Shown: one piece after another, positions 1 through 49,415 of the stretch
Numbering within the stretch: the stretch's first letter is position 1
Layout of the letters: every line of letters begins with the position of its first letter
IMG/VR virus record: IMGVR_UViG_3300042934_001053
Location: 1-49,415 of that record
Length of the DNA stretch: 49,415 nt
Strand: one strand, 5' to 3'
DNA from: a virus
The notes under the pieces: generated by a model
The model's database searches: none
The model's input: the letters and a program-made list of their open reading frames with translations, nothing else
What the model was told of the DNA's origin: nothing
Position numbers and translations under genes: made by a program

Positions 1-127
1 TTTGTTCATAACTCCACCGAGGAATCCAGTAATATAATCAAGGACCATGAAAAGAATAAGCACCCCTAGAGCTGTATCCCATGCTCCAAAGATAAAGGTG
101 AACCATGTCCCAACTAATGCTGCTATT
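1..127. repeat. Terminal direct repeat, identical to 49289..49415 (circular closure or assembly overlap)
   Basis: I aligned TTTGTTCATAACTCCACCGAGG...CTAATGCTGCTATT at both ends of the window by eye and saw no mismatch. Confidence 0.95.
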
Positions 128-150
128 GAGTTAATAGTTTCTTTTTTCAT
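1..150 (-). CDS. Holin, 5' portion (same gene as 49034..49415, read across the circular junction)
   Basis: The ATG is at 148-150 (minus strand) and is preceded by GGAGGT (161-166). It encodes MKKETINSIAALVGTWFTFIFGAWDTALGVLILFMVLDYITG..., which continues the ORF truncated at 49415. Confidence 0.8.
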   Translation of the reverse strand, partial: MKKETINSIAALVGTWFTFIFGAWDTALGVLILFMVLDYITGFLGGVMNK

Positions 151-267
151 GATTTTACTTACCTCCAAATTTTATTTTAAAATAAAAAGCACCCTATCTT
201 TAGAGCGCTTGCTAAGTTATAGTCTTCAAAAATATTATGCTTTATTTAAAATAGTAACAAGGTATTT

Positions 268-1059
268 TTATAAACACGTTTTAGCAAAATTTTGTCCGAA
301 ATCATTTATAAGCAGAACTTCTTCAGTTGATTTAATATATAAACTTAATTCAGGATTGTATTTTTTTAATAGTTCAAATTGATTTTGTATAAATTTATGA
401 TCTACGAGCTTTTTATAATCGTATCCTATTATGCTACTTGTCTCTCTATGAGTAATTAAGCCCAGTCTACACAAATTTTCCAAACTAGACGAAATTAAAA
501 ACGGGTCATAATCCTCGTTTATGTCTGGAGCAAATATTTTAGGTATTGCAAAAGAGAAAATTTTGTCACCAAATCCTATTTGTATTCTGGAACATGGAAT
601 TGAATTAAGTTTAGACATATTTTTAAAAACTATAGCATCTAACTGACTCATTTGTTTAATAATTTCTACGTAACCTGGATGCGAAAATATAACCGTATCG
701 CTACTCATTGAAGAAGATATTAAGTTCATATACATTTCTCGAAGTTCTTGTGTATCGAAAGTGTACTTTAAAGCTTCTATAGTTGGCCCAGCGATATTTA
801 AAGGTGGTTCTATTAATTTCTCAGCTGGTATTGTTGCTATTTTTCGCCATAAGTCCTGCTCGAATTGTTCTAACTTATATTTAAATGTAATGTTGGCCTT
901 CTTAATAGGATACAATACTACATTATTGAATAGTCCAACAATTGCTTGTAAAGCTTCTCCACTTTCTTTTGTTACGGGTTTCAGCCCATCATCGTATATA
1001 TCCTTTGAGCGCTCCTTAAGTACCTCTACTATTGCATCCTGCATTTGATTTTCACTCAT
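268..1059 (-). CDS. Abi-alpha / DUF4393-like protein (abortive-infection-type)
   Basis: 263-aa ORF. The N-terminal KDIYDDGLKPVTKESGEAL... and the overall size recall Pfam Abi_alpha (PF14337). It sits between the XkdX-like gene and the holin and has its own promoter. Confidence 0.5.
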   Translation of the reverse strand: MSENQMQDAIVEVLKERSKDIYDDGLKPVTKESGEALQAIVGLFNNVVLYPIKKANITFKYKLEQFEQDLWRKIATIPAEKLIEPPLNIAGPTIEALKYTFDTQELREMYMNLISSSMSSDTVIFSHPGYVEIIKQMSQLDAIVFKNMSKLNSIPCSRIQIGFGDKIFSFAIPKIFAPDINEDYDPFLISSSLENLCRLGLITHRETSSIIGYDYKKLVDHKFIQNQFELLKKYNPELSLYIKSTEEVLLINDFGQNFAKTCL

Positions 1060-1104
1060 GATAAATCCCCCTCATAGCAAATCATGTTAAATTATTACAA
1101 ATAT

Positions 1105-1113
1105 ATTGTAACA
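1105..1113 (-). promoter_or_regulatory. Extended -10 promoter (TGTTACAAT) upstream of the Abi-alpha-like gene
   Basis: The minus strand reads AATGTTACAATAT about 45 nt upstream of the ATG at 1059. Confidence 0.4.
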
Positions 1114-1171
1114 TTAACATATTTGTACATGAAATACAATATTTCACGAGTACTTGGTTCGTCCTATTTTC

Positions 1172-1345
1172 CTATTGTGCAGCAACCTTAGCTGCTTCTT
1201 TTGCTTCAAGTAATGCAACTAACTCATTGTACTGAGCTTCAGTAATTCTTCCATTGAGAAGAAATACATCAAGTTTAATCACCATATCTTCTTTAGTCCC
1301 ATATGTTCCATTTTCAATTACTTTTTTACAATAAGTATATGTCAT
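1172..1345 (-). CDS. XkdX-family small phage protein
   Basis: 57-aa ORF not in the supplied track: MTYTYCKKVIENGTYGTKEDMVIKLDVFLLNGRITEAQYNELVALLEAKEAAKVAAQ. The ...NGRITEAQYNEL motif and the position after the tail fibres match XkdX (PF09693). Confidence 0.65.
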   Translation of the reverse strand: MTYTYCKKVIENGTYGTKEDMVIKLDVFLLNGRITEAQYNELVALLEAKEAAKVAAQ

Positions 1346-1358
1346 ATCTAATTCCCTC

Positions 1359-1700
1359 CTATAATCCTAGTTCTAATATTGAAAGCCTAAAGTCCATATC
1401 TAGGCTATAATTAATTTGCATATCTAAATCTTGTTTTAAGTTCTGAATTTCTTCTGATTGAGTTATATATCCTTCAATATCTATTAATTCTTGAGTTAGT
1501 CCACTAGCTGGTGAATATTTCTTAACTAATTTCTTGCCTGGAGGAACTGGCACTATTGGAATTTTATCTATAAGGTATCCTTCCTCCAGCATCTCTTCTT
1601 CTGTTTTTCCTGTATATAAGGAATACATCTCTGGATCATTATTCTCAAGATATATTGTGCCATCTTCATAAGTCTTAATATAAGTTTTTCCTTTTAGCAT
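1359..1700 (-). CDS. Hypothetical tail-fibre-associated protein (at the XkdW position)
   Basis: 113-aa ORF tightly packed between the fibre gene and the XkdX-like gene. The call is based on position only. Confidence 0.35.
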   Translation of the reverse strand: MLKGKTYIKTYEDGTIYLENNDPEMYSLYTGKTEEEMLEEGYLIDKIPIVPVPPGKKLVKKYSPASGLTQELIDIEGYITQSEEIQNLKQDLDMQINYSLDMDFRLSILELGL

Positions 1701-1712
1701 GCTTCTTCCTCC

Positions 1713-2885
1713 TTATTGGATTACTAATTTAGGGACTACTTTCCCGTTATGCCCTACTGTAATAAACCTACCATCCCTAAATGCTCTAGGAAATGTAGTT
1801 TCAAATACAGTATTTCCTTCTAAATCGAGTTTTCTTACTATTGCATTTTGCATTGCTATTATTCCATCTGCCACAATCTCCATGTGTTTTATTCCGTTAT
1901 TGCTAGACGTAGCTATATTGGTTTTATAATTAGTCATTATAACAGGGTCATATATTGCCAGCTTGTAGGATGATAAATACCCAGTGGTCATGTATATTTT
2001 CTTATTTGCAGGATGGTATGCAAATGCTCCCACCTGCCAAGCAGTAGTGCTGGACGCTCCTACACCATAGGTTAGTTTAGTATACCCTAAATAGTAGTAC
2101 CAAGTACCAGGCTCAGGAGAATATTCCTTAAGCATAAGTTGTTTACCTGTACCAAAATCTTCAAAGGGTAAGAACATAGGTGGCTCGTCTACCATCTCAT
2201 AACTCATAGATATATCAGAGTTTGTTATAAGGGTAGAAGTCGCGTCTAACTTAACGTAATTTACATGTCCATTAGCACCTTGAACGACGAAGCTTCTTCT
2301 AGATGGATGTGGGTCATATACTACATATTTCAGATATGCACTTGACACAAGATTGGAAGCAAGTAGAGTAATAGTGCCAGCCATGTCCATTGAGGCTAGA
2401 CTGTAAACATAGGCACTTCCATTAAAGTAATCATAGCCAAAGTATATCTTGTTAGTCTCGGGTATATATATTGTATTTGACCTACAGTAAGTGGAAGCTG
2501 GTAGAGAATAATTCGCTATGATAGCTCCAGTTAGCACATTGTACAACCTAAAATTAGTTGTGCTTGTCCTTACAATTAATATTCCATCTGCCGGATTATA
2601 TACAAATACACCATCATCCCAGCCTCCACCTAAGTTTACTGTGGTATCTTGCCACAATATTGTACCTGTAAGTATATTTGCAACTGTAGGGCAATAGTCT
2701 GTAGAAGCAGGATTAAACATAGCTCCAGCTATTAAGTTTGTCTCTATCACTGAACTCTGCCAAGCTAGTTTCCAAGTTCCTGCTACTTTAATAAACACTT
2801 TATCATCAGCTTTCCATGCCCCACTAACTTTAGTGAATAACTTAGCCGTATCCTTCCAGGCTCCTCCCACTTTAAACTTATTCAT
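1713..2885 (-). CDS. Tail fibre / receptor-binding protein
   Basis: 390 aa. The N-terminus has repeated GAWK/GTWK motifs (KVGGAWKD, KVSGAWKAD, KVAGTWKLAW) typical of fibre N-termini. It lies distal to the baseplate genes. Confidence 0.55.
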   Translation of the reverse strand: MNKFKVGGAWKDTAKLFTKVSGAWKADDKVFIKVAGTWKLAWQSSVIETNLIAGAMFNPASTDYCPTVANILTGTILWQDTTVNLGGGWDDGVFVYNPADGILIVRTSTTNFRLYNVLTGAIIANYSLPASTYCRSNTIYIPETNKIYFGYDYFNGSAYVYSLASMDMAGTITLLASNLVSSAYLKYVVYDPHPSRRSFVVQGANGHVNYVKLDATSTLITNSDISMSYEMVDEPPMFLPFEDFGTGKQLMLKEYSPEPGTWYYYLGYTKLTYGVGASSTTAWQVGAFAYHPANKKIYMTTGYLSSYKLAIYDPVIMTNYKTNIATSSNNGIKHMEIVADGIIAMQNAIVRKLDLEGNTVFETTFPRAFRDGRFITVGHNGKVVPKLVIQ

Positions 2886-2896
2886 ACAATCCCTCC

Positions 2897-3829
2897 TTAT
2901 GGTTTGTACTTAATCCAGATGTCCCCATCTTCGCCATCACCTGAGGTGGGGTCTACCGTACTGGTTAGTATACGATATGCTGTGGGGGATGTTATTACAG
3001 TTGCTTTACTTGCTCCCATACTATATCCACCAATCTTTAATTTGTAGTCGGTGTCCATTCCAAAGTAGAAGGCATTCTTACCAGGATAGTGAAACAGCAT
3101 TGTAGGAGGTATTGTAGCAGTACCCTTTACTTCAAATTGTCCCCCTGATGCATCTGTGGGGAATGATTGTCTGCTGGTATCAAAAGTTTTATATCCTGTT
3201 ACTGTTTCTGTGCCTGCTCTAGTGACTACCCTAGCTTCGTTGGAAATGGTAGTCCAAGGGTTCCAAATGTTCCATTGTTGCCCTTTGATGTAAATAGCGT
3301 GTCCATCACACGGAATGAACTGTATTAGTCTATATCCATTCATGCCAGGTACACCAACACCACTTACCGTTATTGTGGCTTCTGTCCATGCAGTAGTGTA
3401 TGGATAATTTTTTGCTGTAGATACAGCTCCATCAACTCTGTAATGCCCTAAAGGTAGAGTTAGTATATCTGTATTTGGATCTATTGCAACAGCTTCTTTA
3501 TTAAACTTAGTAGCCAATTGGGTGTTAACTGATTCCTGATAGGCAGTAAAATCTGCGCTCCCGACTTTTCCTGCAATGGCATTTAATATTGTGGTCCTGA
3601 AGTTAGGATCATCACCTAATGCTGTAGATAATTCTTTAAGTGTATCCAGAGCTCCTGGAGCAGCATTGACTAACTGATTAATCTTTTCATCAGTATATCC
3701 CATAGCTTCAAGTAACTTTGCTATTACTGCATCATCTATACTATCTAGGTTTTGATTCACAATATCTATATCATAGTTTTCATTTCCTGATTGTTTAATT
3801 AATCCTAAATTTTGAGTTTGAGTAGACAA
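2897..3829 (-). CDS. Tail fibre protein
   Basis: 310 aa. It carries the conserved fibre motif NAAPGALDTLKELSTALGDDPNF. Confidence 0.65.
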   Translation of the reverse strand: MSTQTQNLGLIKQSGNENYDIDIVNQNLDSIDDAVIAKLLEAMGYTDEKINQLVNAAPGALDTLKELSTALGDDPNFRTTILNAIAGKVGSADFTAYQESVNTQLATKFNKEAVAIDPNTDILTLPLGHYRVDGAVSTAKNYPYTTAWTEATITVSGVGVPGMNGYRLIQFIPCDGHAIYIKGQQWNIWNPWTTISNEARVVTRAGTETVTGYKTFDTSRQSFPTDASGGQFEVKGTATIPPTMLFHYPGKNAFYFGMDTDYKLKIGGYSMGASKATVITSPTAYRILTSTVDPTSGDGEDGDIWIKYKP

Positions 3830-3842
3830 TTATATCACCTCA

Positions 3843-4379
3843 TTACATAGTTTTTATTTGATCATGAGTGAAAGCCTTCAATTCATTATGCGTATAAATC
3901 TTAAGCATATCATGGGTATTATAGATAAACTCAAAATCAATAGGTTTATGAGCTGGCTTTATTTCTTCCAGGATAGCTTCCAGGTCATTGATATTTGGAG
4001 GTATTCCTTTAAGGCCTGTAAAACTAACTACGATATGACCATTAAAGCTTACATCAACATCACCATTGGTATAGGCATCACAAACAAACTTTATCAGCAT
4101 CCTGTCACATTTCCCTGCTATTCTCATCTTTGATTTTATAACGCTTCTACGATGCTCATATGGCTTTGAATAATCTGTTTTTATTTTCAGTTCTTTCTCA
4201 TAGTAATCAAGGCCCCAGGTGGCAGTATCTATTGATAGCTGCTGTTTAAAATCTTCAATTGCATCATACTTTAACTGAATCTCATAAGCTTCAGCATTTA
4301 TGAGTTCATTGAATAGTTTTGATTTCCTTTCGTATTTTGGCAAGTAACCAATCATTGTATCCTTAAGCAATTGTAACAA
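3843..4379 (-). CDS. Baseplate wedge protein, XkdU / DUF2313-like
   Basis: 178 aa. It follows Baseplate_J, and LPKYERKSKLFNELINAEAYE... recalls DUF2313. Confidence 0.55.
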   Translation of the reverse strand: MLQLLKDTMIGYLPKYERKSKLFNELINAEAYEIQLKYDAIEDFKQQLSIDTATWGLDYYEKELKIKTDYSKPYEHRRSVIKSKMRIAGKCDRMLIKFVCDAYTNGDVDVSFNGHIVVSFTGLKGIPPNINDLEAILEEIKPAHKPIDFEFIYNTHDMLKIYTHNELKAFTHDQIKTM

Positions 4380-5436
4380 CCCCCAACAACGGCACTTCTA
4401 AAGGCAGCACCTGGGACAGTGGAATATTTGAAATGCCACCATTCACAAGAAGATCTGATATATCTAATATTCCGATGCTACCCATAATCGCTGCGCTTAT
4501 TTTTGCATAGCTTATTTGAGGCTCATCTTCATTAAAAGATATAGTCTTGAAATAGTTAGTTATGCTATTTCTTACATTCGCAAGTCTTACTGCATCCGAT
4601 ACAGAATTATCTTTGTCTGCAGTAAAGCTAACATTAACAACCTTTCCGCTTGCACTTTCAACAGTGAGATATAAGCCTATAGAAGCCATTCCATCACCTA
4701 ACCCTGCACTTCCTGGATCTATATACTCTTGAACTTCTTCAACGATCTCATTACTTGCAGGCTGCTTATTTGAGTCTACTATTACAACTTTTGCAGTATC
4801 GTCACCATTCCATAAAGGAAATACTCTTGCATCACCAACTCCAGTTATTTCTTTGGCCCATCCTTTTATTTGTGCCTTATTATTAGATGTGGCAGGAGTT
4901 TGAAGCCTTTCGAAATACCTATCCAGAAGATCTGCATCACTCTCTTGTTCATATCCATTTGTTAATGGAGTAGGGTTTGTTACATTTGCCAATCCTGAAA
5001 GTGTGACAGGAAAATATTTAATGGCACCTGCAGGAACATTACCCACGCTTCCAGGATTTTCACATTCTACTAAAACTTCAGCTTGCCCATTTGAGTCAAG
5101 TATTTTTGATTCTTTGAATATGAAGTTTACAGTATCGCTGGCAACTTTATCATTAATAGTAATGGCTGCTCCTGGTGTGCCTGACACTGTTACAGTAGTA
5201 GTACCATAAGTTGCAAGTTTTCTCTTTAGTCCGGTTCTTTCATAGACTCTTTGAGTAAGCTCGTCACCTTTTAGATTCCTGATATCAAGCTTTGTATTTG
5301 CTTCTTCAATTTTGGTATCTACCTTATCAAGTTCTATATCTACAGCCTTGAAGTTATCGTAATAAAATGAATCTTCATCTTTGACAAATTCATCTGAAAC
5401 TGAAGATAACATTCTATTTAAACGTTCCTCGCTCAT
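4363..5436 (-). CDS. Baseplate J-like protein (XkdT-like)
   Basis: 357 aa. Size, synteny and sequence character fit Baseplate_J (PF04865). Confidence 0.7.
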   Translation of the reverse strand: MSEERLNRMLSSVSDEFVKDEDSFYYDNFKAVDIELDKVDTKIEEANTKLDIRNLKGDELTQRVYERTGLKRKLATYGTTTVTVSGTPGAAITINDKVASDTVNFIFKESKILDSNGQAEVLVECENPGSVGNVPAGAIKYFPVTLSGLANVTNPTPLTNGYEQESDADLLDRYFERLQTPATSNNKAQIKGWAKEITGVGDARVFPLWNGDDTAKVVIVDSNKQPASNEIVEEVQEYIDPGSAGLGDGMASIGLYLTVESASGKVVNVSFTADKDNSVSDAVRLANVRNSITNYFKTISFNEDEPQISYAKISAAIMGSIGILDISDLLVNGGISNIPLSQVLPLEVPLLGVVTIA

Positions 5437-5437
5437 T

Positions 5438-5875
5438 TTAATAGTTCACCCCCTTATCAAAAGCAGCACCATTTTTTAATACAACCCTAAACTTAATTTT
5501 TGCTTTCGGATTGTCTTTTTCAATGCTCCAATTATCCAATCTTTGAATGATAGGCTTTTTTAAAAGAGCTTCAGTAACTTCTCTTTTAACTTCGCTTTCA
5601 ACAAATTCTCTTGGATAGTTGTGCCCCACTAGAAGATCTTGAATTGTGATTCCATATTCAAGTCTTTTATCTTCCTTTTCATAAACTTTGAACTTGAACT
5701 TCTCCGTTCTTAAGACTTTTTCAATGCTAACCTTTAGAGCCTCAATTCCTTCAGCAACTACTGGCCTTCCATCCTTAAGAACAAATTCGCCCTTTACAAA
5801 GTCAAATAAAAAAGACTTCTTAATTGAAGTCTCAGATGTATTTGAAATATTAATTATTTCTGACTGAGGAAACAT
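5438..5875 (-). CDS. Baseplate protein, XkdS / DUF2634-like
   Basis: 145 aa, directly upstream of the Baseplate_J gene as in PBSX. Confidence 0.5.
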   Translation of the reverse strand: MFPQSEIINISNTSETSIKKSFLFDFVKGEFVLKDGRPVVAEGIEALKVSIEKVLRTEKFKFKVYEKEDKRLEYGITIQDLLVGHNYPREFVESEVKREVTEALLKKPIIQRLDNWSIEKDNPKAKIKFRVVLKNGAAFDKGVNY

Positions 5876-6150
5876 TATTCTTTCACCGCCTTATCTATAG
5901 CAAAGAATACCTGTCCATCTGCTGTGGGGATTAATATTACTTCATCACCGGCACTTAATTTATCAGTTAATACTTTGGTCTTTATAGCATCACTTATGAC
6001 CAAGTTTGATTTAGCTGCAGATAATATAATCTTTTCTCCAAGCCTGATAACAATAGGTGAAGTAGTAATTACTTCTCCTGTTGTTACTCCTGGATTAATT
6101 TTATTTTCTCTTTCCTTAAGCATCTTTGCAAATTCAGTTATTCCATCCAT
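5875..6150 (-). CDS. Baseplate spike/plug protein, XkdR / DUF2577-like
   Basis: 91 aa. Its ends overlap both neighbouring genes by one base, consistent with translational coupling, and its synteny matches PBSX. Confidence 0.45.
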   Translation of the reverse strand: MDGITEFAKMLKERENKINPGVTTGEVITTSPIVIRLGEKIILSAAKSNLVISDAIKTKVLTDKLSAGDEVILIPTADGQVFFAIDKAVKE

Positions 6151-7094
6151 TATAACAGCTCCAATCCTACTGACATTCTATTAAAGTTATTTACAAAGTT
6201 ATGGGTGCAATCTTTAATATTATAGAGTCTCTTTATTCCTGTGACTACTTCTGTTATCTCCAGAACTCTATTTGCTCTAACATCATCATTGCCTACAAGC
6301 TCAAGGGATGCTTCTTCACTTACCCTTGCTAATTCCTTTAGCATATTTGCAGCTATATTTTTTGCTTTAGCAACTTCTTTTTCATCGATGCTATAAACCT
6401 CCTGGAGCTTTCCGAATTGGTTTATTAGTGCTGCATCTTGAGATGTTGCTAATGTCTTTATGCTCTTCTCGCCACCTTGAACAACCTTAATTGAATTTCT
6501 CATATTTTCAATGCTTCTGTTGACTGATGGACTAGAAATAAGTTTAGTTATATCTATTGAACTTCCAAAGGCATTGGTAGTAGCTCTAATGATATTAGCT
6601 GTCTTTTCTTCAACATAAAATTTGCCTTCACGCATTTCAAATCTATATTTCTTGCCCTGATCCAGTTCTGCCTGCTTAAGTATTTTGTCTATAGTATCTG
6701 ATAGGCTTTCATAATAGATACGCTTTATCTTTGTTGGAATATGAACTATGCTGCCTATTGGAATATTAAAATCTTTGCAAATTATTCCTATAGCATCTGA
6801 AGCTGTAGTATCAAATTGATATATTTCCTGGTTTTTATTTAAGTAAAAACCAAAGTCAAAGGAATTAAGCTCTTTAGGACCTCTTCCACTCCTGGAGCTT
6901 GCTACTACTACTCCTCTATATAGCTCCCTGGTGTTATGGAATATAATTATGTTGCCCTCAGTGACAATATCTTTATATTCATACTTTAAGTTAAAATCTA
7001 GCCTTTCGGAGATTTCACTTTCAGAGCTGCTTCTCTTTATATATCCAATATAATTTGTTATATCAGTACCATCGCTTTTATATAACCTGTACAT
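6150..7094 (-). CDS. Baseplate hub protein, XkdQ-like
   Basis: 314 aa. The call rests on its position after the tape measure and the XkdP-position gene. Confidence 0.45.
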   Translation of the reverse strand: MYRLYKSDGTDITNYIGYIKRSSSESEISERLDFNLKYEYKDIVTEGNIIIFHNTRELYRGVVVASSRSGRGPKELNSFDFGFYLNKNQEIYQFDTTASDAIGIICKDFNIPIGSIVHIPTKIKRIYYESLSDTIDKILKQAELDQGKKYRFEMREGKFYVEEKTANIIRATTNAFGSSIDITKLISSPSVNRSIENMRNSIKVVQGGEKSIKTLATSQDAALINQFGKLQEVYSIDEKEVAKAKNIAANMLKELARVSEEASLELVGNDDVRANRVLEITEVVTGIKRLYNIKDCTHNFVNNFNRMSVGLELL

Positions 7095-7095
7095 A

Positions 7096-7497
7096 TCACA
7101 CCAACCTGAACTCTGATATAGTCATGATGTAAACTACATCTTTTGAAGCATCTTTAATGCCATATTCAAACTCATCAATTGTTATAGGCATATTTATATT
7201 GGTTTCTGTAATCATTAATCTCATAGGAAGTCCTGAGCTTCTCCAACGCTCTATAATGTCAACATATTCGAAGCCTTTGTAAGTTCTATCTTTTAAAAAT
7301 GGATAGTCCTTAGAAGGAAAAAAAGTGCTTAAAGAAAGAGTTCTAAGTCCTTTTAAGCCTATGGTTTTTAATTCTCCAAGGCTTATAGATTCAAAGATTT
7401 CATTCTTTTGAGGACTTCTTATCATGACTTCAGGTGGAACTACAGGAAGTCTAATGACTTCGCTTCTGTCGTTTGTATATAAGTAAATATCCATCAT
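7096..7497 (-). CDS. Tail/baseplate protein at the XkdP position (no LysM motif seen)
   Basis: 133 aa, immediately downstream of the tape measure gene. Confidence 0.35.
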   Translation of the reverse strand: MMDIYLYTNDRSEVIRLPVVPPEVMIRSPQKNEIFESISLGELKTIGLKGLRTLSLSTFFPSKDYPFLKDRTYKGFEYVDIIERWRSSGLPMRLMITETNINMPITIDEFEYGIKDASKDVVYIMTISEFRLV

Positions 7498-7505
7498 TAA
7501 ACCTC

Positions 7506-9212
7506 CTACATATTTGCTAATGCTAATTTAAGTTCTGGAACTAATTCATTTAATATCTGTCGTGGTGTCATATTGGTTCCATTGATATTCACTACTACTG
7601 TTGGTTTGTTATTATTAGTAGTTGAAATACTATTTCTTCTATTATGAGGATTTTCTGAAGCTCTTACGATGCCTTCGCCTTTATGCAGCTTAGCAGTATA
7701 ACCATCAAAAGGAACATAATCTAAACCACTATAGTGTCGCCCATCAACAGAGCCTTTACTTTGTGAAGAATCTAATTTCTTATTCAACCATCCTGCAATA
7801 GCTCCAGCTTTATCAGCAACCCATCCAAGAGCATCTCCTAGTTTACTTAGAATAGGCTCTACAACACTCCATACGCTTGATGTAATCTCTTTTACATATG
7901 GAAATGCTAGTTGAAATGCTGTAAATACCATCTGAGCTCCACTAGCGATAATACCCCATATAGGCTCTATAATAGGCATAGCTGCGGAAGTTACTGCCTT
8001 AACTGCGCTCCAGGAAGTATCCCACACATCTTTAAAGAAAGTAGCCTTACTAACTATCCAGTCAAACTTGCTGCCTATCTTTGACCAATTATCTCCTATA
8101 AGTTTTGCAAAATCTAAAGCCTTTGTTCCAACAGCGGATAAAACTCCACCAACCTTAGTTGAAAAACTATTGATTTTAGGACTATCTAAGATGTTTATTA
8201 TCCCTTGCAGTAATGGCTTAGATTTTTCAAGCATCCTAATTCCTGCATCTTGGGCCCTGGATGCTAATCTTCCTTTTATAGTTGAAACTAACCCTGATCC
8301 AGTTTGTGAAAGCTTGGCAGCTCCCCCTTCAAATTGAGACTTTAACCTGGTATCAACTATCCCTTTAAAGCCTAGCTTCTTAAATTCTTCAGCACTGACC
8401 TTGGCATTGAACTCCTTCAAACGCTCCATTTCGCCATTCTTGGCATCGGCTAAACTTTCCATTGCGTCTGAAACAGTCTTTCCTGGTGTTAATGCTGCCA
8501 TATCTTCAGCTATCTTTACAAGTTCCATTGCTTCCTTGGTATTTCCACCAGTGATTCCTAAAGCTCTAGTTCCTGCTCTTATAACTTCCTGTGATGTAAA
8601 AGGAGTAACATTAGAATTTTCTCTTAGGTCCTTAAGGAAGCTATCCCTAATTTGAGTTATCCCTGAAGCACTTTTACCTTTATTGTTAATGCCTATAAAA
8701 TGCCCCATGGATACTTGCTGCTTCTCAAGATCTGCTCCACTTTTGAGCATTCCAACACCGGCACCGCCAATTGCGACGCTGGCAGCCAGTGCTACTCCCG
8801 CTGCCGATTTAGCAAGACCTTTCATCTTGCTGCTTACACTTGAGATATTATCTTTAATTTTAATAACAGGAGAAAATACTCTTCTTCCCATGGATTTTAA
8901 TTCATTAACTGTTTTAGTGATTTTTCTGCTTGCCATGTCTTTTAAAGCCATAGCAGTAACTATCTTTTTCCTGAAAGGAGCCATAGCAGTTTTTAGCTTT
9001 GTCATTTCCTTATATGCTCTTGTTGCATCCAGCCTGGCTTCCATCTTCTTTTTAAAAGTTTTTTCTAGCTCTTTCCTTGTAGATGTAATATCCTTTTTAA
9101 AGGCAGATTGTTCTTTTCTAACTCCTCTTAATGTAGCGGACATATTGTCTTTAAGTGTGAGGACTGCACCTATAACATGTTTACCACCTGCCACAGTATC
9201 ACCTCCAAGCAA
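7506..9212 (-). CDS. Tape measure protein
   Basis: 568 aa, Ala/Gly/Lys-rich helical protein downstream of the chaperone pair. The start is uncertain: TTG at 9212, or GTG about 15 nt downstream behind GGAGGT. Confidence 0.8.
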   Translation of the reverse strand: MLGGDTVAGGKHVIGAVLTLKDNMSATLRGVRKEQSAFKKDITSTRKELEKTFKKKMEARLDATRAYKEMTKLKTAMAPFRKKIVTAMALKDMASRKITKTVNELKSMGRRVFSPVIKIKDNISSVSSKMKGLAKSAAGVALAASVAIGGAGVGMLKSGADLEKQQVSMGHFIGINNKGKSASGITQIRDSFLKDLRENSNVTPFTSQEVIRAGTRALGITGGNTKEAMELVKIAEDMAALTPGKTVSDAMESLADAKNGEMERLKEFNAKVSAEEFKKLGFKGIVDTRLKSQFEGGAAKLSQTGSGLVSTIKGRLASRAQDAGIRMLEKSKPLLQGIINILDSPKINSFSTKVGGVLSAVGTKALDFAKLIGDNWSKIGSKFDWIVSKATFFKDVWDTSWSAVKAVTSAAMPIIEPIWGIIASGAQMVFTAFQLAFPYVKEITSSVWSVVEPILSKLGDALGWVADKAGAIAGWLNKKLDSSQSKGSVDGRHYSGLDYVPFDGYTAKLHKGEGIVRASENPHNRRNSISTTNNNKPTVVVNINGTNMTPRQILNELVPELKLALANM

Positions 9213-9224
9213 AAAGCCACCTAG

Positions 9225-9410
9225 TTAAAATAAACTACGTGACTTTATAGCATTTATTTCTTCTACTTTTTCATCAATGGCAAGATCCATACTAGCTTTT
9301 AGAAATAACTTTTCTGAGTACTTTAAATTTAAAAGGTAATCCAAGCTATACCCCTTTTGTACATAATGATGTACAAAGTAAAGCTCTAAATTACCCTTTA
9401 TTAGTTTTTT
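9225..9410 (-). other. Programmed -1 frameshift site (A_AAA_AAC, 9410-9404) and a 59-codon -1 frame extension of the chaperone
   Basis: The zero frame reads ATA AAA AAC TAA. The -1 frame from 9404 is open for 59 codons (LIKGNLELYFVHHYVQKGYSLDYLLNLKYSEKLF...) down to the TAA at 9225-9227 and has no start codon of its own near its beginning. Confidence 0.7.
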
Positions 9411-9790
9411 ATTTCTTCAACGCTATTTCCATATCCAGCAAATTCTATTATTTTCTTTGATAGTTCTCCTATCTCTCCTGGATCAAATATTTCATCCAGT
9501 ATATCATAGCCTTCAACTCCATACGCTTCCTGAAGAGCTTTATCTTTGAAGTTTGGCTCTAATACACTTTCGTAAATAATATATTTATCAGCTTCATGAT
9601 TATCTCCCATATCGTAACTATCTGAGATAAGCGTGTGACCTGGTTTACTGATTAAAACACTTCCATTTAAACTTTTAACCTTGAGCTCCTTTGTTTCAGA
9701 CTTTTTCTTTTTTATTTCTTCAGCTTTTTTTATAAGCTCTGCAATATCTAATCTTTTGTTCAACATTGTACTTTTTTCTTTCTTACTCAT
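9401..9790 (-). CDS. Tail assembly chaperone (XkdN-like), zero-frame product
   Basis: 129 aa, acidic, located between the tube and tape measure genes. It ends in a slippery heptamer. Confidence 0.7.
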   Translation of the reverse strand: MSKKEKSTMLNKRLDIAELIKKAEEIKKKKSETKELKVKSLNGSVLISKPGHTLISDSYDMGDNHEADKYIIYESVLEPNFKDKALQEAYGVEGYDILDEIFDPGEIGELSKKIIEFAGYGNSVEEIKN

Positions 9791-9805
9791 TTAATACCCT
9801 TCTTT

Positions 9806-10249
9806 CTACATTACTTCTATTGTGTCAAGGAAACTTGCATCTGATGGAGTAAAGCCACCTTTAAATTCTTCCTCCATTGGCTTTCCTTTTTCAAACTGCA
9901 GCAGTGTAATATCATCAAACCATACATTCCCTATACTTACTCTTTCAGATTGCTTTCCGACTGCATCTGGATCATCAACTTTACCTACTAAAGTACTTCT
10001 AGGATCTTCACCTTTTTTCCAGGCTTCAAGAAGTTTCTTTTTACCTCTAGTATAAAACTTCTTAACTTTGAAGTTTAATTCACCTTTTAAACCTACGAGT
10101 TTACTGTCCTCATCCATGTCTACTTGAACAGATTCTCTATTAGCTGTTACTTTTGCTTCAAAGTCACTTAATTCTGCAATAAGTTCACCATCCCACCAAA
10201 TCTTTCCGTATGTACCTGATACTTGGTTTTTGCCTCGTAATTTCGCCAT
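9806..10249 (-). CDS. Tail tube protein (XkdM-like)
   Basis: 147 aa. MAKLRGKNQVSGTYGKIWWDGELIAELSDFEAKV... resembles the XkdM/DUF2001 core tail protein. It follows the sheath gene. Confidence 0.75.
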   Translation of the reverse strand: MAKLRGKNQVSGTYGKIWWDGELIAELSDFEAKVTANRESVQVDMDEDSKLVGLKGELNFKVKKFYTRGKKKLLEAWKKGEDPRSTLVGKVDDPDAVGKQSERVSIGNVWFDDITLLQFEKGKPMEEEFKGGFTPSDASFLDTIEVM

Positions 10250-10262
10250 ATTCGCTTACCTC

Positions 10263-11327
10263 CTATACTATTTGCATTGAGAAGTCTAAATCTTCCATTG
10301 CATCCAGTGGACTTCCGCTTGCCTTTATAAAGGTCTTTGAGCCTGTGTTATATTTTCTTATTTGTGCATCTGACAGATTAGCTACATTAACACCTATTGA
10401 TTGAAGATATAATCTTTGAGCATCTGTGCTAACATCAGCTACAGCATCAAAATCAGGATCTAAGACTTCTTCCTTTTGCAAAGCCTTAAAATAACCATTG
10501 ACTGAAGATACAAAGAGCATTTTATTATCATAAAAATTATTGACTTTGCCTGTATACTCATCTTCCCAGACTTGTCTTATATCGTCACGCATCTGATCTA
10601 TTGCTTCAATTATCTTTATCTTTTTAAACTTTGCACTCTTAGTAGGTGATGTCGTAGTTAAACTATTTACCCCTCTACCAATTTTGATGTGCTCTCCATC
10701 ATTTATAAGAATAAGCTTACCCGCATTAATATCTTCATCAGGTGTAGTAGATTCTTTGATAGATGTTACTTCATCTAAAATATAATAGGTTGCAGATCTA
10801 GTGAATGGTAATCCTGCTAATATTCCAGCAAATCTTGCACAGTATTCTGCAGTGGTATAGGGTGTGCTGCCGACTTTAACATCCTCGGTATCAGAGTTTA
10901 TGATACCTTCATCATCAGCAACGCATTTAGGTAATACAACCTTATAACTCTTTTTATAAGTAGTTCTTTGAGTTTTAATCCATGAAGCCATATCATCTAC
11001 TTCGTCAGCATCTATTTCAGGAATAGCAAGATAGTTCCATTTCTTATTTTTAAGCCTTCCAAGAGCTGCATTGTAGTCTGCTGCATCAGCTGCTATTCTT
11101 TCAACAATTACCTTAGATGGAGTTCCTTTAAAAGCTTTAGATATATAATCTCTGTTCTTAGCAGTCCAATCTTCAGTTTTAACCTCATCGATACCTGTGT
11201 AAATCTTGGTATCAAAGGTTGTGACAGTGCTATCTTTCAGGATTAAAGCAACAATTCCCCTGGCACTTCTTTGTATAGCACTAACCGCCAGGGTTTCAAA
11301 TTTAATATTAATTTCAGGTAATCCCAT
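10263..11327 (-). CDS. Contractile tail sheath protein (XkdK-like)
   Basis: 354 aa. The N-terminus LPEINIKFETLAVSAIQRSARGIVALILKD is typical of XkdK-type sheaths. Confidence 0.8.
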   Translation of the reverse strand: MGLPEINIKFETLAVSAIQRSARGIVALILKDSTVTTFDTKIYTGIDEVKTEDWTAKNRDYISKAFKGTPSKVIVERIAADAADYNAALGRLKNKKWNYLAIPEIDADEVDDMASWIKTQRTTYKKSYKVVLPKCVADDEGIINSDTEDVKVGSTPYTTAEYCARFAGILAGLPFTRSATYYILDEVTSIKESTTPDEDINAGKLILINDGEHIKIGRGVNSLTTTSPTKSAKFKKIKIIEAIDQMRDDIRQVWEDEYTGKVNNFYDNKMLFVSSVNGYFKALQKEEVLDPDFDAVADVSTDAQRLYLQSIGVNVANLSDAQIRKYNTGSKTFIKASGSPLDAMEDLDFSMQIV

Positions 11328-11329
11328 TT

Positions 11330-11809
11330 TTACTTTACCTCGCTTTCATAAATTTCTAATTCTTCCATAAGTCTTACTGTATCTTCGTCATAGCCAAGGC
11401 TTTCATCTAACTCTTCTACATACTCACCATTAACCTCTATCAGCTCTGGTCCATCTGTGAAGTTTAAATCAAATTTATACTGCAGCACATTATCCTGGAT
11501 GAGAAATCTTTTCTCTTTAACTTCAAGAATCCTATCACCAACACTAAGTATCTTAAGTATCTTTCTTAGGTTGTCTGCCATTTCAAGATTCGCTGATTCA
11601 GTCATTTCTTTTGAAAAGTAGTGAATATTAATGATTAGCAGCATTTCACCATATTCATTAAAGTCATTTTCTGATATAGGAATTAACTGAACAAAAAAAG
11701 CAGGCTTTGGAAACCCACTTCTTACATCTGTTGATGGCCTATTAATATCAGGAAACTTTTGTTTTAATTTCAGCAACACAGCTGCTTTTATATCTGAATA
11801 TCGTATCAT
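11330..11809 (-). CDS. Tail completion/terminator-type neck protein
   Basis: 159 aa. The call is based on position, between the HK97 gp10-like gene and the sheath gene. Confidence 0.4.
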   Translation of the reverse strand: MIRYSDIKAAVLLKLKQKFPDINRPSTDVRSGFPKPAFFVQLIPISENDFNEYGEMLLIINIHYFSKEMTESANLEMADNLRKILKILSVGDRILEVKEKRFLIQDNVLQYKFDLNFTDGPELIEVNGEYVEELDESLGYDEDTVRLMEELEIYESEVK

Positions 11810-12231
11810 AGTTTCAACTCCACTAATGCTTTATTAATAAATTTATTTAATTCATTATCAAACTCAGCATTTTTCTTGGTTACTGCCTTTTCTAGCATGT
11901 GAACCCCCTCTTGAAAGCCGTACTCTCCATGCTGATTTGAAATTATATGCCCACTTTCGATTAAATGGCTGTGAGGCTCATCATTTGTTATAGTTGATTC
12001 TATGAAATTAGCTGAAGCATTCTTCTTGCCCTTGGTGCTTGTTTTCCACCCCTTTTTAAGATTACCCTCATCCTCAGGAGTATCATTAACGGCTTGCTTT
12101 TTAACATCGTTAATCTGTTTGCGCATAAACTTCTTAGCCTCTTGAGGGTATTTATTTTCTATAACTCTTACAAGGTCTTTTTCAAATGAGCTGAGTCCTT
12201 TAAATTCATAATTACTCATTTTTATATACAC
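11806..12231 (-). CDS. HK97 gp10-family head-tail joining protein
   Basis: 141 aa. Size, position and N-terminal character fit the HK97-gp10-like family. Confidence 0.55.
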   Translation of the reverse strand: MYIKMSNYEFKGLSSFEKDLVRVIENKYPQEAKKFMRKQINDVKKQAVNDTPEDEGNLKKGWKTSTKGKKNASANFIESTITNDEPHSHLIESGHIISNQHGEYGFQEGVHMLEKAVTKKNAEFDNELNKFINKALVELKL

Positions 12232-12553
12232 CTTCCTCCTGAAGAGTACAAAACAAGTGAAGCTCTCTGTTTAATTCCTTATAGTTAACTACATGGTCTA
12301 TACTGAATATTTTTGTACCGTATTTGATTCTCAATGAATTATCAATGTCTTTAGTGAAACGAATAGTTATCTCATAGTTTAGACTTGTGGATTCTTTTCC
12401 GGCTTGGAGTTGCTTTCTTCCATTGCCTACACAATCGATTTTAGCCCATGCTTTTTTAAATAGTGTCCACTGCTTTTCTTGCTCATTATTAGGCTTATCA
12501 ACTAAAACTGACTTTTCAATTTCAATTCTGTGTCTTAATTCTCCTGGATTCAT
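12212..12553 (-). CDS. Head closure / head-tail adaptor protein (SPP1 gp16-like)
   Basis: 113 aa. It starts with the characteristic MNPGELRHRIEI motif. Confidence 0.7.
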   Translation of the reverse strand: MNPGELRHRIEIEKSVLVDKPNNEQEKQWTLFKKAWAKIDCVGNGRKQLQAGKESTSLNYEITIRFTKDIDNSLRIKYGTKIFSIDHVVNYKELNRELHLFCTLQEEGVYKNE

Positions 12554-12861
12554 GATACAGCACCACTTTCGCTTGAAATAACTGTCTTATATATCTCTAA
12601 TTGCTTACATAAACTAATTACAACAGGTGAAAGTTTTCCTGAACCGCTTCTGTTCTCGTATAAATCCGTTATTATTAATCTTTGAATAGTCCTATAGACT
12701 TCTATAGCATCACTTTTACCAGACAAGTCTTCAAACTTAACTCCGGTTGACTGCTTTATTATGAACCTACTTGACAGGATTAAAGATGATAAGATAGTAT
12801 CTTCATCTGTTCCATCTATTCTGAGCCATTCTTTAACCTTATTCAATTCCTCTTGGTCCAT
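12550..12861 (-). CDS. Head-tail connector (gp6-like) protein
   Basis: 103 aa. It is the first gene after the capsid gene, and LKEWLRIDGTDEDTIL resembles the Phage_connect_1 family. Confidence 0.6.
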   Translation of the reverse strand: MDQEELNKVKEWLRIDGTDEDTILSSLILSSRFIIKQSTGVKFEDLSGKSDAIEVYRTIQRLIITDLYENRSGSGKLSPVVISLCKQLEIYKTVISSESGAVS

Positions 12862-12934
12862 TATTTATCACCATCCTGAATAAAGGAAAAACAGGACTAA
12901 TGTTTAAATTAGTCCTGTTCTCTTGTAAATTTTA

Positions 12935-14221
12935 TTATACGCCTTTCTTAACTCTTATGAAGCCTTTGTACATAGCAACATTTCCGCCTGCCCAAACGCT
13001 TCCTCTATAAGCTATTTGACCAGTTCTGAACTTAAAGTCTCTGCTTTCCTCAACTGTAACTGGTGAGAATAAAGGCATTTCATAGCAGTGCATCATTCCA
13101 TAAGCCATGCAGTAAGTATCAGCTGCAGTAGTATCATCTGATAACGCTGCGCATGCACTATTGATTACAAATGGTACTTCAAAGCTTTCAGAAGATGATA
13201 TAGTTCCGGTGTTTCCGTTAAGAGTTATCTTATAGAGTTTTTCACCAGTTGTAGACCTAATAGCAGCAAATGCAGCTAAATCTTTCTTGTTAAGTATTAA
13301 GTATCCATTGCCCTCAACATCTTCGCTTCCACCGTAGCCAAGAACAATCTTATCCAGTGTATCAGCATCTATATCACTGATAACTAAATCAGATGCAACA
13401 GGAATTACATTTGCAGGAGCCTTGAATATACCTACTAGGGCATTTGCTCCACCTGGTCCAGCAAGAATTTGTTTAGACATCTTCTTTCTTAATGCTATGG
13501 TTATGTTCTTTCTTACTAATTCTTGGTAATTTATGTTGGGAAGCTTTGTAGCTTCATCTGACATTTCAGTATAAGCTGTTATTTTGGCTTTTGTTATTGG
13601 AACATAGTCAAATTCTGCATCAGTTTCATCGTATTCACCTGTTTCATCAGTGTAATCACCTTCGCCGTATGAAACAACAAATCCCTTCTCATAGCTTTCT
13701 CCGCCATTCAAAGGGACTGCATTAACAAGATCTACAGTTGAGGATACTTGATTGAAAGTATCATTTAAAGTACTGCTATATTTAGTTTCAACTACCAGCT
13801 TTCCAGTTCCAAGTGTAACAGCTCTTAACTCAGGAACTTCATCTAATTCAAAGGTTACAGCTCTCTTATTCTTTAAGTCTGCACCTCTTTTTTCAAGTGT
13901 CTGTTCCATTTCCTTTGCTCTTTTTTCTGTTTCAGCAGTTTGCTGAGTTCTGATTCCATATGTACCAAGTACATTTACAGCTGCACCAGGAAGACTTCTT
14001 GTTTCAGCAGCAGGATATGCTACCGGGTCCTCGGTTTCGTCAGGCATACCATCGATAACTGCTCTAAGTTCGGTTATCACTGAATTTAACCCATCCACTT
14101 CTTCACTTATGCTTCTTACTTCAGCAATATCATTACTTGCTTTACCCTTTGCCTTTAAAGAGTCTCTCTTTTCCTCTTTAGCTTTTAACATTTCTAATAA
14201 TTTCTTTTTCATAGTTTGCAC
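12935..14221 (-). CDS. Major capsid protein, HK97 family
   Basis: 428 aa with an N-terminal coiled-coil delta-like region followed by a capsid body. It follows the prohead protease gene. Confidence 0.8.
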   Translation of the reverse strand: MQTMKKKLLEMLKAKEEKRDSLKAKGKASNDIAEVRSISEEVDGLNSVITELRAVIDGMPDETEDPVAYPAAETRSLPGAAVNVLGTYGIRTQQTAETEKRAKEMEQTLEKRGADLKNKRAVTFELDEVPELRAVTLGTGKLVVETKYSSTLNDTFNQVSSTVDLVNAVPLNGGESYEKGFVVSYGEGDYTDETGEYDETDAEFDYVPITKAKITAYTEMSDEATKLPNINYQELVRKNITIALRKKMSKQILAGPGGANALVGIFKAPANVIPVASDLVISDIDADTLDKIVLGYGGSEDVEGNGYLILNKKDLAAFAAIRSTTGEKLYKITLNGNTGTISSSESFEVPFVINSACAALSDDTTAADTYCMAYGMMHCYEMPLFSPVTVEESRDFKFRTGQIAYRGSVWAGGNVAMYKGFIRVKKGV

Positions 14222-14233
14222 CTTAACCTTTCA

Positions 14234-14854
14234 TTAATAAAATTTTGATAGTTTGAATTTCTCAATTTCAAGTTGTTGATTGTCATTTGAATTGCCTTGC
14301 TTTGAGTCTCTATATTCCTTATAGGCATCTTCCATACTTCTTGTACTTGCAGTAGTGGACTCATAAGCTGGCCATGCTGTTAAGCTTATCTCAGGTAAAT
14401 TAGCCTTGATAACAGTTCTTATAACGTTGCTCTCATCTGCTTCATTCCAACTGTCTTCAGTAGCTCTGAATCCAACAGAAATATATTCCTTATTCCCTGT
14501 TCTAACATCTTCATGAGCATCATTACCTAGTGTAGTATTAGGAATTTCAAGACTGTACTTAAGTCCTATAGTATCTGACTTTAAAGTAAGAGTTCCTTTG
14601 TTAGATCTTCCTAAAACTTTACCTGTATCATGGTCTACTAGGAATTTTGTATCAAGACCGGAATTAAGGTAGTCATCAAAAGCACCTTCTTTAAACTGCT
14701 CTCTGAACTTGTAGTAATATCCTAGCGGTTGGGATAGCTGATTCCATTTCATTGCATAGCCTTCAATGTATTTTTTACCATCTTCAGCAACTCTGATTTC
14801 AAATCCACCCATGGCTCTATGTTCTATTTTTAATTCTCCTGGCACTGGTTTCAC
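14234..14854 (-). CDS. Prohead protease, HK97 family
   Basis: 206 aa, between the portal and capsid genes. The sequence character fits Peptidase_S78. Confidence 0.75.
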   Translation of the reverse strand: MKPVPGELKIEHRAMGGFEIRVAEDGKKYIEGYAMKWNQLSQPLGYYYKFREQFKEGAFDDYLNSGLDTKFLVDHDTGKVLGRSNKGTLTLKSDTIGLKYSLEIPNTTLGNDAHEDVRTGNKEYISVGFRATEDSWNEADESNVIRTVIKANLPEISLTAWPAYESTTASTRSMEDAYKEYRDSKQGNSNDNQQLEIEKFKLSKFY

Positions 14855-14868
14855 CTCCCTTCAATTAC

Positions 14869-16125
14869 CTAGTTTCCTTCTGGTGGTTTTTCTTCTTTTA
14901 TTCCAGCTTTTTTCATCTGGTAATCATTAATTAGATTAATATCAATGTAGTTTAACGACATTGTTCTTCGGCTGCCCCCTTCAACTGGCGGATAACCTAA
15001 TAAAGCTAGCTTTTGATTATCATTTAAAAGACCTTGCTCTCCTGCTGTTTTAAGCAATTCAAGTTTTGTCTTTGTACTTAGATACATCATATCTTTAGGA
15101 TAAAATACTATCTCATTTCCAAAATCAAGTTCCCTTTGAGAGAATATAGTCTTTGAAAATGCTTGTCCTAGAGCGATTATTATCGGTTCTAGTGTCTTTT
15201 CATAGAAAGCCTGATACTGTTCATCGGTGAAGTCGCCGTTAATCATTGCAACTGAAACACCATAGTTTCTGAGGATCTTATTTTCCAAAAACTCCAGAGT
15301 GACTTTATCAATCATTTTAGGATCTATCTCTAAGGGTATATACTCGCCTTTTAAATCAATTGGAAGTATCCCAGCATTTCCGGTTTCAATTGCTCTTTCA
15401 AACTTAGCACGTTCAGCCTTTTGGCCTTCGTCATCCATCATAGTTTGAATCTTTAATACACCCCTGATTAATAGACTTGATTTTATTGCTTTCTCTAAAC
15501 CCTGCAACAGCGTATTATTTATTTCTAATACTTTGAGCAGAGCTTCATTATCTGGCTGACCGTTCAATCCACCGCCCATAATGTCATTAACTGAATACTT
15601 CTTTCTCAAGTGAATTATGTCGTCATATGGAAGCGTGAAGTCATCACCATTGTTGAAATAAAATTTTACAAATAACTTATTGCTTTCATCTTGAAGAAAA
15701 TCTACTTGCGTTGGGTTTAGTGGGTAAAAAGCTTTGTATTCTTTAACTGTGATACCCTCATCATTTCTTTTTAACTCATACATTGGATAGATGAAGCAAT
15801 TTAAATTCATATAAAGAAGCCAAACTATCTTTTCAAGAAAATCTCTCGTTGTCATTAACGGATTTGGCGCAAATTTAAACAGCCTATTAAGGCTGCTCTT
15901 TACATGGACTTGCATATTTGAGCCATCTGACCGTATATGTTTTGGTTGAAGCTTACTGCATTCAGTTGCTATTGTGTCTATACATATTTGCACAACATCA
16001 GAAGCATATATATCTTGACCAAATTGACTAAATATTGGTGTGCCACCGTTGAGCATCGTTGCAAATCTCTTATTTGATGGATTTTTATTCTTAAATAAAC
16101 CTTTGAATATATCTTTGATTGGCAT
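14869..16125 (-). CDS. Portal protein, HK97 family
   Basis: 418 aa, immediately after the large terminase gene. Confidence 0.8.
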   Translation of the reverse strand: MPIKDIFKGLFKNKNPSNKRFATMLNGGTPIFSQFGQDIYASDVVQICIDTIATECSKLQPKHIRSDGSNMQVHVKSSLNRLFKFAPNPLMTTRDFLEKIVWLLYMNLNCFIYPMYELKRNDEGITVKEYKAFYPLNPTQVDFLQDESNKLFVKFYFNNGDDFTLPYDDIIHLRKKYSVNDIMGGGLNGQPDNEALLKVLEINNTLLQGLEKAIKSSLLIRGVLKIQTMMDDEGQKAERAKFERAIETGNAGILPIDLKGEYIPLEIDPKMIDKVTLEFLENKILRNYGVSVAMINGDFTDEQYQAFYEKTLEPIIIALGQAFSKTIFSQRELDFGNEIVFYPKDMMYLSTKTKLELLKTAGEQGLLNDNQKLALLGYPPVEGGSRRTMSLNYIDINLINDYQMKKAGIKEEKPPEGN

Positions 16126-16146
16126 TTTATCACCTCAGTTTTATTT

Positions 16147-17889
16147 TTAAGCAGCCCTTTTTATTAAATCTAAGAATGTTGGTCTATTGTCTATGTAAAT
16201 TCTGTAGCAGATTATCATAGTCACGGCTCCGTCGATTTTCTTATCATCCTGGCCTTGCACTTTGACAGGCATTATATCAAGCTTACTGTTGAGTACAAAT
16301 GCTGTATTTTCAAGACACCATTTATCTACTGGATTGTTGTTGTAGATAATTAATTTCTTTTGTAAATCTTTTTCTACAAGCTTCATAGGATCACTCATAG
16401 TTCCAAAATCTTGATTAATCCTTGTACAGTCAAAACCGTATCCTTCCATTTCCTTAACCCAATATACTGCAGACCATTTATCATAACCGGTATTAAACAC
16501 CCTGATATTGTAATTTTTATACAGTTTATAGAACCATGCAGAAACTAATCTAAAGTCATTTTCATTACCTGGACAAACTGTAATGTATCCTTCTTTTATC
16601 CATTGTTTAAACTTCTCTAAATCATCTTTAGGTAGACTTTCGAGTTTAGATTCAGGAATAAAATAGTGTTGATGAAAATACTTATGGTCATCTCCTGGTT
16701 TCATAAGCATAATTCGTGCGCTTGTTAAGTCACCGGTTTTAGAAAGGTCTGCTGCTCCTATAGCAAAGCAGTTTCTAAAATTTTCAAGATTAAAGGTTGC
16801 TTCGTTTTTAATATCATCAGCCATAAGCCAGGCTGCTGAGTTATTCTGCTTGATATTAAAGTCTTTGGACAGTACAAATACTTTCGTTGGCTTACTTGTC
16901 TTTGCTTCTTCAACCATCTGCCTAAGGAAGCTTCGCTTTTTTACAATTCCCAAAGATGGATTGGATTTATAATGACTATTTTCATCCTGCCACACTTCGT
17001 TTTCATTATCCTGAGTATAAAGCCATATTAACCAACGTGGTCTTTCAAGCTCTCCATTAAGTACCTGTCTAGCTTCTTTAAGTCTGCCATCTAAATAACC
17101 ATCATTGACAACTCCCTCAGTTGTAAGCTCAAAGTATAGTGGTTCTTCCTGAGTTGATAGAGCTTGTCTGATTGGCATTATTGAGGAATTATCTTTAAGC
17201 TCATGGACCTCGTCAACGGCACCAACGCCAATATTTCTTCCTTCCTTTGCTCCTGTCTTAGCTGATATTTTTTTAATAGTTCCTTTGTTGGCATAAGAAA
17301 ACTTGCCTGTTTTCTTTCGCTTCTTAGGATTTCCGAAAAACATTCCTTTGATAGTTTTCCTAGTTACCTTTTCTAGTGAGGGACTACCTTCTCTCATTGA
17401 ATTTATTGCACTGAACATTAGATCAGCTGATTCATAGTCATTACTAGAACAAAGTATCTTTAATCCCAATGGTCCACAGAACCATTCAGCGAGACAGATT
17501 GCTGAAATTAAAGGAGTTTTACCGTTTTTTCTAGCTACAAGAAATAGAATGTCTTGATAAAGTCTTACTAACCTGCCTATTTCCTCATCATAGATTTTGA
17601 AAGAGTATATAGCCTCAATAAAAGCCTTTTGATAAAGAAGTAGTATAAAAGGCTTTCCGGCAAATGGAGCTTCGCTATGTTTACATTTTTCTTCAATAAA
17701 TTTTATTCTTTTATGTGCAGATGAAAAGTCAATTGATATATCTGGATTGTCAAAGTGAGTTAAAAGGATATCTAACTGCTGCATCAATTCATGACCAATT
17801 ATTATTTCTCCACTTTTGCATTTGTGGATATACTCAAGGAGCCATGAATACTGACCGTTATAGGTGCAATCAATTATATTCGGATTCAT
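16147..17889 (-). CDS. Terminase large subunit (Terminase_1 type)
   Basis: 580 aa with a Walker A-like VARKNGKT, a Walker B-like VGAVDEVHE, and a C-terminal nuclease half. Confidence 0.85.
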   Translation of the reverse strand: MNPNIIDCTYNGQYSWLLEYIHKCKSGEIIIGHELMQQLDILLTHFDNPDISIDFSSAHKRIKFIEEKCKHSEAPFAGKPFILLLYQKAFIEAIYSFKIYDEEIGRLVRLYQDILFLVARKNGKTPLISAICLAEWFCGPLGLKILCSSNDYESADLMFSAINSMREGSPSLEKVTRKTIKGMFFGNPKKRKKTGKFSYANKGTIKKISAKTGAKEGRNIGVGAVDEVHELKDNSSIMPIRQALSTQEEPLYFELTTEGVVNDGYLDGRLKEARQVLNGELERPRWLIWLYTQDNENEVWQDENSHYKSNPSLGIVKKRSFLRQMVEEAKTSKPTKVFVLSKDFNIKQNNSAAWLMADDIKNEATFNLENFRNCFAIGAADLSKTGDLTSARIMLMKPGDDHKYFHQHYFIPESKLESLPKDDLEKFKQWIKEGYITVCPGNENDFRLVSAWFYKLYKNYNIRVFNTGYDKWSAVYWVKEMEGYGFDCTRINQDFGTMSDPMKLVEKDLQKKLIIYNNNPVDKWCLENTAFVLNSKLDIMPVKVQGQDDKKIDGAVTMIICYRIYIDNRPTFLDLIKRAA

Positions 17890-17893
17890 TTAA

Positions 17894-18223
17894 CTACTCC
17901 CCTTCATACTCGCTCATATCATCATCGTCAGATTCAACCTTTTGTAGAATGCTGTTAAGAGTTTTTATTATTACTGAGTAGCTATTAAGGTTTTGACGGT
18001 ACTCTTTAGCTGCAGGTACAGCCTTTTGCAATTCTTTGTTCTGAGGATGAACTTTTATAAAGCCAGTAGAATTTAGCAGCTCTCTTAGTACATAGTTTTT
18101 TGCAAATAAAAAAGCCGCATCTTGGATTAACCCCTCGACCAGCTTCCTTTTACCTTCTTCAACATCTTTAAATATTTCTCTTAACTTCTCAAATTCTGCC
18201 TTATATACCTGGCCTTTTGTCAT
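17894..18223 (-). CDS. Terminase small subunit, P27-family-like
   Basis: 109 aa with an acidic tail, directly upstream of the large terminase gene. The family assignment is from recall. Confidence 0.5.
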   Translation of the reverse strand: MTKGQVYKAEFEKLREIFKDVEEGKRKLVEGLIQDAAFLFAKNYVLRELLNSTGFIKVHPQNKELQKAVPAAKEYRQNLNSYSVIIKTLNSILQKVESDDDDMSEYEGE

Positions 18224-18258
18224 TTTTAAAAAATCCTCCGAAGAATTTCAAATTTTTA

Positions 18259-18332
18259 GCCATGCGTGTAATTTGTGTCCCCTCTACGGTCCTGCTGTAG
18301 GCGCCAAAAATCGTTAGATGGGGGGCTATGGC
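18259..18332. other. Candidate cos/packaging recognition region (GC-rich island)
   Basis: GCCATGCGTGTAATTTGTGTCCCCTCTACGGTCCTGCTGTAGGCGCCAAAAATCGTTAGATGGGGGGCTATGGC lies in the only gap between the HNH gene and the P27-like terS. It is much more GC-rich than its surroundings and has GCCAT...ATGGC at its ends. Confidence 0.35.
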
Positions 18333-18338
18333 TACTTA

Positions 18339-19037
18339 TCAATATCTATAGTCCTCAAACCACTTATTTATATACTTTGACCATTCAGCCTTTCTATATC
18401 TTCTCTCTAAGTCCATTTCAAGTCTTCTTAGGCACTCTTCCTGACTTATGTCACAGAAGATTATCTCTGCTCCTAGATCAGTAGCTATCTTCTCTCTTTT
18501 AAACTTATCAGCATACCCACCAATAATCCAAGCGTTATTCCATTTACCATACCTGGTCTTAATGTTATCAATCAAAAGATTATGAATTCCTATTACATTA
18601 CTGAATAAATTATCAGGCTTATCATAACCTGGAAGCATTGATACTGCAGCATATAGATTATCCATATCAACAACTAAATCCCCTCGCTGCATATTCTCTT
18701 TAACAAATGTATGCTTCCCACTTAGCGGAGCACCAAATATCAAATATACTTTATGCTCAGGCTTATAGCCAAACCGTTTATGTTCTTTATTGTGACAGTC
18801 AAAACATATAAGCTCTATATTTACTGGATTAAGACTAATGTTATAATCATGAACATTCTCCGGTATAAGCTCTATGATATGATGAAGAATACTATCTTTT
18901 GTATCAACTATTTCTTTGCCGCAATGTTCACATATTACTTTCTTATGAGTAGCTATGCGCTCATTAATTACTACCTGCCTGAATTTAATCCATTCTTCAC
19001 TAGCATAAAAGCTTTTTAATATTGCATACTTAGCCAA
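18339..19037 (-). CDS. HNH endonuclease fused to a P-loop kinase/NTPase-like domain
   Basis: The N-terminal half has CEHCGK...HHIIEL...CFDCHNKEH (an HNH/zinc motif). The C-terminal half has the Walker A sequence GAPLSGKHT. Confidence 0.75.
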   Translation of the reverse strand: MAKYAILKSFYASEEWIKFRQVVINERIATHKKVICEHCGKEIVDTKDSILHHIIELIPENVHDYNISLNPVNIELICFDCHNKEHKRFGYKPEHKVYLIFGAPLSGKHTFVKENMQRGDLVVDMDNLYAAVSMLPGYDKPDNLFSNVIGIHNLLIDNIKTRYGKWNNAWIIGGYADKFKREKIATDLGAEIIFCDISQEECLRRLEMDLERRYRKAEWSKYINKWFEDYRY

Positions 19038-19042
19038 TTACA

Positions 19043-19891
19043 TCACCAAACCTTTGATTCATCCATCTTCTTTTGATGCTCAAAACGTTCCTTTTCAAGC
19101 CGAATCTTTTTATTGTCAAACTCTTTTCTGTATCTATGCTCTGGATTCATACCAAAATAATTAGCAAGCCAGTTAAGAGCTTTCAACCTATCTTCTAGTT
19201 TAACGCTCGTACCCTGCTTGCTAGTTTTAATTTCAGTCACTATTCCACCATCAACTTCCCAACTGCCTTTTAATTTAACAGTATTAACTAATTGGGTAGC
19301 AATTTCGTCTCGTCCTGTAGTCGAATCTTTATAAATGATAGCACCATTACCAGTCATAATTGGAATTCTCTCTTGTCCGAACTCTATGAAGTCTGTTATA
19401 TCTGAAAAAGCAATTCTCATATACTTTTCAACTATATCTTCTTCTGATAGCATAATAGATGCTTTCTTAAGTTCTTTTAGGTATTCTATATAAACCCTTA
19501 CCTTAGGATTTCTTAACAACCTAGAACCTTCTACAAAGGCGCTATTGGCTGAGTACCCCGCTTTAATTGCTGCTTGTGTTGCATTAAAGTTTCTTACATA
19601 GATTTCTGCAAAGAACCGTTGTTTATCAGTAAGTTCATATCCTTCAATCTCTATTGCCGCTTCCCGCTTGGCTTCTTTCTTAACGGTATCTTTTTTAATA
19701 GTAGTGTTCCTTTTCTTTTTGGGTAACGTTCCTATTAAAATATCATCCCATTTATCAGTACTTTTCCATTTTCTTATTTGAGTATCTAACACTCCAAGTT
19801 CTGAAGCTATATCCTTAAGCTTTTTCTTACCCTTAGAGTTTATATATATTTCTTTTGCCTTTACTCTGCTTGGATTTCTTTCTCTCGGCAA
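19043..19891 (-). CDS. Terminase small subunit, XtmA/Terminase_2 type with an N-terminal HTH
   Basis: 282 aa. LKDIASELGVLDTQIRKWKSTDKW is an HTH, and LTDKQRFFAEIYVRNFNATQAAIKAGYSANSAFVEGSRLLRNPKV is the Terminase_2 core. Confidence 0.75.
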   Translation of the reverse strand: MPRERNPSRVKAKEIYINSKGKKKLKDIASELGVLDTQIRKWKSTDKWDDILIGTLPKKKRNTTIKKDTVKKEAKREAAIEIEGYELTDKQRFFAEIYVRNFNATQAAIKAGYSANSAFVEGSRLLRNPKVRVYIEYLKELKKASIMLSEEDIVEKYMRIAFSDITDFIEFGQERIPIMTGNGAIIYKDSTTGRDEIATQLVNTVKLKGSWEVDGGIVTEIKTSKQGTSVKLEDRLKALNWLANYFGMNPEHRYRKEFDNKKIRLEKERFEHQKKMDESKVW

Positions 19892-19914
19892 ATCACCTCA
19901 CCTGCCCTAATTGG

Positions 19915-19951
19915 AAATAAAGATTAAAATTAAAAGGAGCCTAAGCTCCTT
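19915..19951 (-). terminator. Rho-independent terminator just upstream of the packaging module
   Basis: Minus strand: AAGGAGC-TTAG-GCTCCTT followed by TTTAATTTTAATCTTTATTT. Confidence 0.55.
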
Positions 19952-19954
19952 AAA

Positions 19955-20374
19955 TTATTGAACTGTAATTCCAGCTCGCCTTAAATATTGATCGAAATCA
20001 TATCTTGCTGGTAACGAATTAATAATATACCCTATTCCATATTGTTCTTTAGTAATGCTCAGACTTTGGCTGTTTGGATACGGGATATAACATCTTGCAC
20101 CATCTACTAATGCAGTATAGAACGCACTTATTACTACACCACGGTATCTAATAAAGAATCGCCTTCTATATGCATTAGAATCTGGAAATTGTTCAGCCCA
20201 GGTCCCATGAAACCTGGATTCTTCGTCAAACCCATTATCATTTGGCCAATCTCTATCACTAAGTATAGTAATGTCAACATCCTCTGTATACACGTATAAC
20301 CCTAGATCATCATCATACAACCAATCACTTGGTGATGACTCGGCAATAGTGTTTATAATTTCATTAAAATTCAT
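19955..20374 (-). CDS. Hypothetical protein
   Basis: The track ORF runs to 20395. The ATG at 20374 (MNFNEI...) sits behind AGGAGGTGG and is the likelier start. Confidence 0.6.
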   Translation of the reverse strand: MNFNEIINTIAESSPSDWLYDDDLGLYVYTEDVDITILSDRDWPNDNGFDEESRFHGTWAEQFPDSNAYRRRFFIRYRGVVISAFYTALVDGARCYIPYPNSQSLSITKEQYGIGYIINSLPARYDFDQYLRRAGITVQ

Positions 20375-20447
20375 AACTCCACCTCCTTTCCACATAATAA
20401 CTTCTATGTCAAAAGGAGGTTTCCTGCATATGTCGAACTATTTATTT

Positions 20448-20729
20448 CTATTGATTGATTATCAGTTCTAGTTTGTTTTTGTCAACTATATAGCTTATAG
20501 TTTCTTCATTATTAATCTTATATCCAACACATATTTCTTCATTCTCATTACCTATTGTAAAAGGAAAAAATTTATCTAAATCTAAAACTCTACAAGCACA
20601 TATCGGAACCCATTTTGCACCTTGATCTATAAGATTAATAACCAAATATTTATTACCTTTATCAGTTACAATCAAGTCACCTTTTTCTGCTCTTTCTTTA
20701 GAATTTCTACTTTTATTCATTATTTTCAT
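20448..20729 (-). CDS. Hypothetical protein
   Basis: 93-aa ORF. No family was recognised. Confidence 0.5.
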   Translation of the reverse strand: MKIMNKSRNSKERAEKGDLIVTDKGNKYLVINLIDQGAKWVPICACRVLDLDKFFPFTIGNENEEICVGYKINNEETISYIVDKNKLELIINQ

Positions 20730-21021
20730 AAAATCACCCCATTATTCTTATATGAGGAAAATAAGTAAATTATGTATATCATGGTAGTTTTATAACTACT
20801 AATCTTGTTAAATTCATCTATATGGCAAGTTTCCAAAAGAAGCAAGCTTTTTATGGTCTTCGTGAATTAAAGTAATTCTTATTTGAATCTATTTAGCTAC
20901 AAACAAGAGTAAACCCGATATATAAAGCTTTATAATAGAACAAATACATTATTTCAATTTCTACTATTTAATATAGCGCACCTTCTATAGCCTTTTGAAA
21001 CAAAAGATGAGCTAATTCTAC

Positions 21022-21417
21022 TTACTCACATATCGCTTTAATTATGTCAACTTTATCCTTGTCATCTATTTTATCAGAATTATATACTTGCAAAATAGCG
21101 ATCTGTCTTAAATATTTCAATGATTCCTCAACCTTATTTTCTTTTGATTTTACTCCAAATGTTGTCAAAGTACCTATAACTAATGAACCCATCGAGACGA
21201 TTATTGCTATAACTGCAAGATATTCATTAAAATTAGCTTTGGAAGAATCCATTGTGGCGAACTTGAATATCATTACGACACAAAAAAGTACAAGCACTAA
21301 ACAGACTCCGCATTTTATTATATAGTCCGTTTTCTCTTGCTTTTTTAACTTTTTTATACTTTTATTAAGTAAGTAATTATCTTTTTCAATATACTTTAAT
21401 AATTCTTTCATTTTCAT
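21022..21417 (-). CDS. Hypothetical membrane protein (2 predicted TM segments)
   Basis: 131 aa. The hydrophobic stretches are IIKCGVCLVLVLFCVVMIFKF and LAVIAIIVSMGSLVIGTLTTFGV. Confidence 0.55.
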   Translation of the reverse strand: MKMKELLKYIEKDNYLLNKSIKKLKKQEKTDYIIKCGVCLVLVLFCVVMIFKFATMDSSKANFNEYLAVIAIIVSMGSLVIGTLTTFGVKSKENKVEESLKYLRQIAILQVYNSDKIDDKDKVDIIKAICE

Positions 21418-21520
21418 GATCCACTCTCCTTACATTAGATATTATTCAACACTTTTACTAATTCTCCTGCTAATAAGAACACAAAGTCGATTTTTTATTG
21501 AATCATCTAGCTAAAGGTTC

Positions 21521-21715
21521 GTGATAATCAGCATGATTGATATATTGGCTAGCGATAATGGTGAAGTATGTAGAGACAGTGCTATTAGAGACCGTTCTCA
21601 AACCAATAATCCCAAAACAGATTCATGGGTAAAGAGAGATTCGGATGCCGCACGTTGTATGGACCAAAAGACCTCAAATAATAAACCATTTAAAGATGTA
21701 CGCAAAGAAAAATAA
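21521..21715 (+). CDS. Possible small basic protein (hypothetical)
   Basis: 64-aa ORF (or 60 aa from the ATG at 21533) with a weak RBS. It is one of the few plus-strand ORFs that does not overlap a minus-strand gene. Confidence 0.3.
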   Translation: MIISMIDILASDNGEVCRDSAIRDRSQTNNPKTDSWVKRDSDAARCMDQKTSNNKPFKDVRKEK

Positions 21716-21767
21716 CCATTAATACTTTTTTTCTGCCAGTTACCTTTGATATACTAAAAATTATATT

Positions 21768-22523
21768 TCAATAATTAGTAATAATTAATTCCTTATACTT
21801 GCCTCTTGCATTCTTTTCCCTACTCACGGAGTATCCAACCTCAACTTCTTTAAAGTTAAAATCTTTATACCATTCTCTTACCTTTTCATGATCATTAATA
21901 GTTAATAAAAATTTACCTTTTATGTGAAATAACTTATCTCTTAAAATTAAGTGCTCAACTTCTCCAAATTCATTGCCATATCCAGTTAGTTCAAAATAAG
22001 GAGGATCTGCAAAGAAAAAGCTATGCTCTCTATCATATTTATCAATGATTTTTTCAAAGCTTAAATTCTCAACATAAGTATTTCTTAGCCTTTCTTTAAT
22101 CTCTCCTAATACATTTTTATAGTAAATTTGTGGTTTAGGCTTACAAGTAGTCCCATATCCATAGTCTTTTCCTTTAGCTGCAAAGCTTTGAGATATTAAA
22201 TATAAAAACCTCACAGCTCTATTGATTTCTGTGAGGTTTTCTACACAATAGTTTTTATATTCTTCAAAAATATCTCTTCCTGAGAATTCATATTCCAGCA
22301 TTCTCTCTATCTCTGGTGCATGGTATTTGATCATTCTAAACAAGTTGATGAGTTCTTTATCAATATCATTTATAACTTCCACCTTAGAAGGCTCTTTACC
22401 AAAGTATACCCATCCTGCACCAAAGAATAATTCTATATAACATGTATGCTCAGATATCATTTCTATTATAGTCTTTCTTAGTTTAGACTTACCTCCCATT
22501 CTTGAGATAGGTGGATTTAACAT
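21768..22523 (-). CDS. D12-class N6-adenine DNA methyltransferase (Dam-like), orphan
   Basis: 251 aa. N-terminal SRMGGKSKL, then ELFFGAGWV, EVINDIDKELINLF and the catalytic DPPY. No nuclease partner lies next to it. Confidence 0.85.
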   Translation of the reverse strand: MLNPPISRMGGKSKLRKTIIEMISEHTCYIELFFGAGWVYFGKEPSKVEVINDIDKELINLFRMIKYHAPEIERMLEYEFSGRDIFEEYKNYCVENLTEINRAVRFLYLISQSFAAKGKDYGYGTTCKPKPQIYYKNVLGEIKERLRNTYVENLSFEKIIDKYDREHSFFFADPPYFELTGYGNEFGEVEHLILRDKLFHIKGKFLLTINDHEKVREWYKDFNFKEVEVGYSVSREKNARGKYKELIITNY

Positions 22524-22576
22524 AATATCACTTCCTTAATTTTGATGTAGGTTATAAGCTCACACCGCCCGTCACA

Positions 22577-22619
22577 TCAAAAGAAGAAAAAATGAAAAAG
22601 CACTCAATCAATGAGTGCT
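22577..22619 (-). terminator. Rho-independent terminator
   Basis: Minus strand: AGCACTCA-TTGAT-TGAGTGCT followed by TTTTCATTTTTTCTTCTTTT. It lies about 300 nt downstream of the stop of 22916..23695. Confidence 0.6.
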
Positions 22620-22915
22620 CACTGTTGCCACACAGTTTGTAGTTCCCTGCTGGCAATTCAACCTAATTATTCATATTATTATTTTACTACATATAGCCAG
22701 ACAGTTCTAGGACATCATTTTGACATTCATCTGACAATAATATTTGCTTTATAAAGTTAGTATTATTATTTGAAAATAATTTTTTAGATTAAGACATATA
22801 AATTTAAATCTCTATAATAAGTTGCTCAGCACTTTTAATTTAACGACTTTTGCACAAAATATTTAAGTATGTAATCATTCTCACTATTTTAGTAAGTAAA
22901 CACTACTACAAATAT

Positions 22916-23695
22916 TTATTTTAATCTATTCTCATGTTCAGGTCTAATGTATTTATCTTGTATTGCTTGAACTTTAGTAGATAACTGAGTTGCTTGAATC
23001 TCTTCAAATTTCCTTGGCTCAGTAATGTTACGAGTTTCTATATATATACTTTGCCCTATTAGTCGAGAATATTGCTTTTTCATATGTTGATAGATCTTTC
23101 TAAAATTTTCATAATTTTGTAGGGAGTAGTGATAAAGATTTAATGGATAACTCCCCTCGCAATCCTGAAACTCGTTTATTGTAATGGGATTCAGATTATG
23201 ATGTTTATGAAGAGATGGATTTTGTTCAATGAGTCTTAATTTTGATGTTAATAAAGAGAAGGGTAAATGGTGAGCCCAGTTTCTTTGTTTAGTGAAATCT
23301 TTGATAATCTTCTCTTCTTCGTCAGTTAGATATAATAGTTCAAGTTCTATTGCCTTATTTTCAATTCTTTTTTTTGCTATTTTTCTAAAACCTAAATATG
23401 ACATTGCAAGTTTGGTATCATCTGCAATAGCATTCAATAGATTATTATCAATAAATGAAATTTTACTTAAACAATCATCATAAATCTTGTTAGGGAATTT
23501 TGTTTTTCCAGCACTTCCCATTTCATGTATACCGTATTCTTTTAAGTTGTCTTCTAATTCTTTTATATATCTTTTATATTTCCTAATATTTTTTTCAGTA
23601 GTAATTATCAAGTCCTGTAGCAATAGTATAAGATCTTCTTTCTTAACAACCCTAAAGGTTTTCAACTCTTTTAGCTTTTCATTTTCCACCATCAT
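22916..23695 (-). CDS. Hypothetical protein with an RNWAHH motif (possible HEPN-like)
   Basis: About 259 aa from the ATG at 23695 (the track ORF starts at 23707). KQRNWAHHLPF fits Rx4H. No other family was recognised. Confidence 0.3.
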   Translation of the reverse strand: MMVENEKLKELKTFRVVKKEDLILLLQDLIITTEKNIRKYKRYIKELEDNLKEYGIHEMGSAGKTKFPNKIYDDCLSKISFIDNNLLNAIADDTKLAMSYLGFRKIAKKRIENKAIELELLYLTDEEEKIIKDFTKQRNWAHHLPFSLLTSKLRLIEQNPSLHKHHNLNPITINEFQDCEGSYPLNLYHYSLQNYENFRKIYQHMKKQYSRLIGQSIYIETRNITEPRKFEEIQATQLSTKVQAIQDKYIRPEHENRLK

Positions 23696-23854
23696 AACTC
23701 CCCCCAAATAATAAAATATAATTCAAATAATTGTTAATTCCGTATACGTTGAACTTATTTTATTAATTACTATAATTCCTAAATATTGTTTATCTAGTAA
23801 ATTATAGCACGTTTTATTTAAATACAAAGTGCAATTACTTCTTTACTAAAATTT

Positions 23855-24361
23855 CTATGCACCCATATTTAACCCATCTATGCCAAACAACAGAATTCCT
23901 AACTCATTAACCATTTCATTTATCCATCTTCTTATGGTTCTTTCATTGCAATATAACTTAGTTGCCATTTCTTCATGCGTTATTTTATTAATGCAGACTT
24001 CTTTTAGTGCTTCATACTTCTCGAGTGAACATAATTTGATTTGCTTTTCTTTTAATATATCTAAGGCCATATCTATATGCGCTATCATAATTAATGTTTT
24101 ACTCTTACTTCTTTTTATTGAGAGTATATATAATTCATCTCTTTCAATATCTCCTAACTCTATAAGGTCGCTTTCAAGTTGTGTTATGTCTGCTATAGCA
24201 TTCTCAACATGCTGCTTTAAATCATTGTAATGAGTTAATAGAAGCTTTGTGTTATGGAATACTTTCCTCCTCTCTTCTAACTTTTTCTCTTTGTCATATT
24301 CTTTTATGGCCTTTATTGCTGCTTTATTTATAGTTTCTTCTATGTTAATTTGACTTTTCAT
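23855..24361 (-). CDS. Late-gene transcriptional activator (ArpU/RinA/sigma region-4-like)
   Basis: 168 aa with a C-terminal HTH (THEEMATKLYCNERTIRRWINEM). It is the last gene of the early/middle block. Confidence 0.5.
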   Translation of the reverse strand: MKSQINIEETINKAAIKAIKEYDKEKKLEERRKVFHNTKLLLTHYNDLKQHVENAIADITQLESDLIELGDIERDELYILSIKRSKSKTLIMIAHIDMALDILKEKQIKLCSLEKYEALKEVCINKITHEEMATKLYCNERTIRRWINEMVNELGILLFGIDGLNMGA

Positions 24362-24774
24362 CTTTTATTCTCCCTTCTTATTCTTTGAAGTTCTTCATAT
24401 TCAATCCAACCATCGGAATTTCCATGTTTTAAGTTTCTGGCAATCCAAGTAAGCTTCATTCCTGGATACTTAAACTCAAATAATTTTCTTCTTAGCTCTC
24501 CTTGCTGAGTACTAACCCCCTTTACATCGATGAGCTCCTCTTTTCCATCTAAATGATATATAAGAAAATCTGGTGTATATGTCGCGGCCCTATATGATCT
24601 TCCTTCTTTCTTAAACTTAGGAATTAGCTCATAAGTAGGCTGCAATTCAAAGTTTAGTATTTCCTCTCTAGCTTTTCTTTTCAGGAGATATTCATAATAT
24701 TTAAACTCATCTAAGGAGTCGAATGTATATCCATCAACTGTTATTTTCTTTGATCCGTATTTACTTTTTGTCAT
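24358..24774 (-). CDS. DUF1064-family PD-(D/E)xK-like protein
   Basis: 138 aa. SKKITVDGYTFDSLDEFKYYEYL...TYTPDF...IDVKG matches DUF1064. Confidence 0.6.
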   Translation of the reverse strand: MTKSKYGSKKITVDGYTFDSLDEFKYYEYLLKRKAREEILNFELQPTYELIPKFKKEGRSYRAATYTPDFLIYHLDGKEELIDVKGVSTQQGELRRKLFEFKYPGMKLTWIARNLKHGNSDGWIEYEELQRIRRENKR

Positions 24775-24809
24775 CTTATCACTTCTTTCACTAATAGCAT
24801 TTTATAACA

Positions 24810-24850
24810 CAAAAATACCGTAAAATTCATTTCTGAATAATACGGTATTT
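24810..24850. terminator. Bidirectional hairpin terminator downstream of the NACHT gene
   Basis: ATACCGTA (24815-22) and TACGGTAT (24841-48) form the stem, with T-runs on both strands. Confidence 0.6.
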
Positions 24851-24884
24851 TTATTTTTTTCAGAAGTTATTCTGATTTAATAAG

Positions 24885-26849
24885 TCAAAAATCATCATCT
24901 TCAAATTTTTCAGATTCAAGTTCTTTCTCAATAAGGGTTTTTAGTTTCATGCACTCTTTCAGATCAAGTGTATATAAATTTTCATGTGGGTCCCCCTCAT
25001 ATATTAAGAAATCATAAATTATCGAATTACCAATTGTAAAATTTTCTTTATAATTAAAAACATTTTCTTCTGATTCATCTATAAGAATCAATTTATCCTT
25101 AACAATTCCTGTAAAGTATTCAATTTGAATATAGTTATGCTTACTATTGGATTTTATAATAAAGCTTTCTCCTTTATTTCTTAATAACTTTATTATATTA
25201 TAGTTAGGTAAATTACTATATCCAATAAGATATTCTTTAGCAGTTAAAATCGTAACAAAATGCCCAATATCTTTTTTTATTCTATTAAGTACCTCATGAG
25301 TAATATTTCTGTTTATTTCTATGTCATTAGTTTTATATCTATAGAAGAATAGCCTTTTTGAGAATGTTAGCATCTTTCTTTCGCTGATATCTGCATTATC
25401 AATTTTCATATCTATAAACAATTGACGATTGTTATAATGATCCATGAAACTTGATATTAAATTTAAAATGATTGTCCTTCTAAAAGTTGTATAATCAATA
25501 TCATAGCAAAAGTCCAACACGTTATAATAGATATCATTTTTGCTACTTTTAGCCATGCTTAACAAAACATCTTTTTGTTTATCTTTTATATTATGACATA
25601 TATATTTAGCTGCAAAGTATTCCTGAAACGACTTATGGGTCCATCTATATTCTACTCCATCTTTAATGAACAGAGGAACATTTTTTATTAAATCTTCTAA
25701 ATAAGCAGTTTCTTTAAATTGAATTCTTGTATTTTTTTCTTTTGCTTCTTTTATAAGACCAATTAGCTCTTCTCTTTGATATATTGTTTTTCCCCTTACA
25801 AATGATTTATAACTAATATACTTAATTACCTCTTCGAAATCATCCATATCCAATTTACTCTCTTTATCGTGTACAAAAACTCCACCCTTAGAAAAATCAT
25901 GTACTTCAAACAATGCATCATAAACCTGTCTGTAGAAAAGAGATTTTTTATATGGTATTACTTTCTTATATTCATATGCTTTATATAAAAGAGACGTCAT
26001 AAGAGGATTTATAAGGAATTCACTTAATAGACTTAAATTTTTATCACTCTCTATTTTTTTATTTAGTTCTGCCGATAATTCTCCGCCATTATCATATTTA
26101 CTAATTAAATCATAAGCTTCATTTTTATCGAGAGGTTTAATATTAAAGCGTTGGAAATCGCCAAAGCTTACAAGTGCCCTTTCTTCTCTTGAAGACATAA
26201 TAAATACATTTTCTGAAGCCTTTGATATAAACCACTGTAAGTCTTCTGTTACCTTCGCTTTATCATTAGTTGCGATTTCATCATAACCATCGAAAAAGAA
26301 AATGAAGTCACCTCTTTTTAGTAAACTTAATATATATTTTTCATTAAATTGGTTATCAATAGAATTAATATTTTTAAAGATCTCATTAATTATTGTATTT
26401 TCTCGTGATAGTTTTCTAAGCTCAATAAATATTGGAATCCCCTCATGTTGCCTAATTGCGTTAATAAAAAGCCATTTCATCACTGTAGATTTTCCCATCC
26501 CAGCTGTATCAGTTATTATTATTTTTTTGTATCTTTCAATGAATTCTTTCTTATATGAATCAACCTTTATACATTCAAAATCTTCGCCATTATTCATAAC
26601 TTTGTTTAAGTGTAACGGAATGTATAATTCATCTATTGTCTTTTGTTGATTCTTAAATACGATAGTATTCATAATATGCTGGCTACTATATATTTCTTTA
26701 AGATATGCAGCAAATTTATCAGAAACTTCATTGTAGAAATTCTTATCTATCTCTCTTTTCTCAAGCATTTCTTTCAGTTTTGGCGTTAACCAAGTATCAA
26801 CAATGCTTTTTGTTAGCGCACTAATGAGATTTATCGTTACTGGATCCAT
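24885..26849 (-). CDS. NACHT/STAND P-loop NTPase (NLR-like)
   Basis: Walker A is IIITDTAGMGKSTV and Walker B is FIFFFDGYDEI (the hhhhDGxDE NACHT signature). There is a short helical N-terminus and an unassigned C-terminal region of about 350 aa. The ATG at 26849 sits behind GAGGA (the track ORF uses the GTG at 26858). Confidence 0.75.
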   Translation of the reverse strand: MDPVTINLISALTKSIVDTWLTPKLKEMLEKREIDKNFYNEVSDKFAAYLKEIYSSQHIMNTIVFKNQQKTIDELYIPLHLNKVMNNGEDFECIKVDSYKKEFIERYKKIIITDTAGMGKSTVMKWLFINAIRQHEGIPIFIELRKLSRENTIINEIFKNINSIDNQFNEKYILSLLKRGDFIFFFDGYDEIATNDKAKVTEDLQWFISKASENVFIMSSREERALVSFGDFQRFNIKPLDKNEAYDLISKYDNGGELSAELNKKIESDKNLSLLSEFLINPLMTSLLYKAYEYKKVIPYKKSLFYRQVYDALFEVHDFSKGGVFVHDKESKLDMDDFEEVIKYISYKSFVRGKTIYQREELIGLIKEAKEKNTRIQFKETAYLEDLIKNVPLFIKDGVEYRWTHKSFQEYFAAKYICHNIKDKQKDVLLSMAKSSKNDIYYNVLDFCYDIDYTTFRRTIILNLISSFMDHYNNRQLFIDMKIDNADISERKMLTFSKRLFFYRYKTNDIEINRNITHEVLNRIKKDIGHFVTILTAKEYLIGYSNLPNYNIIKLLRNKGESFIIKSNSKHNYIQIEYFTGIVKDKLILIDESEENVFNYKENFTIGNSIIYDFLIYEGDPHENLYTLDLKECMKLKTLIEKELESEKFEDDDF

Positions 26850-26890
26850 CTTAATCACGTCCTCTGGAAAAACTAAATATTTATATAATC

Positions 26891-26923
26891 ATTAATTTCT
26901 ACAAAAGACAACAAATTCCTTCT
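26891..26923 (-). promoter_or_regulatory. Diverged copy of the accessory-cassette promoter box upstream of the NACHT gene
   Basis: The minus strand reads AGAAGGAATTTGTTGTCTTTTGTAGAAATTAAT, compared with TAGAGGAATTTATAGTATTTTGTAGAATATATT in the box at 46578-46610. Confidence 0.4.
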
Positions 26924-27001
26924 TATTCTCTTAATATTAACAGATTATGTACCACATGCAAGATTTTTGACATTACACATTTATATACATTTAGATCTTA
27001 T

Positions 27002-27014
27002 CAAAAATACCGTA
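27002..27014. repeat. 13-bp direct repeat CAAAAATACCGTA; the partner copy is at 24810..24822
   Basis: The two exact copies bracket the NACHT cassette. Similarity continues weakly beyond them (ATTCA). Confidence 0.8.
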
Positions 27015-27105
27015 CTATTCAATTTTCAAAGAACATTTTTAGTTTTTTTATTTTAGAGTTGGATTATGTTTACTGAGATAATAATTTAATTGCTTATTAT
27101 TCTAG

Positions 27106-27981
27106 TCAATCCCATCCAAGAAGTTTCTTTTCTAACTCATCCATATTTATACCACCATCTGAACCATCATATTTCCGCTGCTTGAAATTATTAAAAGTAC
27201 TATGCTTACCATTTGAATTCAGTCTATTTCCTCTAGTAGTAACTATACTGTGACAAGTCTTTTCAGCTTTCATTTTTAATACAAGTTGCTCATACTTCTC
27301 ACGTAACTTCTTAGGGCTAAGAATATTAGCTAACCAGAAACTATCTGTTTGACAGAATTTAATAACCTGTTTAACCTCTTCCAGGTCCCTTTCATCAATT
27401 CTAAGAATACTATCAAAGTCCTTAGCCCATTTTTCAAAATTAGGCTCCTTAACCTGTTCATTGTTCTTTTTAATATAGTTAAATAAGTAAACTGCTAGTC
27501 GGTATTCATTAGATTCAAACGAGAATATAATATCTTTCTTATCATTCTTTACATTCTTATCATTCTTGTTAGGTGTTACCTCTTTGTTACCTCTTTGTTG
27601 GTCCTTTGTTACCTCATTGTTAGTTGCTTTGTTAGTTTCATCATCAAAACCTTGGTAAAGTCCCCAATTTACTATTGTTATGAGCCTTCCAGTCTTTGTT
27701 GATTCGTCTGTTAGAAAATCATATTTTTTGAATTTTCCTAGTGCACTTCTAACGTTTTGTACAGATATACCTTTACCACATTTTTCACAGATAGAATCTA
27801 ATGAGGTAACAAACTGACCAGGAGCAGCTTTAAATTGTTTACCATTCCACTCCCATTCTCTGCCTTGATGGTTGGCCATTCCTAGTAGGGTTATTAATAT
27901 AACCTTTTGCTCGGGAGTGGAATTTTGCCATATTGATTTTTCAAATAACTCTCTATGGAGTTTTAACCATCCTTGGCTCAT
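27106..27981 (-). CDS. Replication initiator / replisome organiser (N-terminal winged-helix, C-terminal conserved phage domain)
   Basis: 291 aa. MSQGWLKLHRELFEKSIWQ... is typical of phage replisome organisers. The C-terminal FESNEYRLAVYLFNYIKK...SPKKLREKYEQL resembles Phg_2220_C. Confidence 0.65.
   Translation of the reverse strand: MSQGWLKLHRELFEKSIWQNSTPEQKVILITLLGMANHQGREWEWNGKQFKAAPGQFVTSLDSICEKCGKGISVQNVRSALGKFKKYDFLTDESTKTGRLITIVNWGLYQGFDDETNKATNNEVTKDQQRGNKEVTPNKNDKNVKNDKKDIIFSFESNEYRLAVYLFNYIKKNNEQVKEPNFEKWAKDFDSILRIDERDLEEVKQVIKFCQTDSFWLANILSPKKLREKYEQLVLKMKAEKTCHSIVTTRGNRLNSNGKHSTFNNFKQRKYDGSDGGINMDELEKKLLGWD
27574..27640. repeat. Iteron-like array with 11-bp phasing inside the replication gene (candidate ori)
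   Basis: The units are TGTTACCTCTT, TGTTACCTCTT, TGTTGGTCCTT, TGTTACCTCAT, TGTTAGTTGCT and (T)TGTTAGTTTCA. Just upstream, TTCTTATCATTCTT occurs twice (27536-49 and 27555-68). Confidence 0.6.
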
Positions 27982-28006
27982 GTGTACCTCCTATATTGCT
28001 AAGTAG

Positions 28007-28180
28007 TTAAAATACTTCACTGTGTATTTTATTTATTTTTTCTCTTAGCTCTTCAAAATGCTTCTTGTCTACAATCATTTTTAAGTCACTTGTTTCGATA
28101 GAAAATTGGCCAAAGCTATGTTCAACTTCAAAATCTTCATGTTCGCCCTTGTATTCAATATTTATTTGAGTTGTAAGCAT
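28007..28180 (-). CDS. Small hypothetical protein
   Basis: 57-aa ORF not in the track (MLTTQINIEYKGEHEDFEVEHSFGQFSIETSDLKMIVDKKHFEELREKINKIHSEVF). Its ATG overlaps the upstream stop codon (TAATG). Confidence 0.5.
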   Translation of the reverse strand: MLTTQINIEYKGEHEDFEVEHSFGQFSIETSDLKMIVDKKHFEELREKINKIHSEVF

Positions 28181-29088
28181 TATTTATCAGCCTCCTGATG
28201 TGGCCCTTTATTTAAAACGGTATATTTATAATTGTTATCTCTCAGATATTGACCTAACTGGGCAGCTTGATCCTTTGTTCCAATTACTTTTAATTCAATA
28301 AAATACAAAGGTTCATCCACTTGTGGGTTAACAACTGGCTCTTTAATTACTGGAACTGTTGGAGTTTCCCTTATCGCTTCTACAGGCGCTGCCTGCTTTG
28401 CTTCCTCAATATTTTTTTCAGCTGCTCTTAGTTTCTCTGCCATCTGATTAATTTTTTCAATGATAGTAGGTAGTGGTGGATTCAAGTTAATTAGGTACTG
28501 AATATCTGAGATATTTATAGGAGTCTTAATGGTTTTATTCGCATTTTCTATTGTAGCTCTTATAACCTCCATTGCCTGCTGTTCTCTTGACTGTTCTTCA
28601 ACAAGAATATATGCCCTCTGGTCTATATCCTCTCTAACGCTTTTAGGATTCGCAGTAAGGTTCAAATACTTGTCTAGTACTGTCAGTCTACTTGAATACT
28701 TTTCATTTAACTGTCGGGCTTCTGAAACTTCTTTGATAATTTTTAAAGCTGCCTCCCTTTTCTCTTCTCTCCTCTGATTATCAAAGATTAATATTCCATC
28801 TTTAATTGGCTGTTCGGCTTGTTCAACTAAGCTTATTAATTCTTTACACTGATTTTCAAAATCTGAGATAGGCTTGGACAACTCTCTCTTTTTATCCTTT
28901 CTATAAGTATCAATTTTAACTCTTATGCCGGCCAATTCTTTTTGGGTATTCTTACATGCAGAAAGGCTTTCTTCAGTTACTACAATTCCTTTGTAATGCT
29001 GCATAGTTTCAGATAATGCTCTCTTCATTTCCTCAAAGTTCACTTGTATAACAGGTAATTGTTCACTTTTAATCTCAAAATCTAACAT
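28180..29088 (-). CDS. DUF1351-family protein (recombinase-associated)
   Basis: 302 aa. QLPVIQVNFEEMKRALSETMQHYKG...TEESLSACKNTQKELAGIRVKID resembles DUF1351. It lies next to the ERF gene. Confidence 0.6.
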   Translation of the reverse strand: MLDFEIKSEQLPVIQVNFEEMKRALSETMQHYKGIVVTEESLSACKNTQKELAGIRVKIDTYRKDKKRELSKPISDFENQCKELISLVEQAEQPIKDGILIFDNQRREEKREAALKIIKEVSEARQLNEKYSSRLTVLDKYLNLTANPKSVREDIDQRAYILVEEQSREQQAMEVIRATIENANKTIKTPINISDIQYLINLNPPLPTIIEKINQMAEKLRAAEKNIEEAKQAAPVEAIRETPTVPVIKEPVVNPQVDEPLYFIELKVIGTKDQAAQLGQYLRDNNYKYTVLNKGPHQEADK

Positions 29089-29100
29089 CTTAAAATCTCC

Positions 29101-29694
29101 CTATATTCCTAAGTCTATGTTCTTTGGCATATCATCAAGTTTCTTTTGTAAAGTGGCCATACACTTAACAAATAGTCCGTTTGTTATCTCTTCTAGCTTT
29201 TTGACTTTGTAATATTCTAAGAATATTTTTTCATCTGAATTTGTCTTTTTAAGCATTTCTTTAATTGTCTCAAGCTTCACTAAATCAATCCTTTTCTTTT
29301 TGTACTCTGCTTCCTCATCTATCTCCCCATTATTTAAAATATCTATCTCAGAAATTTCAAAGGCCATAACATAAAGATATCTACGGGCGAATGTCTGAGT
29401 TCCCCCTATGTTCTGCATTCCGTTACAACCCTTTAATTGAGTCACTTCTACAGGTGTAGAGAATGATACTTGTTCATCTGTTTTTTCAGTGTTGATAATG
29501 GTTAAGGTTGCATGCTCAGATGTATAATTAAAAATTGCAGTTAGTTGGTGTTTGTCCATAAATTGATTAATCTGAGGAAGAAAATCCCCTAGCTCGTAAT
29601 ATTCATAGTTTGAAAAAGTATTCTTACCAGACTTTTTAGTTATAGTCTTCTGTATATCAACTCTGCATTTCTGTAACTTTTGATATATATTCAT
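29101..29694 (-). CDS. ERF-family single-strand annealing recombinase
   Basis: 197 aa. MNIYQKLQKCRVDIQ...KNTFSNYEYYELGDFLPQINQ...GGTQTFARRYLYVMAFEI fits ERF (PF04404). Confidence 0.7.
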   Translation of the reverse strand: MNIYQKLQKCRVDIQKTITKKSGKNTFSNYEYYELGDFLPQINQFMDKHQLTAIFNYTSEHATLTIINTEKTDEQVSFSTPVEVTQLKGCNGMQNIGGTQTFARRYLYVMAFEISEIDILNNGEIDEEAEYKKKRIDLVKLETIKEMLKKTNSDEKIFLEYYKVKKLEEITNGLFVKCMATLQKKLDDMPKNIDLGI

Positions 29695-29775
29695 TGCCTA
29701 TTCCTCCACTATAATTTAAAATATAGTTATCCATTTTTTATTTTTTTCGGTTCCTTCGGGAACTCTTTTTTTTAT

Positions 29776-29886
29776 TTAAAATATCTTGCCATACATTTTA
29801 TTAAAGTCATTTAACCCATCAAAAGTAGGTTCTAGGTATGAGCTACTACAATATTGAAAGTATGCCTTTACAATTTTATATTTCAT
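29776..29886 (-). CDS. Small hypothetical protein
   Basis: 36-aa ORF behind AGGAGGTAGG. It is supported only by the RBS and tight packing. Confidence 0.3.
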   Translation of the reverse strand: MKYKIVKAYFQYCSSSYLEPTFDGLNDFNKMYGKIF

Positions 29887-29897
29887 AGTTTATTTAC

Positions 29898-30050
29898 CTA
29901 CCTCCTTATTACTAGCAACTTTCCAGTGCTTTTTTGAAGAAACTCTACATGTTGCGCTGTATCTTTTGTATATAAAAAGTCACTGGGATTATGACCTTGA
30001 CTACTTAGTAACCTTTTATGTCTTAATAAAAGTCTTTTACCATGCTTCAT
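29898..30050 (-). CDS. Small phage protein, DUF6906-like
   Basis: 50 aa: MKHGKRLLLRHKRLLSSQGHNPSDFLYTKDTAQHVEFLQKSTGKLLVIRR. The pattern (KR...L...G.NP..WL..K.T...L..v.+.TGK...I) recalls a common Firmicute prophage family. Confidence 0.5.
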   Translation of the reverse strand: MKHGKRLLLRHKRLLSSQGHNPSDFLYTKDTAQHVEFLQKSTGKLLVIRR

Positions 30051-30060
30051 GATGTGCCAC

Positions 30061-30183
30061 CTACACTTTCATAACTTTGACAACTTCCAAATCAAGCTCT
30101 TGACTCTTTGAGATTGTTCTAGGATCTTGAATGCCATAGAGCTCGATATATTCATATAATTCTTGTTTCAGCTTATCCAACAT
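30061..30183 (-). CDS. Spo0E-family aspartyl-phosphate phosphatase-like protein
   Basis: 40 aa: MLDKLKQELYEYIELYGIQDPRTISKSQELDLEVVKVMKV. It contains the Spo0E signature SQELD, has a strong RBS (AGGAGGGG, 8-nt spacer), and is not in the ORF track. Confidence 0.65.
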   Translation of the reverse strand: MLDKLKQELYEYIELYGIQDPRTISKSQELDLEVVKVMKV

Positions 30184-30198
30184 ATAATTGGCCCCTCC

Positions 30199-30996
30199 TT
30201 ATGCAACCTTATACTTAATAGCCATATCCTTAACTATGGCTATGTACACCTCAGTAAGTCTCTTATCCTCACCTATTACATCAAGTTTAGTAACCTTATC
30301 AGCCTTACTTTTGCTGCCTGTTTCTTCAAGTACTTTCCGCTTTCTATTTGTTAATCTTATTTCAAGCTTTGCAGCAGCCCTCTCATTTAGTAATTTATAA
30401 CTCTCGTCTCTAACTTCTCTGTACGCTTCGCTTGTCCCACCGCGCTGCTTGGCTAATTTATTGAGAAGATTGTTTATCTCAGCCTTCCAACTATTAGGAT
30501 TAATGGATACTACATCTCTAATAGCTTGAACTTCATTTTTAACTTCTGCTGCTTCAGCCTTAGCAGCCAAAGCATTAATATTAACTTGATTTAGTTGCTG
30601 TTTTAATGCTTTCATCTCCTGCAGTTGTGCAATTAATACATCCTCTAAACAAGCTGGCTTTTGCTCTTTACCCCTAAAGTACGTTTCTTCAAGTTCCTCA
30701 TAAACTTGCCAAGCTTCATCTGTATCAAGTATCTTTGCGTGTCTAGCTGCACCTTTCTCAGTCCAAAGGTAAAGTATAGAAACAAACTTTAGGCTTTCAT
30801 CATTTAGATGAATACCTTTAAACTCCCTTAGTTCATCCCCCTCGAGTTTGTAAAAGTGCTTCCCTTCTTTAAATCTTTCAATATTTCTATTGAAGTTATT
30901 ACTTATATTCCTTTTATCTGTTCCAAAGCTCTCAGCTAAAACTTCTGTTGTCATTATTCTTTGTGTTCTAAATTCCATTGGAATAATGTTTCCCAA
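30199..30996 (-). CDS. Antirepressor-like protein (ORF6N domain plus ORF6C-like C-terminus)
   Basis: RIMTTEVLAESFGTDKRNISNNFNRNIERFKEGKHFYKLEGDEL fits ORF6N, and the C-terminus is a coiled coil. The start is probably the TTG at 30996 behind GGAAGGAGGG (the track ORF runs to 31020). Confidence 0.65.
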   Translation of the reverse strand: MGNIIPMEFRTQRIMTTEVLAESFGTDKRNISNNFNRNIERFKEGKHFYKLEGDELREFKGIHLNDESLKFVSILYLWTEKGAARHAKILDTDEAWQVYEELEETYFRGKEQKPACLEDVLIAQLQEMKALKQQLNQVNINALAAKAEAAEVKNEVQAIRDVVSINPNSWKAEINNLLNKLAKQRGGTSEAYREVRDESYKLLNERAAAKLEIRLTNRKRKVLEETGSKSKADKVTKLDVIGEDKRLTEVYIAIVKDMAIKYKVA

Positions 30997-31016
30997 TTTA
31001 GACCCTCCTTCCAAGA

Positions 31017-31274
31017 TCAAATTGTTCTTTTCTCATATGTTATTTTTTCTATCCATTGGACCAATTTATCTCTGTTTATTAAGAACTTACTTCCGTTCTT
31101 AAAGTATGGAAAATCGGAGTTTGGATTATGAACTAATTCCAATATCTTATCTCTTCCAATACCTGATAATTTATTAGCCTCATCAATTGTTAAGGTTAAT
31201 TTGTTTTCATCAGTTTTGCTTTCTTTTAAGGCTTCTTTTATCACTTCTTTTAGTTGTTCTGATGTTATATTCAC
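31017..31274 (-). CDS. HTH_17 / excisionase-family DNA-binding protein (paralogue 2)
   Basis: 85 aa. LTLTIDEANKLSGIGRDKILELVHNPNSDFPYFKNGSKFLINRDKLVQWIEK. It is a paralogue of 31846..32106. Confidence 0.65.
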   Translation of the reverse strand: MNITSEQLKEVIKEALKESKTDENKLTLTIDEANKLSGIGRDKILELVHNPNSDFPYFKNGSKFLINRDKLVQWIEKITYEKRTI

Positions 31275-31295
31275 TTTAAATTTCCTCCTAATTTT

Positions 31296-31490
31296 CTAAT
31301 TTACTAATTCATCAATGCTTACTTCCAAAGCACGTGCTATTTTCTTTAAAATATCTAAACTTGGGTTTGACTGCTTATTGTTTACTAAATCGTACATATA
31401 TCCTATTGAAACTTTGCTTTTTTTCATAACTTGATAAATTGTCATCTGCTTATATTCAGCAATTTTTCTAATATTATCTCCTATGCCCAC
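31296..31490 (-). CDS. Cro-like XRE-family HTH protein
   Basis: The GTG at 31490 lies behind GAGAGGAGAGG. The product is MGIGDNIRKIAEYKQMTIYQVMKKSKVSIGYMYDLVNNKQSNPSLDILKKIARALEVSIDELVN. The longer track ORF (to 31565) would run through a hairpin. Confidence 0.65.
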   Translation of the reverse strand: MGIGDNIRKIAEYKQMTIYQVMKKSKVSIGYMYDLVNNKQSNPSLDILKKIARALEVSIDELVN

Positions 31491-31509
31491 TCCTGAACCT
31501 CTCCTCTCT

Positions 31510-31561
31510 AAATAAAATAAAAAGAGCCATGTCATGTATAACAAATACATGTACACGGCTC
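31510..31561 (-). terminator. Strong hairpin plus T-run inside the early operon, upstream of the cro-like gene
   Basis: Minus strand: GAGCC..GTGTACATGTAT-TTGTT-ATACATGACAT..GGCTC followed by TTTTTATTTTATTT. Confidence 0.5.
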
Positions 31562-31585
31562 TCACTCTGGCTCAAAGGCTCTGGC

Positions 31586-31729
31586 TTAGGCACTCTTTTT
31601 ATTAATAACTTCAACTTCCTGATGGCACTTCTTACACTTTATATACACACCTTCAATATCCTTAACCGGGTTAATCAAAAGTAGCTTTTGTCTACATACA
31701 GGGCAGACATACCAAGTTTTATCTTTCAT
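31586..31729 (-). CDS. Cys_rich_KTR-like zinc-ribbon protein
   Basis: 47 aa: MKDKTWYVCPVCRQKLLLINPVKDIEGVYIKCKKCHQEVEVINKKSA. It has two CxxC pairs and a GAGG RBS, and is not in the track. Confidence 0.55.
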   Translation of the reverse strand: MKDKTWYVCPVCRQKLLLINPVKDIEGVYIKCKKCHQEVEVINKKSA

Positions 31730-31845
31730 ATCATTACCTCACTTTTAAACATTTGTTTTTACTCCTTTCATCTCTAAGAATATGTATCAGTTTTAATATC
31801 TTCAATTAAGCATATGATACTTTCTCATAAATTCTAAATCTCCTC

Positions 31846-32106
31846 TTAAATCACTAACCTTTGGTCTGATATTTTATCTAACCAATTAATTAGCTTTTCT
31901 CTATTTATTAAAAATTTTGAACCGACTCTAAATGAAGGAAAACCTGAGTTTGAATTATGAGCAAGTTCCAGTATCTTGTCCCTCCCTATACCAGACAACT
32001 TACTTGCATCATCAATTGTTAAAGTAAGTTTTTGTTCTTTTGATTCTAGACACTCACTTAAAGTTTCTTTAATTAATAATTTGAACTTTTCTTGAGTTAT
32101 TTCCAT
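31846..32106 (-). CDS. HTH_17 / excisionase-family DNA-binding protein (paralogue 1), first early gene
   Basis: 86 aa. LTLTIDDASKLSGIGRDKILELAHNSNSGFPSFRVGSKFLINREKLINWLDK. The RBS is AAAGGAGGAA. Confidence 0.65.
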   Translation of the reverse strand: MEITQEKFKLLIKETLSECLESKEQKLTLTIDDASKLSGIGRDKILELAHNSNSGFPSFRVGSKFLINREKLINWLDKISDQRLVI

Positions 32107-32150
32107 GAACTGTTCCTCCTTTAATTCGTTTATTCAATTACCATGTTTTA

Positions 32151-32179
32151 ATTATATCTTTATATAGAAGTATTTGCAA
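32151..32179 (-). promoter_or_regulatory. Early lytic promoter TTGCAA-17-TATAAT
   Basis: Minus strand: TTGCAAATACTTCTATATAAAGATATAAT. The -35 element lies inside the 16-bp palindrome. Confidence 0.6.
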
Positions 32180-32200
32180 ATACTATATATCTTTATATAG
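32153..32200. promoter_or_regulatory. Operator cluster: a 15-bp direct repeat TATATCTTTATATAG (two copies) flanking the perfect palindrome AGTATTTGCAAATACT
   Basis: The repeats are at 32153-67 and 32186-200, and the palindrome is at 32169-84. The cluster lies between the divergent repressor and early genes. Confidence 0.6.
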
Positions 32201-32250
32201 TAGCATTTAGGTAAATTATCTTAATTTATCTCTGTTTTTCTTCGATTATC

Positions 32251-32280
32251 TTGACATATATCATTTTTCAGGAGTAATAT
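32251..32280 (+). promoter_or_regulatory. Repressor promoter TTGACA-18-TAATAT
   Basis: The -35 hexamer is consensus. The promoter lies 35 nt upstream of the repressor ATG. Confidence 0.55.
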
Positions 32281-32314
32281 ATAGTTATATCGAAGTATTA
32301 AGTAGGTGAAAGTA

Positions 32315-32734
32315 ATGTTTAATAGAAATAGGTTAATTGAAATTATGGAACAGAATGATGTAACAGCTTATAAATTGTGGAAACTTTCAGGAGTTGCACA
32401 GTCTACAATTAGTGATATCTTAAACAAGGATGATAAAAACCCTACAACCAAGACTCTTCAGAAAATAGCAGATGCCTTAGGAGTATCAATTGATGAATTT
32501 TTTAAAGATGATACTTTAGAAAAAACAGAAGATGCTAAACAAGACCTAGCTGCTTTTGAAGTTGTTCCAGAACAGTTTACTAATCCAGACGAAGCTAGAA
32601 CTTATGTAAAAAAACATAGGATATTTGCTTCTGAAGGCTTTAATGCGGATAAGCTTAGTGATGAGGAGATATTAAGTTTCGCGAATGCTTTATTGGAGCA
32701 GATGAGACTTGTAAGCTATAAGTATAAAAAATAG
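32315..32734 (+). CDS. XRE-family phage repressor (ImmR/CI-like, no S24 peptidase domain)
   Basis: HTH: TAYKLWKLSGVAQSTISDILNKDDKNPTTKTLQKIADALGVSIDEFF. The ATG at 32315 follows AGGTGA. It is followed by the ImmA gene. Confidence 0.8.
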   Translation: MFNRNRLIEIMEQNDVTAYKLWKLSGVAQSTISDILNKDDKNPTTKTLQKIADALGVSIDEFFKDDTLEKTEDAKQDLAAFEVVPEQFTNPDEARTYVKKHRIFASEGFNADKLSDEEILSFANALLEQMRLVSYKYKK

Positions 32735-32746
32735 GGGGTAACCTCA

Positions 32747-33169
32747 ATGGAATGGATTGACGAGATTATTATAGGTATTTTAGATATCTATGAGACGAAT
32801 AACCCTTATGAAATATTAGATGCTATGGGAATAAGCATAACTGAAGTTGATTCAGATTTCCCCTTACTACTTGGAAAGAATTCGGTTTTTATAGATACCT
32901 TAAACGTTGTTTTTATTAGAGAAGATCTTAACAAGAACCATAAATTGTTTTATTTAAGGCATGAGTTAGGTCATATTCTTTTACATCTAGACAGTCATAA
33001 CATGATGCTTCCAAACGAAGGTAAACATGAAAATGAAGCTGATTATTTTGCATTAAAATTGTCTCAGCTCAGCTTTGATGAAACAATGATGTATCAAATG
33101 ACATTTGAACAAATTGCTAGTTGTCTTGAAGTTCCTGCCAGGGCTTTGAAGAAACTAGTTAATTTGTAA
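32747..33169 (+). CDS. ImmA/IrrE-family metalloprotease (anti-repressor protease)
   Basis: It has an HEXXH motif in YLRHELGHILLH and is the downstream partner of the XRE repressor. Confidence 0.8.
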   Translation: MEWIDEIIIGILDIYETNNPYEILDAMGISITEVDSDFPLLLGKNSVFIDTLNVVFIREDLNKNHKLFYLRHELGHILLHLDSHNMMLPNEGKHENEADYFALKLSQLSFDETMMYQMTFEQIASCLEVPARALKKLVNL

Positions 33170-33264
33170 GTACATATATTGAGTTTTGTAAAGTACTGGA
33201 ATGTGGCAATGTCGCAGTTGTAAAAAATTATGAAGCTATACAATAAGGGATATGGGAGGGTAAA

Positions 33265-33510
33265 ATGTTTAATATTGTGAAGAAAGCCATAGATGAATTT
33301 AATCCTTATGGTTTATTTCCCGATGCACCTGGTAATGAATTTGATAGCGAATCAAGGAAGATTGCAGCACAACTCAATGTTAATAATACACCAGAAGAAA
33401 TAGCAGATATTATCTCGGGAGTGTTATCAAGGTCATTTGATAGGAAATTCGAAGCGAAAGAATGCATGATGACTGCAGAAAAAATACATAAATCTATGAA
33501 AAATAGATAG
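33265..33510 (+). CDS. DUF1871-like small protein
   Basis: 81 aa. AIDEFNPYGLFPDAPGNEFDSESRKIA resembles the DUF1871 pattern (from recall). Confidence 0.4.
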   Translation: MFNIVKKAIDEFNPYGLFPDAPGNEFDSESRKIAAQLNVNNTPEEIADIISGVLSRSFDRKFEAKECMMTAEKIHKSMKNR

Positions 33511-33634
33511 TAGCTTAAGTTGAGAATTGAGAAGAAATATTCTTTAGCTGCAAAATATACTTGTGTTGTTGAATAATTGAAAATTAAAATAAATTATTGA
33601 AAATTTAAGCTATATGACTGATTAGCAACCAGTA

Positions 33635-33883
33635 GTGATGATTTTGATTATTGAGATTGAAGGTTTTTTAAACCACAAAATTCTGCTTACAGGTAAAAAG
33701 TGTTCTAAACACCAATTGAAGCAGATGTATTTTCAGGCTAAAAAGTTAACTTATGAATCAATAGATTTCCCAGATGTGTTCTGCAGACTTTATAATTTTG
33801 AACGTATAGTTTATTCAGATGATATCATAGTTGATTATGTATTAGATACTGATATTGATAGGATTTACTCACCTTTGTATTAG
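33635..33883 (+). CDS. Hypothetical protein
   Basis: 82-aa ORF in the lysogeny module. No family was recognised. Confidence 0.4.
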   Translation: MMILIIEIEGFLNHKILLTGKKCSKHQLKQMYFQAKKLTYESIDFPDVFCRLYNFERIVYSDDIIVDYVLDTDIDRIYSPLY

Positions 33884-34040
33884 TTGATTAGCAGAAAGTC
33901 TTTCGGGAAACCATTACTTTGCTTTATTACGCTTTTTTCTTATATTACGTTCTAAAAGATCTTTCAAATAGTCTTCCTAATACTTTAATTATATAAGTAC
34001 TAGTCTTTACAATAGCATTAACTCTAAGTGAGGTGATTAT

Positions 34041-35237
34041 ATGGCGGTAAAAATCAACTATTCTAAGAACGGAAATGATTATTTTAGAGTAACCACATCA
34101 GTTGGTCGAGATAGCAATGGTAAATTAATAAGAAAAGAATTCTATGGAAAGAGTAAAAAGGAAGCTGAAGCTAAGAAAGATGACTATCTTAATGGACTAA
34201 AGAATGGACTTTCTATAGATTACAAAACTATAGTTCTTGGAAAGCTAATGCACTCCTGGTTATTCGAAATACTTAGAGTATCTAGCCATATAAAGCCTTC
34301 AACATTCCAAAGATACGAGGGAATTTTCAGAAACTACATAGAAAATAGCAACTTATACGGTATCAAGTTAAATGATATAAAATCTATTCAGATACAAAGA
34401 TATTATAACGAGCTTTATGAAAGCGGTAAGACTTACAGTCAAATATATAATCTGAATAAACTCTTAAAAAGTCTTTTAAACTATGCAGTTGAGGAAGGAT
34501 ATATTCTTAAAAATCCATGCTCTAACAAGAGAATTGTTATACCTGGACAAAGTAAAATTAAATCTACGATTAATAATGAATATGATGAAGATAATGAAGT
34601 TGTGATATATAGTAATGATGAGATCAAATTACTTAAGGCCGATCTAGAAAACCATAGACTTAAGGCTGCTATTTTACTAGATTTAGGAACCGGATTAAGA
34701 CTAGGTGAACTATTGGCATTACAGTGGTCTGATATTGATTCTGATTATTCCGAGCTAAAAGTTCAGCGAACCATTAAGGAAGTAACAGTAATAGCTGCTG
34801 ATAGAAGTAAGCAATATAAAACACTTATTCAGCCTCCCAAAACTAAGAAAAGCATCAGAACTGTTCCTATTCCATCTAGTCTTGTTGATGTTTTGAAGGA
34901 ACATAGACAAAGACAAGAAAAAGAAAAGTCGGACGCTGGAACTTCATATATTGAAAGTGATTTTGTATTTACTACTGAGTTAGGTAAAAATATTGATTCT
35001 AATAATTTTAGGCGGAGCTATAAGCGGATTCTCACCAAAGCTGGAATAGAATATAAAAAATTTCATGCACTGAGACATACTTATGCTACAAAATTATTTG
35101 AAAGAGAAGTACCTTTAAAAACTGTATCAGAGTTATTAGGTCACTCAGATATATCAATAACAGCTAATATTTACACTCATGTTATGCCAGAGGTAAAAAT
35201 TACTGCTGCTGAAAAATTAAATCATTTATTCGAATAA
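34041..35237 (+). CDS. int: Tyrosine recombinase / phage integrase
   Basis: 398 aa with an arm-binding type N-terminus and a SAM-like core. The catalytic region is GLRLGELLAL...HALRHTYATKL...LGHSDISITANIYTHV. Confidence 0.9.
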   Translation: MAVKINYSKNGNDYFRVTTSVGRDSNGKLIRKEFYGKSKKEAEAKKDDYLNGLKNGLSIDYKTIVLGKLMHSWLFEILRVSSHIKPSTFQRYEGIFRNYIENSNLYGIKLNDIKSIQIQRYYNELYESGKTYSQIYNLNKLLKSLLNYAVEEGYILKNPCSNKRIVIPGQSKIKSTINNEYDEDNEVVIYSNDEIKLLKADLENHRLKAAILLDLGTGLRLGELLALQWSDIDSDYSELKVQRTIKEVTVIAADRSKQYKTLIQPPKTKKSIRTVPIPSSLVDVLKEHRQRQEKEKSDAGTSYIESDFVFTTELGKNIDSNNFRRSYKRILTKAGIEYKKFHALRHTYATKLFEREVPLKTVSELLGHSDISITANIYTHVMPEVKITAAEKLNHLFE

Positions 35238-35250
35238 TATGTGGGAAAGA

Positions 35251-35287
35251 AGTGTGGGAATTTACACCACACTTTATTTTTTCTTTT
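35251..35287 (+). terminator. Integrase terminator
   Basis: AGTGTGG-GAATTTACA-CCACACT followed by TTATTTTTTCTTTTC. Confidence 0.6.
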
Positions 35288-35312
35288 CTAGTGTGGGAAT
35301 AATGTGGGAAAA
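35288..35312. repeat. Arm-type repeat CTAGTGTGGGAATAATGTGGGAAAA (copy 1)
   Basis: It is a perfect 25-bp direct repeat of 35506-35530. Additional TGTGGGAA sites are at 35240-47 and 35253-60. Confidence 0.85.
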
Positions 35313-35365
35313 TAGAAAAACACCTAAGTTCACATTATTGCAAACCTAGATGTTTCAATGCTTCT

Positions 35366-35414
35366 GGTGCGCCTGACAGGAGTCGAACCTGCGACCATTG
35401 GATTTGCTTTCCAA
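35366..35414 (-). other. attP core: 3' portion of a tRNA gene (T-arm, acceptor 3' strand, CCA, and possibly the anticodon arm)
   Basis: Minus strand: TTGGAAAGCAAATCCAATGGTCGCAGGTTCGACTCCTGTCAGGCGCACCA. It contains the T-loop GGTTCGACTCC and a terminal CCA. No D-arm or 5' acceptor strand is present. Confidence 0.7.
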
Positions 35415-35505
35415 TAAATTGTTATTATTGATAGCTTTCTAAAATCATTGATAATACTATACTTTCACATTTGCTTAATCTAGTACTTTTGATAACAATC
35501 TACAA

Positions 35506-35530
35506 CTAGTGTGGGAATAATGTGGGAAAA
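35506..35530. repeat. Arm-type repeat CTAGTGTGGGAATAATGTGGGAAAA (copy 2)
   Basis: Perfect copy of 35288-35312, on the other side of the tRNA fragment. Confidence 0.85.
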
Positions 35531-35667
35531 AAGAATTATTTATGTTGTCTTATTTAAATCTCTTTTAAACCAAGATCACTTATCTAATCAAACCTCATTT
35601 AGTAGCGTTAGTGAGTTTGATTTAAAAATGTATTAACTAATAGAAATCAAATTCTCTAATGGCAGCA

Positions 35668-37953
35668 TTACATTTTATCTATAGTATTTAAGATATAATC
35701 CATTTGATCATTTTCAATATTATAATTATCAATTAAATCTTCCCTTAGTCTCTTGTATTTATCTGTTAACTTCTCTATTTTATATAACTCTAATAGGACA
35801 ATTTTGTATTCATAATCCTCAGGGCTTTTGCAACAGAGTTCTTCTAATTTTTGTATTGCTATATCACAATTTCCAGATTCCTTAAATGCCAAAGCCTTAA
35901 GAAAAAGAGACCAATCATGATTTTTGTTAATAATAATTAAATCAGTACAACAATTATATATAAATTTAGTAAGATTTCCATACCCGTTTTTTTGTAATAT
36001 ATTTGACATAAAAAACGCTGCATCTATGAATCTATTATTACTTATTAAATTTGTTAGATCTTTAGCATCATCTTCATCAATTATAATTTTAAAATTATCA
36101 AATACTTTATTTATGTTATCATTAAGCTCATCCTTTAATAAAACATCATATGTTCTTTTTGAAAATTCTATATATGATGCTAATTTACTATCAAAATATA
36201 TTTCACTCAATAATCCTAAACATATTAGAACATTTTGTATACTGCATTTTGATTTATTTATGATAGACATAACAAATTGCATATATTCTAAGTTATAAAT
36301 AGCACCGCTTTTTTCCTTGGAATTTAAATATTTTAGCCCTTCTGATTTTAACTCAATACTGATGATAGCAAGCATAGAATAATAAACAAAATATAAATCA
36401 TCAATATATGCATTTTCTTTTAACAAAACAAATATATCATTATTTTTTGATAAAGTAATTTTACCAAAAGCATATATATAGTTCAATCTAATATGAGGAT
36501 CCTCTTTATTTTCTTCATATGTATTAATTAAGATATATAATAAACTTTTTGGACACCAAGTATATGATGCCATAAATAAACCAACAATTTTAATCTTTTC
36601 ATCTTGTGGTGTATCATCACTCATAAGCTTTTGATAAAAAAACTCATGGGATAATCTATAATCAATATAATCATATGATTTGTAGTTAGTTGATACTATT
36701 TCAGTAATTTGGATTTTTTTAACTATAGAAGAGTGTTGAAAAGTTTGTTTAAAATATTGTAACGATTCCTCAGTCCCTTGGCTTATATACTCTTCATAAT
36801 ATTTATCATAGTATTCTATACTGGAATAATCTACATTTACGTTAAAGCTAGTTGGAACACCATTATTGTCAAACGGTCTTTGAGTCTGATGTTCAACTGA
36901 TATAACATCATGAAGTACAGAGTTATTCATAAGATATTGTCTAAAAATAAGTTCATTTGAACAAATACTTTTAAACAGACTAGAAAACTTAGTGTATGTG
37001 TTTTCCAAGTCGTCTTGGGTACATTTATTAAGCATATCTAATATATCATTCAAATCTGCTGTTATATCTATATGACCACAGATTTTATTTCTTACATCTC
37101 TTAAAGACTGTATTTTTTCTTTATATTTATAGTTCTCTTTAAAATTCACTAGTATAGTATATGCCTTTTCAAATGATTTATTTTCCAGATATTTATTCTC
37201 TATAATTAAATCTAACCCATCCATCGCCTGTTTTGCATCTGCAGCAACATTCCTTGTAAACAAGGCATCAGAATAATTAATTAAATCGAGTATTAGCAAT
37301 TCCTTAAATAGATTTCTTATTAAAGAATTATTATCAATTTTTAAAATCCTTAATTCATAGTTAATAATAAGTTCTAAAGACTTTAGAATCCCAGCTCTTT
37401 CATGAAGTGGATGACCGGACAAAGCTGCCACCGTATTAGGACGAGTTAATGCAAGTACATCATTTGCAATTCTCGGTCTATTCTCTAAATCCATTACAGA
37501 TGATATAGATTCTACATCTTTTCCTATAGTACTTCCAATAATATGTAGGATGCTTGTAAAATCCTCATACCAAACTTCATTTTTAAACATATTATATATC
37601 TCGATGATACTTTTAATAAAAAAATCTATTTTATAGTATTCAATCTCGGACCATATATCAATTCTTGTTCCAAAATCCATTACTTTAAAATGCCCACCGA
37701 AACTGTTTCTTTGCTTGTACAAAAACTCTTTATACAGTTCCTCAAGCGCATTTAAACTTCCTTTTATTCTTTTTCTTCTACTTTTTTCATTTATATCTAT
37801 CTGATTATTAGCTTGTCTTGCAAGAGTAATAAATGCATCTAATCTGATCATTACAAATCTTGATAGAGCTCGTTTATAAAATCCACAGCTTTTTAACCTT
37901 AATAGTTGATCAAGTATGATAATTTCCTTAGTGCAATATTTTAACTTATCCAT
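35668..37953 (-). CDS. Large hypothetical protein with two HEPN-like RNxxxxH motifs and a C-terminal TPR-like helical region
   Basis: 761 aa. The motifs are KQRNSFGGHF (R82-H88) and VRNKICGHID (R288-H294). The C-terminal LKALAFKESGNCDIAIQKLEELCCKSPEDYEYKIVLLELYK looks TPR-like. Confidence 0.35.
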   Translation of the reverse strand: MDKLKYCTKEIIILDQLLRLKSCGFYKRALSRFVMIRLDAFITLARQANNQIDINEKSRRKRIKGSLNALEELYKEFLYKQRNSFGGHFKVMDFGTRIDIWSEIEYYKIDFFIKSIIEIYNMFKNEVWYEDFTSILHIIGSTIGKDVESISSVMDLENRPRIANDVLALTRPNTVAALSGHPLHERAGILKSLELIINYELRILKIDNNSLIRNLFKELLILDLINYSDALFTRNVAADAKQAMDGLDLIIENKYLENKSFEKAYTILVNFKENYKYKEKIQSLRDVRNKICGHIDITADLNDILDMLNKCTQDDLENTYTKFSSLFKSICSNELIFRQYLMNNSVLHDVISVEHQTQRPFDNNGVPTSFNVNVDYSSIEYYDKYYEEYISQGTEESLQYFKQTFQHSSIVKKIQITEIVSTNYKSYDYIDYRLSHEFFYQKLMSDDTPQDEKIKIVGLFMASYTWCPKSLLYILINTYEENKEDPHIRLNYIYAFGKITLSKNNDIFVLLKENAYIDDLYFVYYSMLAIISIELKSEGLKYLNSKEKSGAIYNLEYMQFVMSIINKSKCSIQNVLICLGLLSEIYFDSKLASYIEFSKRTYDVLLKDELNDNINKVFDNFKIIIDEDDAKDLTNLISNNRFIDAAFFMSNILQKNGYGNLTKFIYNCCTDLIIINKNHDWSLFLKALAFKESGNCDIAIQKLEELCCKSPEDYEYKIVLLELYKIEKLTDKYKRLREDLIDNYNIENDQMDYILNTIDKM

Positions 37954-38084
37954 TATATCACTTCCATTTATTTGTTATTATCCAATTGTACCCAAATTAA
38001 CTTTTCATATACCTATTATATCGCATATATATAAGTTCTTGTATTTCCATTGTTCTGAATTAACATTCCACTGAATAATGATTT

Positions 38085-38912
38085 TTATGGTTTCAAATAA
38101 TTTACCCCAAATATTTCTATATCTTTAAGTTGCCTTATGAAACTTTTCATATTTTTATAAAGTTCAGCTTGATAAACCTCAGTGATAACAGCATCTACAT
38201 AAGGTATAAAACAACTCATTTTAACATCCATAACATCATTTGGGTTGATTGATTTCTTCCTATCATAGATTTTCATAAATTGAGAATACTCCATTGCCCT
38301 AATTCCTGGCAATCTTTTTATGTCTAAGTCATTTATAATATCTATACCATGAACTCTAAGATCCTTTATAATAGTTTCCCTTTCTAATTTAAAGTATAGT
38401 TTTCTTAAATCGGATGGCTTTAACACATTAGATATACTGTAATAACTAGCTTTTGTGTCGTTCCATGTATTTGCTACTTCTTTAAGTCCAACAATTTCTA
38501 ATATGATATTATTTTTTATTACCTCGTTATTCCATAAATTTTCAAGAAACTTTTGTAATTCAAAACTGTCAGTCGGACCGAATGGAGAAAATGCATGAAT
38601 TATATTCCCATCGAGTACCACTTCTCTATTATTACAAAACGCATTATATTCCTCGTCAATAATTAGCTTATATGGAAGGAACATCATACATGGTATAATA
38701 GAAAAAATTTCTATGAATTTCTCATAAATGTCTTTATAAGGTTTCAGCTCAAAAACATTATATATAGAAAATACAGGTGCATATTTTAATGAATCTAGAT
38801 TTAAAAACTTATCTATAAAATTACTGAGACTCTGATTATTATTTAGCACTATTTCTCTGAGTGCATTAGTATCTAGATATACAAGTTTGTAGTCGTTACT
38901 ACCAATTTTCAT
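38085..38912 (-). CDS. Hypothetical protein with a PIN-like N-terminal motif
   Basis: 275 aa. It has KLVYLDTNALREIV near the N-terminus (a PIN beta1 D-T-N signature) and PYVDAVITE near the C-terminus. Confidence 0.3.
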   Translation of the reverse strand: MKIGSNDYKLVYLDTNALREIVLNNNQSLSNFIDKFLNLDSLKYAPVFSIYNVFELKPYKDIYEKFIEIFSIIPCMMFLPYKLIIDEEYNAFCNNREVVLDGNIIHAFSPFGPTDSFELQKFLENLWNNEVIKNNIILEIVGLKEVANTWNDTKASYYSISNVLKPSDLRKLYFKLERETIIKDLRVHGIDIINDLDIKRLPGIRAMEYSQFMKIYDRKKSINPNDVMDVKMSCFIPYVDAVITEVYQAELYKNMKSFIRQLKDIEIFGVNYLKP

Positions 38913-39049
38913 AATCTTACTCCTAAAACAGTAAAAAGTTTAATATATTTTCCAATATGCCTGCCACCTATGAACTGTACTCATAAAGATACTCATTGTA
39001 GCTCCCCCTTCGGTAGAACAAAAACGGATATATTTTATCTGATAACATT

Positions 39050-39793
39050 TTAAAAGTTATATTTGATAGGGTTTGCTGCTCCCTTCTTTCTATATTCCTT
39101 TGGAACTCTTTTACGTAAGTATATTTTTTTTATTGAATCATCGGCTTCATATCCAACGAATCCATACCTTTCTGGCCTATCTCCATTGAATTCGGGGAAA
39201 TTAGCTATAGTAGCAGATTTCCATTCAACTGGGATAAACACTCCTACAATGATACCTTGTTTAACTGCCAACACATAGTCTACTCTTTTTATTTTAGCTT
39301 TACTTAACTTCCATGCATATCTTGTTGCATCATAGATACTTCGTTCAGAAACAGATTTATTAATCGTAATCATGAGGACCTTATGCTCAAAAATAGCTTC
39401 TTGAGACATATATTTATTTATTATTTCTAAAGCATTCATAGGACCATACTCATTACTACCATGTCCACCCATTATGTTTGATACACCTGGATATGCATCA
39501 ATTAAAGCCGCTTCTACTTCTAATGCACATTTCTCATCCATCCCATGCCGGTGTATTACATGAATTACTTCTAAGCCAGCAACTATTATTTCTCTAATTA
39601 TTTGAATTTTATCATCAACTTCATCGAAGTTATCCATAGTAAGAGCACCTTTCATATGGTAAAAAACTCTATTTCCCTTACCTTTACCTATATAAAATGT
39701 TTCTCCATTTCTTGGATCTATAAGTCTATAAACATAATATTTTAATTCGTCAATTACCTCATTAGGAAACCTTTCCAATGCATTATTACTCAT
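39050..39793 (-). CDS. GIY-YIG nuclease-domain protein with an unassigned C-terminal domain
   Basis: YYVYRLIDPRNGETFYIGKGKGNRVFYH carries the GIY, YIG and Arg elements, with ALEVEAALIDAY downstream. 247 aa. Confidence 0.7.
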   Translation of the reverse strand: MSNNALERFPNEVIDELKYYVYRLIDPRNGETFYIGKGKGNRVFYHMKGALTMDNFDEVDDKIQIIREIIVAGLEVIHVIHRHGMDEKCALEVEAALIDAYPGVSNIMGGHGSNEYGPMNALEIINKYMSQEAIFEHKVLMITINKSVSERSIYDATRYAWKLSKAKIKRVDYVLAVKQGIIVGVFIPVEWKSATIANFPEFNGDRPERYGFVGYEADDSIKKIYLRKRVPKEYRKKGAANPIKYNF

Positions 39794-39939
39794 TATAAAC
39801 TCCTTTTCTAAATGTTTGTTAAAATATAGGCACTTAGAGCATTCTCCAGGCTATAACATTTAATTCTAATTAATTACTATTTATTCTAAACACTATTCGC
39901 AACATAGCTACCCTGAGCCATTTACTATATAAGATTATC

Positions 39940-40464
39940 CTAGGAATGAGTTAAATTAAAGAGTCTACTTAGAAGTTCGGAAGTATCTTTAATTTTCATA
40001 AATCTACTTTTAGGAATTTCACGGATAGAAGGTCTTTCTTTCTTTATTCCTAGAGAATTGCCTTTAGTATGTTTTGTTATTCTAAGATTATCTATGCCTG
40101 GTAATACTTCTCCTGGATTTCCTCCAAAAAATAAGTATTCTAAGCTAATTCTATTTTTTTCTTTATCAATATGCCTAGTCGTCCATACTACACATCCACT
40201 CGGTTTTTCAGCTAAGGCGACATTTATATTGACGGTAGATCTTTTTGCGCCTTCTATAGATGTCTTCAGTTGAATATGCCTTATAATTCCATTACACTCT
40301 AAAACTAAATCATAACCAGAACTATCTATTTCTGAGTGTAGTACTTCTATACATTGATTAAATTTAAACCATGCTTCTTGCAACACTTCTGAAATAAAAA
40401 CATGTTCAACTAACTGTTCATAAAAGTTTGACTTTACATAACTTTCTGTCTTTTCATCTACCAC
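39940..40464 (-). CDS. Small PD-(D/E)xK-like (DUF4365-like) protein
   Basis: 174 aa. HVFISEVL...EIDSSGYDLVLECNGIIRHIQLKTS has a D...(Q)xK arrangement. Confidence 0.35.
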   Translation of the reverse strand: MVDEKTESYVKSNFYEQLVEHVFISEVLQEAWFKFNQCIEVLHSEIDSSGYDLVLECNGIIRHIQLKTSIEGAKRSTVNINVALAEKPSGCVVWTTRHIDKEKNRISLEYLFFGGNPGEVLPGIDNLRITKHTKGNSLGIKKERPSIREIPKSRFMKIKDTSELLSRLFNLTHS

Positions 40465-40621
40465 TTTAATCTACCTCCACTTACTTAAACTGATTATAGT
40501 TTTCGTTTTTATAAAGTATCTCCTTGAAAGAAGATGATTTAATATAAAAAAATATTACCTTGTCTTACTTCGTAATATATCGAAATTTAGTACTTAAATA
40601 TTTACTTATATAAAATATACC

Positions 40622-40660
40622 ATGGTAATATATTCTACAAAATACTATAAATCCCTTCAA
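40622..40660 (-). promoter_or_regulatory. Accessory-cassette promoter box, copy A (TTGAAG-17-TAGAAT)
   Basis: 40622-40652 is identical (31/31) to 46570-46600. The -35 is at 40655-60 and the -10 at 40632-37 (minus strand). Confidence 0.5.
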
Positions 40661-40814
40661 GGTAACATAACCTATCAGATAATAACTACTAGCATTATCC
40701 AATTTTCTGATTTTCCTACTATTATATAGTTCTTCTATAGGTATTTTTACATTAAGTCATAGCTTTCTAATTATGTGCTATATTAAGTTCTACAAGATTC
40801 GTCTTACCATATAA

Positions 40815-40850
40815 AGAAAAGGAGCTTTATTTAAACTCCTTTTCTTTATT
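40815..40850. terminator. Weak bidirectional hairpin terminator
   Basis: AAGGAG-N11-CTCCTT is flanked by an A-run and a T-run. Confidence 0.35.
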
Positions 40851-41037
40851 TCTCAATTAACTCTTTTCAGTTTTTCTATATCAATACTAATAACTTCATT
40901 ATTTATACTAAGTGCAGCTCCCTCTTTTGCATTTGGATAATAAAATATACTAAATAACTACAACGTGCCCTTACAGAAATATAAGCAGTTCATATTTATT
41001 CTGCCAACATATTAATAAGCATAAAACCTTATGGTTT

Positions 41038-41640
41038 TTACTTTAGTGTATTAACTTTAACAAGATATGTATGTTCTTCAAGTAACCTTCTGTAATCACT
41101 TCTTAATAAATCTAATATTATTAATTCTTTTGTTTTTACATCATAATGCATAACATGCTCATCATTTTCTAAGTTAGCCTTATTTCTTAAGTTTGCTAGT
41201 ATACCAAATAAGCTTTCATGCCATTCTTTGTTATACTGAACCATACAACTTATTTTTAACTTATCTGAAATATTTTTGTCACCGTAAATGTTGTTGACTG
41301 CTTCATGTCTTCTACCATAAGCTTCCCCAAGCTGGTAGAATTCTTCAATCATGTCCATTGTTATATGTATTCTATATAATTCTTTACAATTTAGTTCTAC
41401 CATTTCTAAATCCTCCAGTACATCTTGTTTTATAACTTTTAGTGTTCTTGGCATAGTCTCGTCCCAGGTAATATACCCTTTTTTCTTTAACCGGCGTAAG
41501 TATCCATGTGTTGTAGAGCTAGATTTTAAGCCAACTAACTTCGTGAGCTCTCTTACTGACGGAGCTATCCTATTTTTATTTATGTATATATTTATCATTT
41601 GCAGCAACTCTTGTTGCTTCTTCGTTAGCTTTTCTCTCAT
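41038..41640 (-). CDS. LexA-type winged-helix DNA-binding domain protein lacking the S24 peptidase domain
   Basis: LTKKQQELLQMINIYINKNRIAPSVRELTKLVGLKSSSTTHGYLRRLKKKGYI fits LexA_DNA_bind. The C-terminal 120 aa are unassigned. Confidence 0.65.
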   Translation of the reverse strand: MREKLTKKQQELLQMINIYINKNRIAPSVRELTKLVGLKSSSTTHGYLRRLKKKGYITWDETMPRTLKVIKQDVLEDLEMVELNCKELYRIHITMDMIEEFYQLGEAYGRRHEAVNNIYGDKNISDKLKISCMVQYNKEWHESLFGILANLRNKANLENDEHVMHYDVKTKELIILDLLRSDYRRLLEEHTYLVKVNTLK

Positions 41641-41657
41641 TTCCCCAATCCCCTCGT

Positions 41658-41924
41658 TTACATCTTAAATAGCATCCATTTGCATGTTCGTAATTCATAC
41701 TTAAGTTCATAAATCCGTTTAGCACCATTAATAGTACTTTCACATTTTATAACTAGCATCTCATTTCCTGCTAATTTTTCCTTATCTATAGTCAGCATTC
41801 TATTAACTTTAATAACCATTTCACTTTCATCATCAGTTGTAACTTTAAATCTAACAGGATGAGGTATTCCAGTTTTTTCGAACCAACACACCATATCAAT
41901 CGGCTTTGCAATTATCTTCATCAT
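41658..41924 (-). CDS. Small hypothetical protein, first gene of the LexA-like operon
   Basis: About 88 aa from the ATG at 41924 behind GGAAGGTG (the track ORF runs to 41936). Its stop lies 18 nt from the next start. Confidence 0.5.
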   Translation of the reverse strand: MMKIIAKPIDMVCWFEKTGIPHPVRFKVTTDDESEMVIKVNRMLTIDKEKLAGNEMLVIKCESTINGAKRIYELKYELRTCKWMLFKM

Positions 41925-41955
41925 GACACCTTCCAAATATATGTTTGTATGGCTT

Positions 41956-41984
41956 ATTATATCAGAACATTAGTTCGTGTTCAA
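41956..41984 (-). promoter_or_regulatory. Promoter TTGAAC-17-TATAAT with an embedded Cheo-type LexA box (GAAC-N4-GTTC)
   Basis: Minus strand: TTGAACACGAACTAATGTTCTGATATAAT. The box is at 41965-41976. Confidence 0.65.
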
Positions 41985-42014
41985 GAAAAAAAATAAAAAG
42001 GAGCCTAAACTCCT
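41985..42014 (-). terminator. Terminator after the 198-aa membrane protein gene
   Basis: Minus strand: AGGAG-TTTAGG-CTCCT followed by TTTTTATTTTTTTT. It is a near-copy of the hairpin at 19934-51. Confidence 0.45.
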
Positions 42015-42052
42015 AGAACTTATTAAAACTAATAATATTATTTAATACAATA

Positions 42053-42649
42053 TTAATTATTCCTTTTCTGAATTGTATAGGTGTTGAAACCACCTTCTGG
42101 TGCATCGTTAAAATAAGTTTCTCCAGTTTCTTTTACATTCATAGCATATGTTATTCCGCCTCCACCATCTTTCACACCTTTAATCTCTAACTTACCTTTA
42201 GCTGGTACTATAAAACTTTTTACACCATGACTTATCATGAAAGGTTCTCCATAAGTCTTATCATCATGAATTAGTTGAACATAGTCACCATCTATTGCTG
42301 CAAAATCCCAAATACTAATATTAACTTCACTGGTCTTCGAATCCAGAATTATTTCTTGATTTCTCTGTTCGATTTTCTTGTCCTTATCAAATAATACTGC
42401 TCCTGGATAACTATCTTTTGAGATACCTGAGTTTATTATTTGCTGTACAGCTACACTAGGTTTAGATAATAGAAGTAATAATAAAATACAGCCTATAACT
42501 TCCAACACTAAAAAGATAGAAGCAATAGCAGCTATAACCTTAAACATTGATTTAGTCTTCCTCATAATAAATATTAGCAAACAAATTAACGCTCCAGACA
42601 ATCCTATCTTTAAGAATGTAACTACTATGTTATAGAATGAATTAAACAC
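42053..42649 (-). CDS. Hypothetical membrane protein (2 TM segments plus an extracytoplasmic domain)
   Basis: 198 aa. The TM stretches are VTFLKIGLSGALICLLIFIM and VIAAIASIFLVLEVIGCILLLLLL. Confidence 0.55.
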   Translation of the reverse strand: MFNSFYNIVVTFLKIGLSGALICLLIFIMRKTKSMFKVIAAIASIFLVLEVIGCILLLLLLSKPSVAVQQIINSGISKDSYPGAVLFDKDKKIEQRNQEIILDSKTSEVNISIWDFAAIDGDYVQLIHDDKTYGEPFMISHGVKSFIVPAKGKLEIKGVKDGGGGITYAMNVKETGETYFNDAPEGGFNTYTIQKRNN

Positions 42650-42765
42650 ACATATCAGTCCTTTAATCTATTTAACAGAATTTAATTTTCTAAAATCATA
42701 AATATTTCAGAAATGATGAATGACTTCGCTTTATTAACAAAGTCTTTATCAACTTAAACACTATA

Positions 42766-42838
42766 TTTTTACAATATTCTACACAATATAAAAAAATCCT
42801 TCAAAATAATAAAAAAGTCAGAAGGATTTCTCACACTT
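42766..42838 (-). promoter_or_regulatory. Accessory-cassette box, copy D (diverged): TTGAAG-17-TAGAAT plus a degenerate hairpin
   Basis: The -35 is at 42799-804 and the -10 at 42776-81 (minus strand). AAAAAAGTCAGAAGGATTTCTC resembles AAAAAGCCTAGAAGGATTTCTC. Confidence 0.4.
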
Positions 42839-42933
42839 GGAACTGTTACTTAATTATTCAGGAAAATTCTCATACTATTATATTTATCTTATGTTTTATC
42901 CTAGATTAATATATTTCAAAACGAAGTTTCAAT

Positions 42934-43749
42934 TTACTTTTCAAAAATATACCCTGATAATTTGTATATATTATCATAAGAATTTCTAACTATAATTCTA
43001 GCATCCACACATCTTTCGTCCTGTGGATTCCATTTGACTCCATTCCTATACTTTTGTATAACATCTCGCACAGATAGACACGAATTACTGTTGTTGATGA
43101 GGTCATATATAAATTCAAATGAGTTTCCTGTTTTATATGCTACATATTCGATAATTGTCCGGTCAATACCACTTACTTTATGAAATGCTGAAATGACGCC
43201 ATCTAGTAAGGCTTTCTGTATATTAACTATGTTAACTTCTTCTTTCTCGGGTTTTAAAATTTCAATATATATCCCAAATTCTCCCTCATAATCGCTTTTA
43301 TTAATAGTTACGCTATCTGATTTTTTTAAAGCAATCCAATAGTCAAGTGGCTTTTTTGAAGTACTTGGTTTATCGATAGCAACATTACTCCATTCAGCGA
43401 TGATATTAGTTCTGTTATCCTCTATTGAATCTATAAAACTGTACTGATGAAAATATCTGAAATCTTGCTGTTCAGAAGTCCTTTCTAATGAAAAACATAC
43501 ACCTTTAGTATCAAGTCTTTTGAAATTAGATGTGCCTACATTATAAAATAAAATATTCTCAACATCAAAAAACTCAACTTCGTTAGTCTGTAATTTGGCT
43601 ACAAGATATTGTTTTTGCGGAGTTAATCCCCTTAAAGCATTTACTAGGTCATTCTTTAGTTTTTTTCTCCAATCCTTTGGTTCAAGACTTAATCGTTTCT
43701 GGGTCTTTACAGTTAATAAATTATCTTCTTTTATAATTTCATACTGCAT
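42934..43749 (-). CDS. Hypothetical protein
   Basis: 271-aa ORF. No family was recognised. Confidence 0.55.
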   Translation of the reverse strand: MQYEIIKEDNLLTVKTQKRLSLEPKDWRKKLKNDLVNALRGLTPQKQYLVAKLQTNEVEFFDVENILFYNVGTSNFKRLDTKGVCFSLERTSEQQDFRYFHQYSFIDSIEDNRTNIIAEWSNVAIDKPSTSKKPLDYWIALKKSDSVTINKSDYEGEFGIYIEILKPEKEEVNIVNIQKALLDGVISAFHKVSGIDRTIIEYVAYKTGNSFEFIYDLINNSNSCLSVRDVIQKYRNGVKWNPQDERCVDARIIVRNSYDNIYKLSGYIFEK

Positions 43750-43854
43750 TACTACACCTCGTCATTTGTTATTGCCTATCATCTCTCATATTAATTAATT
43801 CTATAAATGATAGTTTTCCCCTTCTTTTGGTAATAATTTAGATGAGGTTATTTT

Positions 43855-43938
43855 ATGAAAGCAAAATCGTACGCGAGAATTGATATAAGTATTCTACTTG
43901 CAGTTGCTGCAGCTCTGGTTGTATTTTGGGCGAAATAA
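43855..43938 (+). CDS. 27-aa hydrophobic peptide (candidate type I toxin-like or membrane peptide)
   Basis: MKAKSYARIDISILLAVAAALVVFWAK. It has a GAGG RBS 8 nt upstream and an extended -10 (TGGTAATAA) at 43828-36. It is not in the track. Confidence 0.35.
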   Translation: MKAKSYARIDISILLAVAAALVVFWAK

Positions 43939-43969
43939 AAAAAGCCTAGAAGGATTTTCATCTTCTAGG
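43934..43969 (-). terminator. Hairpin terminator of the CCTAGAAG family, overlapping the 3' end of the small plus-strand ORF
   Basis: CCTAGAAG (43945-52) pairs with CTTCTAGG (43962-69). On the minus strand it is followed by CTTTTTTTATTT. Confidence 0.55.
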
Positions 43970-44145
43970 AACTATCCTTTCATTAATTGTCACTTAGACA
44001 CAAAAATTACATATAAAGACCCGTACTCCTGACGCCGAGAAGTCTAGAGCTCTTCACATGGTGAAAGAATGGGCATTGGCCTCTTTGAAGTATTACTCAA
44101 AACATCCAAAATTGACTTAAGTGCTTTGTTAGTCTAAAGACATAT

Positions 44146-45012
44146 TTAGATTTCAAATACTACTGTTCCAGAAGTAACTTCAATAATGATAAATTTATTT
44201 TTGTTTCTGATTAGTTTAAAATCGACTTCATGATCATTTATATGTAATTTTTCTTTCAATTCTAGTTTTATTAAATCAATATTTTTCACTATCTCTTTTT
44301 CTGCCTCATGTAGTATTGTTAATAAATCATCAGCTTTAATAGTATGATTAATATTTGTTCTTGCTGAAGTGAGTCCCCCACCAATTGGAGTAAATACTTT
44401 CCCATTAACCTCATAAAGAACATATGCTCCGCCTTTTCTTAATTGTTCTATTTCTTTATCACTAGGCTTATGAACACTCATAACATCTTTTAACTGATAT
44501 GGCTCCATCATTTCAGGCCAGTTTCTTTCAAAAATCTGCAATAATTCCTGTTTTGCAAATATACTCTTCGTCTTATGCTTTTGGACATCTATAAAATATA
44601 CGTCATTATCATATACCTTCACAAATAATAAATAGTCTGATCTCTCCATGAAGAAGTTTCCCTTAGAATCTTTCTTATTACTTAAATGTAGATGATGTAT
44701 TCCCCAATCATCTAAAAGATAATCTAGAAAATCCGCATCTAGTATATTTCTGCTTAAGTAAGGATTAACATCTTCCCCTTTTGTAAACTTTGATTCAATT
44801 TCGTTTAATATTCTTAAGAGGTCACCTTCAATTTTTAAGAGTTTAACACAATCTGTCTTGTGTACGTTTCTAGGTCTTATCGGTATCAATTTGTTACCAA
44901 TATTATAATATTGAACTAAAATCTTATGGATATTGCCAGTTTCATCATATTTTATCCCAAGGCTTTTCATTTGACTTACAACTTCACTTCTTAAATCTTC
45001 AAATAAATTCAT
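44146..45012 (-). CDS. Hypothetical protein
   Basis: 288-aa ORF with RBS GAAGGAAGG. No family was recognised. Confidence 0.6.
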   Translation of the reverse strand: MNLFEDLRSEVVSQMKSLGIKYDETGNIHKILVQYYNIGNKLIPIRPRNVHKTDCVKLLKIEGDLLRILNEIESKFTKGEDVNPYLSRNILDADFLDYLLDDWGIHHLHLSNKKDSKGNFFMERSDYLLFVKVYDNDVYFIDVQKHKTKSIFAKQELLQIFERNWPEMMEPYQLKDVMSVHKPSDKEIEQLRKGGAYVLYEVNGKVFTPIGGGLTSARTNINHTIKADDLLTILHEAEKEIVKNIDLIKLELKEKLHINDHEVDFKLIRNKNKFIIIEVTSGTVVFEI

Positions 45013-45154
45013 AATATATTCCTTCCTTCAATATGCATTCGCCTAATGTTTCACGTTGCCGACATTCCTGAAGCTTAGCACGACGCGCTTGGTGAATGAT
45101 TGTGCCTTGATACCGATTTAATTATTAACCGTTATATTGATTATGAACTACAAA

Positions 45155-45182
45155 TTTATACCTTACTATATAAGAAATTCAA
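45155..45182 (-). promoter_or_regulatory. Candidate promoter TTGAAT-16-TATAAA for the 288-aa gene
   Basis: Minus strand: TTGAATTTCTTATATAGTAAGGTATAAA. It would give a leader of about 140 nt. Confidence 0.35.
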
Positions 45183-45218
45183 CCAAAGCTTACGGAAGCA
45201 TTTCGTTAAGAGAATTAA

Positions 45219-46403
45219 TCAAAGCTTAAAATATTCTATTAGGAACCTTCTGAAAATAAATCCCCCAACATCTCTTAGCATAAGAAGATTAATATATGGT
45301 AGTTGCATTATTACACCTATATCAGATTTAGATAATTGCGGATTACTTACCCCACCATAATATGACCTATTACTAAAAAACTCGCCAGAATGCACATATG
45401 CACTTCTCTTTTTGTAATAATCATCAATTATTCCTTTATCCATATATCCTTCTGAATAATTTTCAATAAGTTTTATAACTTTTTGCCTTATAGAAAAGAT
45501 ATTCTGGTTACAACTTTCACATCTTGAGTCGTTTGAATCCATTATGCTCGCCAACACTTCAAATGAAGACATATACAACATATTGGCTACTTCTTCAAAA
45601 GATAATCCATATTCCACTTGTTTAAAATCATAATTATCGTAATCATATATAAAACTTGTATACTTAGTTGCTGTATGAAAAAGTCTACATGCATCTATAT
45701 ATTTCTCAAATTCATCATCGTGTTGCTGACTAATAATTTTATCAATAGCTTCAACACTTTTTTCCATTACTTTAATTCTATTATTAATTATAGGATAGGT
45801 ATCAACCCAGTTTTCGCTTGCAAAATTGTTATAATCGTTTATTTCTGGTAAGGCTTTAACATTATCTGTTTGAAAAATCACATGGCTAATCTGAGTCGAT
45901 AAGAAATCTATAACCTTACCATTTATCTTTGCTAATTCACTGCCCACATCTTTTTTGTCAAAGCCGTTTATTGCAAAAATAATTGAAAACTCATTATCAT
46001 AATTTATTATCCTAAAATTCTTACCACAGTAGTTGTCAATTCCTTCACCAATTGTTTTATAAGCCATTCTTAAGTATACAGTACTAATATCCTTTTTATA
46101 GTTTTTGGCCGCATCAACTATTGTAATGAGCATCTCATAGTCTCTATTTACATCTCCATTAGAATCTTGTGGTTCAAAAATTAGCTTCTTAATACAGCCT
46201 CGTATTTCATATTTTATTTTGACATAATACAAACCAGATAAGACATTAGTTGATACAAACCCTAAACTTATTATTTTATTTTTTGCATCTTTATATGGCG
46301 TAAAATTCCAGCCCATCTGCCCATCATTTCTCAGTTTTGTCCATAAAGCTCTTAGAAACATATTTGATTCTTCAACTGTAGTATAATTAATATCAAATTC
46401 CAT
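45219..46403 (-). CDS. Hypothetical protein with a C-terminal HEPN-like RSxxxH motif (Apea-like)
   Basis: 394 aa from the ATG at 46403 behind AGGAG (the track ORF uses the GTG at 46436). A CESC pair is followed by YYKKRSAYVHSGEF (Rx4H). Confidence 0.4.
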   Translation of the reverse strand: MEFDINYTTVEESNMFLRALWTKLRNDGQMGWNFTPYKDAKNKIISLGFVSTNVLSGLYYVKIKYEIRGCIKKLIFEPQDSNGDVNRDYEMLITIVDAAKNYKKDISTVYLRMAYKTIGEGIDNYCGKNFRIINYDNEFSIIFAINGFDKKDVGSELAKINGKVIDFLSTQISHVIFQTDNVKALPEINDYNNFASENWVDTYPIINNRIKVMEKSVEAIDKIISQQHDDEFEKYIDACRLFHTATKYTSFIYDYDNYDFKQVEYGLSFEEVANMLYMSSFEVLASIMDSNDSRCESCNQNIFSIRQKVIKLIENYSEGYMDKGIIDDYYKKRSAYVHSGEFFSNRSYYGGVSNPQLSKSDIGVIMQLPYINLLMLRDVGGFIFRRFLIEYFKL

Positions 46404-46471
46404 CTTCGTCTCCTGTTCTACTAATACGATTTTCACAGATTAATTGATGATTTCTCTTAACATTAAAAATT

Positions 46472-46517
46472 TCCGAATTATATTTCGGATTATAACGAAA
46501 TGTAGTAGTATTTCCAA
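46472..46517 (-). promoter_or_regulatory. Promoter TTGGAA-17-TATAAT followed by the inverted repeat TCCGAA-N6-TTCGGA
   Basis: The -35 is at 46512-17 and the -10 at 46489-94 (minus strand). The inverted repeat at 46472-89 overlaps the -10/+1 region. Confidence 0.55.
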
Positions 46518-46549
46518 CGTTTATATCGGAAAATATCTCTGTAGATGTT

Positions 46550-46647
46550 TTTTACACTATAATATTCCTATGGTAATATATTCTACAAAATACTATAAAT
46601 TCCTCTAAAAACTCAAAAAAGCCTAGAAGGATTTCTCTCTCTAGGCT
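46550..46647 (-). promoter_or_regulatory. Accessory-cassette box, copy B: hairpin terminator (46620-47) plus TTTAGA-18-TAGAAT
   Basis: AGCCTAGA...TCTAGGCT is followed by a T-run on the minus strand. The -35 is at 46604-09 and the -10 at 46580-85. TTTTTACACT is shared with copy C. Confidence 0.5.
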
Positions 46648-46704
46648 CGTACTATTTTATCTTATGAGAATATTATGAAGCAAAATCAATGCTAAGTTAA
46701 AAAA

Positions 46705-46713
46705 TGGTATAAT
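46705..46713 (+). promoter_or_regulatory. Extended -10 promoter TGGTATAAT for the 100-aa plus-strand gene
   Basis: It lies 47 nt upstream of the ATG at 46760. The gene's RBS is AGGAGG. Confidence 0.5.
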
Positions 46714-46759
46714 ATAAATATAAAAATTATTATATGTAAGTAGGAGGCAGCGGATAAAT

Positions 46760-47062
46760 ATGGATCCAATAGTAATTGAAGGTTTAAAAGCAATTAAAAA
46801 TCGTATTAATATGTCAACAGGATTTGTGCATCCTGATGATAAGGCAAGCGTTATAGAGCTTTTAAAAAAGCTTAATGATGCAGGACATATTTTAGTCCCT
46901 TCACAAATAACAAGTTGGGCTTTACAAAATGGATTTCAACCTAAATATGCTCAAGAGCTAGAAGGATTTGCAGCAGGTGTAATTTCTGGTAAGAAATATA
47001 AAATCGGAAAGAATCACTGGAATGAGAATATTATAAAAGTATTAGAAGAAAGATCTAAATAA
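46760..47062 (+). CDS. Hypothetical protein
   Basis: 100-aa ORF with a strong RBS (TAGGAGGCAG) and its own promoter and terminator. Confidence 0.6.
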   Translation: MDPIVIEGLKAIKNRINMSTGFVHPDDKASVIELLKKLNDAGHILVPSQITSWALQNGFQPKYAQELEGFAAGVISGKKYKIGKNHWNENIIKVLEERSK

Positions 47063-47095
47063 TCAATAATCATTTAAACCTACTTAACTCTCTGT

Positions 47096-47132
47096 TCAGC
47101 TTGGCTTTAAATATATTTTCAAGCCAAGCTGA
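47096..47132. terminator. Bidirectional terminator between convergent genes
   Basis: There is a 12-bp stem, TCAGCTTGGCTT / AAGCCAAGCTGA, with a 13-nt loop. Confidence 0.65.
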
Positions 47133-47168
47133 GTGAATTTATTGTTTAATGTAGGTGAAGTTTGCGCT

Positions 47169-48086
47169 TTACTTTTCGTAACTAGGAACAATCATCTTTT
47201 CTTTATGCCTTATTTCCCAGCCGTCATGTAAGTTGATTTGAACAATTTGATCTCTACTATCAAATATTACATCTGCTTGTTTGCCCCATTTTAATTTAAT
47301 TACTTCTCTTCTTAATCCGTTTTGTAAATTTATGATTTGTTTATGTACTATTTGATCTTCAGGTATTTTTAAAGAGTACTCTGACAACTCATATGGGAAT
47401 TTAGTATCTGCAACATTACCATCTATATCCATTTCATAGTATGATATTTGTCCATGTATATCTATAAAATCAATATATAAAAGGCCATTTTTTAAGATAT
47501 ATATTGCTTCTGCTCCATTAGGAAATTTAACTGTATGTCTTTTTCCTTCTATTATTTGTGATTCAATTCCATAGTTATCTATTATTGTCCATCCTTTGAA
47601 AGATTCCTCTTCTTTTTTATCTGGCAGTTGCCCTTGAATAGCTAACTTATTTAATAAATCAATGATTTTAGTTGAGGTATCACTGCTCTCAGTTATATGC
47701 CTTTTCTCAGTTAAGGCTTTGTTCAGTGCAAAATCCCTCATCATATTACTATGGAACATCTTAATAAAATAACTTAAAGCCTCTTGTGTAACATCCTTAA
47801 CTCCATCAAAACCTTTAACAGATAATTCATTCTGTAAATCAATGTTATTTCCATAAAATAAGCTTTTTATTATACAATCAATATTTGATTGCTTCGCTAA
47901 AAAACTTGAACAAGGTTTACCAAATTCATCACCATATTTATCAAAAAAGTTTTTACTTGTTTCTTCTAAAACACAATAGACTTTCTGACTTACCTCATCA
48001 TAATCTGGAAAAACATCTTTTAGAACATTTTTAATTATGTCATATATACCATTTCCAAATACGCCTAATAAAATTTCTCCAAACAC
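47169..48086 (-). CDS. Hypothetical protein
   Basis: 305-aa ORF with a Gly-rich hydrophobic N-terminus (MFGEILLGVFGNGIYDII). No family was recognised. Confidence 0.55.
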   Translation of the reverse strand: MFGEILLGVFGNGIYDIIKNVLKDVFPDYDEVSQKVYCVLEETSKNFFDKYGDEFGKPCSSFLAKQSNIDCIIKSLFYGNNIDLQNELSVKGFDGVKDVTQEALSYFIKMFHSNMMRDFALNKALTEKRHITESSDTSTKIIDLLNKLAIQGQLPDKKEEESFKGWTIIDNYGIESQIIEGKRHTVKFPNGAEAIYILKNGLLYIDFIDIHGQISYYEMDIDGNVADTKFPYELSEYSLKIPEDQIVHKQIINLQNGLRREVIKLKWGKQADVIFDSRDQIVQINLHDGWEIRHKEKMIVPSYEK

Positions 48087-48124
48087 TTATATCTACTCCT
48101 TTTTTGTTTATTGCTAGTTAGGTT

Positions 48125-48222
48125 TTTTTACACTTTGCTATTTCTCTAGTAATATATTCTACGAGGCGCTGTAAATTCCTCTAAAATACAAAAAGCCTAG
48201 ACGGATTTCTCCATCTAGGCTT
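48125..48222 (-). promoter_or_regulatory. Accessory-cassette box, copy C: lysis-operon terminator (48193-222) plus TTTAGA-18-TAGAAT
   Basis: AAGCCTAGA...TCTAGGCTT lies directly after the endolysin stop. The -35 is at 48180-85 and the -10 at 48156-61 (minus strand). Confidence 0.55.
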
Positions 48223-48226
48223 ACCA

Positions 48227-49000
48227 TTAAAAATTCCTAATATAATCTGCATTAGCAAATATTTGATATTCCTCTATTCTTCTGTTTAACAACCCTTGTA
48301 AAATCTTTCCTCCAGCTTTTGACCATGCTGCAAAATTATCTTTTAGACTGCTATCTCTTACTCCTGCAAGAATTCTGCTGTAAAGTGTACTTCCTAAAAG
48401 ACCACCTACTCCACAGTTGTATGCAAAAGAACATAGAGCATCAAATTGGTTTTGAGTTAATACAACACCTTTACTATCTAAGCTTGTCTTTATTTTCTTT
48501 GCCATACCATTAATCTCTTCCTTCAGAAATTGTGTTGCCTGAACTTCTGTTATCTCTCCTAGTGCAACATATTCTTTCTTTGTAGTGCCATAGCCTATCG
48601 TTTTTACTCCTGCAGGATCAATATATGAAGTTGCACGAAAGCCCTCATAGTGCTTTACAAAATCAACTAGCTTATCAGAAACTAAGCTAGTGTTTTCTAT
48701 TAATGCACCATCTGCACTAAAGCTATAAGACTTTCCATCTATAACAGAGATGCAATTTGCAATCATCACTCCATCTTTACCTAAATAGAACCGCTTGTTG
48801 TTATCCTGTAGCCAGCCAACTTTCATTACTCCGTTGTTGTCAAGGTAATACCATTTGTCATTCTCTTTTAGCCATCCAGTAACCATAGTTCCATTAGAAT
48901 TTAAATAGTACCACTTTCCTTCAACTTGCTGCCACCCAGTTAAAAGAATGCCTGAAGTCTCATCTTCGAGACACCATTTCCATTTAGCCATATTATTCAC
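48227..49000 (-). CDS. Endolysin: N-terminal CW_binding_1 repeats plus a C-terminal GH24 phage lysozyme domain
   Basis: The repeats are GWQQVEGKWYYLNSNGTMVTGWLKENDKWYYLDNNGVMKVGWLQDNNKRFYLGKDGVM. The lysozyme motif is HYEGFRATSYIDPAGVKTIGYGTT. Confidence 0.85.
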   Translation of the reverse strand: MNNMAKWKWCLEDETSGILLTGWQQVEGKWYYLNSNGTMVTGWLKENDKWYYLDNNGVMKVGWLQDNNKRFYLGKDGVMIANCISVIDGKSYSFSADGALIENTSLVSDKLVDFVKHYEGFRATSYIDPAGVKTIGYGTTKKEYVALGEITEVQATQFLKEEINGMAKKIKTSLDSKGVVLTQNQFDALCSFAYNCGVGGLLGSTLYSRILAGVRDSSLKDNFAAWSKAGGKILQGLLNRRIEEYQIFANADYIRNF

Positions 49001-49033
49001 CCCTAGATAATTTATTCAAAAATTCAAATTGTG

Positions 49034-49415
49034 CTAATCTGTTGGATTGCTTTTACTCTTAAGTTGTGTCAAAACAGTTACTAATTTATCTGGAACGGGC
49101 AAACCCATCTTTGCTGCATTCTCAATTAAACTAACGCCCTCATTTGCTATGTAAAAATAACATACAAGAGTACGGAATACCCATGAACCATTATTTAAGA
49201 GTCTATCTAGTGATACTGCAACAATTAGGACAACTAAGATAGTAAATTTCTTTAACAGACCTTTAAAGCCTATACTAGAGCTTAAAGTTTTGTTCATAAC
49301 TCCACCGAGGAATCCAGTAATATAATCAAGGACCATGAAAAGAATAAGCACCCCTAGAGCTGTATCCCATGCTCCAAAGATAAAGGTGAACCATGTCCCA
49401 ACTAATGCTGCTATT
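49034..49415 (-). CDS. Holin (Phage_holin_4_1 / TIGR01593-like), truncated by the window end; the N-terminus is at 1..150
   Basis: MVLDYITGFLGG...SSSIGFKGLLKK...YFYIANEGVSLIENAAKMGLPVP is typical of this holin family. The ORF stays open to 49415. Confidence 0.85.
   Translation of the reverse strand, partial: IAALVGTWFTFIFGAWDTALGVLILFMVLDYITGFLGGVMNKTLSSSIGFKGLLKKFTILVVLIVAVSLDRLLNNGSWVFRTLVCYFYIANEGVSLIENAAKMGLPVPDKLVTVLTQLKSKSNPTD
49289..49415. repeat. Second copy of the 127-bp terminal repeat
   Basis: Same sequence as 1..127. Confidence 0.95.

Follow-up and report, generated by a model that had tools for sequence, protein, structure and literature searches.

The window, that is, the whole stretch of 49,415 nucleotides that was analysed, contains an intact bacterial NLR-like NACHT gene in a Clostridium-type prophage. 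The NACHT-SNaCT5 gene is encoded at 24885..26849 on the minus strand, with the stop codon at 24885-24887, and its product is a protein of 654 aa from an ATG start. In the open reading frame list for the window, the frame is given as 24885..26858 (-) with a GTG start and 657 aa: this alternative start at 26858 adds three residues. Because the closest homologue begins with MDPA, from a TTG codon at the equivalent position, the ATG at 26849 is preferred. The recorded protein of the contig (P0001) is 100% identical to the 654-aa protein, and phrog_18297 matches this protein end to end (4e-146). Directly upstream of the cassette, in the gene's own direction, there is a DnaD-like replisome organiser (27106..27981 (-); phrog_2514, 2e-63). 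Directly downstream of the hairpin H1, which is described below, there is a DUF1064 gene (24358..24774 (-); PD-(D/E)XK-like, phrog_190; Pfam 1e-47). Thus, the gene is flanked by a replication initiator and DUF1064, as an earlier note on this DNA had read it. The intergenic stretch upstream of the NACHT gene (26850..27105) is 256 nt, which agrees with the approximately 250 nt given in that note. The GC content of the cassette is 0.25-0.28, against 0.31-0.34 for the flanking phage genes. The phage also encodes an ERF-type annealing protein. The sole integrase in the window is a phage-type tyrosine integrase (phrog_1; 34041..35237), 7 kb from the cassette, and the window contains no transposase.

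Two Pfam domains were found in the protein above their cut-offs. The NACHT domain (PF05729; 26094..26522 (-)) scored 35.5 bits, above its cut-off of 26.7 (E = 1.1e-8). The C-terminal region, at 24921..25499 (-), matched SNaCT5 (PF22711) with 58.8 bits against a cut-off of 27, and this match covers profile positions 1-195 of 196. Therefore, the long C-terminal region is present as claimed but is no longer unassigned: it is a SNaCT5 domain, the presumed sensor, followed by an acidic tail (...DDDF) in which the acidic end with a final F is conserved. The open reading frame and both nucleotide-binding motifs had been read correctly from the sequence. Walker A is G117-M-G-K120-S-T122 (GMGKST; 26484..26501 (-)), in agreement with the GxxxxGK[ST] pattern, and Walker B is F184-F-F-D187-G-Y-D190-E191 (FFFDGYDE; 26277..26300 (-)), which has the D-G-h-D-E signature; both are included in the NACHT domain. 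The Walker A lysine had been numbered K123. This is the right lysine in the GTG-start numbering, but it is K120 in the 654-aa protein. The N-terminal extension (aa 1-58; 26676..26849 (-)), the presumed effector part, begins with MDPVT. It is predicted to form two long helices (residues 3-30 and 36-58), consistent with the short helical N-terminus that had been proposed. A recognisable enzymatic effector domain is indeed absent; however, this absence, which had been remarked on before, is already explained for the clade-14 bacterial NACHT class by its MDPIT-type N-terminal extension.

The fold points in the same direction as the domains. The AF2 model of the protein has a pLDDT of 88 and a pTM of 0.85. 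In a Foldseek search against the PDB, the best matches were NLRC4 (4kxf, 7e-14; TM 0.49 across about 466 columns), NAIP/NLRC4 (8fvu), NOD2 and NLRP3. Model and matches agree with the NBD-HD1-WHD-HD2 fold of animal NLRs. There is also a weak Pfam match to NLRC4_HD2, and a structure search in BFVD gave just one further NLR-like viral protein. Profile and structure searches of both terminal regions had been recommended in the earlier note: Pfam and Foldseek searches with the protein bear out the assignment to the NACHT/STAND NTPases.

We collected 1,710 homologues of the protein, which are mostly about 660 aa and have the same two domains. Most of them are chromosomal, in many Firmicutes and beyond. 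Among 73 homologous sequences, G117, M118, G119, K120 and T122 of Walker A are invariant and S121 is nearly so; D187, G188, D190 and E191 of Walker B are invariant, and R145, R221 and H405 likewise. In contrast to the NACHT module, where the mean column entropy is 1.44 bits (1.41-1.46), SNaCT5 is variable (2.78 bits; Welch t = -15.7, p = 7e-44). The N-terminus also differs among homologues. Of 120 listed homologues, only the window protein, P0002 (which begins with MDPAI) and P0047 have an MDP start, 3 in all; most SNaCT5 proteins among these 120 closest begin with M-[ENDQ]-x-hydrophobic, without proline. Therefore, the MDP effector motif is not a constant of the family.

These features resemble those of clade-14 bacterial NACHT (bNACHT) proteins. 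Judged from sequence, the combination of NACHT and SNaCT5 is the short-C-terminus architecture of the clade-14 anti-phage proteins. The members of this clade possess a short N-terminal extension with an MDPIT motif, and in bNACHT11 both this motif and the C-terminal tail are required for function (Robbins et al., bioRxiv 10.1101/2024.12.17.629029). The NACHT clade is defined by a D[GAS]hDE Walker B signature, and in clade 14 the SNaCT domain is reported to vary more than NACHT does (Kibby et al., bioRxiv 10.1101/2022.07.19.500537). The structural neighbours reported for bNACHT11 are the NLRC4 and NAIP group with entry 8FVU, which was also obtained here. Accordingly, the window protein shares with bNACHT01 and bNACHT11 a length of approximately 640-660 aa, the order of short N-terminal extension, NACHT module and short non-repeat SNaCT, the Walker A lysine, the D-G-h-D-E Walker B, a SNaCT more variable than the NACHT module, the C-terminal tail and the NLRC4/NAIP neighbours; its MDPVT start can be compared with the MDPIT consensus. 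There are also differences. The window gene is carried by a low-GC Clostridium-type prophage, whereas bNACHT01 and bNACHT11 are encoded in enterobacterial chromosomes. The SNaCT of the window protein belongs to Pfam family 5 and is likened to that of bNACHT11 by architecture. Furthermore, the extension is approximately 58 aa with two confident helices, and an MDP start is rare among its own closest homologues.

Direct sequence comparison did not connect the protein to characterised defence proteins. A phmmer search against PDB sequences gave no detectable match to the E. coli or Klebsiella NACHT defence proteins, and the 73-sequence profile against the PDB gave no bacterial NACHT structure and only marginal NLRC4 matches. 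The bNACHT11 structure 9ORF was missing from both the PDB sequence results and the Foldseek results. PADLOC-DB v2 gave no real match (DpdH only, E = 0.0027 over 59 residues), and NCBIfam gave only a weak match to EruA (29.6 bits against a cut-off of 1000).

A phage-borne homologue has been described previously. Orf84 (gp84) of the C. difficile myovirus phiCDHM1, annotated as a 'putative signalling/NTPase protein', closes the replication region on its 3' side, and its transcripts were detected in lytic and lysogenic cultures (Hargreaves et al. 2014, PMC3901668). The homology is full-length, with 40.5% identity over 97% of the protein. However, it is found in another phage backbone, without the box or H1, and has its own unrelated terminator. 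The gene of the window likewise lies in the replication module, as the earlier note described.

We then consider the flanks of the gene. The exact 13-mer CAAAAATACCGTA is present at 24810-24822 and at 27002-27014, as had been noticed before, and an inverted copy with one mismatch is present at 24841-24853. The number of matches expected by chance is 0.07, and three matches were obtained in none of 100 shuffles. The flank repeat extends, imperfectly, to 28 nt. The upstream copy is contained in a box, ATGTTCTTTGAAAATTGAATAGTACGGTATTTTTG (27002..27036 (-)), and the downstream copy is contained in the 3' arm of the terminator hairpin H1, AAAAAUACCGUAUUAUUCA-GAAA-UGAAUUUUACGGUAUUUUU (24809..24854 (-)), which is located 30 nt past the NACHT stop codon. 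The RNA of 24796-24870(-) folds with -21.7 kcal/mol (z = -6.84) and is followed by UUUUUG, whereas the fold at the upstream copy has z = -0.38 and no partner arm. These values agree with the previous reading of a hairpin terminator belonging to the gene, in which the downstream copy is one arm and the upstream copy is unpaired. A simple terminator scan overlooked H1, because there are only two G-C pairs in each stem arm. The box and H1 are related in sequence: the reverse complement of the H1 5' arm is found again in the 3' part of the box. A stretch of approximately 15-20 nt is common to this part, to the inverted 5' arm and to the direct 3' arm, and this common stretch is the reason why the 13-mer occurs on both flanks. 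An Rfam search over 24300-27400 gave nothing meaningful.

In the candidate promoter region of the cassette (26890..26975 (-)), all sigma-70-like matches are weak, namely ATGTCA-18-CATAAT (26973..26944) and TTGTTG-N17 (near 26922). These are 9-of-12 matches, not above shuffles, and no convincing promoter was found in the window cassette. The extended -10 sequence TGnTAnAAT, which is present downstream of the box in 38 of 61 cassettes (in 25 of them at a fixed offset of 10-11 nt), is absent from the window cassette. A TTTTGTAGAAA stretch upstream of the gene is common to the window and to the cassette of L001, another phage backbone in which a 63%-identical NACHT homologue has a partial box and the hairpin.

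In related phages, dozens of accessory genes that are unrelated to each other lie between the same two elements, the box at the start and the hairpin at the end. The 23-nt core of the box is exact in 67 viral stretches. The hairpin is found within 4 kb of the box in 45 of 69 instances (14 of the 24 instances without it have less than 2.1 kb of stored downstream sequence), and a single gene lies between box and hairpin in 36 of these 45. When the 15-nt hairpin arm was used alone for a scan, more than 119 stretches were obtained; a box-like sequence lies upstream of 32 of 56 new hairpins, and 17 of the remaining ones have less than 1.5 kb of stored upstream sequence. The 54 cargo proteins form 49 clusters. 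They include Abi_alpha, GmrSD_N, RES, GNATs, PDC-S47, NsnA, Cass2, toxins and small membrane proteins, and many are without a known family. For example, in the closest relative of the window phage (L034; DnaD 74%, ERF 75% and MTase 90% identity), the same box follows the DnaD gene, and the hairpin, nearly identical over about 45 nt, follows an unrelated 306-aa gene. Thus, this phage and the window have the box and H1 in common and the cargo not. In addition, one 78-aa cassette was found in four contexts, and its identity stops sharply at the motif edges with CAATT on both sides. A second palindrome (tCGCAAT-N8-ATTGCGa) often lies at cassette junctions, and cassettes form arrays; the window cassette does not possess this palindrome.

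The slot between DnaD and DUF1064 is variable. It is occupied by other genes in L015, L034, L036 and L038, and the nearest NACHT homologues occur in other phage backbones, so that the gene is an accessory cassette rather than a core replication gene, as had been suggested. It had also been expected that DnaD and DUF1064 are contiguous in related phages. A megablast search of INPHARED for close relatives gave a 50-nt match only, and scans of viral, genome and metagenome collections anchored on DnaD, DUF1064 or phrog_1558 gave mosaic relatives, none with DnaD adjoining DUF1064; in other phages, DUF1064 has no H1 or box in front of it. Because the slot is always filled, and by differing genes, the data indicate cassette exchange in a variable slot and not insertion between adjacent genes. 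No empty site and no recent gain or loss was found among near-identical phages, and therefore the mobility of the cassette is judged from mosaic comparison only.

These results also change the meaning of the 13-mer. The earlier note interpreted it as a likely recombination scar and proposed to check whether relatives have it as a single copy; instead, it is the shared part of a conserved box and terminator hairpin, which recur around unrelated genes in more than 100 viral contigs. Direct repeats around an insert of lower GC content could in principle have arisen by transposition, as duplicated target sites, or by chance in DNA that is rich in A and T, but we regard such an origin as extremely improbable. 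A target duplication would be specific to its site, yet both copies are motifs conserved in more than 100 other contigs with other genes between them, and a transposase is absent. Chance is opposed by the expected count of 0.07, the shuffles and the imperfect extension to 28 nt. We therefore rejected both origins on the expected count and the recurrence elsewhere.

An arrangement of this type is known from T4-type phages. In the PeSL (promoter-early stem-loop) system, short conserved motifs that combine promoter and terminator surround non-essential, highly variable genes, and it has been proposed that modules are shuffled by recombination between these motifs (Arbiol et al. 2010, PMC2839356; Comeau et al. 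2014, PMC4122927). The box and H1 are similarly repeated around 49 cargo clusters, with the arm motif in more than 119 stretches; the 78-aa cassette in four contexts and the differing cargo of the window and its closest relative are further points of likeness. Most likely, the portable boundaries let phage recombination swap cargo between genomes, as in PeSL. However, the phages here are temperate and of the Clostridium type, not lytic T4-likes, the sequences are unrelated, the box repeats one arm of the downstream hairpin so that the cassette ends have both inverted and direct repeats, a second palindrome is often present, and the cassettes are known from sequence alone. The cassette boundaries look undescribed for Clostridium phages: a full-text literature search for the motif sequences returned no paper, and a search for TTCTTTGAAAA returned nothing relevant.

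Morons of lambdoid phages, in the concept of Juhala and Hendrix, are extra genes between phage genes with their own terminator and promoter and a presumed benefit for the lysogen. The window gene is also an extra gene between phage genes, with a terminator and a candidate promoter region, a differing base composition and a presumed lysogen benefit. In contrast, its boundaries are a conserved, reusable pair, and no relative has the flanking DnaD and DUF1064 genes adjacent; to our knowledge, classical morons have no boundary sequence in common. Integron cassettes with attC are single-gene units which end in an imperfect palindrome, form arrays and carry diverse cargo (GNATs, Cass2-type proteins, toxins). 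The cassettes here share the single-gene organization, the imperfect palindromic end, the arrays and the very diverse cargo. However, neither an integron integrase nor attI was found, and the one integrase that the window encodes is of the phage type; most of the cassettes here have TGnTAnAAT promoters, and the hairpin resembles an intrinsic terminator with a U-run.

Taken as a whole, the observations are probably best explained by a clade-14-like NACHT gene that acts as a prophage-borne defence in a single-gene cassette with portable boundaries. The family, the fold, the intact motifs, the variable sensor domain, the build of the cassette and its recurrence around other cargo are shown by the data. 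That lysogens express the gene, that it acts against phages, what triggers it, how it kills and how recombination proceeds are inferred; expression, defence and killing by analogy with the E. coli and Klebsiella proteins. The NACHT gene would travel as a single-gene cassette, with a box of approximately 30 nt upstream of the promoter region and a terminator hairpin after the stop codon. If the protein works as bNACHT01 and bNACHT11 do, the prophage would express it in the lysogen, the SNaCT domain would bind at least one protein of a superinfecting phage, and the ATP-bound NACHT modules would assemble into a ring. The clustered N-terminal extensions might then kill or arrest the cell (abortive infection), by which the lysogen population and the prophage would be protected. 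It is improbable that the protein serves the prophage otherwise than by excluding phages, for example as an addiction or kill switch that senses the state of the host or phage, or in control of its own lysis-lysogeny decision or replication. Such a role would suit the position between the replisome organiser and a resolvase-like gene, and the phiCDHM1 homologue, which is transcribed in lytic as well as lysogenic cultures, has a similar place where its replication region ends. However, relatives hold unrelated accessory genes in the slot, the closest one has no NACHT gene, most homologues are chromosomal, the variability of the sensor domain is arms-race-like, and every tested member of the bNACHT class acts in phage defence.

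The role of the box and hairpin can also be read in two other ways. On one reading, which we hold tentatively and consider rather unlikely, the box is a cassette-borne RNA antiterminator that pairs with the 5' arm of H1 and blocks the terminator in read-through transcripts. Transcripts from the cassette's own promoter would start past the box and stop at H1, so that the downstream lytic genes would stay silent in the lysogen, while read-through from the early operon would contain the box and the cassette would not be polar on DUF1064 and later genes. With the same low probability, box, gene and hairpin would form a self-contained 'transparent insulator' cassette of Clostridium-type temperate phages, so far undescribed, with its own promoter for expression of the cargo (here the NLR-like sensor) in the lysogen, a terminator that shields the lytic genes downstream and a box that switches the terminator off in lytic growth; the same conserved ends would also be handles for swapping cargo between phages. 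The exact complementarity of the box 3' part and the 5' arm is consistent with this idea. The predicted box:arm duplexes are approximately 14-23 bp with a mean of -22.5 kcal/mol, against -16.2 for H1, and the 3' arm of H1 is systematically imperfect (bulge, G.U). The box is on the gene strand, upstream of the TGnTAnAAT sequence where this is present, and nearly all box loci have their upstream gene on that strand as well. Deviations from the TACGGTA core are wobble-compatible in 21 cases and mismatched in 5 (boxes collected without box selection), and the pairs of box R and arm Y are A/T 20, G/T 13, G/C 4, T/C 1 and A/C 0. However, this association of R and Y lacks significance, and the cassettes cannot be counted as independent; common descent might account for the wobble pattern, if boxes are homologous to 3' arms and the two exchange by recombination. 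Furthermore, a distance of 0.3-2.2 kb and a translated gene separate the pairing partners, 10 changes at position 2 of the shared segment are non-pairing, and the conserved prefix TGTTCTTTGAAAA is unexplained by pairing. The antiterminator reading bears on the flanks alone and leaves room for a role of the gene in defence.

On the other reading, also a doubtful one in our estimate, the box and the 5' arm are protein-binding sites, either recombinase- or transposase-like terminal inverted repeats (integron- or MITE-like) or operators for a regulator of phage or host, lying over the -35 region of the cassette promoters. The 5' arm is 96-100% conserved per position, with one Y position at 82%, against 64-93% for the 3' arm, and this conservation exceeds the needs of pairing alone. 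The frequent second palindrome at junctions, the arrays, the sharp ends with CAATT on each side of the same cassette in four contexts and the integron-like cargo (GNATs, Cass2, toxins, small membrane proteins) would suit recombination sites, and the box lies approximately 24-47 nt upstream of the start site expected after the extended -10. In contrast, no dedicated recombinase is associated, the window integrase being an ordinary phage tyrosine type 7 kb off; the second palindrome is missing from the window cassette; the cassettes have their own promoters, unlike integron cassettes; and the box to -10 spacing is not fixed in a third of cases. A co-occurring regulator was not found: few of the loci with a box also have the phrog_1558 regulator, and the box was rejected as its site. 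The box was also rejected as a sigma-70 -35 element, because at the common spacing the sequence ARTACG or TARTAC occupies the hexamer position 17-18 nt before the -10.

With this gene, the NACHT-SNaCT class gains a phage-borne member from low-GC Firmicutes; the mechanism of the class has so far been worked out in enterobacteria only. The gene can serve to ask if the short N-terminal effector motif and the sensing of multiple ligands by SNaCT apply to Gram-positive hosts, and which phage proteins act as triggers. The 23-nt box and 15-nt hairpin arm pick out more than 100 single-gene accessory cassettes in phage contigs, and for several cargo proteins the match is to a defence or toxin family, known or candidate (Abi_alpha, GmrSD, RES, PDC-S47, NsnA). 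With this signature, candidate genes for prophage defence and for lysogenic conversion can be collected cheaply from the sequences of Clostridia, and the cassettes are a tractable system for accessory-gene exchange and insulation in phages. If the transparent insulator is true, it would be a general answer to the insertion of terminated accessory genes into operons without polarity, and a searchable signature for new prophage-borne defence genes. As a lead, the conserved box prefix (GCTCTTTG in the closest relative) resembles boxA of rrn operons and lambda, for which we take the E. coli consensus to be UGCUCUUUAACAA.

The NACHT cassette lies on the minus strand of a prophage-like element. This element carries structural genes at about 1 to 20 kb, recombination and replication genes (ERF, DUF1351 and DnaD), an anti-repressor, a Cro/CI-type HTH gene and a phage integrase (34041..35237). 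Read 5′ to 3′ on the minus strand, the NACHT gene is preceded by a DnaD-like replisome organiser (27106..27981; phrog_2514, 2e-63) and followed by DUF1064 (24358..24774; Pfam, 1e-47; phrog_190), and a regulator-like gene of phrog_1558 is also located 3′ of it. The ORF listing gives the gene a GTG start (24885..26858, 657 aa). An ATG start at 26849 gives a product of 654 aa, which is 100% identical to the recorded protein of the same contig (P0001). Because this product begins with MDPVT and the 63% identical homologue P0002 begins with MDPA from a TTG codon at the equivalent position, the ATG was taken as the start and residues are numbered from it. Walker A is then G117-M-G-K120-S-T122 (26484..26501) and Walker B is F184-F-F-D187-G-Y-D190-E191 (26277..26300). 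The earlier note had picked the correct catalytic-motif lysine; its number, K123, counts from GTG, and the residue is K120 from ATG. The GC content is 0.25-0.28 in the cassette as against 0.31-0.34 in its neighbours. Because the motifs, coordinates, repeat, hairpin and GC contrast were all found, the original observation is confirmed: it is real, and its core interpretation, an accessory gene in a NACHT cassette, is right.

The NACHT domain (PF05729) scored 35.5 bits against a Pfam cut-off of 26.7, which, together with both Walker motifs and NLR-type Foldseek matches, bears out the NACHT/STAND core. An AlphaFold2 model from 73 sequences is confident (pLDDT 88, pTM 0.85). It begins with two long helices (3-30 and 36-58), in line with the short helical N-terminus described before, continues with an alpha/beta NTPase and then helical and winged-helix parts, and ends in a mixed alpha/beta domain. 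The C-terminal region, which had been called long and unassigned, matches a named Pfam domain, SNaCT5. Foldseek against PDB returned NLRC4 (4kxf, 7e-14), NAIP/NLRC4 (8fvu), NOD2 and NLRP3; searches of PDB sequences with the protein and with a 73-sequence profile gave no bacterial NACHT structure and at most marginal NLRC4 hits. K120, D187, G188, D190, E191, R145, R221 and H405 are invariant in 73/73 sequences, and judged from sequence the protein looks functional rather than decaying. The database search found 1,710 homologues. Of the best 120, most have a length of 650-680 aa and share the two-domain layout; the 120 are from Clostridium, Clostridioides, Paraclostridium, Bacillus-group genera and some Acidobacteriota. 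PHROGs already includes the family (phrog_18297, full length, 4e-146; annotated as function unknown), and PADLOC and NCBIfam did not recognise the protein.

Bacterial NACHT clade 14 is defined by a short C-terminal extension, named SNaCT, and SNaCT diversification outpaces that of the NACHT module in this clade (Kibby et al., bioRxiv 10.1101/2022.07.19.500537). Columns of SNaCT5 had a mean entropy of 2.78 bits and those of the NACHT module one of 1.41-1.46 (p = 7e-44). The characterised clade-14 anti-phage protein bNACHT11 has no recognisable effector domain, just an N-terminal extension whose conserved start is required for defence; beta-augmentation lets its SNaCT bind several phage proteins that are unrelated to one another, and the outcome is plasmolysis-type cell death (Robbins et al., bioRxiv 10.1101/2024.12.17.629029). 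The window protein agrees with the anatomy reported in that study point by point: it has 654 aa versus about 639 aa, Walker A lysine K120 versus K115, and an N-terminal extension of 58 residues starting with MDPVT versus ~45 residues starting with MDPIT. The structural neighbours reported for bNACHT11, NLRC4 and NAIP, are also Foldseek neighbours of the window protein (entry 8FVU in both). Its acidic tail ending in F is conserved among homologues; the MDP start occurs in just 3 of the 120 listed homologues, the others having M-E/N/D-x-hydrophobic. Because the protein matches the bNACHT11-class anatomy, no enzymatic effector is expected. Thus, the absence of a recognisable effector holds, but it is normal for this class and not an anomaly. 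Defence activity, trigger and killing mode are properties that we infer for the window protein.

The NACHT gene thus adds a member to a known class, and a phage precedent is already described. A tblastn search against cultured phages found gp84 of the C. difficile phage phiCDHM1 (40.5% identity over 97% of the protein), which is transcribed in infected and lysogenic cultures (Hargreaves et al. 2014, PMC3901668). In the linear phage record, this gene comes after a regulator gene and is at the right end, which is the replication-region end; neither box nor hairpin is present there. Given this precedent, finding a NACHT gene at this place in a phage genome is not novel. Other homologues have other settings: P0004 has serine recombinases around it in the chromosome of Crassaminicella profunda, and P0002 follows a C5-methylase in the early region of another phage (contig L001). 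The L001 gene is in the same cassette type on a different backbone, preceded by a partial box (TTGTTCTTTGAAAATTGAATAATA) and followed by the hairpin. At L001 10094..10170, 3′ of the cassette, there is a 27-codon remnant of phrog_1558 (MKNNINIDETIKKAAKEAIKEFEKENN*), which suggests a common cassette slot directly 5′ of this regulator, with truncation of the regulator at that place.

In the closest relative of the window phage, L034 (IMG/VR 3300042934_001137), ERF (75%), DUF1351 (71%), DnaD (74%), phrog_1558 (76%) and a methyltransferase (90%) are shared, and the NACHT gene is absent. In L034, DnaD and phrog_1558 are about 5 kb apart; the other genes that fill this interval include RecU, an HNH nuclease and several unknowns. 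In a C. fallax prophage, two small genes, one AbrB-like, part DnaD from DUF1064; in contigs L036 and L038, about 0.9-1.7 kb of other DNA does so. Other DUF1064 phages have coding sequence right up to DUF1064 and no hairpin. Because relatives fill the slot with other genes, the NACHT gene counts as accessory and its slot as variable. The expectation that the flanking genes would be contiguous in relatives failed, since DnaD directly adjoining DUF1064 was not found in those compared. The methyltransferase of the window phage (21768..22523, minus strand) is an orphan-looking D12-class N6-adenine enzyme (PADLOC MTase_II, 8e-47), about 80% identical to those in several other box-bearing contigs.

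The 13-mer CAAAAATACCGTA occurs exactly on both cassette flanks, at 24810-24822 and 27002-27014, as had been noted, and as an inverted copy with one mismatch at 24841-24853. The chance expectation was 0.07, and three matches were found in 0/100 shuffles. The downstream pair forms the predicted terminator hairpin of the gene, with the 13-mer as one arm: the gene-strand RNA folds at -21.7 kcal/mol (z = -6.84), and the hairpin, followed by UUUUUG, lies 30 nt past the NACHT stop codon. The A/U richness of its stem is the sole reason why a consensus terminator scan did not pick it up. The upstream copy indeed has no partner arm (fold z = -0.38).

The earlier note read the 13-mer as a recombination scar. 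It is instead the common part of two elements that recur in many contigs, the box upstream of the gene and the 3′ arm of the hairpin; in the window cassette, the identity continues into the T-run. After DnaD, L034 carries GCTCTTTGAAAATTGAATAATACGGTA, the same box as window 27036..27008 (ATGTTCTTTGAAAATTGAATAGTACGGTA), and a second copy precedes an unrelated 306-aa gene. The hairpin after this gene is near-identical to the post-NACHT hairpin over about 45 nt. Exact copies of the 23-nt box core were found in 67 stretches of IMG/VR contigs, and a one-base-longer box precedes HMT_19, annotated as 'restriction endonuclease', in Clostridium phage HM T. The hairpin pattern ATACCG-N9-31-CGGTAT follows 45 of the 69 box instances at a distance of no more than 4 kb; for 14 of the 24 that lack it, the stored sequence is shorter than 2.1 kb. 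A single gene lies between box and hairpin in 36/45, the hairpin being 12-243 nt past the gene end. An independent scan with the hairpin 5′ arm alone matched >119 stretches; a box-like sequence (<=4 substitutions) lies within 4 kb upstream of 32/56 new hairpins, mostly 0.3-2 kb off, and 17 of the 24 without a box have <1.5 kb of upstream sequence stored. The 5′ arm, aAATACCGTAyTATTCA, is 96-100% conserved per position (82% at y) and is the exact reverse complement of the box 3′ part. The 3′ arm ((t)GAATATGCGGTATTTTT) is 64-93% conserved and pairs imperfectly.

The cargo is very diverse: 54 proteins fell into 49 clusters. Several matched known or candidate defence or toxin families; the Pfam and PADLOC matches were GNATs (3), Abi_alpha, GmrSD_N, RES, Barstar, NUDIX, PadR, ArsR and AraC-Cass2 regulators, PDC-S47, NsnA and PD-T4-2_A. 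By eye, several short cargo sequences are strongly hydrophobic and resemble small membrane proteins. One 78-aa cassette is found nearly unchanged in four contexts, with identity from AACAATTTGAA to GCGCAATTCAAA. The boundary pair marks a widespread cassette system of Clostridium-type temperate phages, which seems to be undescribed, and in the literature library searched by full text no paper has its motif sequences. The main added interest lies in this pair, which recasts the 13-bp repeat as a cassette system. In HM T (KU517658, 4001-6520), a cultured phage, the unit consists of box, TGCTATAAT promoter, the 788-aa HMT_19 and a degenerate hairpin, and lies between replication genes and a sigma factor, in the early/late boundary slot that the window cassette also occupies. 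A second palindrome, tCGCAAT-N8-ATTGCGa, is present at many cassette junctions and absent from the window cassette. Viral contigs L045, L067, L085, L098 and L102 contain tandem arrays with the junction order hairpin, T-run, second palindrome, next box.

How might these boundaries work? An extended -10 (TGnTAnAAT) occurs within 120 nt past the box in 38/61 distinct cassettes versus 11/305 control windows, and in 25 of those 38 at a fixed offset of 10-11 nt. From this position, the box would sit just upstream of the putative cassette promoter, and the hairpin would end the unit. Most economically, these portable promoter and terminator motifs would be read as sites where phages exchange cargo by recombination. 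Such swapping would fit the ERF-type annealing protein of the window phage, and the window and L034 have box and hairpin in common while everything between and beyond differs, which also fits. The same logic, portable boundaries with recombinational cargo exchange, has been proposed for the PeSL (promoter-early stem-loop) motifs of T4-type phages (Arbiol et al. 2010, PMC2839356; Comeau et al. 2014, PMC4122927).

Two other functions of the box were considered. It could be an RNA antiterminator, present only in read-through transcripts and pairing with the hairpin 5′ arm. Predicted box:arm duplexes average -22.5 kcal/mol versus -16.2 for the hairpin, and in boxes collected without box selection, changes in the TACGGTA core are wobble-compatible in 21 cases and disruptive in 5. 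However, 10 disruptive changes fall at position 2 of the shared segment and the partners are 0.3-2.2 kb apart, and we regard this function as unlikely. The conserved box prefix TGTTCTTTGAAAA (27024..27036, minus strand; L034 counterpart GCTCTTTG, with GCTCTTTGAAAA at 8553..8565) resembles boxA of the rrn and lambda nut antitermination sites, the consensus of which we take to be UGCUCUUUAACAA. Box and arm could also be inverted repeats bound by a recombinase or an operator-binding regulator, which likewise seems improbable; an associated enzyme or regulator was looked for and none was found.

Several other features of the window were observed. A 263-aa ORF (22916..23707, minus strand) with an R-x4-H motif (RNWAHH, HEPN-like) had no match in Pfam, PHROG or PADLOC, and is a distant homologue (29%, 4e-17) of box/hairpin cassette cargo in contig L073. 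The region upstream of it (23708..23854) contains TGCTATAAT, of the extended -10 type seen in cassette promoters. Probably, this ORF is another accessory or defence-like gene. Inside the DnaD-like gene, adjacent 21-nt direct repeats at 27582-27602 and 27604-27624 (CTTTGTTACCTCTTTGTTGGT / ...CATTGTTAGT, 90% identical) could be iterons of an origin embedded in the initiator gene. Just past the integrase, a 761-aa ORF (35668..37953, minus strand) without a Pfam or PHROG match lies where the window has its lowest GC (0.24). The 38-49 kb part contains many ORFs without a family, together with a LEM-3-type GIY-YIG nuclease (39050..39793) and a LexA-like protein (41038..41640); instead of being plain host DNA, the region past the integrase may represent another mobile element or an island.

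Follow-up and report, generated by a model that had tools for sequence, protein, structure and literature searches.

Our analysis of the window, a stretch of 49,415 nt of viral DNA, centres on a gene on the minus strand (35668-37953) that encodes a protein of 761 aa. Sequence comparison shows that its N-terminal 345 residues consist of two homologous AbiU2-type HEPN domains in tandem, whereas the C-terminal ~380 residues form an alpha-solenoid that evolves fast and has TPR repeats at its end. In our judgement the gene is probably a self-contained, single-gene abortive-infection ribonuclease, working as a gated pseudo-dimeric HEPN enzyme and belonging to a family that had no name before.

The argument starts from two putative catalytic motifs, which an earlier note on this DNA had pointed out. 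A regular-expression scan of the protein for Rx4-6H returns exactly these two, R82-N-S-F-G-G-H88 (37690-37710, minus strand; family consensus R-[DHN]-[KR]-[LF]-[GSA]-[AG]-H) and R288-N-K-I-C-G-H294 (37072-37092, minus strand; consensus R-x-x-R-[ND]-x-x-[GC]-[AG]-H-[LI]-[DE]). Taken by themselves, two matches are unremarkable, as 1.1 are expected by chance and two or more turn up in 31% of shuffled sequences. The narrower pattern RNxxxGH occurs twice in 0 of 20,000 shuffles, although this pattern was chosen after the data had been seen. The real test is conservation, which both motifs passed. The earlier note had suggested an alignment of homologues, and in about 135 diverse representatives with less than 50% pairwise identity all four residues are invariant or nearly so (R82 in 136/136, H88 in 137/137, R288 in 134/136 and H294 in 131/134), while R285 is kept in 67 of 68 full-length relatives. 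According to the literature, HEPN domains are further marked by a polar residue after the arginine and an acidic residue in helix 2 (PMC3710099), and both hallmarks are present in the two domains of the family. Position 83 is D in 84, H in 27 and N in 18 of 136 representatives, and position 289 is N in 94 and D in 34 of 134; for the acidic residue, 53 of 68 relatives have D at position 40 in helix 24-49 and 12 have N, and D229 in helix 210-231, which precedes the insert of domain 2, is invariant in the 68 full-length relatives. An additional conserved loop, D165-x-L-A-x-T-R171-P-N-T (37432-37461, minus strand), is part of the insert that separates the HEPN cores and is possibly a substrate-binding element. 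All 68 full-length relatives have its D165 and R171, and across all representatives these two are kept in 131/141 and 125/143.

HEPN domain 1 covers residues 1-205 (37339-37953, minus strand), where DSSP gives helices 2-18, 24-49, 54-86 and 94-121 followed by an insert with a small beta-hairpin, and HEPN domain 2 covers residues 206-345 (36919-37338, minus strand), with helices 182-204, 210-231, 277-292 and 301-333 and an insert at 232-275. HEPN_AbiU2 is the only Pfam family matched in the query, at residues 257-318 and below threshold (17.1 bits with the full length and 20.5 bits with the N-terminal module, against a gathering cut-off of 26.8). The same model is matched by 35/59 relatives (E<=0.01), the best at E 2.2e-9, which by extrapolation should lie above the gathering cut-off. 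It is thus through transitive homology that the query can be assigned to the family, and in this form the resemblance to AbiU2, which the earlier note had offered, is borne out. In some relatives the HEPN_AbiU2 match spans motif 1 and in others motif 2, with the domain-1 region being covered in relatives P0098, P0104 and P0125. Moreover, hhalign aligns residues 1-205 with residues 206-345 (90.9%, E 1.1e-6) in such a way that motif 1 falls on motif 2; BLASTP of residues 1-200 against 201-409 finds no similarity, so that the duplication is visible by profile-profile comparison only. As HEPN_AbiU2 falls on either motif and the two halves align, we conclude that the N-terminal module arose by tandem duplication of an AbiU2-type HEPN domain. 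This 345-aa module is also found alone, as proteins of ~360 aa that in the alignment stop near the start of the following linker, and one such short-form gene is complete and solo among unrelated neighbours. Sequence comparison thus shows the tandem-HEPN module to be an evolutionary unit that also occurs on its own.

AlphaFold predicts the N-terminal module with a pLDDT of 96.6 and a pTM of 0.94, and AlphaFold2 the full protein with 94.2 and 0.92. Among the predicted helices, each motif ends a long helix and runs into the next loop, with a conserved Asp in the preceding helix, and the modelled helix topology around both motifs appears to match the published description of HEPN domains (PMC3710099). 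The helix layout fits both domains in this comparison, and the best Foldseek hit against solved structures has an E of 0.78. Of the computational checks advised by the earlier note, the fold search is the only one that did not turn out in its favour: with the N-terminal module, Foldseek, which is weak on divergent all-helical bundles, gives no HEPN match in PDB (best E 0.78) or in BFVD (best E 1.3), and sequence and profile searches of PDB with this module return nothing, the sole listed match being an insignificant RxxLxAH string in 2k4v. One could therefore ask if the protein is an HEPN enzyme at all, or rather a helical protein whose R..H strings have some other role, for example in binding a ligand or nucleotide in non-catalytic HEPN-like domains, as the missing Foldseek match and the sub-threshold Pfam match of the query would allow and as certain HEPN domains are indeed non-catalytic binding domains (PMC3710099, Table 1). 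We regard this as highly improbable, because the non-catalytic HEPN families have lost Rx4-6H (PMC3710099), whereas here it is invariant twice, because relatives match the AbiU2 HEPN model down to the E value given above, and because helix topology, polar residues and acidic residues all fit an HEPN domain.

The C-terminal half begins with an extended linker (residues 346-378; 36820-36918, minus strand), with no regular secondary structure at 342-378, and a small junction domain (residues 379-433; 36655-36819, minus strand) made up of two helices and a long beta-hairpin at 410-433 (DSSP). Just after this hairpin, R433 is found in 46/68 and H436 in 59/68 relatives. There follow a variable alpha-solenoid of helical hairpins as assigned by DSSP (residues 434-640; 36034-36654, minus strand) and the TPR-like repeats, which contain the conserved residues A699 and P711 (residues 641-761; 35671-36033, minus strand). 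In the AlphaFold model, residues 434-760 form a helical solenoid, and with the full model Foldseek matches solenoid/TPR proteins only. When compared with PDB sequences, the family profile matches TPR proteins over ~640-755 with E between 4e-13 and 1e-6, the matches to consensus TPR and the TPR of OGT lying between 4e-13 and 5e-8; the query alone has no match to the Pfam TPR models at E<=1, but a few relatives do match them. The TPR-like C-terminus that had been read from the sequence therefore holds for the family profile and as a solenoid in the model, but not for the query taken alone against Pfam. Within the family, pairwise identity is 0.18 in the C-terminal half versus 0.29 in the HEPN module. 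We propose that the solenoid/TPR half may be a sensor or regulatory domain, a role assigned solely because of its variable sequence and its type of repeat.

The gene itself is complete in the ORF listing, with an ATG start and a stop codon at 35668-35670, and when it is aligned with full-length relatives, its N-terminus corresponds to theirs at every residue. Several features of its surroundings had been noticed before and stand: it is the largest ORF of the window, and thus the largest accessory one; it is very AT-rich (26.0% GC, compared with 32.2% in the whole window and 35.3% in its structural module); and it has a separate upstream gap of 131 nt (37954-38084, minus strand). This gap contains GGAAGTG as ribosome-binding site 8 nt before the ATG as well as a TATAAT box and is possibly the gene's own promoter; a promoter consensus scan of 37954-38084 found no full match. 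Just past the stop codon, a repeat search revealed an inverted repeat (35608-35659) with 16-nt arms that are 88% complementary, possibly a transcription stop. The attP region (35240-35535) separates the stop codon from the integrase gene (34041-35237, plus strand), so that the gene is indeed the last one before attP. In this region, three copies of an arm-type repeat, TGTGGGAATAATGTGGGAAAA (35240-35531), flank the 3' half of a tRNA (35368-35420, minus strand). The tRNA half matches the Rfam tRNA model with 21.5 bits (E 0.056), a score that stays under the threshold as expected for a tRNA fragment, and its anticodon loop AAGCAAA reads as Cys-GCA. Adjoining attP, the gene comes to lie at the prophage edge once the phage, which is temperate, has integrated. 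Megablast of the structural half of the window found no related phage. PD-T4-3 sits 1.1 kb upstream of the gene. The cargo block of the window also holds a LexA-like regulator and several unknown ORFs.

Relatives of the protein were accessible only by an exhaustive HMMER scan, as word-index homology searches returned only the protein itself or TPR proteins. The scan yielded ~180 clusters at 50% identity from Bacillota, Bacteroidota, Pseudomonadota and Acidobacteriota; all those members that are named carry the annotation "hypothetical protein". PADLOC, PHROGs and NCBIfam gave no informative match, and in PADLOC no model matches the 761-aa protein (E<=1 for the full length) or its short relatives; the protein is therefore unlisted, which does not show it to be non-defensive. 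Defence genes or mobile elements form the context in the window and at seven sets of relatives' loci. These comprise an AIPR gene directly after the homologue together with HsdR (L002), a NACHT-type protein (L012), an MmeI-type enzyme with an EVE protein and McrBC (L018), an Mrr-NACHT protein with an integrase (L023/24), a Gabija-like GajA/GajB pair (L027), an integrase with Bro-N (L020-22) and a position at a prophage/host junction (L016). Such a context is absent at two loci (L019, L014), where the relatives stand amid ordinary metabolic genes. An all-against-all BLAST of the ORFs of 12 loci and the window gave no real candidate for a conserved partner gene, the shared ORF clusters being overlapping-frame artefacts in GC-rich loci, and pairwise comparisons of the relatives' upstream genes were all negative. 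The idea of a stand-alone gene, put forward in the earlier note, fits these data, with no conserved partner and with relatives in defence islands and at prophage edges.

Being phage-borne and located at the prophage edge, the gene might also encode a ribonuclease that benefits its phage without being aimed at other phages, for example an addiction or toxin module, a nuclease for host takeover or lysogeny control, or a counter-defence factor. HEPN toxins are common in toxin-antitoxin pairs (PMC3710099), and the LexA-like regulator and unknown ORFs of the same cargo block could be read in this way as well. We nevertheless hold such a role to be unlikely, as most relatives are located on chromosomes or megaplasmids and occur beside restriction, McrBC, Gabija-like or NACHT genes, 2.9 million viral contigs contained only one relative and the GenBank phage set had none (tblastn), and no antitoxin-like gene is conserved next to it.

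The missing partner gene also bears on a different reading, in which the protein is an AbiU2-like modulator or sensor subunit that controls an AIPR/AbiU1-type or other effector elsewhere, or neighbours in the window, for instance the 275-aa ORF or PD-T4-3. Dai et al. (in 2001) reportedly found that resistance came from AbiU1 alone and was dampened by AbiU2, which counts for such a subunit. AbiU1 belongs to the AIPR family (PMC3632139), so the AIPR gene right after the homologue at L002 resembles an AbiU1/AbiU2 pair, and Lactococcus lactis AbiU2 expressed alone in E. coli was not toxic (PMC3985639), an observation that counts against a toxic nuclease. Against this stand the lack of an AIPR gene or any other conserved neighbour in the window and at the remaining loci, and the existence of the short form as a solo gene. 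Both Arg and both His are strictly kept over a very wide phylogenetic range, and this invariance favours catalysis over scaffolding. We therefore rate a mere subunit as quite unlikely and retain the single-gene ribonuclease as the preferred reading.

Ordinary HEPN proteins build their composite site by homodimerising. In the ribonuclease that we propose, the two HEPN domains would instead pack as an intramolecular pseudo-dimer, and their two R/H motifs may make up a single composite RNase site that needs no metal, as in Cas13, in which two HEPN domains dimerise intramolecularly (PMC12165695). The solenoid/TPR half would keep this site inactive and would sense infection by binding a protein of the incoming phage. 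Once activated, the enzyme might cleave tRNA or other cellular RNA, halting translation and aborting the infection. As a moron beside attP, the gene would be expressed from the prophage and could shield the lysogen from superinfecting phages, with the resident phage presumably giving no trigger. In this scheme, the trigger and the RNA target of the 761-aa protein are purely inferred. Among precedents in the literature, HepS, an anticodon nuclease of the HEPN type encoded by a single prophage gene, responds to a phage tail-tip protein (PMC13043305), an AbiU2 HEPN domain occurs in a protein from an integron cassette that gives protection against T4 and T7 (preprint 10.64898/2026.03.17.712381), and Avs7/Dsr1-type sensors are also fused to an HEPN protein without an NTPase (PMC13581612). 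The precedents cited for sensing of phage proteins are HepS, with its tail-tip protein, and the DSR-type and Avs7/Dsr1-type sensors. Going further, and more tentatively, we consider it quite possible that the protein is the founding member of a family of guide-free HEPN nucleases built as single-chain pseudo-dimers. An AbiU2-type HEPN gene would have been duplicated and fused and would then have acquired a TPR/solenoid part that reads a phage protein directly and turns on one composite RNase site, as a protein-activated counterpart of the RNA-activated collateral RNase of Cas13.

In the literature we found no description of a tandem AbiU2-type HEPN architecture. The expectation of an undescribed effector has to be narrowed to the architecture, since AbiU2-type HEPN domains and the theme of HEPN plus TPR/Sel1 have been known since 2013 (PMC3710099). 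If the defence role is confirmed, bacterial immunity would gain a further compact defence family that works with a single gene. The fusion of two HEPN domains in one chain, the step thought to lie behind Cas13, has happened in the AbiU2 lineage too. As the family naturally comes in two sizes, a 360-aa catalytic module and a 750-aa form with the sensor, it offers a test system for gating by repeat sensors, and a protein-triggered RNase could have diagnostic uses.

Compared with known systems, each half of the N-terminal module resembles the AbiU2-type HEPN domain (PF18734), with which it has the motif R-[N/D]-x4-H in common. The survey of 2013 reported operons in which AbiU2 genes stand together with genes for Sel1 (TPR-like) repeat proteins and for restriction-modification (PMC3710099); here, in contrast, two domains share one chain, and in the long form the repeat domain is fused rather than encoded by a neighbouring gene. 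The lactococcal AbiU1/AbiU2 system differs in its partner, as no cargo-block ORF of the window has an AIPR match. PrrC and RloC are likewise HEPN ribonucleases, held latent and freed by phage infection to cut tRNA (PMC3710099, PMC3632139), but they carry a fused ABC-type ATPase, a single HEPN domain per chain and restriction-modification partners, none of which is seen here. HepS of the Salmonella prophage Gifsy-1 is also a prophage-encoded single-gene HEPN protein with no conserved partner, often near integrases (PMC13043305), and it both senses and kills, as a phage structural protein triggers cleavage of the tRNA anticodon loop (PMC13043305). However, HepS has <250 aa, one HEPN domain and no repeat domain and forms a homotetramer, whereas our protein has 761 aa and two HEPN domains. 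An N-terminal effector followed by a long helical-repeat part is shared with Dsr1/DSR2-type proteins and with the HEPN protein that carries an Avs7/Dsr1 sensor (PMC13581612), in which the repeat sensor recognises a phage structural protein (PMC13581612). In comparison with the Dsr1/DSR2 type, the effector here is a tandem HEPN module and not SIR2, and since the full-length protein has no PADLOC match at E<=1, no homology of its sensor part to listed defence proteins was detected. PDB chains compared with the query, the family profile and the N-module profile gave no sequence match except for TPR proteins at the C-terminus.

The closest parallel in domain number is Cas13, including the compact Cas13an, with two HEPN domains per polypeptide and, in Cas13, an intramolecular active site (PMC12165695). 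A Cas13-like guide RNA was considered and rejected: a search for spaced or tandem repeats revealed no array in the window, as the earlier note had said of CRISPR arrays, and no Rfam family reaches its gathering score. Different from Cas13, the protein has no crRNA-binding lobe, and Foldseek lists no Cas13 structure among its matches. Cas13 has been proposed to derive from two closely related HEPN genes of defence systems that became fused (PMC12165695), an event of the kind seen here; the HEPN lineage is AbiD/F in that case, whereas here it is AbiU2.

The HEPN gene (35668-37953, minus strand) is a real ORF and the longest of the window. It starts with ATG and encodes 761 aa, in which a regex scan detected two Rx4-6H strings and no others, RNSFGGH (motif 1; residues 82-88, nt 37690-37710, minus strand) and RNKICGH (motif 2; residues 288-294, nt 37072-37092, minus strand), so that the earlier note was right about the coordinates and about the fit of both motifs to the HEPN signature. 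An Rx4-6H pair is ordinary for a protein of this composition (1.1 matches expected), and the narrower pattern RNxxxGH, found twice in none of 20,000 shuffles, was picked post hoc from the data; conservation among relatives is therefore the test that counts. With the 761-aa query, a word-index homology search returned the self-match only, Pfam gave one weak match (HEPN_AbiU2 at residues 257-318, E 0.004, 17 bits), and PADLOC, PHROGs, NCBIfam and PDB sequences yielded nothing informative. When 1.84 billion cluster representatives were scanned exhaustively with HMMER, 181 proteins reached E<=1e-3, 49 of them E<=1e-30. Around 80 relatives of 700-800 aa align with the query end to end, and about 30 shorter ones (340-400 aa) cover just residues 1 to ~355. 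They come from Bacteroidota, Bacillota, Alpha- and Betaproteobacteria and Acidobacteriota and are called "hypothetical protein" by their sources throughout. Since the 90%-identity clusters hold 1-4 members each, the tandem-HEPN family is sporadic and patchy.

In 68 full-length relatives, sharing 16-31% identity with the query, the columns R37, R82, H88, D165, R171, D229, R288 and H294 are invariant, and after addition of 29 short forms this applies to R28, R82, H88, R288 and H294. The four motif residues for which the earlier note proposed a conservation check are invariant or nearly so across all 150 representatives (R82 136/136, H88 137/137, R288 134/136, H294 131/134), the exceptions being fragments or two odd sequences. 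The consensus reads R-[DHN]-[KR]-[LF]-[GSA]-[AG]-H-x-Q for motif 1 and R-x-x-R-[ND]-x-x-[GC]-[AG]-H-[LI]-[DE] for motif 2.

The AbiU2-like resemblance that the earlier note pointed to is also seen at the family level: scanned one by one, 35 of 59 members match Pfam HEPN_AbiU2 (best E 2.2e-9), and no other non-TPR Pfam family recurs among these 59. The match covers motif 1 in the relatives P0098 (65-98), P0104 (68-130) and P0125 (64-129), and motif 2 in P0013, P0033, P0095, P0113 and P0129. A profile-profile comparison of residues 1-205 (domain 1) with residues 206-345 (domain 2) gave 90.9% probability (E 1.1e-6) and placed R82..H88 on R288..H294. As the halves align with their motifs superposed, the N-module (residues 1-345) is, judged by its sequence, an internally duplicated HEPN domain of AbiU2 type, that is, a tandem module in which both predicted catalytic dyads are invariant. 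HEPN domains characteristically have a polar N/D/H after the Arg and a helix 2 with an acidic residue, often separated from helix 3 by an insert (PMC3710099). The AlphaFold2 models of the full-length protein (pLDDT 94.2, pTM 0.92) and of the N-module only (pLDDT 96.6, pTM 0.94) fit this description twice, once per domain. In domain 1, the predicted helices span residues 24-49 (bearing D40), 54-86 (ending in motif 1) and 94-121; in domain 2, helix 210-231 with the invariant D229 is followed by an insert (232-275), helix 277-292 ending in motif 2, and helices over 301-333. The predicted helix layout is thus consistent with the proposed HEPN fold, but Foldseek with the N-module model found no three-dimensional match in PDB (best E 0.78) or BFVD; a search of PDB sequences with the N-module profile also came back empty.

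For the C-terminal half, AlphaFold2 predicts an extended linker (residues 346-378), two helices with a long beta-hairpin (379-433) and, past this hairpin, continuous helical hairpins up to residue 760. The TPR-like character described previously is supported by the family profile, whose matches to consensus TPR proteins and to the TPR domain of OGT cover residues ~640-755 (E 4e-13 to 5e-8); Foldseek with the full model returned TPR and solenoid proteins only, with weak E-values. Mean pairwise identity is 0.29-0.30 in both HEPN domains vs 0.18 beyond residue 345, where the conserved positions are chiefly structural (L, G, P, A) with the exceptions of H436 and R433. This variable TPR/solenoid half is separable from the HEPN module. 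A conserved, predicted catalytic module with a variable repeat domain attached is what one would expect of an effector-sensor fusion.

The contig is the entire 49,415-bp record and carries an exact 127-bp direct repeat at its ends (1-127 and 49289-49415), and therefore represents a circularly assembled, complete temperate-phage genome. The large terminase shares no more than 42% identity with its counterparts in a human faecal phage and in Butyrivibrio, Bacillus and Clostridioides phages; the window is therefore a novel phage with a host from the Bacillota. The tyrosine integrase gene (34041-35237, plus strand) is followed by the attP region (35240-35535), with three copies of an arm-type repeat (TGTGGGAATAATGTGGGAAAA; 35240-35531) between the integrase and the stop codon of the HEPN gene, and a tRNA 3' half (35368-35420, minus strand; anticodon loop AAGCAAA = Cys-GCA). 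The latter scores 21.5 bits with the Rfam tRNA model, sub-threshold as expected for a partial gene, and ARAGORN found no complete tRNA. This anatomy suggests integration into a tRNA-Cys gene. The layout is typical of attP and hence places the HEPN gene outermost at one prophage end, in agreement with its description as the last gene before attP. It also closes a minus-strand cargo block of 12 kb, which begins past the endolysin gene (48227-49000), and, with 26.0% GC vs 32.2% in the window, it is as AT-rich as proposed and has the lowest GC content of the block.

Two genes (1.1 kb) upstream lies a homologue of PD-T4-3, a known single-gene defence (39050-39793, minus strand); this 247-aa GIY-YIG protein matches the PADLOC model nearly end to end (E 1.5e-109) as well as PHROG 5356 and Pfam LEM-3_GIY-YIG. 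Immediately upstream of the HEPN gene, a 275-aa ORF (38085-38912, minus strand) has no family match in Pfam, PADLOC, PHROGs or NCBIfam and is not conserved beside the relatives; its N-terminus (KLVYLDTNALREIV) resembles that of a PIN-type nuclease (first strand plus Asp). Also on the minus strand, a 174-aa ORF (39940-40464) with a weak PD-(D/E)XK endonuclease match (PDDEXK_5, E 0.003, sub-threshold) may be another small nuclease of the block, and a 200-aa protein (41038-41640) with a DNA-binding domain of LexA type (Pfam E 4e-19; PHROG "transcriptional repressor") is likewise encoded within the block, separate from the phage's repressor/ImmA pair at 32306-33169. Five successive ORFs of 198, 271, 288, 405 and 305 aa (42053-48086, minus strand) between the endolysin and defence genes form a 6-kb unknown accessory stretch in the moron region, with zero Pfam or PHROG matches. 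In the early/replication region (27531-27634), short repeats occur in tandem, with periods of 9, 11 and 22 nt, and may represent the iterons of an origin of replication.

All-against-all BLAST of the ORFs from 12 loci and the window revealed no conserved neighbour gene; apart from overlapping-frame artefacts, it connected just the HEPN proteins with one another. The genes upstream of the closest relatives show no relationship among themselves or to the 275-aa ORF. The HEPN gene is inherited as a single gene and occurs in defence and prophage-edge contexts. Homologues are accompanied by a 1455-aa NACHT-type protein (L012), by an MmeI-type enzyme, an EVE protein and McrB/McrC (L018, Alicyclobacillus curvatus), by a 1640-aa Mrr-NACHT protein with a phage integrase immediately downstream (L023/L024), by integrase and Bro-N (L020-22), or lie directly 3' of a GajA-like (ATPase plus OLD-TOPRIM) and GajB-like (UvrD) pair (L027); the neighbours in L019 and L014 show no defence context. 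The sole IMG/VR match (L016) sits at a junction of host sugar genes with a prophage lysogeny module. There, the homologue adjoins the ImmA/HTH module and lies between an intact epimerase gene and the 3' fragment of a second epimerase-family gene (1178-2200 and 5170-5898), and the element may have inserted into, or part-duplicated, a host sugar-epimerase gene. At L017, 11 nt upstream of the closest homologue (P0002), a 253-aa gene (106-867) encodes its own R-N-I-A-G-S-H string together with a weak match to a NACHT N-terminal helical domain and may specify another HEPN-like protein. In a Sphingobacterium thalpophilum MAG (L002), an AIPR-family gene (10465-12279) directly follows the tandem-HEPN homologue on its 3' side and precedes a type I HsdR gene. 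Because the AIPR family includes AbiU1, this pair parallels the arrangement of lactococcal AbiU1/AbiU2 and, together with the lack of toxicity of L. lactis AbiU2 in E. coli (PMC3985639), makes it possible that the HEPN protein is a modulator rather than an effector.

For the HEPN protein as an effector, the following mechanism can be proposed by analogy. The active site of HEPN RNases arises at a dimer interface, where two Rx4-6H motifs come together; Cas13 achieves this within one chain (PMC12165695, PMC13043305). The two HEPN domains would most likely pack as a pseudo-dimer within the protein and make up a single composite RNase site that needs no metal. A tail-tip peptide opens HepS (PMC13043305), and sensors of the Avs7/Dsr1 type bind capsid protein (PMC13581612); on these models, the repeat half would keep the site latent and bind a phage protein. 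Once activated, the RNase would cleave tRNA or other RNA, so that the infection aborts, and the attP-adjacent gene would be expressed in the lysogen and shield it against other phages. Protection against T4 and T7 is reported for an integron-cassette protein that carries an AbiU2 HEPN domain (preprint 10.64898/2026.03.17.712381), the only experimental support for defence by this lineage that we found.

The term "undescribed" holds for the tandem architecture, as neither PADLOC v2 nor the literature searched yielded a tandem AbiU2-HEPN protein, whether joined to the TPR half or not; it does not hold for the domain lineage, which was already known and whose connection with Sel1/TPR proteins and restriction systems had been pointed out in 2013 (PMC3710099). 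Two HEPN domains per chain are likewise the hallmark of Cas13. However, the HEPN locus differs in lacking an array, as the earlier note had stated, and a known RNA, and Foldseek gave no match to Cas13 structures; the idea of a Cas13-like guide RNA was rejected. Prophage-borne single-gene HEPN defence is already exemplified by HepS, and the tandem-HEPN protein makes a good and testable candidate for a novel family of single-gene defences.

Follow-up and report, generated by a model that had tools for sequence, protein, structure and literature searches.

The four co-oriented, mutually unrelated nuclease-type genes that run from position 40464 to 35668 on the minus strand of the window (the whole 49,415-nt stretch of viral DNA analyzed here) probably represent an accretion of four autonomous, individually mobile genes within a variable cargo region extending from the lysis cassette to attP. 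An initial annotation had read these genes, which encode proteins of 174, 247, 275 and 761 aa, either as a stack of independent single-gene defenses or as one multi-component system of cooperating nucleases. The former reading was favored by our analysis: the families did not co-occur elsewhere, had their own ranges and neighborhoods, and included one single-component system, CMoRE/PD-T4-3. The latter was contradicted by the lack of co-occurrence elsewhere in ~120 loci. The features of the region are as follows:

34041..35237, plus strand: tyrosine integrase, convergent with the island (Pfam Phage_integrase 7e-33; phrog_1 1.8e-76)
35238..35667, no strand: attP region, with arm-type direct repeats and a core resembling the 3' portion of a tRNA
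35668..37953, minus strand: 761-aa ORF, tandem-HEPN with a helical, TPR-like C-terminal half
35734..36036, minus strand: TPR-like repeats (~aa 640-740 of the 761-aa protein, approximate limits; profile against PDB)
37072..37092, minus strand: second HEPN Rx5H motif, R288-N-K-I-C-G-H294, invariant in 130/130 aligned relatives
37690..37710, minus strand: first HEPN Rx5H motif, R82-N-S-F-G-G-H88, R and H invariant in 135/135 aligned relatives
38085..38912, minus strand: 275-aa ORF, possibly PIN-like
39050..39793, minus strand: 247-aa ORF, CMoRE/PD-T4-3 orthologue by sequence
39940..40464, minus strand: 174-aa ORF, GTG start, small PD-(D/E)xK-fold protein
40611..40660, minus strand: promoter-like element upstream of the island (TTGAAG, 17 nt, TG-extended TAGAAT, then palindrome ATACCATGGTAT)
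40811..40849, minus strand: terminator-like hairpin between the LexA-DBD gene and the island (17-bp stem, then U-rich tract)
41038..41936, minus strand: LexA-DBD pair, 92-aa and 200-aa proteins, the latter with a LexA-type DNA-binding domain (LexA_DNA_bind 4e-19)

The gene array was as initially described, with all four genes on the minus strand and separated by gaps of 146, 137 and 131 nt; each ORF is preceded by a GGAG-type ribosome-binding site. The island also proved, as annotated, to contain no methyltransferase, small antitoxin-like ORF or helicase, the sole ORF in the gap upstream being one of 45 aa with a TTG start. Identical first and last 127 nt and a holin ORF that is continuous across the junction show the window to be a complete circular phage genome, for which attP is the right term. 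The phage is a complete 49.3-kb temperate phage of low-GC Gram-positive host type.

Termination of the island at attP was borne out by this circularity, the convergent integrase, and the repeats and tRNA-like segment found in the 430 nt that separate the integrase from the 761-aa gene. The arm-type direct repeats (30 nt, 97% identical) lie at 35288 and 35506, and there is another copy at 35240. The tRNA-like segment (35368-35474, minus strand; Rfam tRNA, 21.5 bits, E 0.048) retains its anticodon arm, T-arm and 3' acceptor intact while the 5' acceptor is mismatched, and an independent contig (L001) breaks within it at 35375. The accessory region exceeds the four genes and reaches, all on one strand, from the endolysin at 48227 to attP; the 92-aa/LexA-DBD pair is context and lies outside the nuclease stack. 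The four island genes have a GC content below that of core genes, with phage-like codon usage. L121, a related prophage (holin 89%, endolysin 72%), stops at the 92-aa/LexA-DBD pair (69% and 59% identity), with host genes directly after it, and carries no island; the four genes are therefore dispensable cargo.

The hairpin at 40811..40849 had an RNA fold of -24.8 kcal/mol (z = -5.3; none of 200 shuffles equally stable), and a second terminator-like hairpin at 42014-41999 also lies between the lysis genes and the island. The promoter-like element has a second copy at 46558-46605, upstream of a 405-aa gene, and its 18-nt core occurs exactly twice in the window versus 0.04 times expected. RNA folding detected no structured RNA in the three inter-nuclease gaps (z +1.3, -0.15 and -0.9). 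Because of the terminator-like hairpin and promoter-like element upstream, and the unstructured gaps, the four nuclease genes probably form one transcription unit; they look co-transcribed despite their functional independence. The promoter-like sequences previously seen in some gaps were not above chance (38 sites versus 48 ± 7 in shuffles).

Co-occurrence was assessed across ~120 loci with a relative of one family, many of them on contigs of 1-5 kb, where a missing partner counts for less than in the ~40 loci flanked by 5 kb or more. Only a fragment of this same phage, 100% identical, held a relative of a second island family; none of the ~120 loci did. In 14 genomes, the ±8 kb around 761-family genes contained no relatives of the 174-, 247- and 275-aa proteins and no conserved neighbor at all, and four further 761-family loci also had no such relatives. 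Likewise, the other three proteins had no relatives in the loci surveyed for the 174 family (85), the 275 family (15) or PD-T4-3 (4, diverse). GenBank phage records numbered 24 for the 247-aa protein, 1 for the 275-aa protein and 0 for each of the 761- and 174-aa proteins, and none was common to two of the four families. Taxonomic ranges differed as well: the 275 family is confined to Clostridia, members of the 761 family come mainly from Bacteroidota, Proteobacteria and Acidobacteria, and the 174 family is pan-bacterial. Homologues were mostly chromosomal, plasmid-borne or ICE-borne in restriction or defense contexts and not in phage genomes; neighbors varied within each family and were often restriction-modification (R-M) systems, other defense genes and mobile elements.

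The GIY-YIG label given to the 247-aa protein was confirmed (Pfam LEM-3_GIY-YIG, 1e-13), with a full-length PADLOC match to PD-T4-3 (1.5e-109) and a match to PDB 9u75/9u7u over residues 6-246 (1.6e-77). These alignments identify the protein as an orthologue, over its full length, of CMoRE/PD-T4-3, a single-gene type IV restriction enzyme of solved structure. The CMoRE catalytic residues Y17/Y19/Y31 (PMC12923530) align with Y20/Y22/Y34. CMoRE is a single-component system, and anti-phage activity and modified-DNA specificity have been demonstrated for the E. coli protein (PMC12923530). By homology, the C-terminal domain of the 247-aa protein would read 5-hydroxymethyl- or glucosyl-hydroxymethyl-cytosine and the GIY-YIG domain would cut such DNA, which may shield the lysogen against hypermodified phages as the E. 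coli mechanism suggests. Jumbo-phage homologues of PD-T4-3 are annotated as homing nucleases.

For the 174-aa protein, the PD-(D/E)xK-like assignment is supported at the fold level. The top Foldseek matches of its AF2 model (pLDDT 89) were all PD-(D/E)xK enzymes (SPARDA nuclease, E 4e-3, probability 0.97; Hjc; EcoRV), accompanied by matches to Pfam PDDEXK_5 (E 0.0034, below cut-off) and, in a PDB profile search, to I-Ssp6803I (2ost; E 0.066, YD..QxK aligned). The family has more than 689 homologues, is widespread and ~60% conserved across phyla, with E20, D52 and Q65/K67 among its invariant residues, and has no Pfam or PADLOC model. Members lie directly after McrBC, beside Mrr/ScoMcrA or between hsdS and hsdR, the commonest neighbors being Methylase_S and HSDR_N. 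The protein may be a minimal PD-(D/E)xK DNase, likely a restriction-like DNA nuclease, of a family that lies in type I R-M, McrBC and Mrr loci.

The PIN-like label of the 275-aa protein is tentative and statistically unsupported: weak Foldseek matches to PDB were mostly PIN proteins (VapC, Utp24, Nmd4, HARP), as were all those with probability >0.2, yet none was significant (best E 0.4) and none of 50 family members matched Pfam. The AF2 model (pLDDT 92.9) has an alpha/beta core with a large, ~120-aa helical insertion, and D14 (LDTN), E55, D226, D229 and E245 are conserved. The protein is possibly a metal-dependent nuclease of PIN-like type, the weakest call of the four. One source names a homologue 'DUF4935 domain-containing'. 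The family, with 54 homologues, is found on mobile elements, with neighbors including NgoBV R-M and Cap4, and TIR and RnlAB; the family would travel on ICEs and islands of Clostridia beside such genes. Contig L002 matches the window solely at 38946-38062 (81% nucleotide identity), sharing only the 275-aa gene and ~30 nt on each side, from which alignment we infer that this gene moves alone.

The 761-aa protein proved to have the double RNxxxxH motif and TPR repeats originally assigned to it. Besides the invariance of both motifs across ~150 relatives, hhalign of residues 1-150 against 190-365 aligned the two motifs (probability 84%, E 7.5e-6). At positions 636-735, the family profile matched PDB entries for the TPR region of OGT and for consensus TPR proteins (4e-14 to 1e-7), with TPR Pfam families matching a few members. 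An exhaustive phmmer search yielded 181 cluster representatives, mostly of ~750 aa. Pfam HEPN_AbiU2 matched 19 of 35 members (best 1.5e-8); the window protein itself scored below cut-off (17.1 versus 26.8 bits), with the second motif inside the match (aa 257-318). No PADLOC 2.0 model, Abi models included, matched this protein. Family neighbors include AIPR and HsdR, Mrr, and integrases. HEPN enzymes need a composite Rx4-6H active site, and two HEPN domains in one chain, with both R..H pairs conserved, suggest an intramolecular composite RNase site formed most likely by pairing of the two halves. The ~400-aa helical/TPR-like C-terminal half may act as a sensor or inhibitor, and RNA cleavage upon infection would lead to abortive infection. 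Strict conservation of both motifs together with a long, sensor-like domain is typical of regulated Abi effectors.

One multi-component defense system with parts acting together (e.g. a sensor nuclease activating the others) would be consistent with the tight one-strand array and its regular gaps of 131-146 nt, with a single promoter-like element upstream and no internal terminator-like structure, and with the sole other contig encoding the 761-aa protein, which has all four genes but derives from the same phage, its DNA being 100% identical. However, 0 of ~120 other loci pair two families, the 275, 761 and 174 families differ in taxonomic range, CMoRE/PD-T4-3 is a proven single-gene system and the 275-aa gene moves alone; we regard such a system as highly improbable.

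Some or all of the genes could instead be selfish, homing-endonuclease-like mobile nucleases or toxin-type addiction genes, persisting by mobility or prophage stabilization and not by host protection, which we consider unlikely. Classical addiction-module toxins also include HEPN and PIN enzymes; these folds and the jumbo-phage homing-nuclease annotation run counter to a defense-cargo reading, and the homing endonuclease I-Ssp6803I is among the nearest sequence and fold relatives of the 174-aa protein, while the 275-aa gene is precisely bounded as a single-gene cassette. Against this stand the demonstrated anti-phage activity and modified-DNA specificity of CMoRE, the absence of an antitoxin-like partner from the island, the placement of the 174 family within restriction operons without interrupting conserved genes, and the Abi-like combination of conserved HEPN motifs and sensor-like domain. 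A further counterpoint to defense cargo is the orientation of the island, shared with holin, endolysin and all late genes, which would permit expression in the lytic cycle; nucleases that help to take over the host or scavenge nucleotides, and whose expression comes from late/lysis operon read-through, would also fit the phage-like codon usage, though GC is below that of core genes. Such a role is nonetheless quite improbable given the two terminator-like hairpins (42014-41999, 40849-40811) separating island from lysis genes, the dispensability indicated by L121, and homologues residing mostly outside phage genomes.

As an accretion of independent, mobile single-gene modules, the region would be an ordinary prophage defense-cargo island with three uncharacterized candidate families, and the four nucleases would give the lysogen layered DNA- and RNA-level protection, none needing another. 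The idea that each family is an already described single-gene system held for the 247-aa protein (PD-T4-3) and not for the 174-, 275- and 761-aa proteins, which correspond to no PADLOC 2.0 system; these three also have no experimental precedent, and their 'defense' role is thus guilt by association.

Comparable defense-cargo ('moron') hotspots occur near prophage att sites, e.g. the P2/P4 hotspots and mycobacteriophage prophage defenses. The island is likewise variable, lower-GC cargo between lysis genes and attP with a predicted terminator and promoter of its own, and related phages differ in what they carry there; its specific gene content is not that of those hotspots, and three of the four genes are from families without a described defense function. 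CMoRE/PD-T4-3 (E. coli ECOR68, APEC O1, O157:H7; PDB 9U75, 9U7U; PMC12923530) aligns end-to-end with the 247-aa protein, at ~50% identity for E. coli plasmid copies (tblastn), and shares its two-domain layout, catalytic tyrosines, acidic loop position and stand-alone gene. The characterized copies are from Enterobacteria, whereas ours is from a low-GC Firmicute-type temperate phage, and its autoinhibitory loop is acidic (DNFDEVDD) but without the four consecutive acidic residues of CMoRE.

The best structural matches of the 174-aa model are PDDEXK_5/I-Ssp6803I, archaeal Hjc and the SPARDA nuclease domain, and its D52...Q65-x-K67 core aligns with I-Ssp6803I. It differs from small PD-(D/E)xK nucleases in sequence scores below family thresholds, in an extra C-terminal beta-rich part (aa 100-170) and in a genomic context of restriction loci instead of group I introns or recombination genes. 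With PIN nucleases (VapC toxins, Utp24/Fcf1, Nmd4, HARP), the 275-aa model shares the alpha/beta/alpha core and conserved acidic residues, located just past strand ends (D14, E245) and in adjacent helices (E55, D226, D229), but it has a 120-residue helical insertion and no VapB-like antitoxin.

AbiU2-type HEPN abortive-infection proteins, and HEPN genes paired with Sel1/TPR genes, have been described (Anantharaman et al. 2013, PMC3710099). The second HEPN module of the 761 family shares the HEPN_AbiU2 match (19/35 relatives) and the Rx4-6H motif, and some relatives adjoin AIPR/HsdR or Mrr; unlike the AbiU2 type, the 761-aa protein fuses two tandem HEPN modules and a ~400-aa helical/TPR-like tail in one ~750-aa protein. 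Cas13 and other two-HEPN chains likewise hold two HEPN domains in one polypeptide with both R..H pairs strictly conserved, but here there is no CRISPR array, crRNA-binding lobe or sequence similarity, and the resemblance is one of mode of action only, with activation proposed to occur through a protein or other trigger sensed via the repeat domain. Absent from PADLOC 2.0, this tandem-HEPN/TPR family is the best candidate for something new.

ORF calling placed the four predicted nuclease genes of the island at the positions assigned to them in the initial annotation, all on the minus strand. Each is preceded by a GGAG-type ribosome-binding site, and the genes are separated by intergenic gaps of 146, 137 and 131 nt.

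Table. Features of the nuclease island and its flanks
40849-40811, minus strand: terminator-like hairpin with a U-rich tail (z = -5.3), after the gene with a LexA-type DNA-binding domain
40660-40611, minus strand: promoter-like element (TTGAAG, 17 nt, TGTAGAAT, then the palindrome ATACCATGGTAT), ~150 nt past the hairpin
40464..39940, minus strand: 174-aa gene (ORF)
39793..39050, minus strand: 247-aa gene (ORF)
38912..38085, minus strand: 275-aa gene (ORF)
37953..35668, minus strand: 761-aa gene (ORF)
35368-35474, minus strand: tRNA-like segment (tRNA model, 21.5 bits, E 0.048)
34041..35237, convergent with the island: tyrosine integrase (Pfam, 7e-33)

On its 3' side the island is followed by a 430-nt spacer and then by the convergent tyrosine integrase. 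Within the spacer, a 30-nt direct repeat recurs at 35288 and 35506 (97% identity), and a further related copy is present at 35240. The tRNA-like segment fits the tRNA model in its anticodon arm, T-arm and 3' acceptor but is mismatched in its 5' acceptor; ARAGORN found no complete tRNA. A partial tRNA of this kind is expected when a phage carries its own copy of the 3' portion of the tRNA that serves as integration target. The tRNA-like segment and the direct repeats thus give the spacer the features of attP, and the arm repeats, tRNA-like core and adjoining integrase together bear out the view that the island ends at attP.

The first 127 nt of the window are identical to positions 49289-49415, and the holin ORF is continuous across the junction. 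This makes the window a complete, circular phage genome (~49.3 kb; about 49,288 bp), as opposed to a prophage flanked by host DNA. Its gene order runs from early and structural genes through Abi_alpha, holin, endolysin, cargo and attP to the integrase, an ImmA-like protease and a cI-like repressor. The cargo region occupies ~12.5 kb of the minus strand, with the four nuclease genes as its attP-proximal third, and the GC content of these genes is 26-32.5% vs 35-39% for the structural genes. No known RNA family or structured RNA reached its gathering score in 35238-42100. The restriction of the 275-aa family to Clostridia, the choline-binding endolysin and a GC content of 32% point to a Clostridia-type Firmicute as the phage host.

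All four genes were found together elsewhere only in L001 (Logan SRR35185192), a contig of 5.3 kb with 100% identity to window positions 40651..35375, which represents the same phage. One break in this independent assembly coincides exactly with the duplicated promoter element and the second falls within the tRNA-like att segment, which is consistent with both sites being repeated in that sample; the second break suggests that a tRNA gene or attB is likewise in that sample.

The initial annotation had left two readings of the island standing, a stack of independent single-gene defences or a multi-component system, and co-occurrence was examined from the side of all four families. For the 761-aa family, loci were found with a 7-sequence alignment, and 14 genome loci from Bacteroidota, Proteobacteria and Acidobacteria were inspected with ±8 kb of flank. 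None of the 14 held a relative of the 174-, 247- or 275-aa proteins, and, spurious overlapping ORFs aside, no neighbor family occurred in more than two of them; the neighbors included an integrase, AIPR with HsdR, glmS and IS elements. Three further loci gave the same pattern, and a short form of the protein adjoins Mrr. Similarly, 80 metagenome loci of the 174-aa family (L029-L108) contained no relative of the 247-, 275- or 761-aa proteins, and the 275-aa family was never accompanied by relatives of the 174-, 247- or 761-aa proteins (15 loci). Across all comparisons, in which many contigs were short, cross-family co-occurrence was zero in 18 loci of the 761-aa family, 85 of the 174-aa family, 15 of the 275-aa family and four of the 247-aa family.

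Mobile element records agree with these counts. GenBank phage records numbered 24, 0, 1 and 0 for the 247-, 761-, 275- and 174-aa proteins, respectively, none being common to two of them, and plasmid records numbered 184, 19, 0 and 45, from differing taxa and with no accession common to families among the records listed. Scans of IMG/VR for the 761-, 247- and 275-aa families and a megablast search of the region against GenBank phages returned no match. A recurrent pairing of the 174- and 247-aa genes was considered because the 174-aa family habitually adjoins type IV enzymes; it was absent from the 85 loci of the 174-aa family and the four PD-T4-3 loci. Integron- or cassette-like repeats between the genes were also sought, and no repeat was common to the three gaps.

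Comparison with related sequences hints at how the island was put together. The match of L002, a contig carrying a 275-aa gene, to the window is confined to 38946-38062 (81% nucleotide identity), which corresponds to that gene plus ~30 nt on either side; beyond it the flanking genes are wholly different. In the related prophage L121 (holin 89%, endolysin 72%) the 92-aa/LexA-type gene pair that precedes the island is kept and is followed by host-type genes (a DinG-like helicase, LysR, DAPG hydrolase and MFS); the island is absent. Another locus, L120, has different genes after its endolysin. The single-gene match and the related prophage devoid of the island argue for piecemeal assembly. Since no two of the families occur together in any of the other loci inspected for the four, and given these signs of piecemeal assembly, the multi-component reading fails. 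The stack of independent genes is supported by the zero co-occurrence, by the one member that belongs to a proven single-gene enzyme and by the single-gene match in L002. Lying between the lysis module and attP, with content that varies among related phages, the island is one more case of the accessory or defence cargo that prophages carry next to attP.

Transcription signals were assessed across the same region. The promoter-like element upstream of the 174-aa gene has one ~45-nt near-copy elsewhere in the genome (46605-46558, minus strand), which follows closely on a terminator-like hairpin and precedes the cargo cluster that starts with the 405-aa gene; the duplicated element may be a common promoter/operator of the two accessory clusters. 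The three island gaps fold no better than shuffled sequence. From the upstream hairpin, the duplicated promoter-like element and the lack of structure in the gaps, we predict a single transcript over the four genes, issuing from a promoter/operator of which the second cargo cluster has its own copy. A generic promoter consensus scan found fewer sites than in shuffles, and we give no weight to the promoter-like sequences previously noted in some gaps. Co-transcription is a common organization of cargo stacks, and its prediction here does not make the four genes one system.

The 247-aa protein matched the PADLOC PD-T4-3 model PDLC04031 at 1.5e-109 (protein residues 6-247, model positions 3-254 of 256) and the CMoRE crystal structures 9U75 and 9U7U at 1.6e-77 and 3.2e-75 (residues 6-246 vs 8-259), and by this homology is a CMoRE orthologue, more than a plain GIY-YIG protein. 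PD-T4-3/CMoRE is a single-component type IV restriction enzyme whose C-terminal domain reads 5hmC or 5ghmC and whose GIY-YIG domain degrades such DNA (PMC12923530). The GIY-YIG tyrosines Y17, Y19 and Y31, each needed for activity (PMC12923530), correspond to Y20, Y22 and Y34 in the HMMER alignment of the 247-aa protein. CMoRE also has a negatively charged autoinhibitory loop between alpha2 and alpha3 with four consecutive acidic residues; the corresponding loop here, MDNFDEVDD vs AADDDDLLS in 9u75, is acidic without four acidic residues in a row. Four diverse plasmid loci with PD-T4-3 homologues had unrelated neighbors and no conserved partner.

Jumbo phages encode full-length CMoRE/PD-T4-3 homologues of ~40% identity that are labelled in GenBank as homing or GIY-YIG endonucleases (records H1-H17; e.g. 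Serratia phage Moabite 6409-7164 and Pseudomonas phage OBP 158718-159452), and their role may be worth re-examination. On plasmid pAQ7 of Picosynechococcus sp. PCC 7002 (4689-6585), a CMoRE homologue is interrupted by an IS4-family transposase, with residues 4-51 and 51-247 on opposite sides of the insertion.

A word-indexed homologue search with the 761-aa protein returned only the protein itself, and an exhaustive HMMER search was needed; it yielded 181 cluster representatives, of which 49 were below 1e-30. The relatives are mostly ~750 aa long and can be aligned over their whole length (22-33% identity); a short subset of ~360 aa corresponds to residues 1-362 only. The protein contains two Rx4-6H motifs that conform to the HEPN catalytic motif, and R82, H88, R288 and H294 are invariant in a 35-sequence alignment. 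Among 149 representatives, R82/H88 occur in 135 of the 135 sequences aligned at that site and R288/H294 in 130 of 130. The two HEPN modules are homologous to each other with their motifs in register (hhalign probability 84%, E 7.5e-6), and the family profile matched TPR proteins over positions 636-735 (4e-14). The label of a double RNxxxxH/TPR protein thus stands, on the invariance of both motifs, the homology of the modules and the profile match of the tail. Pfam HEPN_AbiU2 matched 19 of 35 relatives at E≤0.01 (best 1.5e-8), and the 761-aa protein itself scored below the gathering threshold (17.1 bits vs a cut-off of 26.8), so that at the level of profiles it is a distant HEPN_AbiU2 relative and not a clear member. 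No model in PADLOC 2.0 (2023 copy) matched any family member, and a literature search for "HEPN-TPR" found no description. The arrangement of a short (~360 aa) tandem-HEPN protein with a separate TPR gene was considered and set aside, a convergent Mrr gene being present instead at the one locus examined.

For the 174-aa protein, more than 689 homologues of ~55-64% identity were found in very different phyla, the family being ~60% identical across Planctomycetota, Patescibacteria, Proteobacteria and others. Invariant or near-invariant residues in 40 homologues include E20, D52 and Q65-x-K67; D52 and K67 are invariant, and the Q65-L-K67 stretch is otherwise near-invariant. The protein scored 17.8 bits against Pfam PDDEXK_5, below the cut-off of 26.1, and is thus not assigned to that family; a weak profile match to the homing endonuclease I-Ssp6803I aligned the YD...QxK core. 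The AF2 model is confident (pLDDT 89), and its top Foldseek matches are all PD-(D/E)xK proteins (SPARDA nuclease, E 4e-3, probability 0.97; Hjc; EcoRV), so that the core fold is present together with the D...(D/E/Q)xK catalytic signature. In three long contigs (L010, L011 and L013) the family lies inside restriction loci, right after McrB-McrC with overlap of the McrC stop codon, beside Mrr/ScoMcrA, or between hsdS and hsdR. The commonest Pfam families among 126 adjoining ORFs were Methylase_S (6), HSDR_N (5), Fpg (5) and HNH (4). The family appears to be an unannotated small PD-(D/E)xK gene that hitch-hikes with restriction systems.

Searches with the 275-aa protein recovered 54 homologues, which all seem to come from Clostridia or gut/environmental Firmicutes. 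None of 50 members had a Pfam match, PIN families included, and one homologue (P0038) bears the database name "DUF4935". Its AF2 model is excellent (pLDDT 92.9); the best Foldseek match in the PDB was not significant (E 0.4), the weak matches being mostly VapC, Utp24, Nmd4 and HARP, and Foldseek against BFVD gave nothing informative. In the model, D14 follows strand 1 and E245 follows strand 5, with E55, D226 and D229 on adjacent helices, and all five residues are invariant or conserved in ≥90% of the family. A PIN-like nuclease is plausible but unproven as the identity of this model. Family members follow a relaxase on an ICE, adjoin a TIR protein together with RnlAB, overlap a SEC-C gene, or lie next to an NgoBV-type R-M system whose island has Cap4 as well. 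Sequence searches of the PDB yielded nothing of use for the 761-, 275-, 174- or 405-aa protein. Based on their neighborhoods, it is reasonable to regard the unannotated 174- and 275-aa families as defence candidates.

Several other genes in the window deserve mention. A 92-aa and 200-aa gene pair (41038-41936, minus strand) has its own promoter-like site (41984-41956) and terminator-like hairpins on its flanks; the 200-aa protein combines a LexA-type winged-helix DNA-binding domain (4e-19) with a non-peptidase C-terminal part. This pair closes the phage part of L121, with host DNA beyond it, and may regulate the cargo clusters. Between it and the endolysin are five co-oriented cargo ORFs (42053-48086, minus strand) of 305, 405, 288, 271 and 198 aa, none with a Pfam or PHROGs match. 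The 271- and 198-aa proteins also had no significant PADLOC match and no NCBIfam match, the 405-aa protein had no PDB match, and the 198-aa protein has a hydrophobic N-terminus. Outside the island, an Abi_alpha gene (268-1059, minus strand; PF14337, 2e-41; phrog_2232) separates the tail genes from the holin and adds another gene of the abortive-infection type. Finally, a 251-aa early-region ORF (21768-22523, minus strand) weakly resembles a D12-class adenine methyltransferase ORF in L010 (26% over 309 aa, 7e-8) and may be an orphan phage methyltransferase, far outside the island.

On the account that we favor, the four nucleases, as independent genes, would mount a layered attack on the nucleic acids of superinfecting phages. 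The 247-aa protein would cut hydroxymethyl-cytosine DNA, an activity established for its E. coli counterpart. The active sites of HEPN enzymes are composite, HEPN dimers and Cas13 being examples, and the tandem-HEPN 761-aa protein would probably build one RNase center from its two HEPN halves, be kept inactive by the helical/TPR-like tail until a phage cue is received, and then act as an abortive-infection RNase. The 174-aa protein probably acts on DNA much like the restriction modules that its relatives accompany, and the 275-aa protein might be a metal-dependent nuclease with a helical insertion that is perhaps regulatory.

Other roles can be proposed for the same genes. They may be selfish or addiction nucleases, which we consider unlikely, or nucleases of the lytic cycle, for which the probability seems slight. 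A true multi-component system of all four would agree with the predicted single transcript, and with no instance of recurrence outside this phage in the loci inspected it is highly improbable. We return to the independent genes and offer, tentatively and at clearly less than even odds for the whole, a joint reading in which the 761-aa protein founds an unrecognized single-protein Abi family in phage, the 174- and 275-aa proteins are also undescribed single-gene defences, and the island comprises three new systems and one known. The same reading, at the same level for the whole, would have two fused HEPN modules that form one composite RNase site within the chain, like that of Cas13, with a TPR-like sensor tail as its gate, in a phylum-spanning family of at least 181 clusters at 50% identity from Bacteroidota, Proteobacteria, Acidobacteria and Firmicute phages.

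These data describe a temperate phage of a Gram-positive anaerobe-type host in which several DNA- and RNA-targeting effectors are packed beside attP. No novel type of system architecture is seen in the island; the three nuclease families put forward as single-gene defence candidates (tandem-HEPN/TPR, minimal PD-(D/E)xK and PIN-like) are compact and unannotated. The already known component is CMoRE/PD-T4-3, whose range is widened from Enterobacteria to a Firmicute phage, which implies that phages with hydroxymethyl-cytosine pose a relevant threat there. CMoRE proper cuts 5hmC/5ghmC DNA and not C or 5mC, and by homology the same specificity is expected of the 247-aa protein. The nearest known relatives of the 761-aa family are the AbiU2-type HEPN proteins, whose genes occur in operons with Sel1-repeat genes and R-M systems (Anantharaman et al., PMC3710099). 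Unlike these, the 761-aa protein carries a duplicated HEPN fused to a TPR-like tail, and the family would be a new variant of HEPN Abi systems if a defence role is borne out.

Follow-up and report, generated by a model that had tools for sequence, protein, structure and literature searches.

The window analysed here (the whole stretch of 49,415 nucleotides, IMG/VR record IMGVR_UViG_3300042934_001053) belongs to a temperate Clostridia-type phage and carries a gene encoding a 394-aa protein. The gene lies inside a 13-kb low-GC accessory block, which has lysis genes on one side and the integrase on the other, and it adjoins PD-T4-7, a known anti-phage gene (PADLOC, 2e-80). Its features are listed in Table 1. 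The mechanical open reading frame is longer (405 aa) and starts at an upstream GTG. An earlier sequence-only reading used this longer frame, and the residues it numbered R344 and H349 are therefore R333 and H338 of the 394-aa protein. The sequence features which that reading described for 45219-46517 are all found in place, including the CESC pair and the stretch DDYYKK-RSAYVH-SGEF, with R333..H338 at nucleotides 45390-45407.

Table 1. Features of the 394-aa gene and its upstream region (positions in the window)
Feature	Position	Strand	Evidence or remark
CDS of the 394-aa protein	45219..46403	-	stop codon 45219-45221 included; ATG at 46403; aligns full-length to homologues
C-terminal helical HEPN-like domain, residues 205-394	45222..45791	-	AF2 pLDDT 94, pTM 0.88; Foldseek; hhalign
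R333-S-A-Y-V-H338, putative HEPN catalytic motif, then G340	45390..45407	-	conservation, hhalign
C295-E-S-C298, CxxC knuckle; it lies on a beta-hairpin that interrupts the helical domain	45510..45521	-	136/137; model
E282 codon, in S-A-L-E-V-L	45558..45560	-	invariant, 137/137
N-terminal alpha/beta domain, ~residues 1-180	45864..46403	-	AF2 model, conservation, weak ApeA Mid match
N-domain motif E-S-N-x-F-L-R-x-L-W (N14, L17, W21)	within 45864..46403	-	conservation
Further conserved in the N-domain: W32, G48, Y65, F-D149-x-x-D152-A	within 45864..46403	-	conservation
Ribosome-binding site AGGAG	46410..46414	-	6 nt 5' of ATG
O1, perfect dyad TCCGAA-N6-TTCGGA, over -10/+1	46472..46489	.	sequence scan
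Promoter P1: -35 TTGGAA 46517-46512, 17-nt spacer, -10 TATAAT 46494-46489	46489..46517	-	consensus 10/12
O2, imperfect copy of O1 (19/26), covers the -35 box	46510..46535	.	core TCCGAT-N6-GTTGGA on minus strand
P2, promoter-like box TTTAGA-18-TAGAAT	46580..46609	-	9/12 consensus; duplicated upstream of 305-aa gene
Intrinsic terminator hairpin, ~-15.5 kcal/mol, then T-run	46619..46647	-	folding; near-identical copy 48193-48221

The 394-aa protein belongs to a large family. At 50% identity, homologues with E <= 0.001 fall into at least 428 clusters, 167 of which reach E <= 1e-30, nearly all over the full length. They are found in Clostridia, Negativicutes, Bacillus, cyanobacteria, and metagenomes. 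Nearly all members are ~390 aa long and share a fixed two-domain architecture. A word-indexed homologue search with a 114-sequence profile added just three proteins, and tblastn against 50,697 GenBank phages gave no match. No literature on the family was found. One UniRef record names a Vallitalea protein, 69% identical to the phage protein, as 'Apea-like HEPN domain-containing'.

E282 is the sole residue invariant in all 137 family representatives compared. C295, C298, R333, S334, and H338 are each kept in 136 of the 137, and G340 is kept in 133. R333..H338 thereby agrees with the Rx4-6H motif that marks the HEPN superfamily. The pattern Y330-x2-R333-S334-x3-H338-x-G340 is thus near-invariant across the family, and in the confidently modelled helical domain (AF2) its R-S-x3-H part sits at a helix end. 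In the N-terminal part, W21, W32, Y65, and F76 are conserved in at least 78% of the 137 representatives, and F148 and W199 are invariant among six close homologues. An intramolecular zinc ribbon was rejected, because the family conserves a single CxxC and the other Cys/His columns reach at most 58%.

Curated models do not recognise the protein. Nothing significant was found among the Pfam, NCBIfam, PADLOC, and PHROG models, and Pfam HEPN_Apea (PF18739) gives no match even at E <= 10. NCBIfam returned no match at all; PGAP uses the ApeA name, so the copy of this library presumably includes the ApeA model. The majority consensus of the family likewise matches none of the curated models, HEPN_Apea included. 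Among 114 relatives, three match HEPN_Apea, all below threshold (best E = 0.015), and one matches the PADLOC model Cas13-ApeA at E = 0.0017, while the 394-aa protein itself has no PADLOC match. A search of PDB sequences with the protein and with a 137-sequence profile found nothing significant; the ApeA chains present in that set were left unmatched by the profile. As judged by sequence, then, the 394-aa protein falls short of the threshold for HEPN_Apea and for ApeA.

The nearest solved folds of the structural model are HEPN proteins. When the C-domain model is compared with the PDB by Foldseek, HEPN proteins take seven of the top eight places (among them HepT 5yep, 8xdj, 8xeh, 7bxo, and 6m6u, and also 4nqf), all at non-significant scores (E >= 1, probability <= 0.63, TM 0.35-0.54). 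HEPN 7ae9, Csm6 8jbb, and HI0074 1jog follow lower down, and no ApeA chain is in the list. The full-length model yields just weak START/KA1-like matches, which fall on the N-domain, and a fold search of the BFVD viral library gives no match. An RnlA/LsoA-like toxin (TBP-like N-domains plus HEPN) was rejected, as neither sequence nor fold matches. Profile-profile alignment suggests a possible relation to ApeA. With hhalign, the family C-domain aligns to the ApeA HEPN domain (P = 0.0027, probability 11%) with R333/H338 on R502/H507, over a short stretch of ~41 columns, and the family N-domain aligns to the ApeA Mid domain (P = 0.00047, probability 32%). The two matches are co-linear. All ten cross-domain and reversed controls gave P >= 0.028, and the ApeA N domain shows no similarity (P = 0.18-0.36). 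In a forward-versus-reversed test with HMMER, only the N-domain/Mid and C-domain/HEPN pairs are significant (p ~1e-4). By eye, the E-x10-E / A-L-E-x-L segment of the family also resembles the ApeA helix E360..E371 ('LWIALESL').

These results bear on what kind of protein this is. The sequence-only reading had likened the C-terminal motif to that of Apea-type HEPN domains. The part of this claim that stands is a near-invariant Rx4H placed on the catalytic R and H of ApeA, with HEPN toxins as the nearest folds; membership in Pfam HEPN_Apea fails, and the fold matches stay at E >= 1. The protein might instead be neither an RNase nor a HEPN protein, e.g., a nuclease or hydrolase that depends on a metal, or a regulator binding a ligand or nucleic acid, with a likeness to HEPN that is convergent and merely helical. 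Such an identity would fit the non-significant fold matches, the sub-threshold scores of all HEPN family models, the ~41 columns aligned to the ApeA HEPN domain, and the invariant E282 and CxxC, which are not canonical in HEPN. It accounts poorly for a C-domain fold list headed mostly by HEPN proteins, for Y-x2-R-[SN]-x3-H-x-G falling in register on the catalytic helix of ApeA while the controls are negative, and for the resemblance of E-x10-E / A-L-E-x-L to E360..E371, and we think it quite unlikely. HEPN remains the best reading despite the absence of a curated-model match.

ApeA is an anticodon nuclease acting on tRNA; it contains a HEPN_ApeA domain, and structures are available (9HXI and others). 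It is reportedly the single-gene defence system of Gao et al. 2020. Like ApeA, the 394-aa family is encoded by stand-alone genes on mobile elements and in defence islands. To judge from the aligned sequences, both would end in a diverged HEPN domain whose catalytic helix bears Y-x2-R-[N/S]-x3-H-x-G. Both also have an A-L-E-x-L helix upstream of it, and the domain preceding HEPN matches ApeA Mid weakly and co-linearly. HepT is what the ApeA authors report as nearest in fold to its HEPN domain (10.64898/2026.01.26.701840), and it is the nearest minimal HEPN fold here too, non-significantly for the 394-aa C-domain. The differences are considerable. ApeA is ~580-600 aa long and has three mainly helical domains (N, Mid, HEPN_ApeA), whereas in the present protein a helical domain follows an N-domain of alpha/beta type. 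It lacks the helical N-terminal domain that makes up half of the ApeA ligand pocket. The arginine is followed by S here and by N in two E. coli ApeA (RTRNLIVH, KVRNKITH). The CxxC is invariant in the 394-aa family, whereas the zinc sites of ApeA are not conserved, and ApeA/HEPN_Apea models do not detect the protein.

Other HEPN proteins are comparable in part. By its description, the 'ApeA-NTD1 + HEPN(Apea)' architecture, with PCC7424_5050 as prototype, also has a strand-containing N-domain with several conserved aromatics, fused to Apea-type HEPN. Anantharaman et al. 2013 (PMC3710099) give ApeA-NTD1 as mostly beta and ~300 aa long, while the N-domain here is ~180-200 aa and mixed alpha/beta. 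HepS of Gifsy-1 is a prophage-encoded single-protein HEPN system in an accessory region, an anticodon nuclease that is inactive until a phage cue (PMC13043305); by analogy, the 394-aa protein may also be held inactive. Unlike it, HepS is a minimal, constitutive HEPN protein of <250 aa with no extra domain, and no sequence relationship between the two was detected. HepT/MntA toxins (5YEP, 7AE8/7AE9, 8XDJ) provide the nearest, non-significant, folds of the C-domain and share the Rx4H motif. They are ~130-aa toxins neutralised through AMPylation by an adjacent MNT antitoxin, whereas the 394-aa protein has no partner gene, a large N-terminal domain, and insertions in the HEPN core (the hairpin with the CxxC, and a long loop that follows G340). 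DARNA (PD-T7-3) was rejected as an identity, because its HEPN domain is N-terminal, i.e., the domain order is reversed (10.64898/2026.02.22.705581).

Upstream of the gene, the near-consensus promoter TTGGAA-17-TATAAT proposed earlier is borne out (P1), as is the inverted repeat overlapping it: the -10 box ends with the first T of O1. The half-site TCGGAA, thought to be a third one, does exist (46526-46531, plus strand), but it is one arm of the imperfect dyad O2, which starts 41 bp from O1. A further promoter box upstream, also foreseen, corresponds to P2. P2 lies inside a ~100-bp direct repeat, the other copy of which is 5' of the 305-aa gene. The terminator beyond P2 shields the 394-aa gene from upstream transcription. 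O1 is unique in the window, allowing up to two mismatches. None of ~3000 95-nt chunks drawn at random from the window matches O1 as well as O2 does, and the O1/O2 dyads exceed chance expectation. The pair is found solely in the present phage; no O1 dyad was found upstream of homologues, and in the rest of the window, where the immunity region was covered too, O1-like sites do not exceed chance.

O1 may not be a protein operator. The inverted repeat could have arisen by chance, or it could act as an attenuating RNA hairpin in transcripts that start at P2. A consensus scan lists it as terminator-like (a 6-bp stem, then AATTTTTAAT), and the window has 2.7 perfect 6+6 inverted repeats per kb when composition is disregarded. 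Moreover, the site is not kept in homologues. Against this, the hairpin is weak (-6.6 kcal/mol), and transcripts from P1, which would start ~7 nt past the -10 box and hence inside the repeat, would not contain it. Perfect repeats with at least three G/C per arm, like O1, are rare (0.30 per kb), and a related dyad placed exactly on the -35 box 41 bp away is very unlikely to arise by chance. A role other than that of an operator is considered unlikely.

Two phage proteins are candidates for binding the dyads. The divergent gene at 46760-47062, encoding a 100-aa DUF1889 protein, had been suggested as the obvious regulator, but adjacency to the 394-aa gene is all that speaks for it. The protein matches no DNA-binding family, and its sole PDB relative (2es9) is an uncharacterised protein. 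Its gene has its own extended -10 promoter ~200 bp away, cut off from P1 by the strong terminator, and it is missing from all other homologue loci examined. Another candidate is a phage paralogue of the LexA DNA-binding domain (41038-41640) in the same accessory block, which has the LexA winged-helix domain (Pfam, 4e-19), is classed as 'transcriptional repressor' by PHROG, and has a perfect GAAC-N4-GTTC SOS box in its promoter. The Gram-positive SOS box is CGAAC-N4-GTTCG, and by eye CGAA...TTCG of O1 has the same register about the centre. Note, however, that O1 lacks the inner C/G defining the GAAC-N4-GTTC box and that O1-like sites near the LexA paralogue gene are at chance level only. A host factor could bind O1/O2 equally well, and binding by either of the two phage proteins is rather unlikely in our view.

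The sequence-only reading also took the promoter arrangement as a sign of tight repression, such as a toxic effector would call for. This expectation has no backing in the HepS and ApeA precedents. HepS is produced constitutively as an inactive oligomer (PMC13043305), and ApeA is controlled post-translationally, ligand binding switching it on (10.64898/2026.01.26.701840).

Homologues recur beside known defence genes and on mobile elements with no fixed partner, in a small sample of ~10 loci. The related loci taken from a 6-sequence alignment are four genomic and one viral. One homologue lies with a type I restriction-modification system, HEPN_RiboL-PSP, and Cap4-nuclease/AAA genes; another with an AAA_23 ATPase and a transposase; another with an SMC-like ATPase, DUF2971, and Schlafen AlbA_2; and a separate one with a ClpB-like AAA protein and an integrase. 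In another phage, the homologue adjoins endolysin and holin genes, and some homologues are plasmid-borne. No conserved neighbour or partner gene was found among the 10 loci compared. A HEPN toxin that stabilises its mobile element (by addiction, as in toxin-antitoxin systems, or by exclusion of competitors) rather than acting against phages, with repression at O1/O2 in place of an antitoxin, would suit a gene carried by plasmids and prophages, the operator-like promoter of the present copy, and nearest folds that are HEPN toxins of toxin-antitoxin systems. But the 10 loci have no conserved adjacent antitoxin gene, and the dyads are missing at all the other loci, so transcriptional control is not a property of the family. 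In addition, sensor-effector defence proteins typically have a large, conserved N-terminal domain like this one, and several homologue contexts are defence islands. An addiction or exclusion role is highly unlikely on this evidence.

We lean, with some reserve, towards the 394-aa gene encoding a stand-alone prophage-borne abortive-infection/defence protein of the HEPN ribonuclease type. It would plausibly add a further variant to the single-protein HEPN systems of abortive infection. The C-terminal helical domain would be a diverged HEPN domain that dimerises, with R333/H338 of two subunits building a composite RNase site. The RNase would be made in the lysogen and kept inactive, and the conserved N-terminal alpha/beta domain may sense an infection cue and free it. 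By analogy with ApeA, HepS, and DARNA (PD-T7-3), it would most likely cleave tRNA anticodon loops, so that translation and phage growth would be halted. The lone conserved CxxC probably holds a structural metal, possibly between subunits. O1 and O2 would be operators for a dimeric repressor specific to the present phage or its host, setting the timing of transcription.

A more far-reaching version of this mechanism can be imagined, to which we give the least credence of all the proposals made here. The family would be a compact, unrecognised sister of ApeA that keeps the Mid and HEPN core and has a new alpha/beta sensor in place of the ligand-pocket N domain. The invariant CxxC would form an inter-subunit zinc clasp. 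An SOS-induced, non-cleavable paralogue of the LexA DNA-binding domain would gate transcription at O1/O2, by which the prophage, on lytic entry, would turn off (or on) the suicide RNase that it encodes and avoid self-targeting at the transcriptional level.

If validated, the family would count as a widespread type of single-gene HEPN defence that current defence-annotation tools overlook. As a natural minimal relative of ApeA, it could also help to tell the parts of ApeA that serve sensing from those that serve catalysis. The operator-like promoter of the present phage copy offers a tractable case for how a prophage controls a potentially self-harming abortive-infection gene.

The target gene, on the minus strand, starts at an ATG preceded by an AGGAG ending 6 nt ahead of it, and its 394-aa product is the protein for which an Rx4H motif of HEPN type had been proposed. 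The mechanical ORF opens at a GTG 11 codons earlier. This is why the motif residues were numbered R344 and H349 in the sequence-only reading, which had their nucleotide position right; they are R333 and H338 of the real protein. The CESC pair (C295-E-S-C298) and DDYYKK-RSAYVH-SGEF are both present in the target.

While a word-indexed search returned only five relatives (29-69% identity), an exhaustive profile search returned 428 clusters at 50% identity with E <= 0.001; for 167 of these, E is 1e-30 or lower. Nearly every member is ~380-430 aa long and aligns end to end. Among 137 full-length representatives E282 is invariant, N14, C295, C298, R333, S334, and H338 are each present in 136, G48, Y330, and P355 in 135, and G340 and S279 in 133. 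The arginine and histidine singled out at first are thus conserved and, given this near-invariance, Rx4H and CxxC are signatures of the family. The N-terminal helix motif E-S-N-x-F-L-R-x-L-W is another.

No model of Pfam, NCBIfam, PADLOC, or PHROG is significant for the target protein. HEPN_Apea gives only sub-threshold matches, in 3 of 114 relatives (best E = 0.015), and does not match the family consensus sequence. A UniRef record names a 69%-identical Vallitalea protein 'Apea-like HEPN domain-containing', which is the source's label and not a test. By any curated criterion, the target is not a member of the ApeA-type HEPN proteins.

The single-gene HEPN defence system ApeA acts as a tRNA anticodon nuclease, assembles into decamers or dodecamers, and consists of N (1-198), Mid (199-309), and HEPN_ApeA (335-583) domains; 5'-phosphorylated deoxydinucleotides activate it in a pocket between the N and HEPN domains, and HepT is its closest minimal fold (10.64898/2026.01.26.701840). 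An alignment of 122 ApeA sequences was used for comparison, with Ec1 and Ec2-type genes taken from E. coli genomes. The Ec1-type gene is annotated 'HEPN family anti-phage protein ApeA'. The Ec2-type gene (positions 2501-4252 of the locus from E. coli JNQH497) is annotated just 'hypothetical protein' and lies within a P2-like prophage, with baseplate genes on one side and tail/lysis genes on the other. In hhalign, the family C-domain matched ApeA HEPN with P = 0.0027, placing 'Y-x2-R-S-K-Y-L-H-x-G' on 'IYRTRNLIVHTG' (catalytic R502/H507), and the N-domain matched ApeA Mid with P = 0.00047, placing 'V-x-a-F-D-x-x-D-A...' on 'V-K-A-L-D-P-F-T-A-R...' (Ec2ApeA ~249-285). P was at least 0.028 in each of the ten cross-domain and reversed controls; hhalign gave the two pairs low probabilities, 11% and 32%. 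The Mid register was also recovered independently when Ec1 and Ec2 were compared as single sequences. In HMMER forward-versus-reversed comparisons only these two co-linear pairs shifted, by ~+1 bit (p ~1e-4, the sequences being non-independent). By eye, E271-x10-E282 of the family ('E-I-A-N-x-L-Y-M-S-A-L-E-V-L') resembles E360-x10-E371 of ApeA ('E-N-Q-L-L-N-L-W-I-A-L-E-S-L'). Like the low hhalign probabilities, three further points speak against membership: the target is ~190 residues shorter than ApeA, it has no counterpart of the N domain, and the family profile did not match ApeA in the PDB sequence set, which does contain ApeA chains. The proposed Apea-type assignment is favoured by the alignment of Rx4H on R502/H507; no curated model agrees with it. 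These alignments suggest that the target would work like ApeA-type HEPN proteins and is probably distantly related to them.

The full-length AF2 model (pLDDT 81, pTM 0.80) has an alpha/beta N-domain (~residues 1-180) and a helical C-domain (~214-392); Foldseek found only weak START/KA1-like matches to its N-domain. A separate C-domain model built from 114 sequences is confident (pLDDT 94, pTM 0.88). In this model, helix 323-339 carries R333-H338 at its end and is terminated by G340, and CxxC sits on a beta-hairpin inserted between helices. HEPN proteins make up seven of its top eight PDB matches (HepT toxins 5yep, 8xdj, 8xeh, 7bxo, and 6m6u; also 4nqf), although every match has E of at least 1 and TM of 0.35-0.54. 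Lower-ranked HEPN matches include 7ae9, Csm6 8jbb, and HI0074 1jog (E of at least 1). This ranking hints at the predicted HEPN fold without reaching statistical significance.

Features of the target locus and its surroundings in the window
Feature	Position	Strand	Remarks
Target CDS	45219-46403	minus	ATG at 46403; 394 aa
R333...H338 of target	45390-45407	minus	R344/H349 in earlier numbering
P1, target promoter	46517-46489	minus	TTGGAA-17-TATAAT; 10/12 consensus positions
O1, perfect dyad	46472-46489		TCCGAA-N6-TTCGGA; abuts -10 box
O2, imperfect copy of 26-nt O1 unit	46510-46535		19/26 vs O1; covers -35 box
P2, upstream promoter box	46609-46580	minus	TTTAGA-18-TAGAAT
Strong terminator	46647-46619	minus	-15.5 kcal/mol
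Direct repeat	46546-46647 and 48120-48221	minus	~100 bp
DUF1889 gene promoter (extended -10)	46705-46713		TGGTATAAT; beyond terminator
Hairpin	47095-47137		11-bp stem
PD-T4-7 defence protein homologue	44146-45012	minus	PADLOC E = 2e-80; directly downstream of target
LexA-DNA-binding-domain protein	41038-41640	minus	200 aa; alternative candidate regulator
LexA-domain operon	41038-41980	minus	92-aa gene + 200-aa protein
Other accessory-block genes	35668-43749	minus	
Holin	49034-49351	minus	
Lysin	48227-49000	minus	
Integrase	34041-35237	plus	
CI-like repressor	32306-32734	plus	

The window is a temperate Clostridia-like phage. Leftward from its right end are holin, lysin, a 13-kb accessory block (GC 28.9% vs 33.6% in structural genes), integrase, and CI-like repressor. 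The target is in this block, immediately upstream of the PD-T4-7 homologue; the 207-bp spacer between them contains a promoter-like TTGAAT-16-TATAAA. Between the integrase and the lysis genes, the rest of the block is densely packed with candidates for defence or nuclease functions. It encodes a 761-aa protein that matches HEPN_AbiU2 weakly (E = 0.004), a 247-aa GIY-YIG protein, a 174-aa protein with a weak PD-(D/E)XK match, and proteins of 275, 271, and 198 aa without family assignment.

Homologues have varied neighbours: a type I restriction-modification system, HEPN_RiboL-PSP, and a Cap4-nuclease/AAA gene; an AAA_23 ATPase and a transposase; an SMC-like ATPase, DUF2971, and Schlafen AlbA_2; and, at a separate locus, a ClpB-like AAA protein with integrase. 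Others are on plasmid backbones (Clostridium argentinense, Calothrix, and Bacillus toyonensis). When the flanks of ten loci were compared all against all, no neighbour proved to be conserved, which makes the gene a stand-alone module. In a phage contig (IMG/VR UViG 2791355218_000003, segments 1-1191 and 6380-8093), a 33%-identical homologue lies ~5-6.5 kb or less from a GH25/M23 endolysin and holin, repeating the lysis-adjacent placement; an SRAP (SOS-response-associated peptidase) gene adjoins it. No homologue was found by tblastn among 50,697 GenBank phage records.

Upstream of the target, the minus strand carries the terminator, P2, O2 over the P1 -35 box, the P1 -10 box, O1, a leader of ~65-80 nt, and the ribosome-binding site. 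The near-consensus promoter, the inverted repeat at -10/+1, and the second promoter box of the sequence-only reading were all found, and its observation as a whole was confirmed at the sites concerned. The 'third half-site' is present, but it is part of O2 and not isolated. O1 is the sole match in the window at <= 2 mismatches. In this AT-rich DNA, perfect 6+6 inverted repeats occur often (2.7 per kb), but few have at least three G/C per arm (0.30 per kb). None of ~3000 random 95-nt window chunks matches O1 as well as does O2, which starts 41 bp from it; the two-site arrangement exceeds chance. No homologue examined has the dyads upstream, and no counterpart was found in the phage immunity region. 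Therefore, they are a feature of this phage's copy and not of the family. Terminator, P2, and leader form a direct repeat (copies ~75% identical by conserved-column marks of the alignment), which marks a module junction. One copy lies after the lysin gene and before a 305-aa gene, the other before P1/O1/O2. Bracketing the 305-aa and DUF1889 genes, the pair suggests a cassette insertion or recombination junction. Between these two convergent genes is the hairpin CAGCTTGGCTT...AAGCCAAGCTG, probably a bidirectional terminator.

The divergent gene of 100 aa, with a match to Pfam DUF1889 (E = 2e-6), had been named as an obvious candidate for encoding the regulator. Nothing favours it: its own promoter is past the terminator and the protein has no DNA-binding signature. 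The 200-aa LexA-domain protein may be an alternative regulator at O1/O2. Its operon promoter, TTGAAC-17-TATAAT, holds a perfect GAAC-N4-GTTC Gram-positive SOS box, ACGAACTAATGTTCTG, and the protein has no Pfam S24 peptidase match or visible peptidase-like C-terminal region, which implies a phage-encoded LexA-like regulator that would be SOS-induced and is probably non-cleavable. O1 has a CGAA...TTCG core in the same register as the SOS box, without the inner C/G. Tight repression, expected earlier of a toxic effector, is not required by precedent. Production of HepS is constitutive and yields an inactive tetramer (PMC13043305), and ApeA is controlled post-translationally by ligand binding (10.64898/2026.01.26.701840).

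The most likely reading, held with slightly better than even confidence, is that the target serves abortive infection or defence as a stand-alone RNase of HEPN type carried by a prophage. It would be a distant ApeA relative in which a new sensor domain occupies the N-terminus and the conserved CxxC binds a metal; its promoter here bears two operator-like sites for a putative repressor. This reading is directly testable.
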